Sequence record: DRR378314_1424
Reading direction: 5' to 3' (one strand)
DNA: 20,000 nucleotides
In this document: piece by piece, positions 1 through 20,000 of the stretch
How positions within the stretch are numbered: the stretch's first letter is position 1
Layout: each line of letters starts with the position of its first letter
Notes under the pieces: model-generated
The model's database searches: none
What the model saw: only the letters and a program-made list of their open reading frames with translations
Told to the model about the DNA's origin: nothing
Made by a program: the position numbers and the translations under genes

Positions 1-581
1 ATCCGCAGATCATGAAGCGGGTTCCGATCAAAAAGGACTGGCACCCCGGCACGCCGGTGCCCACCCTTGTCAGCTGGTTGCGCTTCAAGGCCGCAGCGGC
101 GGAACGCGCCACGCCCCCCCTCGCCCCGGAGTCCGTAAAAACACCAGAGATTGACCGCCAACTGTCCCTGTTGGTTGCCTTATTGGGACCGGATGCGGAT
201 TATTCCGCCAAGCGCGACACGGATTTCCCGGAGTTTGATATCTCTAACCCAGCCCGCGAGACACCGGCATATGGCACATTTCTGGATGACGTGGACCGTG
301 CAACATCGGGGCTGATCGCAGCCCTGCGTTCTTATGCGCCCAAGAACGCCGAACCAGCAGAGGCTGGCGACTGGACCGGCGGGGCCGCACATGCAGATTT
401 TATTGGCGTTGTGGAAAGTCTTACCGCGCAAGCACAGATGATTGCCGGTGAAGCCGCCAACGACAAGAAGCGTCTGGAAGAATATCTGGAGCAACGTCAG
501 GCCACTTTGAACGCTGCGGCACAGCTCGAAGAGGATGACGCTGAAGATGACGAAGCGGAGGATGATAATCAGGGCAGATAG
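1..581 (+). CDS. Hypothetical protein, probably 5'-truncated by the window edge; helical C-terminus with acidic tail
   Basis: Frame is open from base 3 through the ATG at 12 to the TAG ending at 581. Coding-like composition; ends LEEDDAEDDEAEDDNQGR. No family recognised. Confidence 0.6.
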   Translation, partial: PQIMKRVPIKKDWHPGTPVPTLVSWLRFKAAAAERATPPLAPESVKTPEIDRQLSLLVALLGPDADYSAKRDTDFPEFDISNPARETPAYGTFLDDVDRATSGLIAALRSYAPKNAEPAEAGDWTGGAAHADFIGVVESLTAQAQMIAGEAANDKKRLEEYLEQRQATLNAAAQLEEDDAEDDEAEDDNQGR

Positions 582-1059
582 GGCCACGCTGGCCCGCCCT
601 GCGGCGCATCCCATCGTTGACAGATCCGGCTAGGGCAAACTCCGCTGGCCCGAGTTCCCGAGCGTTCATTGTTCTGTAATCCACACTGCCGTTGTGATCG
701 CCGGGGACCAATCCTCTGGGCGTCTTCCCCGCATTTTCTGCGCTGATGATGGCGGGTCCGTCAGGGCGACAAAGAGCTGGCTCCCCAGCTTCGCGACCCT
801 TGGCCCCTGTGCGGCAATCCCCGGTGACATCTGTTTTATGATTCCCGGGCGTGAATGCTTGCCAATTCGGCAGAACCTCGCCAGAACGTCACCGGATACA
901 ACGCAGGGTATATTCCACATCGACCAACACGACCACACGCATCCATTGCACGTGTTAAAAACGTGGCCTGCATTGCTAATTCGTTCCTGCCTAGTCTAAA
1001 TTTAGGACATCGGGCCGGTTTACACCATGTCAGCCACTCGTGCGGAGATAACCCTTTTC

Positions 1060-4000
1060 ATGACGCGCCCTGCACCGCATATCTCGGAGTTTCTGGCCGG
1101 CATCGGCCTGCCTCAACTGCTTGATCTGTTTTCCGCAGAAGACATTGATATGTCGACCCTGATGCTGTTGGACAAGGACGACCTGAAAGAGCTTGGCTTG
1201 ACCCTGGGCCAACGCAAGAAACTGCTGGCCGCGATGGATGCCTTGCCAGCAGCTGCGGGCGACGCAGCGCCTGCCGATGCCCCCCCCGAAGAGGCCCCGA
1301 TCCAGCTGCGCCGTATCAGCGTGCTGTTCTGCGATATTGTTGGCTCCACAGAGTTGAGCCAGCAGCACAGTATCGAAGACATGCAGATCATCATGCAGCA
1401 TTATTATCAGGTCGCTGATGACATCGCCCGACAGCATGATGGCTATCTTGTCGGCTCGCAAGGTGATGGTGTGGTCATCCTGTTCGGCTATCCGCGTGTC
1501 CTTGACGGATTTGCCGAACGCTGTGTTCAGGCGGCACAGAATCTACAACGCGCATTGGCGGAAAAGCTGGTGACCTTTGACGGACGGGCGTCGTTTCATA
1601 TCCCCACACGGATTGGCATTGCCACCGGGCAGGCCGCCGTCGGACAGGCCAGCGGGGCCCTGCGCGGAGATGCGATGCAACTGGTTGGCCCCGTGGTCAA
1701 TCGCGCCGCGCGGCTTCAGACCGTGGCCAACCCGCAATCCATTGTGGTGGACAGCAAGACCCAGCATCTGACCCGAAGTTCCGTACTTTATTCCGAGGTA
1801 GAGGCGCATGACCTCAAGGGGCTGCCCTCTGGCACTGAAGTGTTTCACGTTCTAGGGCTGCGCCATGAGGTCGAAGGCCCGGTTGCACCCGCCACGCTGA
1901 TCGGGCGTGACGGCGAGGCTGCCACCCTGCGCCGACTGTGGACGCAGGCGCAGGCCGGCACGCCGGTTACCGTCACAATCACCGGCGATGCGGGCATTGG
2001 AAAATCGACCCTGATCCAAAGTTTCGTGTCGATGCAGACCAACCCTTCGATGCGCGTCCTGCACCTGCATTGCGCTGCAATGGGTGCCCGCTCGCCCTTG
2101 TTGCCGGTGGCCAAAACACTGGATGCGCTGACCGCTTCAGGGGCGACAAACCCATCGCTCGCCAGTCTTCTCGGTGACCCGGCCCCGGAACTGCTGCACC
2201 GTGCCGCCCAGTTCCTCGGACTTGGTGCCGCACCTGCGGAAGATGTGACGCTTTCGCTGCGGGACCGTGACAGTATCCTTGATCTGCTTGGCCGCTGGAT
2301 CATCCGGGGGGCATCCGGCCCGACCCTGCTGTTTGTGGAAAACGCCCAATGGGCCGACAACTCCACTCGCGAGCTTTTGAAACGTGCCGCGGAACGTGCC
2401 CGCCGCGAGGGGGCTGCGCTGATGATGATCGCCGCAACGCGCGCAGACAGCCCCGACATCTGGATCGAACAGAAAGGCCATGAAACCCTGATCCTGCCGC
2501 CGCTGGATCAGCGCCATTGTGAAAAGCTGTTGCAGGGGATTTTTGGGAACAAGCCAATCCCGCACCCCATCCGTAACAACATCCTGAGTCATTCCGGCGG
2601 CAATCCCCTGATGCTGGAAACACTGGGCCAGGCGCAGGCCACGCAGCAACAGACAATGGTCGCAGGTTCGGTGGAAATCCCGCATACGATTTATGAATCC
2701 GTCTCCAAACGTCTTGACGGGATCCGTATGGGGCGCAGCGTGATCGAAGCCCTTGCAGTCTTGGACAGCCCAGCCAGCCCTTCCCTGTTAGCGGCGGTCC
2801 TTGATCGTGATGCCGACAGCATGAAACCGGCGATAGACGCATTGGAACAGGCCGGTCTGGTCTTGCGTGAGGGGACACAAGGACAGGAGGTGGCGACCAT
2901 CCGCCATCAGGTGTACCGAGATGTGATCTATGAACAGATCGTCGGACAATCCCGAAGGCGGCTGCACACGGCGGCCTATTCGGCGCTGGACGGATATTAT
3001 ACAGACACTGAGGCCCAGCGCCCTGATGTTCTGGCAACACATGCTCATGTCGCACGAGATTGGGAAAACACTGCCGCTCATGCGCTGGAGGCAGGCGAAA
3101 GCCTGCTGAAACGCTCTGCTCTGATCGAAGCGGGGCATTTCCTGGAAATGGCCAATGGCGCCATGCAACGGCTGCCGGGCAATGCTGCCAACAAGAAAAA
3201 ACACCTGCGTACGATCACCGGTCTCGCCTCTGTTGAACGGTCACGCTTTGGGATCGCGACGGACGCCAGTGCGGATCTTGGCACACAGGCGGTGCAACTC
3301 GCCCGCGAGCTTGGCGACAGCAAGACAGAGCTTTTAGCGCTGAACGGGCTTTATGCGCATTCATTGGTGCGGGCCAACTATCCGCAGGCGCAGGAATACG
3401 CCGAAACCCTGTTGGAAACCGCCAGCCACAGTCAGGACAAGACCTTTGTGATGATTGGCACCCGCGCCATTGGGGCCGTGGCGTTTCACCGATCCGACCA
3501 GAAAACCGCCCAGCGCAACCTAAGTCTGGCCTTGTCCCAATATGACAAGGACACCCATCTGCCTCTGGCCCATGCCCATGGCTATGACCACGCGGAAATC
3601 TGCGCGGCCTTCCTTTGCATGTCAAACTGGCTGACTGGTGATCTACAGCAATCGCGCCATTTTGGTGCCTTCTCCATCAACCATTCCCGTGAAATCGGCC
3701 ATGCCCATTCACTGGCGCAGGCAATGGCCTTTCGGGTCATGCTGGGGGCGCTTGCCCGCCATGGAACCGAACTTTCGGTGATTGCCAGCGAAGCCATTGC
3801 ATTAGGTGAAAAACACGACATCCGGGTGATGCGCGCCGCTGCCGTCCTGTTCCCTTTTGTCACCCAACTGTGCCTGCGGCCCGAACCGCCAAAACCTGCC
3901 GAGATGACTGACCTTGCCCTGCGCGTAAAAGAGTTTCGCGAGGTAAACCCCTTTAACTACGGGCCCTTGGTCGCCTCCTTGATCGCCGAAGCCTCTTTGC

Positions 4001-4353
4001 GGGCTGATGATATTGACGGCGCAGAGGCCGCCCTGTCAGAAGGTTCAACGCTTGAGCTGCGCACCGGTGAGACCTGGACAGCACCCGAATTGTTGCGCCT
4101 GCGGGCCTGCGTTGCCGCAGCGCGGGGGAAGGTCGAGATTGCCGGCCAGCTGCGTCAGGAAGCCTTGAAAAGTGCAACCCGCGCCGGTGCCCTGACGCTG
4201 GCGCTGCGGATCCTCTGCGACATTGCCGTGGCGGATCCCGGCCCGACCACAATCCAGCCTCTGCGTGACGCCCTGCAACGAATGGCATCCGATGATCAGG
4301 GGTGGGATACGCAACGCGCCACCGCCCTTGTTCAGGCCGTTGGCCTGACCTGA
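1060..4353 (+). CDS. SAM domain - class III adenylate/guanylate cyclase - AAA/STAND ATPase - TPR-like helical protein
   Basis: SAM domain (FLAGIGLPQ...DDLKELGLTLGQRKKLL); cyclase motifs VLFCDIVGST, GDG, RIGIATG and VNRAARLQ; Walker A GDAGIGKS; HSGGNPL motif; Ala/Leu-rich helical C-terminus. Start is 1060 (GGAG at 1044-1047) or 1027. Confidence 0.9.
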   Translation: MTRPAPHISEFLAGIGLPQLLDLFSAEDIDMSTLMLLDKDDLKELGLTLGQRKKLLAAMDALPAAAGDAAPADAPPEEAPIQLRRISVLFCDIVGSTELSQQHSIEDMQIIMQHYYQVADDIARQHDGYLVGSQGDGVVILFGYPRVLDGFAERCVQAAQNLQRALAEKLVTFDGRASFHIPTRIGIATGQAAVGQASGALRGDAMQLVGPVVNRAARLQTVANPQSIVVDSKTQHLTRSSVLYSEVEAHDLKGLPSGTEVFHVLGLRHEVEGPVAPATLIGRDGEAATLRRLWTQAQAGTPVTVTITGDAGIGKSTLIQSFVSMQTNPSMRVLHLHCAAMGARSPLLPVAKTLDALTASGATNPSLASLLGDPAPELLHRAAQFLGLGAAPAEDVTLSLRDRDSILDLLGRWIIRGASGPTLLFVENAQWADNSTRELLKRAAERARREGAALMMIAATRADSPDIWIEQKGHETLILPPLDQRHCEKLLQGIFGNKPIPHPIRNNILSHSGGNPLMLETLGQAQATQQQTMVAGSVEIPHTIYESVSKRLDGIRMGRSVIEALAVLDSPASPSLLAAVLDRDADSMKPAIDALEQAGLVLREGTQGQEVATIRHQVYRDVIYEQIVGQSRRRLHTAAYSALDGYYTDTEAQRPDVLATHAHVARDWENTAAHALEAGESLLKRSALIEAGHFLEMANGAMQRLPGNAANKKKHLRTITGLASVERSRFGIATDASADLGTQAVQLARELGDSKTELLALNGLYAHSLVRANYPQAQEYAETLLETASHSQDKTFVMIGTRAIGAVAFHRSDQKTAQRNLSLALSQYDKDTHLPLAHAHGYDHAEICAAFLCMSNWLTGDLQQSRHFGAFSINHSREIGHAHSLAQAMAFRVMLGALARHGTELSVIASEAIALGEKHDIRVMRAAAVLFPFVTQLCLRPEPPKPAEMTDLALRVKEFREVNPFNYGPLVASLIAEASLRADDIDGAEAALSEGSTLELRTGETWTAPELLRLRACVAAARGKVEIAGQLRQEALKSATRAGALTLALRILCDIAVADPGPTTIQPLRDALQRMASDDQGWDTQRATALVQAVGLT

Positions 4354-5675
4354 ACAAAAGCGCCGCCAAGGGTCAGGCGTTCCAGCAGTTTGAAAACAAG
4401 CGGCATGTCATGTTGACGGCCCAGCCGGTTCGCAATCTCTTGCAAGGATGCAGCAGGACGACAGGCCGCCGCAACATCCAGCGCGGTCACCGGCCCCAGC
4501 CCGGTCAGAAAATCATCCTGCACGCGAAGTTTAATTGCCGGTGCCCAATAAATGCGATCCTGTGACAGTACCGGGGCGCGGGTCAGTGGCGCGGCCAGCG
4601 TTACCGGACCTTGCAATACAAGCGCCGCTGGGGCGGATTGCACTTCGCGCGCGCTGCGGGCGGTCCAGAACGCGGTTTGAAACCGTGATTGATCCGCATA
4701 GGCACGATCCGTGGCAAGCTGCGCGGCAACCACCGCTGCCTGATGTTTGTGGCGCAAAAAACTCTGCGCCGCGTGGTCATCGCCAGTAGGATCAAGGATG
4801 GTCAAAGCGGCAATCGCCGTTTGAACCCCGCTGCGCAATGCATGGACCAACCCATGTGATGCAATCGGGTCCCGCGCCAATGCGGCATCCCCCACCAGCA
4901 AATGCCGCGCTGTGACAACAGGGTCCCCCACCGCAGACAGGCCCGCAGCAGCAGGTTTCCCCACAGTGATTGCAGATAGATAGGGGAAACAATCCGACTC
5001 CGCCAAACAAGCCCTCAGGTAAGCCGCGCGCGCCGCCGCCCCTTTTCCCGCAAGCGCTGCTGCGGGTTGGAACACCACACCTTGAACCTGACCTTCGGGC
5101 AATGAACAGGCCCAGAACCAGCCATCTGGCAAAGCCTCCAACCCCATCATAAAGGCGGGCGACTCCCCCCGCGCGGTAAATGGCAGGGCTGTGAGATCCG
5201 TGGCAGGGCGTTTGTTTGCATGACGTCCCCGGGCGTCAATCACCAGATCACACTGAACCTTGCCCGCATCCGTGTGCAATTGAACACCTTCGCCACACGG
5301 CCCAACGTCACGCACCCGCGCTTTTAACGCCCGTGCATATCGCAAGGCCTCCTCACGCAGGCTTTCATGCAAAGCACCACGGTGCAGCAGCAATGGCCCG
5401 GCACCTTCAAACGTGCGTAGCTCCGGGGCCTCACGCCAGACCATCTGCATCGCTTCTGCCGGTCCATCGCTGACGGCCCAGAATGCCTGAAGCAAGCCGA
5501 GCTCTTCTGCCAATGGTGCGCCGGATGGTGGAAAGCTCTCGATACCCTGACCCTTGTGAGGCGTGAGCGGATCAATCAGCAGGACGTCGATACCCGCCAG
5601 CCCCAGCTGGCGTGCGGCAATTGCCCCCGCCGGTCCTGCCCCCAATACAGCAACCTGCGCCTTATGCCTGCGCAT
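4332..5675 (-). CDS. FAD-dependent monooxygenase, LodB/GoxB/QhpG-like (putative tryptophylquinone-forming flavoprotein)
   Basis: GAGPAG Rossmann motif, ESFPP (cf. GESLPP), IDARGR, GWFW, VGDAALARDPIASHGL, and late YADQSRFQTAFWTAR, followed by a C-terminal extension. ATG at 5675 overlaps the radical SAM stop by 14 bp; the ORF track start at 5699 is the alternative. Confidence 0.8.
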   Translation of the reverse strand: MRRHKAQVAVLGAGPAGAIAARQLGLAGIDVLLIDPLTPHKGQGIESFPPSGAPLAEELGLLQAFWAVSDGPAEAMQMVWREAPELRTFEGAGPLLLHRGALHESLREEALRYARALKARVRDVGPCGEGVQLHTDAGKVQCDLVIDARGRHANKRPATDLTALPFTARGESPAFMMGLEALPDGWFWACSLPEGQVQGVVFQPAAALAGKGAAARAAYLRACLAESDCFPYLSAITVGKPAAAGLSAVGDPVVTARHLLVGDAALARDPIASHGLVHALRSGVQTAIAALTILDPTGDDHAAQSFLRHKHQAAVVAAQLATDRAYADQSRFQTAFWTARSAREVQSAPAALVLQGPVTLAAPLTRAPVLSQDRIYWAPAIKLRVQDDFLTGLGPVTALDVAAACRPAASLQEIANRLGRQHDMPLVFKLLERLTLGGAFVQVRPTA

Positions 5676-6984
5676 CAAACCAATCCGGCTGCGCCGCACT
5701 CAAGCGCCCGTAGGCGCGCAGCCCGTAGTCCAGCCAGCCCCGCACAAAGTCGCAGGCCGGTCGCCCCGCATGCAGCACCTCCTGATGGCAGCCACCGCCG
5801 CACAGCCGCCGGGCCCAACAGGTTTGGCACGGGGTTTGGCGTTCTACCGTGCGGGCATCTAGAAAGGCCGCGCGCGCGACATCATCCGGCCCGCTCTCCA
5901 GATCCCCCATCGCCCCCAGCGGATCTTTGACAAAGCGATGACAGGCGGAATAATCGCCAGCAGCATCCACTGCAAGATAATCACGCGCCGCACCACAGCC
6001 ATGGCTGCGCGGGCTGCCGCGATGAAGTTCGCCCAGAACCGTGGCGAGATTGGCAAAAGGATGGCTGCGCCCCGCGAGTGTCGCGCGCATCCAAGCGTCA
6101 CCACAGGCCGTCATCGCCGCCAGCAATTGTGCAAAATCCTGCCCGGCCAAGGCACCCTGCCCCGTGGGCGACGAAATCATCGGCGACACCCCAACCGAGG
6201 CAAAACCCAGCGCGGCAATATCATCAACCACCTGCAGCAGATCGAGATTTTGCGGCGTCACAGTCACCCGCGCGCCCAGCGAAATCCGGTCGCGATGCGC
6301 CAGCAGCGGTGCAAGGCGCTGCGCGACGCGGGCAAAGCTGCCCTTGCCCGCGCGATCAGGGCGCAGGCGGTCGTTCACCGCCTTGCCACCATCAAGGCTT
6401 ACCGTCACGGCAAACCGGTGGCGGGCGAAAAACGCAGCGTCCTCGGGGGAAATCAACGTGCCATTGGTGGTCAGGGAATAGCCCACCTGAATGGCCCGCG
6501 CAGCACCACGTTTATTTGCGTAAGTCACGGATTTTCGGATCAAATCCCGCGCCACCATGGGCTCCCCCCCCATAAAGGCAATCTTGACCCCGCCACCCGG
6601 AACGGTGGCATAAATCAACTGGTCAATCGCACGTTTGGCGACTGTCCAACCCATGCGCGTATCCGCCCCGCCAAAACTGCCACCCGCCGCGTAGCAATAG
6701 CCACAGGCCAGATTACAGGTTTGCGATACCGTCAGGGCCAGCGCCCGTACCGGATGGATTTCTGTATCAGGTGGCGTGCTAAGCGGCACAGCGTCGAGCC
6801 CCAAACGCGCCAGCTCAGGCGCGGCAGCTGCATCACCGGCCAGCAAGGCCGCACGCAGTTTCGTAGCCTGCGCATCCGACAGGCCAAAGATTGCAGCCGT
6901 TTCTGCCATCAGCACCAGATCATCCGCCACATGGGCCAGACCGCTGACCGGCTTCTGCATCAGATCAGGCAAAACCACCGTCAT
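5662..6984 (-). CDS. Radical SAM/SPASM protein maturase (QhpD/CteB-like) with probable N-terminal RRE
   Basis: CNLACGYC (CxxxCxxC), FMGGEP, TTNGT and VSLDG motifs; SPASM cysteines CGAARDYLAV...ACHRF and CQTCWARRLCGGGC...C; ~80-aa N-terminal extension. ATGA overlap with the upstream gene at 6981-6984. Confidence 0.92.
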   Translation of the reverse strand: MTVVLPDLMQKPVSGLAHVADDLVLMAETAAIFGLSDAQATKLRAALLAGDAAAAPELARLGLDAVPLSTPPDTEIHPVRALALTVSQTCNLACGYCYAAGGSFGGADTRMGWTVAKRAIDQLIYATVPGGGVKIAFMGGEPMVARDLIRKSVTYANKRGAARAIQVGYSLTTNGTLISPEDAAFFARHRFAVTVSLDGGKAVNDRLRPDRAGKGSFARVAQRLAPLLAHRDRISLGARVTVTPQNLDLLQVVDDIAALGFASVGVSPMISSPTGQGALAGQDFAQLLAAMTACGDAWMRATLAGRSHPFANLATVLGELHRGSPRSHGCGAARDYLAVDAAGDYSACHRFVKDPLGAMGDLESGPDDVARAAFLDARTVERQTPCQTCWARRLCGGGCHQEVLHAGRPACDFVRGWLDYGLRAYGRLSAAQPDWFDAQA

Positions 6985-8792
6985 TTCAGGTTTGCAAAAA
7001 ATGGTATGCCGATGTTCTTGCGGGCAAGCGCCAAGGCCATGTCGCTGAGGTCATGCATGGCATCACGGGCCTTTTTGATTTCGGTGTTGGCCTGGGGCAT
7101 ATCGCCCAGGTTTGCCTCGATCAGATACCCTTTGCCCAGGGCCTCAAGTGCAAGGTCAATCAGATGCAGCGCCGGTTGTACCTCTGCGGCGTCCGGCTTG
7201 GCCTCTTTGACGGGGCGCAGATACAGGGCTTCCTGCGCGGCATAAGGCTGCAGTATCCGCATCACATCGCGGAATTTTTGATAGTGCTGCATCCCGTCGC
7301 TGTCGATCCGAACGGCCAGCTGGTACAGGCCTTCGGGAAAGTGATCCATATACTCGCGCAAATAGGCCACCAGCTTGACGTATTCGGTATCCAGATCCCC
7401 GCCGGGGCGTTCAATATCAACAAAGTTCTGCAAGACAGCCTGTGTTGCCGGGCGCAATTCACCGGTCCCGCTATGCCCGGTCTTACTGTGCGGGTCCGCT
7501 TCGATCTTGGTCGGTGATAGGACGGGTTCATATGTGCCAACTTCCGGATAGGCGGCAAAAATCAACCACAACGTCTGGTTCACCCAGCGCAGATGGGTCA
7601 TTTCACTCAGCGCTACAGATAGGATCAACTGCCGCGCGGCGCGCAGATCTTCTGTCAGGCCGGGCCATGCGGCCTCTTGATCCGGCGTCACCTCATCCGG
7701 TTCGCGCAGGCTGAAATAGGCGTAAAGATACTCCAACGCCAGCGTCAGCTCCATCCCTGCCAATTCGTGCAGGTCGTCGATCAATTCTTCCAGTTTTTCG
7801 TAAGGCTCTTGCGGCTGCAACTTTAGCAAATCCGTTGTCCCCTCGGCCTCCTGCCCTTGCAGAACAAAATCCAGCTCCTCCCAATGCAGGTTGATTTCGT
7901 ATGGATCGTACCGATCCGGGCGCGCCTTTTCCAAAGTGGTCTGCGCCGAGACATCCTTGAGCGGCAAATGCCGTCTGCGCATCCAGTCGATAAAGGTAAC
8001 TGCCTGCGCCGGATCATCCTTATCGGTGCCATCAGGCAGCTGTTGTGGATCATCCACCTCGCCCAAGACAACATCGGGATGGTTTGACGCCCAGTAATGA
8101 CAGGCGCAATCCCGAAAATCATGGGTCCAGGGGCTGCACATGGAGGAAGTAAGTTCACCGGGGTGATAGACCGGATCAATCATCCCCTCTTCGTTCAGAA
8201 ACATGCGCCGCCGGCCGGTCAGCACCACAGGCGCGCCACTGGGTGATCCGTCAGGGCCGCGTTGCGTCAGGGCAATGGTCAGAGGTTTCTCTGCTTCAAT
8301 CAGGCGAATAATCCACCATACAGTTTCACCCTCATAAGGGACCAAACCGACACCGTTCTGATACAGCGAATAGTCATACATCATGATCCGTTTGCCGTCC
8401 TGTTCGACAAAATGCAGATACCATGTGCCACTGCCCAGCGCCGTACCGGCGGGACCGGCAAATTGTTTCTTCAGGTCAGTGACCCAATCGGGACCGTCAT
8501 CGGTATATTTATCCGCAATGATCGGATCACCCTTGGGGAAAGCATAGGTCAGCCGCGCCCCCTGTGTGCCATCCGGCCCGGCAGGGGTGATGCCAAGGAA
8601 TTCAAACACCAGCCCCGGAAAGAACCGCACATCCAATTGGCGCAGGTCGAATTCCAACCCCGGAAAACAGTTACCGACACCGGATTCCATCAAGGTCGAC
8701 ACCGGATTGCCCAATACCGGTTCGCGGTAGGCCGGATTGCCGTCAGCATCAGCCTTGCGGGCCTTGTTCAATTGTCTGGGTCCGGCTGTCAT
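6981..8792 (-). CDS. LodA/GoxA-like CTQ-cofactor (C-terminal) module fused to a ferritin-like domain
   Basis: GNCFPGLE, PGELTSSMCSPWTHDFRDC, YWASNHPDVV and WEELDFV match the LodA C-terminal motifs (PG.E; PGDLT..M..PWQ.DF..C; WWP..RPD.V; W..LGF). A ferritin-like region follows: ELTLALEYLYAYFSL, EMTHLRWVN, FVDIERP, HYQKF. ATG at 8792 has GGAGG 7 nt upstream and an ATGA overlap. Confidence 0.8.
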   Translation of the reverse strand: MTAGPRQLNKARKADADGNPAYREPVLGNPVSTLMESGVGNCFPGLEFDLRQLDVRFFPGLVFEFLGITPAGPDGTQGARLTYAFPKGDPIIADKYTDDGPDWVTDLKKQFAGPAGTALGSGTWYLHFVEQDGKRIMMYDYSLYQNGVGLVPYEGETVWWIIRLIEAEKPLTIALTQRGPDGSPSGAPVVLTGRRRMFLNEEGMIDPVYHPGELTSSMCSPWTHDFRDCACHYWASNHPDVVLGEVDDPQQLPDGTDKDDPAQAVTFIDWMRRRHLPLKDVSAQTTLEKARPDRYDPYEINLHWEELDFVLQGQEAEGTTDLLKLQPQEPYEKLEELIDDLHELAGMELTLALEYLYAYFSLREPDEVTPDQEAAWPGLTEDLRAARQLILSVALSEMTHLRWVNQTLWLIFAAYPEVGTYEPVLSPTKIEADPHSKTGHSGTGELRPATQAVLQNFVDIERPGGDLDTEYVKLVAYLREYMDHFPEGLYQLAVRIDSDGMQHYQKFRDVMRILQPYAAQEALYLRPVKEAKPDAAEVQPALHLIDLALEALGKGYLIEANLGDMPQANTEIKKARDAMHDLSDMALALARKNIGIPFFANLK

Positions 8793-10606
8793 ATTTTTTC
8801 CTCCGCGGCGGGCGTTTCGACCTGTGGCTGCACGCTGTGCTTCCATTCTCCCTCCAGTTTTTCGAGGTACTTCATCAGCAGGTCATATTGCCGACGCGTG
8901 ACTGACAGCGGTACCCCCATCGAATGGCGCATATAGGGCGGCATACGCATGTCGTAGGTTTGGGCAATGGTCACACGCGGATCGCGAAATTCAATATCAT
9001 CCGGCCCGTTTGCGCCAAAATCAACCGATGGCCCTTTTTGCACACCGGGGATTTTCGCCAGCTCTCCCACATGGGCAAACGGCGGACGTACAATGCGGCG
9101 CACACGGTCAGGATCGCGCAGCAGGAAGGCCCGCAGGATCGGGCTATCGCACATGCGGGCATGCACCTGTTGCACCACTTGGGTATAGGGCAGACGGTCA
9201 TTCGTGCCCGATCGGGGCTCTATTGTGTCACCCTGCCCCGGTGTATATTCCGGCACCAGGCTGGCATAGGGCGCATCACTTTCGCGCATGGATTTCGGCC
9301 CCAGATGCGGGGTGATACCGGCATCCCAGTTGGGATCGTTTTCATTGGGTTCACTCAGCAATTGGGCATTGCCATCCAGCGCCCAAGAGCGGCGTTGATC
9401 CAGATTGATCAGGCTGGCGGTTTCGAAAATTCGGCGGAACAAGTCCAGAATTTCAACCGGTGTTTCGTCAATATCAAGCGTTGCAGGCGGCAGATCACGG
9501 TCTTCCAATTCGTCTTGTATCGAATACATCGGACGTTTGTCCGGTGCGAAATCGGGAGGGCCTGCCATGGCACGGGCCTGTGCCACATGCGCCTTGCCCT
9601 CCACTGCCATCTGCGCCGTCAGCACCAAATCGCAGGTATCGTCGATCAAGCCCCAGCCATTTCCCGACCCGACACGCGCGCCATCATAGCTGTCCATCGG
9701 GGTGGGCCATTTGGGTGTGTTGTCAGTGCGGAAATTATACCCTGACCACGGGGTGTCGGAACTCAGGATGCGGTTTTCCTTGCGGGTCATTTTGTGGATC
9801 GGGCCGTATTCCGTCATCGGTGGTTCAAATCCACCTGCCGGCAGGGGAGAGGCCGGTGCCTTGGCCGCTTCGGGTGGACCAAAGCTGTCGCCCTTGCCGG
9901 GAATAAAGCGGATCCGCACCTGATCCAGCCGGGTTTTACAGCTGATGTTTTCGAGGTTTTCTTTAAACGTCCTGATCTTGCCCAGTGGCAACGGCGCATC
10001 CTCGCGCACCAGTGGCACCTGCCCTTCGGTATGCGGGCTGATCGCGTCCAGATGATGAGTCTTATAGTGATCCGCAGCAAACACCTTGCGGGCCACCGCC
10101 GCACAGGAGGCCAGTTTGGTGCGCGATTCCGCTTTGCGGTTGGCCGCCTCGACAGTGAATTGCAGATGTTTCAGGCTGGTGCCGCGTTTCTCAAGGAAAT
10201 GACGTGTCACCGGCACCTGCACTACGGTGCCGTCAGGATCCTGAAGCCGCGCCCAAAGTTCAAAGAAAGGGGCCACCGGTTTGATCTTGCCATAACGGTC
10301 CTTGAAAGTGACGCGCATTGGTGTCTGCACCTTCAGGGTAAATGGGTGGTGGCCGTTGCCCTTGACCGAGGTTTCGATCAGGCTGGGGGCGGGTTCGATC
10401 ATGGTCTGTACCCCGCGTGCCGGATTTTCATCCAGTTTCCAGCGATAGGCGGGCATCGGTTCTTTCGAGCGCCCCACCCGTGCAATTGCCATCGGCGGGT
10501 CAAAGAAAATGCCCAACATCCGGCCCTGCGTCGGATCACGGCCACACCATGGTTCGCAAGTTTCAGGATCTGCATGGGTGCAGGGTTTTAATCTATCGGT
10601 CGTCAT
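8789..10606 (-). CDS. LodA/GoxA-like N-terminal module (lacks the cofactor residues)
   Basis: PPMAIARVGRS (cf. HPAIGIARVGNS), FKDRYGKIK, FTVEAANRKA (cf. WTVHLANKKA), DDTCD, GPPDFAP and LSVTRRQY occur in LodA order. Start is 10606 (AGGGA upstream); 10615 and 10642 are alternatives. Confidence 0.8.
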   Translation of the reverse strand: MTTDRLKPCTHADPETCEPWCGRDPTQGRMLGIFFDPPMAIARVGRSKEPMPAYRWKLDENPARGVQTMIEPAPSLIETSVKGNGHHPFTLKVQTPMRVTFKDRYGKIKPVAPFFELWARLQDPDGTVVQVPVTRHFLEKRGTSLKHLQFTVEAANRKAESRTKLASCAAVARKVFAADHYKTHHLDAISPHTEGQVPLVREDAPLPLGKIRTFKENLENISCKTRLDQVRIRFIPGKGDSFGPPEAAKAPASPLPAGGFEPPMTEYGPIHKMTRKENRILSSDTPWSGYNFRTDNTPKWPTPMDSYDGARVGSGNGWGLIDDTCDLVLTAQMAVEGKAHVAQARAMAGPPDFAPDKRPMYSIQDELEDRDLPPATLDIDETPVEILDLFRRIFETASLINLDQRRSWALDGNAQLLSEPNENDPNWDAGITPHLGPKSMRESDAPYASLVPEYTPGQGDTIEPRSGTNDRLPYTQVVQQVHARMCDSPILRAFLLRDPDRVRRIVRPPFAHVGELAKIPGVQKGPSVDFGANGPDDIEFRDPRVTIAQTYDMRMPPYMRHSMGVPLSVTRRQYDLLMKYLEKLEGEWKHSVQPQVETPAAEEKI

Positions 10607-12188
10607 GGCGTTCATTCCCTGTCTTATCCTCGGGTGTGTCATGCACCGGTGGTTTCTGATCGGGTTTCAGCCCCAGACTCTGTTCAAACCAGAACATATT
10701 GTGCGGATCAAACTTGGCCTTTGCCGTTTGCAAACGCGGTAGGTTGGTGCCGAAATAGGCCTCCAAAAACCCTTTGGTCCCGCGACGCGGATAGTTTTGG
10801 TAACGGTGGCCATTGCCCATAGGGGCAACGATACCACCCAGCCCGTCAAGCCAGCCAATCGACGCTTCCTTATGGGTGTCGAACGTCCAAAAGGCCCAGC
10901 TAAACAGATCAACCGATGGCGTGCGGTGGAAAAAAGCCATCTCGTCGGGTTTCGGGTCAGCGATTGCGCCGCCATAGAATTCCATCGCGATGAAACAGGT
11001 TTTGTCCGGCGCTTCGAGAAAATGATCAACGACATTGCGCCAACGGTCCGCACTGTGATGTTCCTCGATCAGCCACCCTTCGACCAGCGGTTTGGTGTTC
11101 ATAGACACGGTTGGCATGTCATGACCTGCCGGATTTGCGGTCTGCAACAACAGCTCGTTCAGGCGGGTGTAATGGTGTTTATGTGTCCAGATTTCCACAT
11201 CTTTGCGCGGGTCTTCCAATGTGGCCAGCAGGGGGCCAAGGGCAGCCTCAGCTTCGGCGCGGGAACCATCATAAAGACCGCGCAGAGACAGGCAGGGGAT
11301 TTGCCCGTCAGGGTGATCTGCATCCGGCAGATACATCAGCAAGGCCTGATGCCCCATCTTGGGCGGGCCGGAATTGGAGTATTCCGCCTGCAAGGTTTCC
11401 AGCACCCGGCAGATCCGCTGAATATCCGCCTCATGTTTGTGGCGCATGTTCCAGCGCAGGCCAAAACCAAAGAACTTACGGTCCAGCGGCACAGGGTCAT
11501 AGGTCACTTCCAGAAGGATACCAAACTGGTTGCCGGTCCCACCGCGGATCGCCCAAAACAGATCGGGGTTTTCTTCCGCACTGGCGCTCAGCACAGACCC
11601 ATCCGCCAGTGCCACCTTCACACCGATCACACGGTCACAATTCATCCCAAACAGCCGCGAGGTGAAACCGTAGCCTCCGCCCATCATATATCCGGCCACA
11701 TTCACAGTCTCACACCCACCGCCGGGCAGATGCAGTTTGTGATGGTCCAGCATGCGGTTCAACTTGCGAAAGGTGACACCGGGCCCACAGCGCACGGTCG
11801 GCGTTTGCCTATCTACCTCCAGATGGTTCAAGCCAGAGGTGTCAATCACCACCTGATCGTTTACCGAATAGCCGGCGGTGCAATGCCCACCGGAACGGGC
11901 AGTCACCTGCAACCGTGATTTGCGCGCAAACTCCAGCGCGGCAAGCACATCCGTCTCGCATTCGCAAAACACAATGACCTGCGGGTATTGCTGGTAGGTA
12001 TGCATGAAAACCATGCGGTCGTCATTGTATCCGGGAGCCCCTGCCAATTGAATACGGCCGCTGAGGCGTTGTTGTAATTTGTCTAAATGTTTTTGTTTGT
12101 AGTCAGGTAGGCCGGATTCTTTGGTCTTAAATGTTTTCCACTTCGCTTCGTGGCGATGATGGTGGTGGCGATGGTCACCATGCGTCAT
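10593..12188 (-). CDS. FAD-binding oxidase, berberine-bridge-enzyme/VAO family, probably bicovalent FAD
   Basis: RSGGHC (covalent His), GGGCETVNVAGYMMGGGYG (covalent Cys position), DLFWAIRGG, and C-terminal YQNYP...YFGTNLPRL...KFDPHNMF. Strong RBS GGGGGAG upstream. Confidence 0.92.
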   Translation of the reverse strand: MTHGDHRHHHHRHEAKWKTFKTKESGLPDYKQKHLDKLQQRLSGRIQLAGAPGYNDDRMVFMHTYQQYPQVIVFCECETDVLAALEFARKSRLQVTARSGGHCTAGYSVNDQVVIDTSGLNHLEVDRQTPTVRCGPGVTFRKLNRMLDHHKLHLPGGGCETVNVAGYMMGGGYGFTSRLFGMNCDRVIGVKVALADGSVLSASAEENPDLFWAIRGGTGNQFGILLEVTYDPVPLDRKFFGFGLRWNMRHKHEADIQRICRVLETLQAEYSNSGPPKMGHQALLMYLPDADHPDGQIPCLSLRGLYDGSRAEAEAALGPLLATLEDPRKDVEIWTHKHHYTRLNELLLQTANPAGHDMPTVSMNTKPLVEGWLIEEHHSADRWRNVVDHFLEAPDKTCFIAMEFYGGAIADPKPDEMAFFHRTPSVDLFSWAFWTFDTHKEASIGWLDGLGGIVAPMGNGHRYQNYPRRGTKGFLEAYFGTNLPRLQTAKAKFDPHNMFWFEQSLGLKPDQKPPVHDTPEDKTGNERHDDR

Positions 12189-12212
12189 AAAATGTCTCCC
12201 CCAGCCAGAACG

Positions 12213-12228
12213 TTAACCAAACTTTAAC
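12213..12228 (+). promoter_or_regulatory. CtrA binding site (TTAA-N7-TTAAC)
   Basis: TTAA-CCAAACT-TTAAC is an exact consensus match, ~25 bp upstream of the operon's first ATG, in a GC-rich genome. Confidence 0.7.
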
Positions 12229-12473
12229 AACCTGTCACCTGTTCTGGCTCTTTGCTTGGGGGCGCTGGATGGCTCCTTATCCTGCAGGGAGAAAAGCATT
12301 TCAGTCCAGCCTCCCTTGGCCTTTCAATCAGGGAGGCTGAATCCATCGGGGAAACACAACTATGAGGAGCCCTTCATTCCGCGAAGTGATCCCTGCTTTT
12401 CTCTTGGAACAGGGTTGGCGGTTTTGATGCACGCATGTGATAGGTCTGAAAAGCAGCGCCAGGTCTTGGCCGA

Positions 12474-12905
12474 TTACGCCGCATCAGGCGCTTTGCATAA
12501 CCTCCAGAACTCTTGCAAAGTCTTAAGCACATCAGAGAGCTCTGACGCGCTGTCCGGTTTTACAATATAGCCATTCGCATTGTTCTGATACGCAAGCTCC
12601 ACATCTTTTTTGCTTGCTGATGTTGTAAAGACAAACACACGCGCCAGTTTGATTTCTTCGGTTTTTCTCAACTTCGCAAGAAATTCATGCCCGTTCATGC
12701 GCGGCATGTTGATGTCCAGCAAGATGACATAGGGACGGTCAAGCCGCTCGCTGAGCGCCTCGTCACACAGGATTTCCAGTGCTTCCACGCCATCTTTCGC
12801 GCGTAACAGGGATCCGGTCGACCCCAGTTTCCTCAACGACCGTCTGAGTATTTCCACGTCTACGTCATTGTCTTCGACCAGTAAGATGTTCATGTCATGT
12901 TTCAT
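12474..12905 (-). CDS. Single-domain response regulator (Rcp1-like receiver)
   Basis: ILLVEDN, ILLDINMPRMNG, FTTS and ANGYIVKP motifs. ATG at 12905 lies directly after the kinase stop; the longer ORF-track start overlaps the kinase. Confidence 0.92.
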   Translation of the reverse strand: MKHDMNILLVEDNDVDVEILRRSLRKLGSTGSLLRAKDGVEALEILCDEALSERLDRPYVILLDINMPRMNGHEFLAKLRKTEEIKLARVFVFTTSASKKDVELAYQNNANGYIVKPDSASELSDVLKTLQEFWRLCKAPDAA

Positions 12906-12906
12906 C

Positions 12907-14688
12907 TTATGCGGCCCTTTGTGACAGAAGAGATGTGGACTGCGACAGAGTACAAGGCCAGTCGAAATGGAAGGTCGCCCCCCTTCCAAGTTCAGACTGA
13001 ACCGTGATCTTACCACCATGGCGTTCGACCGCTTTTTTGACAATCGCCAGACCAATACCGGTGCTTTCGGGCATATGAGCCAGTCGAAGCGTCTGAAATA
13101 CCTTGAAAATTCGATCATGAAACTTCGGATCGATACCCGGACCGTTATCGGATACTGAAAAACAACAACGATCTCCTTCAAGTTTGGCCGATACAACAAT
13201 CTGCAGCGGATCCGTACCGTCGTAGTATTTCACGGCATTCCCGATAAGGTTTTCCAAAACACGGCGCAGATTCACGGTATCCACATCAACGGCTTCGATA
13301 TCTCCGTTCAGCACCAGTTGGTCTTCCCCCAGGCCCAGATCCAGGATCAAATCAACAAGCGCCCCTTTCAGATCCAGATGCCCAGTTTCACCGGCATGCA
13401 CATCAACCTTTGCATACTCCATGATGCCTTGCGTCAGTTGATTCATACGAACAACGCGGCTTTGAATCAGATGCAGGTTTTGGCGAACTTCCGGGTTTGC
13501 GTCTGCTGATGCAAAATACTCTTCAAGGTCCTCCTCGATCATCTCTGTCAGCCCGTTGATCCCGCGGATCGGCGTTTTCAGGTCATGGGACGCGATATAG
13601 GCAAATTCCTCAAGCGCCTCATTCTTCACCGACAATTCCTTGTTCATCGTGTTAAGCCTTGCGGTCTTGGCCTTTAGGGAAACGGTCACCTCGTCAGCAT
13701 AGGAAATCGCCCGCTTGTTCGCCCGCGCCATGAGGAACAGCAGCGCGATAATCAACGCCTCGATCACCAGACCGGCAATCAGAATATATGTTGATTGCGA
13801 ATAGGTGTTTTGCCCGCGAAACGCGAGGTTGCTCCGAATGTCGACGGTCCAGGTGCGCCCGTAAAGATTGATCGCAACCAGATCCGAATGCATCGGGTCG
13901 GCGTCATGTAATTCATCTATTGCAGCATGTTCATCGTAAATCAGGCTGCCGTCATCATGGATGCTAAAACGCACATTGCGCAGCTCTGTTGCCAGCAACC
14001 CTTGCATCAGCTTGTGAACAACAAATGGGGCATAGACCGCGCCGGCGGGCACACCGTTGTTTTCAAAGGGCGCATAGAACAGAAATCCCGGCGTGCTGCT
14101 TTCATCCTGAACAAGGGTGATGGGGCCGGTGATCTGTGACGTGCCTGTATCTCTGCTGGCCAGTGCGGCCGTGCGCCGGTTGGTTTCATGTGCGACGTCC
14201 AGCCCGATGGCCGCCGCATTACTGCTTTCCGGCTCGATATAGGTAATCGGCATATAAAATGACTGCTCATGTTCCGGGAAAATCCGGAATTCCGGTCGGC
14301 TGCCGCGTTGTTCGGCCAGATAGGCGTCCAATGTCTGTGCAGTTTGGAAATGGATCACACCGATCCCGTTAATACCCGGATATTTTTCATGAATATCCAA
14401 TGTCTGTGCAAAGGCATGCCAATCCTCATAGGAGATATCCCCGCCATGTGACTCAATGGCGGCCACGCCCGCCCAAAGTGCATCCTCGTATTTTTCCATG
14501 CGGTCCACTATCAATGCCAAAGCGCGATCGCGCGCGGCCTCAAAACGCAGGCTGACCCGTGTTTCAATTTGCTGCCGCGAAAACTGCCAGGCGAACAGGG
14601 TCAAACACAGGGAAAGAGTAACCACAATAACATGGATCGCTTTGATCCGGCTTTCTGCATTTGCAGGTATTTCATGCATCTGAGTCAA
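12907..14688 (-). CDS. CHASE-domain sensor histidine kinase
   Basis: Two TM helices flank a CHASE domain (YPGINGIG, YIEP, AIGLD, ITLVQD, GRTW). H-box FAYIASHDLKTP, N-box NLIGNAVKY, DNGPGI and GIGLAIV are present. TTG at 14688 follows AGGAGG; alternatives are 14679 and 14724. Confidence 0.92.
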   Translation of the reverse strand: MTQMHEIPANAESRIKAIHVIVVTLSLCLTLFAWQFSRQQIETRVSLRFEAARDRALALIVDRMEKYEDALWAGVAAIESHGGDISYEDWHAFAQTLDIHEKYPGINGIGVIHFQTAQTLDAYLAEQRGSRPEFRIFPEHEQSFYMPITYIEPESSNAAAIGLDVAHETNRRTAALASRDTGTSQITGPITLVQDESSTPGFLFYAPFENNGVPAGAVYAPFVVHKLMQGLLATELRNVRFSIHDDGSLIYDEHAAIDELHDADPMHSDLVAINLYGRTWTVDIRSNLAFRGQNTYSQSTYILIAGLVIEALIIALLFLMARANKRAISYADEVTVSLKAKTARLNTMNKELSVKNEALEEFAYIASHDLKTPIRGINGLTEMIEEDLEEYFASADANPEVRQNLHLIQSRVVRMNQLTQGIMEYAKVDVHAGETGHLDLKGALVDLILDLGLGEDQLVLNGDIEAVDVDTVNLRRVLENLIGNAVKYYDGTDPLQIVVSAKLEGDRCCFSVSDNGPGIDPKFHDRIFKVFQTLRLAHMPESTGIGLAIVKKAVERHGGKITVQSELGRGATFHFDWPCTLSQSTSLLSQRAA

Positions 14689-14819
14689 ACTTTGATCCTC
14701 CTGTTGGAATCTCTGCCTACTCAAAATGTATTGATATTCGATTTATCTTTTTTACCTGTTTGTATGACGCCCGATCGCTTGCCTGTCAGCGGATACCCAC
14801 GCCAAAATCCATGGTGCGA

Positions 14820-15125
14820 TCAGGGCGACAGTTCACTTTCCGCCAGAAGGGCCGCCCAAGAGGCCCCGTGAATATCGCGATCCATCCGCGCGCCCTGAAT
14901 AAAGGGGCGCGGCAGGCTGAACTTGACGACGTTCAAATCAGCGATATCAAAACGTTTGATCTCTTGGGTCGCGACATCAAAGACCTGCGCGACCTGACGG
15001 GTGGATAGGGTATTAACAACCTGATCATAAACATCTGAATCACCACAGAAAATATCAATGGTCAGCCAAAACGGCCCGGCATTCTTGCTGCGGACTTTCT
15101 GTACAATGTCACCCAACCTAGCCAA
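14820..15125 (-). CDS. DUF4387-family small protein (AtuA-associated)
   Basis: VRSKNAGPFWLTIDIF and DRDIHG motifs. TTG start follows GGAGG and overlaps the upstream stop. Confidence 0.8.
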   Translation of the reverse strand: MARLGDIVQKVRSKNAGPFWLTIDIFCGDSDVYDQVVNTLSTRQVAQVFDVATQEIKRFDIADLNVVKFSLPRPFIQGARMDRDIHGASWAALLAESELSP

Positions 15126-16473
15126 TTTCATGCACCTCCAATGTGAAAGCATCCATCGGATTCTCGAGCTGCAGAACATGGTTCAGCGTAAATTCAAACA
15201 CCTCTCCGCGTGGCATTTCAGGCGGCGAGAAAAGAAAGGCGAAGGTCGGCACCTCTTCTTCCTGTGTCAAAGGATGATGCAGCAGGTAGGGGTTCAGCAG
15301 CTTGGCAATTTCCTGTGACAGGCCTTCGGATTTGGCCGTCACAATACCCATCGCGCAAATCTCTGTCGGGGTGATTTGTTTGGTTTCAAGCATCCCGAAA
15401 CTTGCAGAGTGCCCAAGCAGCCGGATTTCAATCGAAAAGGCATCGGCTTCCAGATGCAGACGGTCCACTACCTTGGCGCTGCATTTCCCGACAATGTCAT
15501 CTGCCCAGATCTGGGCATTCTGCACATATCTTTCATCCCGCAACAGCGCCATGGTCACGGTTTGAAACCCCGCGCCGCGCGCGCCTTCCAGCTTGACGGT
15601 ATAGCGCTCTGACGGCACCCATTCCGATCCGGTGACGCGCACGGATGTATCATTCAGCGGTTGATATTTCGCTTTGGAAACATCCAGATACCCGCCCGGT
15701 TCATGCAGAATAAAGGGGTCCGAATTTTCATAGAGCATATGTGCCGAAACTGTATGCGGGGTGGCCTTTGCCCCATCTGCAAGCGGCGTCACGGTGAAGC
15801 CTTCCGCATCAAAATCGATCAGGATCACACCTGATTGCGGATTGGTCGCACATAGCGCCCCACATTCGCCGATCTTGGCCCCATGCCAAGCGCCACCAGC
15901 ATGGCAGCCTCTCTGTAGAGGCAGCGCTGCGATGATCGCCGTATCCGTTGTGCGCCCTGCAATGATGATATCCGCCCCGGTGTTAAGCGCCTCGGTAATC
16001 TGTTCCGCCCCGGCAAGGGCAACAATATTGCTACAGCTTTCGATCAGCGCGGCATCGACATCCGGCGCGTTTGGCAAGGGCGTCACGCGCCCCTGCGTAA
16101 AGGCTTGGGCCATTTCTGCGGGGTGTTGTGAACTGCGCAGAACGGCGACCTTAACCGGGCGGCCTTGCTCGGCTGCGATCTCGCGGGTGATGTCAAGCAT
16201 CCAGTCCACGGCGCTGTCCGCCCCGCAGGTGCCTGCCGTGCCGATCACCAAGGGACAGCCGGCATCGGCCCGCGCCTGCATCAGCCCAGCCCATTCCACC
16301 TTGGTCGAGCTGCGGGCATATTTTGACATGCCCCGCCCCAGATAGGCAGGGCCGCTGTCGGTTGAACCACCGTCAATTGCAATGATATAGGGCTTCGCCG
16401 CGATACCCCGCTGCAAAGCCACGGCATCATAGTTCAGACCCAAGGCACCGGAAGGAACAAGCACACGTACCAT
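15118..16473 (-). CDS. AtuA-family (DUF1446, acyclic terpene utilisation-like) protein
   Basis: PSGALG, DGGSTDSGPAYLG, GADIIIAGRTTD, WHGAKIGECGA and AHMLYENSDP motifs. TGATG coupling to tctA. Confidence 0.85.
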   Translation of the reverse strand: MVRVLVPSGALGLNYDAVALQRGIAAKPYIIAIDGGSTDSGPAYLGRGMSKYARSSTKVEWAGLMQARADAGCPLVIGTAGTCGADSAVDWMLDITREIAAEQGRPVKVAVLRSSQHPAEMAQAFTQGRVTPLPNAPDVDAALIESCSNIVALAGAEQITEALNTGADIIIAGRTTDTAIIAALPLQRGCHAGGAWHGAKIGECGALCATNPQSGVILIDFDAEGFTVTPLADGAKATPHTVSAHMLYENSDPFILHEPGGYLDVSKAKYQPLNDTSVRVTGSEWVPSERYTVKLEGARGAGFQTVTMALLRDERYVQNAQIWADDIVGKCSAKVVDRLHLEADAFSIEIRLLGHSASFGMLETKQITPTEICAMGIVTAKSEGLSQEIAKLLNPYLLHHPLTQEEEVPTFAFLFSPPEMPRGEVFEFTLNHVLQLENPMDAFTLEVHEIG

Positions 16474-17978
16474 CAATCCGTTACCGCCTGTGGCTTCTTG
16501 AGGATACCGCGCAGGAACATCGGTGCGACAAACCCCGCCACCGCCGCAATCCACAAGCCAATCGCAATCGGGCTGGAAAAGAGATAGGTCACATCACCAT
16601 CCGACAGGGTCATCGCCCGGCGCAGCGCGTCTTCCATATTCCCGCCCAACAGGATGCCAAGGATCACCGGCACAGTTGGAATATCCAGTTTGCGCAGGAA
16701 ATACCCAAGCACCCCAAAAGCCACCATCAACAGCAGATCGAAATAGCTGCCGGACAGTGAATAAATCCCGACGAAAGAAATCATCGTGACTCCGGGCAAC
16801 AGAATCCACGCTGGCACCATCAGAATTTTCACAAAGATCTTCACCATCGGCACGTTCATCAGCAACAGGACCACATTGGCGATCAATAGGGAGGCGATCA
16901 GCCCCCAGACAACCTCTGGTCGGTCGGTGAACAAGGTCGGACCGGGCGTGATGTTAAGCGTCATCAATAGCGCCAGCAGCACCGCCGTTGTGCCTGAACC
17001 GGGCACACCCAAGGTCAGCATCGGCACCAGCGCCCCGCCTGCCGCCGCATTGTTCCCTGCTTCTGGCGCCGCAATCCCTTTGGGCACGCCGGTGCCAAAA
17101 CCACCCTTTTCACCAGCAATGGATTTCTCTGTCATATAGGCAAGGAAAGATCCCAATGACGCCCCGGCCCCCGGCAGGATACCTGCAACAAACCCCACAC
17201 CAGAGGCGCGCAGCATCGTCCATTTGCTATGCCAGATGTCCGTCCATGGGATGCGCACCTTATCAAGGATCACCCCGATCGACGATCCCTTGCCATGGGA
17301 TTCGATAAAGAAAAACAATTCGGCTACGGCAAACAGCCCGACGATGGCCACTAGGAAATCAATACCGTCAAACAGATGCAGGTTGCCCCCCGTCAGACGC
17401 GGCAGTCCCGATGATTGGTCCACGCCAATCATCGCAATACCCAGCCCGATACAGGCAGCAAGTGCGGCCTTGGCCTGATTGTTCGACGCCATGCCACCCA
17501 ACGTGCAAAAGGCAAGCAGGTAGAGGGCAAAATACTCCGCAGGCCCAAAAAGGAACGCCACACGGGCCAATGAGGGGGCCAGCAGCATCAACCCCACGGT
17601 GGCCAGCAAGGCACCGACAAAAGAGGCAACACCGGATAGCACCAAGGCATCCCCTGCCCGTCCCGCCTTGGCCATCGGATAGCCATCCAGCGTAGTCATC
17701 AAGGCAGGCTCATCTCCGGGAATGTTCAGCAGAATCGAACTGATCCGCCCGCCATACATCGCGCCGTAGTAGACCGATGTCATCAGCACCAATGCCGATG
17801 TGGCATCAAGCCCCAACGTAAAGGTGATTGGGATCAGGATCGCCACACCGTTGGACGGGCCAAGCCCAGGCAGAGCCCCGATGATGGTGCCAAGGAAACA
17901 TCCACAGACCGCAAGGAATAATGTGTAGGGCGACAAGGCCACGGTAAACCCCAAGGCGAGGTTGGCTAGGATATCCAT
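16473..17978 (-). CDS. tctA: Tripartite tricarboxylate transporter large permease TctA
   Basis: GALPGLG, YYGAMYGGRISSILLNIPG and APEAGNNA...TLGVPGS motifs; multiple TM helices. Confidence 0.95.
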   Translation of the reverse strand: MDILANLALGFTVALSPYTLFLAVCGCFLGTIIGALPGLGPSNGVAILIPITFTLGLDATSALVLMTSVYYGAMYGGRISSILLNIPGDEPALMTTLDGYPMAKAGRAGDALVLSGVASFVGALLATVGLMLLAPSLARVAFLFGPAEYFALYLLAFCTLGGMASNNQAKAALAACIGLGIAMIGVDQSSGLPRLTGGNLHLFDGIDFLVAIVGLFAVAELFFFIESHGKGSSIGVILDKVRIPWTDIWHSKWTMLRASGVGFVAGILPGAGASLGSFLAYMTEKSIAGEKGGFGTGVPKGIAAPEAGNNAAAGGALVPMLTLGVPGSGTTAVLLALLMTLNITPGPTLFTDRPEVVWGLIASLLIANVVLLLMNVPMVKIFVKILMVPAWILLPGVTMISFVGIYSLSGSYFDLLLMVAFGVLGYFLRKLDIPTVPVILGILLGGNMEDALRRAMTLSDGDVTYLFSSPIAIGLWIAAVAGFVAPMFLRGILKKPQAVTD

Positions 17979-17979
17979 T

Positions 17980-18468
17980 TCAGTGCCCCACAAACGGAAT
18001 AAGAACGGTCAGCGCATTCCACAATTTTTCAACCGTCGGGATGCGATAGGCCACGATATTGCCAAGGCCCAGCGCGTATTTGAACAGAACAAACAGCCCC
18101 AGGGACAGGCCGATGCCAGAAAACACCGACGGGCCTGGCCGGTCGGAAATCTGATAGCTGAGAATACCGGCGGCAATCATCGTTGGCAGGATGAAACCCA
18201 AGGGTGTCAGCATCACCGCGTAAATCGCCAGCACAAGAACCGCGATCCCCATCGAAAGAAAGGTGCGCGCGGCAGGCCAGTCAGGATCAGGGTCGGGTTT
18301 GAATACCATCACCAGCGAACTGATGGCCGCAACACAGCCGATCATAATCGGAAAGAGTTTCGGCAGGAATTCACCAGAAAAGAAATTTGTCTGGATCTGA
18401 GTGGCAGCCGCGATATACGCGACTGCCGTGATCAGTGTGACCAGACCGAACAGACGGTCTGATGCCAT
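17980..18468 (-). CDS. tctB: Tripartite tricarboxylate transporter small permease TctB
   Basis: 162-aa hydrophobic protein between tctC and tctA, with PKLFP and LGF motifs. Confidence 0.88.
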   Translation of the reverse strand: MASDRLFGLVTLITAVAYIAAATQIQTNFFSGEFLPKLFPIMIGCVAAISSLVMVFKPDPDPDWPAARTFLSMGIAVLVLAIYAVMLTPLGFILPTMIAAGILSYQISDRPGPSVFSGIGLSLGLFVLFKYALGLGNIVAYRIPTVEKLWNALTVLIPFVGH

Positions 18469-19448
18469 TACTGTGTCACTCCAAGCTCTTTGGACATGGC
18501 AGCAATATCGCTTACCAGACCATCAACATAGGATTGGAAATCACCGCCCACTTTGGTGAAAGGTGCCAAACCGTTGTCTGCCATTGCCTTGGCCCACTCC
18601 GGGCTGTCTGCAACCTGCTGCAGCTTGCCTGCCCATTCGTCAAACCGCTCATCCGAAATGCCCTTGGGCACATAGAGTCCACGCCAGTTAACCGCCACGA
18701 CATCGTAGCCTTGCTCTTTTGCTGTCGGGATATCGTCAAACCCCGGTACCCGTTCGTCGGTCAGTACGGCAATAACGCGAATCTCACCATTGGACAAAAA
18801 GCTGACAACCTCGGACATATCGCCGGTCATCGCTTGCGTGAACCCGCCAACCGTTTGAGTGATCGCATCCGCGCCACCATCAACACCAATGTATTTGACC
18901 TTTCTGATGTCGGTGAACCCGGCCTTTTGCAGGATCATCAACGGCTTCATGTGGTCAAAGCCCCCAACAGCCGAACCACCGGCAAAAGCGACAGAGCCGG
19001 GGTCGGCCTTGATCGCATCAACCATATCACCCAGCGTCTGGATCGGACTGTCTGCCGCAACCACAATGACACCGGGATCCGCCCCAATCGCGCCGACAAA
19101 ACGTACCTGATCTGCGGTCATACCTGCATAGGCATTCTGCGCCAGACGGGTGGTTGTGGCGGATGACGCCGCAACGATCAGATCCGCGTCGTCATTGCGT
19201 TCATTGACAACATTACCATAGGCGAGGCCACCACCCGCACCGGGCATATTGGTGACCTGCACGGGCTTATCCACTGCGCCGATATCAAACATGATCTTGC
19301 CGATCTGGCGGCAGGTAAAATCCCAGCCACCACCGGGGTTGGCAGGTGCAATACACTCAGCAGCGGATACAGAAGTCGCGGCAAAGCCGCTCGCTGAGGC
19401 GGCGACAACAGCAGTTGTCAAAAGTGCTTTGAAAAAGCGTTTGGTCAT
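18468..19448 (-). CDS. tctC: Tripartite tricarboxylate transporter substrate-binding protein TctC
   Basis: Signal peptide; CIAPANPGGGWDFTCR, NMPGAGG, PTAKEQG and NWRG motifs. GGGAGG RBS upstream of the ATG at 19448. Confidence 0.95.
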   Translation of the reverse strand: MTKRFFKALLTTAVVAASASGFAATSVSAAECIAPANPGGGWDFTCRQIGKIMFDIGAVDKPVQVTNMPGAGGGLAYGNVVNERNDDADLIVAASSATTTRLAQNAYAGMTADQVRFVGAIGADPGVIVVAADSPIQTLGDMVDAIKADPGSVAFAGGSAVGGFDHMKPLMILQKAGFTDIRKVKYIGVDGGADAITQTVGGFTQAMTGDMSEVVSFLSNGEIRVIAVLTDERVPGFDDIPTAKEQGYDVVAVNWRGLYVPKGISDERFDEWAGKLQQVADSPEWAKAMADNGLAPFTKVGGDFQSYVDGLVSDIAAMSKELGVTQ

Positions 19449-19507
19449 TGGTTCCTCCCATTTGGCAACCGCGATTCCATCCGCGGTTGTTGTCACCAAA
19501 CGCTATC

Positions 19508-19528
19508 AACCTGTCATGAACCTGTCAT
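19508..19528. promoter_or_regulatory. 11-bp-period direct repeat (OmpR/PhoB-family binding site) upstream of tctC
   Basis: AACCTGTCAT-G-AACCTGTCAT, two perfect 10-mers one helical turn apart. Confidence 0.65.
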
Positions 19529-19729
19529 TCAAAACTATTTAGGTGGGTATTTGTACTTTTCACCCGTCATGGCCGGCAGGCGAATGCCCTGCCCCGGATA
19601 GCGACCATCCCGGACCGCCCCGCTGTCTCTTTCCCGCAACGCCAGAAACAGAACGCCGATATGTAACATCCAGCGGTTCAGTCACGCCTGCGCGAGAACC
19701 TGTTTAGGCGCTCTCGCGCCAGCCGAAGG

Positions 19730-20000
19730 TCACCCCATCACTTGGCTGATGCCGAAGAAGATCGTCGCAGAGAGCACCGCCGCCGCCGGAACGGTGATCA
19801 CCCAGGCCGCGAGGATCGTCATCACATGTGAACGGCGCACAAGTTTGCGGCGTCTGCGTTCCTCTGGCCCGTATGTGGTTTGGTCTGGCATCGCCAGCCG
19901 CGCCTTGCGAATCCGCCGCTCTGCATCCCATTCGCGGAAAAACCCGACACCGAAAACACCGCCCACCGCAATATGGGTGGAGCTGACCGGCAGGCCCAGC
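19730..20000 (-). CDS. Inorganic phosphate transporter (PiT/PHO4 family), 3' end only
   Basis: LGLPVSSTHIAVGGVFGVG signature and C-terminal AAWVITVP helix. Confidence 0.9.
   Translation of the reverse strand, partial: LGLPVSSTHIAVGGVFGVGFFREWDAERRIRKARLAMPDQTTYGPEERRRRKLVRRSHVMTILAAWVITVPAAAVLSATIFFGISQVMG

Follow-up and report, generated by a model that had tools for sequence, protein, structure and literature searches.

The question raised by this locus is what the five minus-strand genes at 4332-12188 of the window (the whole 20,000-nucleotide stretch of DNA that was analysed) build together. The original prediction had joined a LodA-type scaffold to a maturation pair of the kind found in quinohemoprotein amine dehydrogenase (QHNDH), and this was supported as far as sequence analysis reaches: the product of the operon is probably a relative, in two pieces, of the lysine/glycine quinone oxidases (LodA/GoxA), with a cofactor loop and maturases like those of QHNDH. 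If this is true, LodA/GoxA and QHNDH, until now treated as separate systems, become linked. No published description of such an operon was found in the literature searched.

Layout and spread of the operon

The ORF listing of the window placed the operon ORFs at 10593-12188, 8789-10642, 6981-8846, 5662-6984 and 4332-5699, all on the minus strand (g5, g4, g3, g2 and g1, respectively). Reading the junctions confirmed the starts and overlaps that had been predicted: 14 bp between g5 and g4 (ATG of g4 at 10606, TAG stop of g5 at 10595-10593), 4 bp between g4 and g3 (ATGA at 8792-8789) and between g3 and g2 (ATGA at 6984-6981), and 14 bp between g2 and g1 (ATG of g1 at 5675, TAA stop of g2 at 5664-5662). 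An in-frame GTG at 5699, upstream of this last ATG, is an alternative start for g1. The five genes are coupled by mutual overlap, and neither a small ORF nor an intergenic gap was seen within the operon. The arrangement is not due to chance, because the gene order recurs in 80 related loci, which we fetched from species-representative genomes. Residue numbers of g3 run from the ORF start at 8846.

The radical SAM gene (g2) proved to be co-conserved with the g4-g3 pair, which it accompanied in 72/72 loci with room (i.e., with sequence reaching far enough to show the gene), and the flavoprotein gene (g1) did so in 71/71. The cassette occurs across six phyla, the taxa being Alpha- and Gammaproteobacteria (including Burkholderiales), Cyanobacteria, Acidobacteriota, Actinomycetota, and Myxococcota.

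The g4-g3 pair and its ferritin-like domain

A Pfam scan gave no match for g4 (8789-10606, minus strand; 605 aa from the ATG at 10606), and the LodA-like call therefore needed profile and fold evidence. GoxA and LodA ranked first when the g4 family profile was compared with the PDB (E 0.06-1.8), and hhalign of g4 with 11 canonical LodA-like proteins gave 98% (E 2.8e-13, 276 columns). With the g4 model, the 18 best matches listed by Foldseek were all LodA/GoxA chains (E 1.8e-9 to 7.9e-8, LodA at 1.8e-9), while VIA aligned 324 residues, model 44-600 on LodA 2-424 (Z 12.7, rmsd 5.7 Å); the best 14 VIA matches listed were LodA/GoxA entries (Z 11.5-12.7), the next, from outside the family, having a Z of 7.4. 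Judged by profile and predicted fold, g4 is a distant homologue of the N-terminal part of LodA, covering about 60% of a LodA/GoxA-type protein.

The N-terminal part of g3 (7812-8792, minus strand) scored 24.2 bits with the Pfam model LodA_C, barely below the cut-off of 25, and hhalign with the canonical LodA-like proteins gave 93.7% (E 1.9e-7, 99 columns). C247, D243 and W252 of g3 aligned with C516, D512 and W581 of LodA, whose roles are taken from PMC4417212. By this alignment, the rest of LodA, with the conserved Cys and Trp of cysteine tryptophylquinone (CTQ), lies in g3. The LodA similarity that had been claimed for both 8789-10606 and 6981-8792 was thus borne out.

The two proteins were colinear with the canonical LodA profile (g4 tail at columns 366-381, g3 head at 414-428), each of these matches being weak (E 0.12). 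The predicted g4-g3 complex scored 0.74, as compared with 0.00 for the best of three controls, a mark that 51 of 78 solved complexes attained, along with 2 of 108 mismatched pairs; this pass may reflect likeness to LodA, because LodA and GoxA have been solved as single chains. At least 20% of the contacts agreed between runs, with the partner at a pLDDT of 28-30 and its own fold uncertain. The modelling supports a g4-g3 interface. The split described originally held for this operon and for most genomes, in which the pair is made as two chains, but it is not fixed: 15 fused g4-g3 proteins exist (1123-1183 aa), one of which (P0247) has its halves joined by a short Pro/Ala-rich linker, and in cyanobacteria g3 is split a second time, giving a three-way split with the ferritin-like domain as its own gene.

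This domain, a four-helix bundle that had also been predicted, was recovered in the C-terminal part of g3 (6990-7814, minus strand) as PF12902 (36.5 bits, cut-off 22.3). VIA with residues 345-619 gave a Z of 19.2 to 3hl1_B, the next match being at 13.8. E366, E415-x2-H418, E479, D515, and H521 are invariant in this part, and these six residues are candidate dimetal ligands.

Putative maturases, candidate cofactor loop and competing explanations

The g2 product (5662-6984, minus strand; 440 aa) has a Radical_SAM domain, a CxxxCxxC motif (residues 90-97) and, at the C-terminus, a Cys-rich region of the SPASM type. Its best NCBIfam model was QhpD (TIGR03906; 305.6 bits, cut-off 453), followed by PapB (250 bits), nif11 (214), and SCIFF (212). 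TIGR03906 matched 21/21 g2 orthologues scanned with the best E-value of any model (1.2e-95), PapB coming next. Both the QhpD and PapB families are Cys-Asp/Glu thioether formers, according to their NCBIfam names and PMC7876137. The g1 product (4332-5675, minus strand; 447 aa) matched the flavin monooxygenase QhpG best (NF049967; 218 bits over a full-length alignment, cut-off 240), with 90 bits for GoxB and 47 for LodB. QhpG also matched 21/21 g1 orthologues scanned (best E 6e-96), a cyanobacterial one scoring 313 bits, which clears the cut-off (240); for comparison, a canonical LodB-type partner gave 148 bits with QhpG and 196 with GoxB. Because they fall below the curated cut-offs, g2 and g1 of the window are paralogues, not orthologues, of QhpD and QhpG. 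Their nearest models nevertheless point to QHNDH-type maturases, in keeping with the original prediction.

Alignment to LodA and the invariant residues mark a candidate cofactor loop in g3 (8073-8138, minus strand), with the pattern C237-x5-D243-x3-C247-x-C249-x2-W252-x5-D258. These six residues are invariant across 35 family members, as are H242, H256, and C60 in the same alignment. The C-x-C-x2-W core was found in 78/78 loci holding the region, one of which ends straight after C-x-C, and the Asp at W+6 in 76 of the 77 loci reaching that position, the exception (L040) having Tyr. In QhpC, CTQ is formed by Cys37 and Trp43, and one bridge is Cys41-Asp49 (PMC7876137). QhpC sequences from three genomes read C27-x5-D33-x3-C37-x3-C41-x-W43-x5-D49; the likeness to g3 was first noticed by eye and then tested, and by itself the alignment of the two loops does not reach significance (E 0.41 at default gap costs, 0.016 at relaxed ones). 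We take Cys27-Asp33 and Cys7-Glu16 to be further bridge partners in QhpC.

The canonical LodA-like proteins have Ala or Gly at the position of C237 (11/11) and 12-64 residues between Cys and Trp (12-34 in the 7 of 11 parsable by script), as compared with 4 in g3; in these 7, the loop has no Cys and there is no Asp at W+6. The three g3 residues that are missing from them are those matching the QhpC bridge residues. A new finding is that the g3 loop fits the QhpC crosslink pattern and not the long, Cys-free canonical loop, a contrast that is not an independent replication, because it is essentially one evolutionary event. The predicted g3 model has residues 233-342 (which include the cofactor loop) and 40-66 at pLDDT <50, and therefore gives no usable Cys-Trp geometry.

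From homology, conserved residues, gene co-conservation, and the supported g4-g3 interface, we lean towards the view that the operon encodes a cytoplasmic two-chain LodA-family quinoprotein with its own QHNDH-like maturation enzymes. In this scheme, the LodA fold would be shared out, its N-terminal part coming from g4 and the remainder, with the cofactor, from g3, which carries the ferritin-like domain at its C-terminus. By analogy with QhpC, QhpD, and QhpG, g2 would link Cys to Asp by thioether bridges within the loop of g3, C237-D243 and C249-D258 being the candidates; with the latter, W252 would come to lie inside a ring, just as Trp43 of QhpC is enclosed by Cys41-Asp49. g1 would hydroxylate W252, and C247 would combine with the oxidised indole to give CTQ. 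The mature enzyme may oxidise a primary amine or amino acid. More speculatively, the ferritin-like domain, probably dimetal, could take up electrons from the reduced quinone within the protein or assist in oxygenating the cofactor. A point against this scheme is that a peroxide-releasing amine oxidase in the cytoplasm would be odd.

Alternatively, the LodA-like pair could be a quinone-free scaffold in which C237, C247, C249, H242, and H256 are the ligands of a metal or an iron-sulfur cluster, with catalysis at the dimetal ferritin-like domain and the radical SAM enzyme and flavoprotein not acting as cofactor builders. The loop packs three Cys and two His, all invariant, into 22 residues, as metal sites typically do, and the ferritin-like domain has its own invariant E...ExxH...E...D...H set and strong fold match. 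Moreover, g3 has 'GNCFPG' where the canonical stretch is 'GGAFHPG', and its active site is therefore no plain LodA site. We consider this explanation unlikely, however, since the residues aligned with the cofactor Cys, Trp, and Asp of LodA are invariant, and since it leaves a QhpD-type thioether former in every locus with room unexplained. The co-conserved flavoprotein also belongs to the one family known for peptidyl Trp hydroxylation in CTQ formation (PMC7876137). A shade less likely is that a quinone or Cys-Trp crosslink forms on g3 while the radical SAM enzyme does other work than the proposed Cys-Asp bridges, such as forming the Cys-Trp bond itself or crosslinking C60 or another residue. 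The invariance of C60, the missing bridge Asp in L040, and weaker matches of g2 to carbon-carbon/ether crosslinking SPASM enzymes (DynA 95, YhhB 81, and FxsB 66 bits) would agree with this, but its four best models are named thioether formers or peptide maturases, the best two linking Cys to Asp/Glu, and the fit to the QhpC pattern is in register.

Two further genes bear on the remaining explanations. g5 (10593-12188, minus strand; 531 aa) is a BBE-type FAD-linked oxidase (FAD_binding_4, PF01565, 103 bits; BBE, PF08031, 50.7 bits) with a His-rich N-terminus. Its place in the system, as originally proposed, stood in so far as 62/80 loci have a homologue, but it is an accessory member of the cassette, missing from 12 loci with room, cyanobacterial ones among them; it might be an optional downstream or accessory oxidase. 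At 1027-4353 on the plus strand, a convergent gene encodes a 1108-aa protein with a SAM domain, a class III nucleotide cyclase, and a STAND ATPase (PF00536, PF00211, PF13191). A homologue adjoins the cassette in 59/80 loci, most commonly either past g1 in convergent orientation or ahead of g5 in the same direction, and the gene is part of a conserved neighbourhood as a probable regulator or sensor.

Secondary metabolism often employs BBE oxidases, the cyclase-STAND neighbour is similar to the kinase/cyclase fusion family of TOMM systems (TIGR03903, its best NCBIfam model; 260 bits, cut-off 705), and g2 also matches RiPP maturases (PapB, SCIFF, nif11). The cassette could accordingly make a small natural product or modified peptide, with the radical SAM substrate encoded elsewhere and the other proteins as tailoring oxidases. 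We regard this as improbable, marginally more so than the preceding explanations. A small ORF would not fit within the operon, 12 loci with room lack the BBE gene, and Pfam found no protease or peptide-exporter domain in the flanking ORFs of the window or in two cassette-flanking genes of L067. All-against-all clustering of 22 diverse loci gave no family common to all other than those of the five genes of the cassette, of the cyclase-STAND gene, and of antisense shadow ORFs, one 12-locus cluster being left unannotated. QhpC (PF08992) had no match in the nearest genome examined (100% complete). An anti-phage defence system around the STAND ATPase and cyclase is very improbable, because the weak matches to Pycsar cyclases (cyclase domain of the neighbour, 51.6 bits) and prokaryotic viperins (g2, 50 bits) are generic and domain-level, PADLOC gave no match for g1, g3, g4, and g5, and there are cyanobacterial loci with the cassette but no STAND gene.

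Comparison with known systems

The ferritin-like domain shares its family and fold with the PF12902 proteins (3hl1, CC_0557 of Caulobacter; 36.5 bits, Z 19.2), but is fused here to the LodA C-terminal part, except in cyanobacteria. A PF12902 gene adjoins some canonical lodA-like genes (e.g., in L099), and one beside fungal lodA-like genes was noted in 2015 in PMC4417212, beyond which gene-neighbourhood remark we found no literature on the family.

With LodA/GoxA, the system shares a fold homologous across both halves, the aligned CTQ Cys and Trp with the nearby Asp, and an FAD monooxygenase gene from the same superfamily as LodB/GoxB. It differs in that neither of the Pfam LodA models reaches its threshold with g4 or g3, most genomes carrying the cassette make two chains, the Cys-to-Trp loop is shortened to 4 residues with two Cys and one Asp gained, the ferritin-like domain is fused on, and the flavoprotein is of the QhpG and not the LodB type. 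The cassette always includes a radical SAM/SPASM enzyme, whereas the canonical lod/gox operons described in PMC4417212 have none.

Compared with QHNDH, there is no 9-kDa QhpC, the loop lying within a 600-aa LodA-type protein, and the radical SAM score is well below the QhpD cut-off. The absence of other QHNDH parts had been noted originally and was upheld, the window ORFs scanned containing no diheme (QhpA), beta-propeller (QhpB), protease (QhpE), or QhpC-type gene; the QhpF exporter and a leader peptide are likewise lacking. Yet QhpD and QhpG are the nearest models for both maturases, maturation would take place in the cytoplasm, as PMC7876137 describes for QhpC, and the g3 loop keeps the order and near-spacing of the Cys, Asp, and Trp residues of QhpC.

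Operon layout and conservation

According to the ORF listing of the window, five open reading frames follow one another on the minus strand between 4332 and 12188. In the direction of transcription they encode a BBE-type oxidase (g5, 10593-12188), a LodA-like N-terminal part (g4, 8789-10606), a LodA-like C-terminal part with a PF12902 domain (g3, 6981-8792), a radical SAM/SPASM protein (g2, 5662-6984) and a flavoprotein (g1, 4332-5675). They had been described as overlapping without gaps, and reading the junctions in the sequence gave the starts and overlaps as claimed: the ATG of g4 (10606, minus strand) lies 14 bp inside g5, the g4/g3 and g3/g2 junctions are ATGA overlaps (8792-8789 and 6984-6981, both minus strand), and the ATG of g1 (5675, minus strand) lies 14 bp inside g2.

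The five-gene feature is real and well conserved. When one genome was scanned for each species, 177 stretches encoded a relative of g4, and the best 80 of these 177 were analysed, genes being counted per locus by searching every open frame with iterated HMMs. The 80 loci cover six phyla and come from Alphaproteobacteria, Gammaproteobacteria (including Burkholderiales), Cyanobacteria, Acidobacteriota, Actinomycetota and Myxococcota. The g3 gene was found in 79 of them (the exception is a 1.7-kb contig), g2 in 72/80 and g1 in 71/80. All 8 loci without g2 reach a contig end before its place, and g1 is missing from the same 8 and at 1 further contig end. Because every missing case lies at a contig end, the radical SAM gene is present in 72/72 and the flavoprotein gene in 71/71 loci with room for them, and the predicted co-conservation of the radical SAM gene with the LodA-like pair was therefore borne out. 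Only L029 departs from the otherwise uniform gene order, with g2 and g1 inverted and a few kb away. The claim that a BBE oxidase belongs to the system stood only in part: g5 has the domains of a BBE-type FAD-linked oxidase (FAD_binding_4, PF01565, 103.3 bits; BBE, PF08031, 50.7 bits) and is found in 62/80 loci, but 12 of the 18 loci without it have room for it. The N-terminus of g5 in the window (12140-12188, minus strand) is rich in histidine, with seven His in the first 13 residues.

Upstream, a gap of 286 bp (12189-12473) lies between the operon and a response-regulator gene. In this gap, at 12307-12339, the sequence shows an inverted repeat with arms of 9 bp and a loop of 15 nt, which might serve the response-regulator gene as terminator or act as an operator. 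Farther upstream, a Pfam scan identified a CHASE histidine kinase with a response regulator, an AtuA-like gene and a TctABC transporter, none of which was among the families common to 22 diverse loci in an all-against-all clustering. The ORFs of the CHASE kinase (12907-14724, minus strand) and of the response regulator (12474-13199, minus strand) overlap by about 290 bp as listed; the latter probably starts farther downstream than its listed start, because its receiver domain begins only at residue 105. On the other side, the end of g1 overlaps by 22 bp the end of a convergent gene (1027-4353) for a 1108-aa protein that combines SAM, class III cyclase and STAND ATPase domains. The best NCBIfam model for this protein, a TOMM-system kinase/cyclase fusion, gives 260 bits against a cut-off of 705. 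A homologue of the convergent gene flanks the cassette in 59/80 loci, mostly either after g1 in convergent orientation or before g5 in the same direction, and we take its product to be a sensor or regulator. A defence function of the cassette was considered and set aside, PADLOC having given only generic cyclase and viperin-type matches.

A distant LodA-type pair and its ferritin-like domain

Direct sequence searches of the PDB with g4 or g3 gave no match to LodA and no other relevant match. The g4 protein had no Pfam match even at an E-value of 10, so that the gathering score of LodA_N (PF17990) was not reached, and no NCBIfam match; g3 scored 24.2 bits with LodA_C (PF18417), just short of the cut-off of 25. 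Because the PDB searches had found nothing relevant, family profiles were needed. We used alignments of database homologues of g4 (A1, 37 sequences) and of g3 (A2, 35 sequences), and an alignment (A3) of 11 canonical LodA-like proteins, i.e. LodA/GoxA-family proteins chosen from genomes by their match to PF17990. The A1 profile had GoxA and LodA as its top PDB matches, with E-values of only 0.06-1.8. Profile-profile comparison with hhalign matched A1 to A3 with 98% probability (E 2.8e-13, 276 columns), and A2, trimmed to g3 residues 19-350 and with realignment off, to A3 with 93.7% probability (E 1.9e-7, 99 columns); g3 residues are numbered from the ORF start at 8846. In the AlphaFold model of g4 (pLDDT 77), residues 44-600 superposed on LodA 2-424 (VIA-align: Z 12.7, rmsd 5.7 Å, 324 aligned residues). 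All 18 listed top Foldseek matches of this model were LodA or GoxA chains (E 1.8e-9 to 7.9e-8), and 14 LodA/GoxA entries ranked in VIA-align above the next match, which lies outside the family (Z 7.4).

When g3 was modelled alone, Foldseek matched only the ferritin-like domain and a wide VIA search listed no LodA or GoxA chain. Its LodA-like part was poorly predicted under these conditions, with a pLDDT below 50 at residues 40-66 and 233-342, which are the regions expected to pack on g4. The tail of g4 aligned with columns 366-381 of the canonical profile and the head of g3 with columns 414-428; these were the top local matches, though weak ones (E 0.12 each). Judged by their profiles, g4 and g3 together are colinear with one LodA protein, and the pair is homologous to LodA, distantly. 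The LodA likeness claimed for the two ORFs is thus upheld by the profile matches and the fold of g4 despite the sub-threshold Pfam scores.

Two other features of g4 deserve mention. After LodA and GoxA, the beta-sandwich of its model (residues 41-371) resembles the C-terminal domain of the alpha subunit of quinohemoprotein amine dehydrogenase (QHNDH) (1jju_A 352-489, Z 7.3, 22% identity; 1jmx_A 365-491, Z 6.7, 19% identity), these scores sitting among many immunoglobulin-like matches of similar Z. The first ~30 residues of g4 (10510-10606, minus strand) carry three cysteines, C-x7-C-x3-C, in an extension absent from most family members, whose starts fall near residue 36-45.

A predicted complex of g4 (36-617) with g3 (19-350) scored 0.74, compared with 0.00 for the best control; this mark is reached by 51/78 solved complexes and 2/108 mismatched pairs. 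The runs shared at least 20% of contacts, with a partner pLDDT of 28-30, and the confident part of the predicted interface places g3 residues 32-56 against the first beta strands of g4. An interface between the two chains is thus supported by modelling, though the score may mirror likeness to LodA, since LodA and GoxA were solved as single chains.

The description of the system as a split LodA is correct for the window, which encodes two chains, but does not extend to the whole family. A search among longer proteins found 15 (1123-1183 aa) with g4 and g3 fused in one chain, that of Ruegeria sp. HKCCA6707 having a short Pro/Ala-rich linker between the halves, while six cyanobacterial loci carry the g3 region as two genes, one for a LodA C-part of 326 aa and the other for a PF12902 protein of 317 aa. 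In two database proteins of about 1650 aa (P0257 and P0258), a molybdopterin oxidoreductase (PF00384, PF01568) is joined to a LodA N-domain like that of g4 (identity 29-30%, covering 63% of g4). Their precomputed Pfam list contained no LodA_C, and no cofactor loop was seen on reading the P0258 sequence.

The PF12902 ferritin-like domain assigned to g3 was confirmed, with 36.5 bits against a gathering score of 22.3 and a four-helix-bundle fold matching 3hl1_B with Z 19.2 (next match 13.8; VIA). This part carries an invariant set of residues, E366, E415-x2-H418, E479, D515 and H521. Among canonical LodA-like genes, one is preceded by a PF12902 gene (L099:79-954) and two by tyrosinase-domain genes (L102:1-1005 and L103:59-1018). 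These neighbours fit the neighbourhood remarks in a 2015 survey of lodA-like genes, which names lodB partners, tyrosinase, multicopper oxidase and, near fungal lodA-like genes, PF12902 (PMC4417212). Because PF12902 genes lie upstream of one canonical lodA-like gene and near fungal ones, the partnership of PF12902 with LodA seems older than the g4/g3 family.

A QhpC-like candidate cofactor loop and the putative maturation enzymes

In LodA the cofactor is formed by C516 and W581, and according to the 2015 survey these positions are Cys and Trp throughout the LodA-like proteins (PMC4417212). W581 is the second W of a 'WWPPQSP' stretch, as found by aligning the A3 profile to the LodA and GoxA chains, and 64 residues lie between the cofactor Cys and Trp in LodA. 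The A2 profile alignment pairs g3 C247 with LodA C516 and D243 with D512; in the hhalign alignment W252 falls on the cofactor Trp of the canonical proteins, 11 residues being deleted between the Cys and this Trp. These three residues are invariant in the 35 sequences of A2. The g3 loop has the pattern C237-x5-D243-x3-C247-x-C249-x2-W252-x5-D258, and the strict motif occurs in 71/80 loci. In the six cyanobacterial loci the sole change is Phe to Met at a residue outside the pattern; of the remaining three, one is truncated where its contig ends and another has no g3. The third (L040, from 2576 on, in a Geminicoccaceae metagenome-assembled genome) has a Tyr in place of D258, i.e. at W+6, a position that is otherwise a constant Asp.

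This pattern, spotted by eye first and tested afterwards, resembles that of QhpC, the QHNDH gamma subunit. PF08992 (QhpC) was matched in 3/151 genomes of the order that includes the genome nearest to the window, and the translated genes of these three genomes (L105, L106 and L107) give for the mature peptide C27-x5-D33-x3-C37-x3-C41-x-W43-x5-D49. Four of the five spacings are equal to those of g3 or off by one, the Cys-to-Cys spacing being off by two (x in g3 vs x3). Cys27 of QhpC presumably pairs with Asp33, and Cys7 with Glu16. In a study of this system, the cysteine tryptophylquinone (CTQ) of QhpC consists of Cys37 and Trp43; QhpD installs three Cys-to-Asp/Glu thioethers, the Cys41-Asp49 ring enclosing Trp43; QhpG dihydroxylates Trp43 after thioether formation; and QhpD, QhpG and QhpC form a ternary complex (PMC7876137). 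Canonical LodA-like proteins depart from g3 at exactly the extra QhpC-like residues: the position of C237 is Ala or Gly in 11/11, and in the 7/11 that could be parsed the Cys-to-Trp loop has 12-34 residues, none of them Cys, and Asp never stands at W+6. Profile alignment of QhpC to g3 gave the same register, with E-values of 0.41 (default gap costs) and 0.016 (relaxed) that are not significant alone. The QhpC profile (three sequences) also matched the C-terminal cofactor segment of canonical LodA-like proteins (73.6%, E 2.9e-5, 75 columns), the common motifs being D-x3-C and WWPAQ / WPAR. This last match hints at a common origin of the LodA cofactor segment and the gamma subunit of QHNDH.

The original prediction had also proposed a QHNDH-type maturation pair, and QhpD and QhpG are indeed the closest models, each matched by 21/21 orthologues, though the window proteins score below the cut-offs. 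The g2 protein has the radical SAM motif C90-x3-C94-x2-C97 and C-terminal SPASM cysteines at 330, 348, 386, 389, 395, 399 and 411, all invariant in 21 orthologues. Its best NCBIfam models are QhpD (TIGR03906; 305.6 bits, short of the cut-off of 453) and PapB (250 bits). Across the orthologues QhpD had the best E-value of any model (1.2e-95), followed by PapB, and it was also the top-scoring model for a cyanobacterial orthologue (321 bits). As for g1, it is a flavin monooxygenase aligning over its full length with QhpG (NF049967; 218 bits, cut-off 240), while GoxB scored 90 and LodB 47 bits. The best E-values among its 21 diverse orthologues were 6e-96 for QhpG, 2.3e-37 for GoxB and 7.7e-44 for LodB, and a cyanobacterial orthologue (in locus L067) exceeded the QhpG cut-off with 313 bits. 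The LodB-type partner of a canonical LodA-like gene scored 196 with GoxB, 188 with LodB and 148 bits with QhpG. By these profile scores, g2 is homologous to QhpD and g1 to QhpG.

Meaning and comparison with known CTQ systems

On sequence evidence, the most likely reading of the cassette is a new variation on the tryptophylquinone systems, in which a LodA scaffold would be combined with QHNDH-type maturation. By analogy with QhpC, g2 would bridge C249 to D258 around W252, and C237 to D243; g1 would hydroxylate W252; C247 would add to the oxidised W252 ring to give CTQ; and the mature enzyme would oxidise an amine. More speculatively, the ferritin-like domain might hold a dimetal centre that takes electrons from the reduced quinone or aids oxygenation of the Trp, and the BBE oxidase might be optional. 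It is conceivable, though we rather doubt it, that the cassette represents a full third tryptophylquinone class, in which a QhpC-type, thioether-caged CTQ made by QhpD/QhpG-like enzymes would sit on a LodA-type scaffold and the quinone would be wired to a fused di-iron ferritin-like electron acceptor. If so, the ferritin-like domain would perhaps reduce oxygen to water rather than to peroxide, so that an amine oxidase could work in the cytoplasm. The cassette would then also be the evolutionary link that attests a common origin of QhpC and the cofactor segment of LodA, a point favoured by the profile match of QhpC to canonical LodA-like proteins.

Read as a LodA scaffold with QHNDH-type maturation, the cassette would join two CTQ maturation routes that have been treated as unrelated. 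It would offer a case in which to test how a thioether-forming radical SAM enzyme and a flavin monooxygenase work on a large folded protein instead of a leader-tagged peptide. It bears on the role of PF12902 beside quinoproteins and on the origin of QhpC, and could add to the amine-oxidising enzymes of marine bacteria in the Roseobacter group and of other bacteria.

A 2025 review of protein-derived cofactors, in the part available, gives only QHNDH, LodA and GoxA as CTQ enzymes (PMC11951088). The words 'radical' and 'split' are absent from the main text of the 2015 survey (PMC4417212), and searches of literature outside the subscription journals turned up no paper that links a radical SAM enzyme to LodA-like proteins. 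For g3 and g4 there is no NCBIfam model, and public records call their homologues 'hypothetical' or 'ferritin-like domain-containing'.

Compared with LodA and GoxA, neither g4 nor g3 reaches the Pfam thresholds of LodA_N and LodA_C; the likeness lies in fold and in profile homology over the N-terminal and cofactor-bearing parts, with the Cys, Trp and Asp positions kept in g3. The adjacent flavoprotein g1 is of the same superfamily as the LodA/GoxA partners, but its scores fall in the order QhpG, GoxB, LodB (218, 90 and 47 bits). Compared with QHNDH, the QhpC gamma subunit (PF08992) is absent from the operon, and PF08992 had no match in the nearest genome (G001, sharing 78% of sampled words with the window). 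As had been noted for the heme alpha subunit, the beta-propeller and a QhpE-type protease, Pfam scans of the 14 large ORFs of the window gave no domains of diheme QhpA, beta-propeller QhpB, QhpE protease or QhpF exporter. The g2 protein is below the QhpD cut-off, and g1 is below that of QhpG in the window but above it in the L067 cyanobacterium. The g3 loop has the QhpC order and near-spacing of Cys, Asp and Trp, with an alignment E-value of just 0.016-0.41, and its Cys-Asp pairs are candidates for thioethers of the QhpC type.

Follow-up and report, generated by a model that had tools for sequence, protein, structure and literature searches.

A LodA/GoxA-like enzyme split between two overlapping genes in an operon with QhpD- and QhpG-like genes

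Two neighboring genes, designated A and B, very probably encode a native LodA-like enzyme that is made as two polypeptides instead of one. They lie in sequence record DRR378314_1424, within the 20,000-nt stretch that was examined (hereafter the window). The five genes listed below are all on the minus strand and would form a translationally coupled operon, in the order BBE-type FAD oxidase, A, B, QhpD-like radical SAM enzyme, and QhpG/LodB-like flavin monooxygenase.

10593..12188, minus strand: BBE-type FAD-linked oxidase, operon gene 1 (Pfam FAD_binding_4, 1.1e-29; BBE, 1.8e-13)
8789..10606, minus strand (longest ORF from 10642): gene A, predicted N-terminal ca. two-thirds of a LodA/GoxA-like fold (fold comparison of the model)
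6981..8792, minus strand: gene B, predicted to complete the LodA-like fold C-terminally and to add a ferritin-like domain (Pfam PF12902; colinearity with relatives)
5662..6984, minus strand: QhpD-like radical SAM/SPASM maturase (TIGR03906, 5.1e-91)
4332..5699, minus strand: QhpG/GoxB/LodB-like flavin monooxygenase, start codon uncertain (NF049967 QhpG, 2e-64)

The longest ORF for gene A runs from 10642 to 8789 (617 aa), and residues of A are numbered from it throughout. The true start is likely at 10606, because the resulting product (MTTDRLKPC...) matches close relatives and because this start gives a 14-base overlap with the stop of the BBE oxidase gene. Gene B (8792 to 6981, 603 aa, or from 8846 in its longest version) ends in a TGA at 6983-6981 that is overlapped by the ATG of the radical SAM gene at 6984-6982. 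Among 80 related loci, a BBE oxidase homolog was found 5' of A in 68 and a QhpG-like flavoprotein gene in 48 (both by tblastn, E <= 1e-8), while a QhpD-like radical SAM gene was found in 76. The operon is kept across Proteobacteria, Acidobacteria, Acidimicrobiia, and Cyanobacteria, and the split form has about 466 genomic relatives. Promoter-like and terminator-like sites occur at chance level (2 versus 3.7 expected, and 10 versus 8.1 expected, respectively), with none of either kind at the A/B junction. No small Cys-rich ORF was found by the operon, between 12188 and 12474.

The boundary between the two genes has the following layout:

8789..8804, minus strand: A/B junction (GGAGG at 8804-8800, 7-base spacer, ATG of B at 8792-8790, TGA of A at 8791-8789)

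A preliminary description of this DNA had reported a strong ribosome-binding site with an ATGA overlap at this point, and the string that it quoted matches positions 8804-8789. By this overlap, and by the Shine-Dalgarno sequence inside A, the two genes appear to be a translationally coupled pair. In 78 of the 80 related loci, A and B are encoded separately with the break at one common point: they are adjacent and separate in 72, have the radical SAM gene between them in six, and are fused in only two. Most of the adjacent pairs overlap (66 in total), by 4 bases in 42 cases, by 8 bases in 22, and by 11 bases in two; four of the others have gaps of 7-32 bases, and two (L027 and L053) are apparently damaged, the tail of A being frameshifted in L053. 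Four loci that had been candidate fusions (L053, L057, L060, and L067) all proved to be split when their junctions were read. Every locus in the clade that contains the studied pair is split, and 114 of the best 120 B relatives are 572-644 aa long. Fused A-B proteins are rare in the databases as well (15 proteins of 1123-1183 aa). In a 98-row tree the fused forms need at least seven state changes, and their placement in a single clade is rejected (p-AU 6.7e-6).

These fused homologs, at two loci and in the 15 database entries, could be taken to mean that a single LodA-like gene has been divided by an artefact or by a recent, pseudogenizing frameshift; the reading frames of A and B also differ, which is what a slip of one base would yield. 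We regard this explanation as wholly improbable, however, because the same break recurs in 78 of 80 loci, 42 of them with the identical ATGA overlap, because a further gene separates A from B in six loci, because GGAGG stands 7 bases 5' of the ATG of B, and because both ORFs are full length and conserved. Moreover, contigs from three DNA runs, belonging to three studies, bridge positions 8789-8792 without gaps. Thus, neither of the findings that would have spoken against the preliminary description, homologs that are all fused or an indel near 8790, was encountered. The split is not an error, and it is a trait of the whole widespread family, not a one-off. Two further runs, presumed to be RNA, contain part of gene A, in contigs that stop short of the junction.

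By sequence, the pair are distant relatives of LodA and GoxA and not members of these families proper, since they fall below both the Pfam and the NCBIfam cut-offs. All nine of the motifs to which the preliminary description had pointed, and which it named as those of LodA, are present in the order given across the two translations. When A alone or B alone was compared by phmmer to PDB sequences, no LodA or GoxA was matched at E <= 10, all matches being at chance level; hence, profiles and fold comparison were needed. A profile built from fused and single-chain relatives had 12 PDB matches with E values of 0.01 or below, the best being 1.4e-4; nine of these were GoxA and two were LodA sequences, and the matches to LodA/GoxA ran in four colinear blocks. 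Residues 42-597 of A and 28-598 of B map onto residues 4-540 and 585-1144, respectively, of the fused relative P0124. A followed by B also maps in order onto single-chain relatives of 723-753 aa, with B corresponding to their C-terminal third. Neither A nor B matches the NCBIfam models for LodA (NF038172) or GoxA (NF038173) at E <= 0.01, and the fused and single-chain relatives score only 15-36 bits against cut-offs of 600-750.

Protein A matches no Pfam family at E <= 0.01, LodA_N (PF17990) included, and no NCBIfam family. Nevertheless, its predicted fold resembles that of LodA, the L-lysine epsilon-oxidase of Marinomonas mediterranea (3WEU, 2YMW), and of GoxA, a glycine oxidase (6BYW). VIA-align matched the A model to LodA 3weu_B with Z 13.3 (rmsd 3.1, 201 residues aligned), residues 44-596 to residues 2-420 of the LodA chain 2ymw_A with Z 12.7, and residues 43-616 to residues 4-544 of the GoxA chain 6byw_D with Z 12.3, whereas the next unrelated entry scored Z 7.9. 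Foldseek also retrieved GoxA (E 7.5e-8), and the ESM Atlas clusters nearest A carry LodA_N/LodA_C. A-like modules are also joined to other domains elsewhere, for example to a STAND NTPase in P0149. A cysteine-rich tail precedes the LodA-like part:

10535..10582, minus strand: Cys-rich N-terminal tail of A, C21-x-H-x-D-x3-C29-x-P-W-C33-G-R-D36 (read by eye in translations)

This tail is present in closer relatives (among loci L001-L029) and absent from L030 onward, and so is specific to the clade of the studied pair.

Protein B contains three segments that bear on its function:

8670..8732, minus strand: conserved N-terminal segment, B 21-41 (..LGNP.S....GVGNC, directly before FPGLE; invariant columns, modeled docking on A)
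8073..8138, minus strand: putative cofactor site, B 219-240 (C219, D225, C229, C231, W234, D240; alignment to LodA)
6993..7814, minus strand: predicted ferritin-like four-helix bundle, B 327-600 (fold match to 3hl1_B)

B scores above the Pfam cut-off for the ferritin-like family PF12902 (36.6 bits, cut-off 22.3) and marginally misses that for LodA_C (PF18417) over residues 146-241 (24.3 bits, cut-off 25, E 2.9e-5). D225 and C229 of B align with D512 and C516 of LodA, both via the single-chain relative P0252 and via the profile (3weu, E 2.6e-3), which would place the cofactor-bearing part on the second chain. C219, D225, C229, C231, W234, and D240 are invariant in 29 sequences, single-chain relatives included. 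Three invariant Trp residues follow C229, namely W234, W270, and W304. The first aligns with the Trp of GoxA WAANLP, albeit in matches with an E value of only 0.44, and the last with a Trp further along LodA, at about residue 627; no alignment of B extended to the LodA cofactor Trp, W581. Of the three, W234 is the one that the GoxA alignment favors as the cofactor Trp.

The ferritin-like domain of B is modeled confidently on its own, with pLDDT mostly > 90, and closely matches 3hl1_B in VIA-align (Z 19.6, rmsd 3.0, 228 residues aligned; the next entry has Z 11.8). Its invariant residues are E348, E397, H400, E461, D497, and H503. We know of no function for the PF12902 family. When B was modeled alone, pLDDT fell below 50 exactly at residues 1-48 and 220-326, which are the conserved LodA-like segments, and Foldseek and VIA-align searches with this model, in which the LodA-like N-terminal part has low pLDDT, returned ferritin-like folds only. 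The linker-like tails that had been noted at both ends of the split are apparent as stretches of low pLDDT and poor conservation at A 604-617 and B 1-14.

A stable complex between A and B is probable. The preliminary description had suggested that the halves be modeled jointly, and the outcome supports binding, itself still a prediction: the A-B model scored 0.73, a mark that 51 of 78 solved complexes and two of 108 mismatched pairs attained, and the best of three controls scored 0.00. In this model, which was built without our own alignments, B 21-41 docks on A 48-55, 63-68, 85-88, 105, 123-128, 237, 364-379, and 396. At least 22% of contacts are shared between runs. The partner has a pLDDT of at least 27, and with values of 28-30 its own fold is uncertain. 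The model may also echo the intrachain packing of the solved single-chain LodA and GoxA structures.

A and B might instead work separately, with no joint active site, A serving for example in binding or as a scaffold and B as a ferritin-like enzyme. The ferritin-like domain does fold confidently alone, free-standing PF12902 proteins occur (CC_0557, 3hl1), and A-like modules have other fusion partners, as in P0149. We nonetheless think such a division of labor quite unlikely, given that fusion of A to B arose repeatedly and independently, that single-chain relatives are colinear through both proteins, that the conserved segments B 1-48 and 220-326 are unfolded in the model without A, and that the complex model passes its controls.

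The two genes downstream of B point to maturation of a protein-derived cofactor. For the radical SAM enzyme, the best family is TIGR03906 QhpD (305.6 bits, under the equivalog cut-off of 453), and at each of 11 qhpC loci compared the enzyme shares 32-36% identity with canonical QhpD; it also matches the thioether-forming peptide maturases PapB (2.7e-74) and SCIFF (1.6e-62). For the flavoprotein, the best family is NF049967 QhpG (218.1 bits, under the equivalog cut-off of 240), followed by GoxB (1.4e-25) and LodB (1.4e-12), both under their cut-offs. According to the sections of the 2025 review PMC11951088 that deal with cysteine tryptophylquinone (CTQ), this cofactor is known in three enzymes and is made by two routes: LodA and GoxA are matured by a flavoprotein only, whereas in quinohemoprotein amine dehydrogenase (QHNDH) a radical SAM enzyme and a flavoprotein act on a small separate subunit.

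The system described here shares features with both. With LodA and GoxA it has in common the fold of A, the order of the motifs, the Asp-x3-Cys site, and an operon partner homologous to LodB/GoxB, yet LodA and GoxA are single chains (726 and 816 aa, respectively), and the two extra invariant Cys of the B site motif lack counterparts in the aligned LodA/GoxA segments. The radical SAM maturase, the C-terminal ferritin-like domain, and the BBE oxidase are likewise additions here, none of them appearing in the lod/gox operons in the passages of PMC4417212 that describe these. The likeness to QHNDH (QhpABC) is that QhpD and QhpG are the curated families closest to the genes that follow B, and that the cofactor-bearing polypeptide would be apart from a larger subunit. 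Between QhpC and B 219-240 the pattern C-x5-D-x3-C...W-x5-D can be aligned, although B has 603 aa and the QhpC Pfam model 75 positions. Homology of the B motif to QhpC was considered and rejected (hhalign with 11 QhpC sequences, probability 2.7%, P 0.017; 1jmx_G, E 0.75), leaving a resemblance at the level of pattern only. Searches of 13 genomes from the genus of the nearest genome yielded neither a PF08992 match nor canonical qhpC, so the maturase genes there do not belong to an ordinary qhp operon, and no dihaem QhpA or beta-propeller QhpB domains were found among the annotated genes of the window.

A further parallel is a family of uncharacterized single-chain LodA-like proteins of ~750 aa (the P0252 family, 356 genomic relatives), which carry the same invariant site motif and show ~27-30% identity, in order, to A and B. 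Of 80 of their loci, 79 have a QhpD-like radical SAM gene immediately 3', and 58 have a QhpG-like gene; in contrast to the split form, these proteins are one chain, and neither a ferritin-like domain nor a BBE oxidase was found within 8 kb in any of the 80. The link to the radical SAM enzyme is thus independent of the split, which weakens the idea that the gene was divided to give this enzyme a free substrate chain. PF12902 proteins such as CC_0557 (PDB 3HL1) are free-standing, whereas B carries the domain joined to the C-terminal half of a split enzyme.

With modest confidence, we favor a native two-subunit enzyme with a CTQ-like cofactor and QHNDH-style maturation. A would provide the N-terminal ca. 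two-thirds of the LodA/GoxA-fold core, equivalent to LodA residues 2 to ~420, and B would provide the rest of the core, including the Asp-x3-Cys site, plus a ferritin-like domain that is probably di-metal. The two would form an obligate complex in which B 21-41 packs against A at its N-terminal beta domain. The flavoprotein would make CTQ from C229 of B and one of the conserved Trp residues, W234 being the likeliest; we lean slightly toward a CTQ-type cofactor on B. Rather less assured is that the radical SAM enzyme introduces QHNDH-like Cys-to-Asp thioethers into the B motif. Here C219-D225 and C231-D240 are the candidate pairs, because the radical-SAM-linked families have the extra Cys residues and the aligned LodA/GoxA segments lack them. 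The product may be an amine or amino-acid oxidase or dehydrogenase, in which the ferritin-like domain could handle O2, H2O2, or electrons. Regarding the evolved heterodimer with a separate cofactor half that the preliminary description had proposed, the two conserved genes and the alignment of the site on B agree with it, whereas the complex and the cofactor are predictions.

A two-subunit enzyme on a LodA-like scaffold could also carry something other than CTQ, either a different radical SAM crosslink or the di-metal centre of the ferritin-like domain, and perhaps perform a biosynthetic oxidation with the BBE oxidase instead of amine or amino-acid oxidation. Every curated LodA/GoxA threshold is missed, C219 and C231 are extra invariant residues, the radical SAM scores for PapB/SCIFF are nearly as good as for QhpD, the BBE oxidase is kept in 68 of 80 loci, and PF12902 is also named in VioB-type annotations. 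We consider this alternative unlikely, albeit worth serious attention, as B retains the Asp-x3-Cys site with an invariant Trp close by and the best families of the flavoprotein are the three known CTQ maturases QhpG, GoxB, and LodB.

Our literature search found no paper on a split LodA-like enzyme or on a link between LodA-like proteins and a radical SAM maturase, the supplementary gene table of PMC4417212 lying outside its scope. The 2015 census, as its search is described in PMC4417212, used BLASTP with GoxA at E 1e-10, a threshold that A and B would be expected to miss given the blank phmmer searches. PF12902 genes beside lodA-like genes were noted earlier in five fungal loci, in that same description (PMC4417212).

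In this operon a LodA-like fold goes together with QHNDH-like maturases, and the putative cofactor site is on a chain of its own. If the favored reading is true, the protein-derived quinone enzymes would prove more diverse, with about 466 split-form and 356 single-chain genomic relatives found, and the PF12902 ferritin-like domain would gain its first functional context. The split and fused forms would also constitute a natural series for asking whether the cofactor is installed before or after subunit assembly. More tentatively still than the thioethers themselves, we suggest that these proteins, including the far more numerous single-chain cousins, may represent a third and undescribed class of tryptophylquinone enzyme, in which a LodA-like scaffold would hold a Cys-Trp quinone caged by thioethers like those of the QHNDH gamma subunit and built by QhpD-like and QhpG-like enzymes, the site here being on a separate subunit joined to a di-metal, ferritin-like domain. 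If so, one maturation logic would link two CTQ systems hitherto treated as unrelated.

Genes A and B lie on the minus strand within an operon whose members are listed below; residue numbers in A follow the 617-aa ORF starting at 10642.

Coding features of the A/B operon
12188..10593, minus: BBE-type FAD oxidase (ORF and family annotation)
10642..8789, minus: gene A ORF (617 aa, ORF listing)
10606..8789, minus: A, with start at 10606 (ORF and family annotation)
8846/8792..6981, minus: gene B ORF (603 aa counted from 8792)
8792..6981, minus: B (ORF and family annotation)
6984..5662, minus: radical SAM/SPASM enzyme (ORF and family annotation)
5699..4332, minus: flavin monooxygenase (ORF and family annotation)

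The junction string quoted in the preliminary description matches the sequence at 8804-8789, where GGAGG (8804-8800) is followed by a 7-base spacer, ATG (8792-8790) and TGA (8791-8789); the stop of B and the start of the next gene share an ATGA overlap too. The start assigned there to A (10606, MTTDRLKPC...) agrees with those of close relatives and, on this comparison, is likely the true one; it overlaps the upstream gene's stop by 14 bases. For B, the upstream ATG at 8846 is the start annotated for an identical database protein (P0001, 621 aa), and a close Sulfitobacter relative (P0002) has 604 aa; the GGAGG and the conservation of the ATGA overlap led us to favor 8792. Upstream (12474-14724, minus) are a CHASE-domain histidine kinase and a response regulator, and a convergent gene downstream (1027-4353, plus) encodes a SAM-domain/adenylate-cyclase/AAA-ATPase protein; all three flanking genes are possible regulators. 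Further upstream (15118-19499, minus) are an AtuA-like gene and a TctA/TctB/TctC tripartite tricarboxylate transporter.

A search with a B profile found 466 genomic relatives, from which 80 loci were kept and their classes corrected by eye. The two-gene split of a LodA-like protein, as originally proposed, was confirmed: 78 of the 80 loci are not fused and break at the same place. A and B are adjacent but separate in 72, with overlaps of 4 bases (42 loci), 8 bases (22) or 11 bases (2), gaps of 7-32 bases (4), or apparent damage (2; L027 and L053). The frameshift in L053, from a metagenome-assembled genome, falls in the A tail just past TRRQY (5860-6010), the B start keeps a GTGA overlap, and the lesion is probably an assembly error. 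Six loci, from cyanobacteria and one Terriglobia (L074-L077, L079, L080), have the halves apart in the order A, radical SAM gene, B; in the other two (L055, L071), A and B are fused in frame by short linkers rich in Pro and Ala. The break always comes after the A helix downstream of TRRQY and before the B motif P-x-N-x-T-A, in a stretch that is a poorly conserved linker in single-chain relatives. One rearranged copy (L020, protein P0057) has only the last ~65 A residues before B and no operon partners; P0057 is annotated in the database as an amidohydrolase (PF04909) fused to the ferritin-like domain PF12902.

Database lengths tell the same story: 114 of the best 120 B relatives have 572-644 aa in a search limited to 331-1056 aa, and 15 fused forms of 1123-1183 aa occur among longer proteins. 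A B-type tree of 98 rows combined the window with 79 loci, L067 being left out for its short match, and with 18 fused proteins from the databases; two of these, P0275 and P0281, are probably copies of L055 and L071. On it, fused forms need at least seven changes of state, and their constraint to one clade, a group named after the first tree was seen, was rejected (p-AU 6.7e-6). The fused locus L055, from Ruegeria, branches within split loci of that genus, and the window's clade is split throughout. Three DNA runs, each from a different study and one of them perhaps the source sample, have contigs that cross 8789-8792 without gaps.

Kinship of the pair to LodA/GoxA is real but distant. Neither A nor B searched singly found LodA or GoxA; A has no Pfam or NCBIfam match, and B scores 36.6 bits against PF12902 and 24.3 against LodA_C, slightly below the latter's 25-bit cut-off. 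A profile built from eight relatives, four of them fused and four single-chain, matched 12 PDB sequences at E <= 0.01 (nine GoxA, two LodA and one bacterioferritin; best E 1.4e-4) over four colinear motif blocks. GoxA heads the Foldseek matches of the A model (pLDDT 71) with E 7.5e-8, and all 15 listed of the 32 significant matches are GoxA. VIA-align placed it on LodA with Z 13.3 (rmsd 3.1, 201 aligned), residues 44-596 on LodA 2-420 with Z 12.7, and 43-616 on GoxA 4-544 with Z 12.3; the next unrelated entry had Z 7.9. In the ESM Atlas, A lies beside LodA_N/LodA_C clusters (scores 0.98 and 0.95). A thus corresponds roughly to the first 420 residues of LodA. The pair is outside the curated LodA/GoxA families. 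A also has a Cys-rich N-terminal tail (residues 21-36; 10535-10582, minus; C-x-H-x-D-x3-C-x-P-W-C-G-R-D), which could be a metal knuckle or second modification site; the window's clade keeps it, and more distant relatives lack it and start directly before the FFxPPMAIARVG motif.

Folded alone, B gave a confident ferritin-like domain and pLDDT < 50 at 1-48 and 220-326, which are conserved LodA-like segments. A complex of A 40-605 with B 1-335 scored 0.73 (runs 0.73, 0.47 and 0.77; contact agreement at least 22%, partner pLDDT at least 27) against 0.00 for the best control. Among complexes with known structures, 51 of 78 come up to this mark, as do 2 of 108 mismatched pairs. In the model, B 21-41 sits on A 48-55, 63-68, 85-88 and 123-128, near A 364-379. 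The pass may reflect fold memory, because LodA and GoxA have been solved as single chains. The model supports A-B binding, and with it the heterodimer first suggested, as a prediction. B 327-600 aligned with CC_0557 (3hl1_B) at Z 19.6 (rmsd 3.0, 228 aligned; next entry Z 11.8). Its invariant E348, E397, H400, E461, D497 and H503 form a possible di-metal site, and we infer that the domain handles O2, H2O2 or electrons.

Both genes downstream of B score best against maturase families of quinohemoprotein amine dehydrogenase (QHNDH), below cut-off in each case: the radical SAM enzyme against QhpD (TIGR03906; 305.6 bits, cut-off 453) and the flavoprotein against QhpG (NF049967; 218 bits, cut-off 240), followed by GoxB and LodB. 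Identity of the former to canonical QhpD is 32-36% across 11 of 11 qhpC loci. A search for canonical qhpC, encoding the gamma subunit, found it in 6 of 201 genomes of the order, 6 of 401 of the phylum and none of 13 from the nearest genome's genus. The A/B operon is not an ordinary qhp operon. By tblastn (E <= 1e-8, with some misses at contig ends), homologs of the BBE oxidase were detected in 68 of the 80 loci, of the radical SAM enzyme in 76 and of the flavoprotein in 48.

In the large, uncharacterized single-chain family represented by P0252 (~750 aa; 356 genomic relatives), 79 of 80 loci have the radical SAM gene directly downstream and 58 the flavoprotein gene, and none of the 80 has a ferritin-like domain or a BBE oxidase. 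The radical SAM link is therefore a trait of the larger superfamily, independent of the split. These loci (L092-L171), from Bacteroidota, Acidobacteriota, Verrucomicrobiota and others, have QhpD-like and QhpG-like genes. The A-like module also occurs in other architectures. In P0237 (Pfam-checked) a PF12902 domain at the N-terminus precedes the LodA-like part, and P0248 and P0261 are alike in length and match placement; P0149 joins a STAND NTPase to an A-like part; and P0208 and P0284, of 1650 aa, combine molybdopterin-oxidoreductase domains with LodA_N.

The cysteine tryptophylquinone (CTQ) of LodA is formed from C516 and W581 (PMC4417212, PMC10851380). Aligning P0252 with LodA 493-526, and B with P0252, equates B D225 and C229 with LodA D512 and C516, which would place the cofactor-bearing half on a separate chain, as the preliminary description held. 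C219, P221, W222, D225, R227, C229, C231, Y233, W234, P239 and D240 are invariant in 29 sequences, including single-chain relatives. All three Trp candidates for the W581 counterpart are on B; W304 aligns with a later LodA Trp, and W234 with that of WAANLP in GoxA, past a 10-residue GoxA insertion (E 0.44). The GoxA cofactor Cys and Trp are presumably 15 residues apart, a spacing that would fit W234. Eleven QhpC sequences have invariant C, D, C, C, W and D, which we take to be C27-D33 and C41-D49 (thioethers) and C37-W43 (CTQ). The hhalign pairing of B C219, D225, C229, W234 and D240 with QhpC C27, D33, C37, W43 and D49 was non-significant (probability 2.7%, P 0.017), and the aligned LodA and GoxA segments have no Cys at the C219 and C231 positions. 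As a testable idea drawn from these motifs, links between C219 and D225 and between C231 and D240 may be the work of the radical SAM enzyme, with W234 perhaps oxidized by the flavoprotein for linkage to C229.

No description of a two-gene LodA-like form was found in the literature searched. The cofactor and activity of the enzyme are predictions. Rather than a broken gene, A/B represents an ancient, native arrangement in which two genes encode a distantly LodA-like enzyme, and the system joins features of both known CTQ systems, LodA/GoxA and QHNDH.

Follow-up and report, generated by a model that had tools for sequence, protein, structure and literature searches.

We found that a 603-residue protein (hereafter F603), encoded within a 20,000-nucleotide stretch of DNA (the window; sequence record DRR378314_1424), is the predicted cofactor-carrying half of a two-gene relative of the LodA/GoxA quinone oxidases. 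In 76 of 80 genome loci and 35 of 41 metagenome loci of its family, the gene lies beside a gene for a QhpD-like radical SAM enzyme, which in the window is accompanied by a QhpG-like flavoprotein. These are the two kinds of enzyme that bacteria otherwise use to cross-link and oxidise the small cofactor subunit (QhpC) of quinohemoprotein amine dehydrogenase (QHNDH). F603 thus looks like part of an undescribed fourth kind of cysteine-tryptophylquinone (CTQ) enzyme, although the cofactor itself is inferred from sequence comparison alone. The features of the window are as follows.

1027..4353, plus strand: divergent SAM-domain/adenylate-cyclase/AAA (STAND-type) regulator
4332..5699, minus strand: QhpG-like flavoprotein monooxygenase
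5662..6984, minus strand: QhpD-like radical SAM/SPASM enzyme
6981..8792, minus strand: F603, with a LodA-core-like N-half and a ferritin-like C-half
6993..7814, minus strand: ferritin-like four-helix domain of F603 (residues ~327-600)
7869..8396, minus strand: F603 residues 133-308, homologous to the C-terminal ~175 residues of LodA-like proteins
8073..8138, minus strand: core motif C219-S-P-W-T-H-D225-F-R-D-C229-A-C231-H-Y-W234-A-S-N-H-P-D240, with a proposed C229-W234 quinone flanked by proposed thioethers C219-D225 and C231-D240
8646..8672, minus strand: N-terminal motif N41-C42-F-P-G-L-E47-F-D49
8789..10642, minus strand: U617, the 617-residue partner subunit, equivalent to LodA residues ~2-424
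10593..12188, minus strand: FAD_binding_4/BBE-type oxidase, an accessory first gene of the operon

To determine whether the cysteine pattern described in the first-pass annotation was real, we translated the gene from the ATG at 8792. The resulting 603-residue protein has Cys only at positions 42, 219, 229 and 231, and the interval 8073-8669 given by the annotation runs exactly from the C42 codon (8669-8667) to the D240 codon (8075-8073); the observation was therefore correct. The start at 8792 overlaps the stop of the upstream gene (ATGA), and the same overlap joins the gene to the radical SAM gene at 6984. The annotation had likened this pattern to that of QhpC, so we examined PDB 1jju_C/1jmx_G and four QhpC genes from genomes. 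These showed C7...PGWE16, followed by C27-x5-D33-x3-C37-x3-C41-x-W43-x5-D49. The first QhpC gene found (genome G002, locus L081) departed from the PDB sequence after residue 45 and continued in an ABC-transporter-like frame, so other genomes were used. Cys37/Trp43 is the quinone and Cys41-Asp49 a thioether (PMC7876137). In F603, C219-x5-D225-x3-C229 has the same spacing as in QhpC and W234-x5-D240 equals W43-x5-D49, whereas the Cys-to-Trp loop is one residue shorter and the third Cys sits 3 rather than 2 residues before the Trp.

The pattern was more than chance. All four Cys, W234, D225, D240 and E47 were invariant in 115 of 115 homologues of 41-100% identity, a set that includes the window's own two entries and from which six of 121 sequences had been dropped beforehand for length outside 540-660 aa. 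In a wider phmmer search without any motif filter, which gave 464 clusters at 50% identity, the core pattern was in register in 144 of the 146 cluster representatives examined; the two exceptions were fragments of 276 and 283 aa. We also found 207 relatives in a collection holding one genome for each of 185,579 species. The family spans Proteobacteria, Acidobacteria, Actinomycetota and Cyanobacteria.

We next compared F603 with known quinoproteins. F603 gave no PF08992 (QhpC) hit, and its Pfam score for LodA_C (PF18417) was 24.3 bits, just under the cut-off of 25; no NCBIfam model covers it. Profile-profile comparison using hhalign nevertheless clearly aligned residues 133-308 with LodA-like cores (probability 92.5%, E 5e-7, 155 aligned columns). 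C229, W234 and D225 fell in the invariant Cys, Trp and Asp columns of 12 LodA-like proteins, and C229 and D225 aligned with LodA C516 and D512; the quinone Trp of LodA is W581. By contrast, none of these 12 proteins had a Cys at the position of C219 or C231, and their D240 column was N or D. QhpC aligned with the LodA-like core (E 1.9e-5), in agreement with the shared ancestry suggested by the annotation. A direct comparison of QhpC with F603 residues 180-325 picked the expected register but was not significant (E 0.24), and QhpC against the full F603 alignment gave only a spurious hit in the ferritin domain (probability 0.3%).

The U617 protein had no Pfam or NCBIfam hit, and phmmer searches of F603 and U617 against PDB sequences found nothing meaningful. 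However, the U617 model resembled the N-terminal ~420 residues of LodA: of 50 Foldseek hits at E<=0.001, the 18 examined were all GoxA/LodA (E ~4e-8), and a structural alignment (VIA-align) to 3weu_B residues 2-424 gave Z 12.8 with 326 aligned residues, rmsd 4.9 and 19% identity. Four full-length natural fusions of U617 to F603 exist (representatives P0247, P0254, P0272 and P0277). Fold searches with the whole F603 model returned only ferritin-like chains, its LodA-like half being small and partly of low confidence. The C-half scored 36.6 bits for Pfam Ferritin-like PF12902 (cut-off 22.3) and aligned to 3hl1_B with Z 19.5, 227 aligned residues and rmsd 3.0. E348, E397-x2-H400, E461, D497/D499 and H503 are conserved in this domain; that they bind metal is inferred.

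We then characterized the neighbouring genes. The radical SAM enzyme scored best against QhpD (TIGR03906) among 62 NCBIfam families, with 305.6 bits, and next against PapB, with 250.3 bits. The QhpD score is below the equivalog cut-off of 453, profile positions 1-87 were unmatched, and the first ~73 residues of the enzyme do not match the profile. Relatives scored 267-314 bits, and QhpD followed by PapB were the best families in 5 of 5 enzymes tested. The CxxxCxxC (C90, C94, C97) and SPASM auxiliary-cluster cysteines (C330, C348, C386, C389, C395, C399, C411) were invariant in 24 of 24 sequences. QhpD makes Cys-to-Asp/Glu non-alpha thioethers (NCBIfam descriptions; PMC11951088). PapB makes thioethers of this type as well. 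The flavoprotein scored 218.1 bits against QhpG (NF049967; cut-off 240) over profile positions 1-415 of 423, compared with 90.2 for GoxB and 47.4 for LodB. Among counterparts at other family loci, that of L078 scored 270.8 bits for QhpG and passed the cut-off, whereas those of L076, L118 and L140 scored 136.8, 101.5 and 74.5, respectively. QhpG was the best match in 5 of 5 family loci tested, whereas LodB/GoxB was the best match in 7 of 8 at LodA-like loci. The BBE-type oxidase, identified by Pfam, had a tblastn hit in 68 of 80 loci, but none in the six cyanobacterial-type loci or in the distant subfamily. The regulator was likewise assigned by Pfam, and its tblastn hits recurred next to the cluster in most loci; the L118 counterpart scored 551 bits to TIGR03903, below the 705 cut-off.

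To assess the association with the radical SAM gene, we examined loci retrieved from genomes (with patterns covering residues 221-228 and 44-53) and from metagenomes (with patterns containing C219, C229 and C231, for which reason Cys conservation in this second set was not used as evidence). The radical SAM gene was adjacent in 76 of 80 genome loci, across six or more phyla and with two different gene orders, and in 35 of 41 metagenome loci of a 27-33%-identical subfamily. Ten of the 11 misses had too little contig beside the gene, and the remaining locus (L020) has ~1.3 kb left and looks decayed. The annotation had proposed comparing homologues with and without a radical SAM neighbour; because, L020 apart, no family member with enough flanking DNA lacks the gene, we made this comparison against canonical LodA-like loci. 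No QhpD-like radical SAM gene lay within +-10 kb in any of 12 such loci, where the single radical SAM gene found was HxsB. C219 and C231 are family-specific additions that occur together with a QhpD-like radical SAM enzyme and a QhpG-like flavoprotein, and none of these three features occurs in ordinary LodA-like systems. F603 is the only conserved non-maturase protein of the cluster with invariant Cys, and the nearest genome searched (completeness 100%) has no QhpC (0 matches to PF08992).

Taking these results together, the annotation's interpretation was partly supported. The comparative evidence supports F603 as the cofactor-bearing subunit, C229 and W234 at the quinone positions, and, as inference only, C219-D225 and C231-D240 thioethers installed by the radical SAM enzyme. 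The annotation's further suggestion of a C42-E47 crosslink was not supported: C42 is S/T/A/F in 34 of 123 representatives that carry the N-terminal motif, although E47 and D49 stay conserved. Indeed, 21 of 25 metagenome loci without this Cys still have the radical SAM gene, the other four being cut contigs. In addition, in the QhpC-to-LodA-like alignment the PGWE of QhpC lies just upstream of the core, which carried over to F603 corresponds to about residues 200-210 rather than residue 42. The proposal that the first ~40 residues form a leader was also not supported, as residues ~25-60 are among the best conserved in the family and are internal in natural fusions of 1110-1201 aa. No protease or exporter was seen in the operon.

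In the explanation we favour, with moderate confidence, U617 and F603 together form a cytoplasmic, split LodA/GoxA-type quinoprotein that in some organisms is one polypeptide. F603 would carry the cysteine tryptophylquinone, built from C229 and W234 with D225 as the conserved active-site Asp, in a loop as short as that of QhpC. As in QhpC, the radical SAM enzyme would first tie the loop down with Cys-S-to-Asp-methylene thioethers, most likely C219-D225 and C231-D240, the second ring enclosing W234; the QhpG-like flavoprotein would then dihydroxylate W234, and the C229-W234 bond and the quinone would form last. The ferritin-like domain probably holds a dimetal centre that serves oxidation or electron transfer. 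Our analysis establishes the homology, the residue correspondences and the co-occurrence of the genes, whereas the presence of the quinone, every chemical step, the pairing of the crosslinks and the role of the ferritin-like domain are inferred, with no direct evidence of any modification. Moreover, both proposed acceptor residues can be explained without crosslinks: D225 is the Asp conserved in all tryptophylquinone enzymes (PMC7876137), and the D240 column is N or D in LodA-like proteins without a radical SAM enzyme, so that only the Cys are specific to this family. The pairing also rests on sequence rather than geometry, as the motif region (218-326) and residues 1-48 have pLDDT below 50 in the model. 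Predicted complexes of the radical SAM enzyme with F603 residues 1-330 scored 0.62, 0.67 and 0.66, but one unrelated control scored 0.60, so that these scores count neither way.

Other explanations appear unlikely but are not excluded. The radical SAM enzyme may act on F603 with other partners or chemistry, such as C219-D228 or C231-D228/D225 pairs, a sulfur-to-alpha-carbon link or direct help in making the C229-W234 bond, in which case the QhpC-like register is only approximate. Three acidic residues (D225, D228 and D240) lie within reach of two spare Cys, D228 stays D/E in the wider family, ring sizes differ from QhpC by one residue, pairings such as C219-D228 are equally possible, and the enzyme scores below the QhpD cut-off. 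However, the C-x5-D and W-x5-D spacings equal those of QhpC exactly, the two best-scoring families are both Cys-to-Asp/Glu side-chain thioether formers, and no radical SAM Cys-Trp ligase is known to us.

It is somewhat less likely that C219, C229 and C231 are metal ligands, a redox disulfide or catalytic thiols, with the radical SAM enzyme working on U617, a small molecule or an unseen peptide in a pathway that also uses the BBE oxidase. A C-x-C pair plus a third Cys could bind a metal, close relatives of U617 carry a Cys-rich N-terminal extension, the operon holds other oxidases, and PF12902 domains also occur in small-molecule pathways (the UniRef name 'iminophenyl-pyruvate dimer synthase' appeared in the homologue search). 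By contrast, C229 and W234 occupy the quinone positions of a homologous family, and we rejected a Cys2His2 site (C219/H224/C231/H238) because H224 and H238 are W/Y and K/R, respectively, in the distant subfamily. We rejected U617 as the target because it has no invariant Cys and its extension is missing below ~65% identity, and a hidden precursor-peptide gene because the genes overlap or abut. The BBE oxidase is missing from 12 of 80 loci and from the distant subfamily, whereas the radical SAM gene is not. Least likely of all, the resemblance to QhpC may be convergent or trivial, with F603 an ordinary LodA-like protein matured by its flavoprotein alone. Indeed, LodA and GoxA need only a flavoprotein (PMC7876137, PMC11951088), and QhpC against F603 is not significant. 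Against this stand the co-occurrence across phyla and changes in gene order, with translationally coupled overlaps, and the joint presence or joint absence of the extra Cys, the radical SAM enzyme and the QhpG-type flavoprotein.

A 2025 review (PMC11951088) names only three CTQ enzymes, QHNDH, LodA and GoxA, and describes two separate maturation routes, whereas this large family combines the LodA scaffold with the QHNDH maturation enzymes. Our literature searches found no paper on the family, although they did not cover subscription journals and some members may already be among the 168 LodA-like proteins listed with PMC4417212. If the favoured explanation is confirmed, QhpC would be a trimmed-down LodA core, as the profile alignments support; thioether caging would go with a short Cys-to-Trp loop; QhpD-type enzymes would be able to cross-link large proteins; and a tractable expression system would exist for asking why QhpG-type and LodB-type flavoproteins differ. 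A bolder reading, which we consider possible but tentative, is that this is a fourth, widespread class of CTQ enzyme and the evolutionary bridge between QHNDH and LodA/GoxA: a LodA-fold protein, split or fused, whose quinone loop is caged by radical-SAM-made Cys-Asp thioethers exactly as in QhpC. A QhpD/PapB-type ranthipeptide maturase would then work on a 600-1200-residue enzyme with no leader peptide, and the quinone would be wired to a built-in ferritin-like dimetal centre instead of hemes or free O2.

Among known systems, PapB-type ranthipeptide and SCIFF maturases, the second and fourth best family matches of the radical SAM enzyme, make Cys-to-Asp/Glu side-chain thioethers but act on short leader-bearing peptides, and no peptide gene fits between the genes here. 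Anaerobic sulfatase-maturing enzymes (anSME), a weaker match (105.6 bits), are SPASM radical SAM enzymes that modify a large enzyme rather than a peptide, but they oxidise one Cys/Ser to formylglycine and make no crosslinks. The ferritin-like protein CC_0557 of Caulobacter vibrioides (PDB 3hl1; Pfam PF12902) shares the fold of F603 residues 327-600 but is a stand-alone protein of unknown function; the Caulobacter control genome also gave a LodA_C match.

LodA (L-lysine epsilon-oxidase) and GoxA (glycine oxidase) share with this system the fold of their N-terminal ~420 residues, here on a separate polypeptide, the aligned quinone Cys, Trp and Asp, and an adjacent flavoprotein of the same superfamily; an association with PF12902 ferritin-like genes has been noted for fungal lodA-like loci (PMC4417212). 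The window system differs from them in being split into two genes, in its Cys-to-Trp loop of 4 residues (13 to 32 in the 12 LodA-like proteins examined and 64 in LodA), in two or three extra invariant Cys, in its fused ferritin-like domain, and in its QhpG-type flavoprotein and radical SAM enzyme; the word 'radical' does not occur in the 2015 survey of LodA-like proteins (PMC4417212). QhpC, with its maturases QhpD and QhpG, shares the short quinone loop, the C-x5-D-x3-C and W-x5-D spacings, a Cys 2-3 residues before the Trp and the best family matches of both maturases. However, QhpC is an ~80-residue periplasmic subunit with a cleaved 28-residue leader, partners QhpA/QhpB and helpers QhpE/QhpF, none of which was seen among the six window proteins scanned, whereas F603 has 603 residues (up to ~1200 when fused) and no colinear equivalent of the C7-E16 ring.

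To determine whether the proposed cofactor subunit indeed carries the cysteine pattern described in the first-pass annotation, we translated the minus-strand ORF running from the ATG at 8792 to 6981. The ORF encodes 603 residues with Cys only at positions 42, 219, 229 and 231, and the annotated interval (8073-8669) runs exactly from the C42 codon to the D240 codon. The ATG overlaps the stop codon of the upstream gene (ATGA), and the same overlap joins the 3' end to the radical SAM gene. The operon and its surroundings therefore read as follows:

12474-14724, minus strand: two overlapping ORFs (241 and 605 aa) upstream of the operon, which from their translations alone look like a response regulator and a sensor histidine kinase
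10593-12188, minus strand: FAD_binding_4/BBE-type oxidase, first gene of the operon
8789-10642, minus strand: 617-aa protein with no known domain, here U617
10520-10606, minus strand: Cys-bearing N-terminal extension of U617, residues ~13-40
6981-8792, minus strand: the 603-aa protein, here F603
6993-7814, minus strand: ferritin-like domain of F603
5662-6984, minus strand: radical SAM/SPASM enzyme
4332-5699, minus strand: flavoprotein
1027-4353, plus strand: divergently encoded 1108-aa protein with a SAM domain, an adenylate-cyclase domain and an AAA/STAND domain

We next checked the QhpC pattern used for comparison in the annotation. PDB chains 1jju_C and 1jmx_G and four genomic QhpC genes showed C7...P-G-W-E16, followed by C27-x5-D33-x3-C37-x3-C41-x-W43-x5-D49. 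Cys37/Trp43 form the quinone, and Cys41-Asp49 is a thioether (PMC7876137). F603 has C219-x5-D225-x3-C229-x-C231-x2-W234-x5-D240. The observation made in the first-pass annotation was thus accurate. In another genome (G002), the qhpC reading frame departs from the PDB QhpC sequence after residue 45 and runs on into an ABC-transporter-like sequence, which may reflect a deletion or an assembly fault.

To establish what kind of protein F603 is, we searched Pfam and NCBIfam. Pfam returned a ferritin-like domain (PF12902, residues 345-464) and a LodA_C match just below threshold (24.3 against 25 bits), whereas NCBIfam has no model for F603 or U617. A profile of 34 homologues picked out LodA weakly in the PDB, with C229 aligned to LodA C516, the quinone Cys, and D225 to D512. 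We then collected 12 canonical LodA-like genes from 401 Pseudomonadota genomes. These share the motif P-G-x-x-T...P-W-x-x-D-x3-C, a loop of 13 to 32 residues, and then [FYW]-W-[PGS]-x-x-x-P-[ND/P]-x-V, while F603 reads P-G-E-L-T-S-S-M-C-S-P-W-T-H-D-F-R-D-C-A-C-H-Y-W-A-S-N-H-P-D-V-V. Alignment of the F603 profile against the LodA-like profile with hhalign gave a probability of 92.5% and an E value of 5e-7 over 155 columns (F603 residues 133-308). C229, D225 and W234 fell in the invariant Cys, Asp and Trp columns, with a 16-column gap in F603 where LodA-like proteins have their long loop. W234 is therefore the homologue of the quinone Trp.

The AlphaFold model of U617 (pLDDT 77) matched only GoxA and LodA strongly: the 18 Foldseek hits examined, of 50 at E<=0.001, were all these two proteins (best E ~4e-8), and VIA-align gave a Z score of 12.8, with 326 residues aligned to LodA 2-424. 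F603 residues 327-600 matched the ferritin-like protein 3hl1 (Z 19.5). Acidic and His residues typical of dimetal four-helix bundles are conserved in this domain, with E348, E397-x2-H400, E461, D497/D499 and H503 kept across both subfamilies, as expected for a dimetal site, although metal binding is inferred. This closest solved ferritin-like structure (3hl1, CC_0557) is from Caulobacter vibrioides, and the control genome of that species also has a LodA_C match. In addition, four metagenomic proteins of 1110-1201 aa (P0247, P0254, P0272 and P0277) are full-length fusions, joining U617-like and F603-like halves in a single polypeptide through a linker of about 35-100 residues. Taking these results together, U617 and F603 are the two halves of one LodA-like enzyme carrying an extra ferritin-like domain, and F603 carries the cofactor residues, as inferred from homology.

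To assess conservation of the extra cysteines, we examined 121 homologues, six of which were dropped for length. All four Cys, W234, D225, D228, D240 and E47 were invariant in 115 out of 115 homologues down to 41% identity. A motif-free phmmer search of 1.84 billion representatives with residues 1-330 found 464 clusters at E<=0.001. Of the 150 examined, 146 contain the core, and 144 of these have C219, C229, C231, W234 and D240 in register, the two exceptions being short fragments. By contrast, none of the 12 LodA-like proteins has a Cys at the C219 or C231 position, although LodA itself has C507 one residue off.

We then examined gene neighborhoods at 80 genome loci from Alpha-, Beta- and Gammaproteobacteria, Acidobacteria, Acidimicrobiia and Cyanobacteria. 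tblastn detected U617 in 80 out of 80 loci and the radical SAM gene in 76 out of 80. Three of the four misses are contigs that end at F603. The fourth, at the start of a Mangrovicoccus ximenensis contig, is an apparently decayed copy of the cluster: only the last ~65 residues of U617 remain, F603 is matched only to residue 560 and is annotated as fused to an amidohydrolase (P0058), and no radical SAM gene lies in the 1.3 kb that remain. The gene order changes to U617-radical SAM-F603 in the 6 cyanobacterial-type loci and in one Bryobacteraceae locus. In a subfamily only 27-33% identical to F603, 35 out of 41 metagenome loci showed the radical SAM gene immediately upstream, and the six misses all have under 1 kb on the relevant side. 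By contrast, none of the 12 canonical LodA-like loci had a QhpD-like radical SAM gene within +-10 kb; the one radical SAM gene present there is HxsB (549 bits).

The FAD_binding_4/BBE-type oxidase leads the operon in 68 out of 80 genome loci but is absent from the 6 cyanobacterial-type loci and from the distant subfamily, so it is accessory. tblastn hits to the divergent 1108-aa protein recur beside the cluster in most loci. Its counterpart at one family locus (L118) resembles the 'TOMM system kinase/cyclase fusion protein' TIGR03903 (551 bits, below cut-off), and similar genes lie near 2 of the 12 canonical LodA-like loci.

The radical SAM enzymes of the family were best matched by QhpD (267-314 bits, below the 453 cut-off) and next by PapB in 5 out of 5 tested. 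The flavoproteins were best matched by QhpG in 5 out of 5 tested (218, 137, 271, 101 and 74 bits), with the protein from locus L078 exceeding the QhpG cut-off. Flavoproteins beside canonical LodA-like genes were instead best matched by LodB or GoxB in 7 out of 8. U617 has no invariant Cys. The U617 proteins of the Sulfitobacter clade do carry an N-terminal extension with three Cys, a Trp and several Asp/Glu (C21, C29, C33, W32), which could be a metal knuckle or a second modification site, but it is lost in relatives below about 65% identity. The nearest genome examined has no QhpC gene, and there is no room in the operon for a peptide gene. Thus, the extra Cys, the QhpD-like enzyme and the QhpG-type flavoprotein appear together and are absent together. 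This comparison is the superfamily-level version of a test proposed in the first-pass annotation, namely Cys conservation in homologues with versus without a radical SAM neighbor.

By analogy with QhpC maturation (PMC7876137, PMC11951088), the radical SAM enzyme would link C219 to D225 and C231 to D240, the QhpG-like enzyme would dihydroxylate W234 inside the second ring, and the C229-W234 bond and the quinone would follow. Whereas the alignments and the co-occurrence of the genes are results of the analysis, every step of this scheme, including formation of the quinone itself, is inferred. Both Asp are also conserved for reasons unrelated to crosslinks, since the D240 column is N/D in LodA-like proteins, and other pairings are possible. 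In addition, the structural model of F603 is unreliable in residues 1-48 and 218-326.

Further investigation showed that the interpretation offered in the first-pass annotation was supported only in part. The annotation had suggested a possible C42-E47 crosslink, which our data do not support. C42 is Cys in 89 of the 123 representatives that carry the N-terminal motif; in the rest it is S (18), T (11), A (3) or F (2). Among the metagenome loci, 25 lack this Cys, and 21 of those still show the radical SAM gene, while E47 and D49 stay invariant regardless. In the profile alignment of QhpC to LodA-like proteins, the PGWE of QhpC falls on the G-P-L-x-G stretch just before the P-G-D-L-T motif. Carried over to F603 through the F603-LodA-like alignment, this corresponds to about residues 200-210, which hold no Cys, so C42-E47 is not the colinear counterpart of C7-E16. 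The annotation had also treated the first ~40 residues as a leader. However, residues 25-60 are highly conserved and lie inside the fused proteins, and they are therefore part of the mature enzyme and not a removable leader.

The searches found no description of this family in the literature they covered, which did not include supplements or subscription journals. The 2015 survey of LodA-like proteins (PMC4417212) does not contain the word 'radical', although it notes ferritin-like genes near fungal lodA-like genes, and a 2025 review names three CTQ enzymes (PMC11951088). This LodA-like protein differs from the canonical ones in its extra Cys, its QhpD-like radical SAM neighbor and its QhpG-type flavoprotein, with the chemistry still unproven.

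To evaluate the shared ancestry of QhpC and the LodA core suggested in the annotation, we aligned four QhpC sequences (Neff 1.5) against the LodA-like C-terminal alignment, which gave a probability of 77% and an E value of 1.9e-5 over 105 columns. QhpC aligned along its whole length with the last ~145 residues of LodA-like proteins. QhpC C37, D33 and W43 fell on the invariant columns, and W-W-P-A-Q-V-P-D fell on [FW]-W-P-A-R-x-P-[ND], as in the F-W-P-A-R-V-P-N motif; we found no statement of this homology in the literature consulted. A direct comparison of QhpC with F603 was not significant (E 0.24), although the register was the expected one. F603 has the LodA fold context together with the short loop, the extra Cys and the maturases of QhpC, so it sits between the two.
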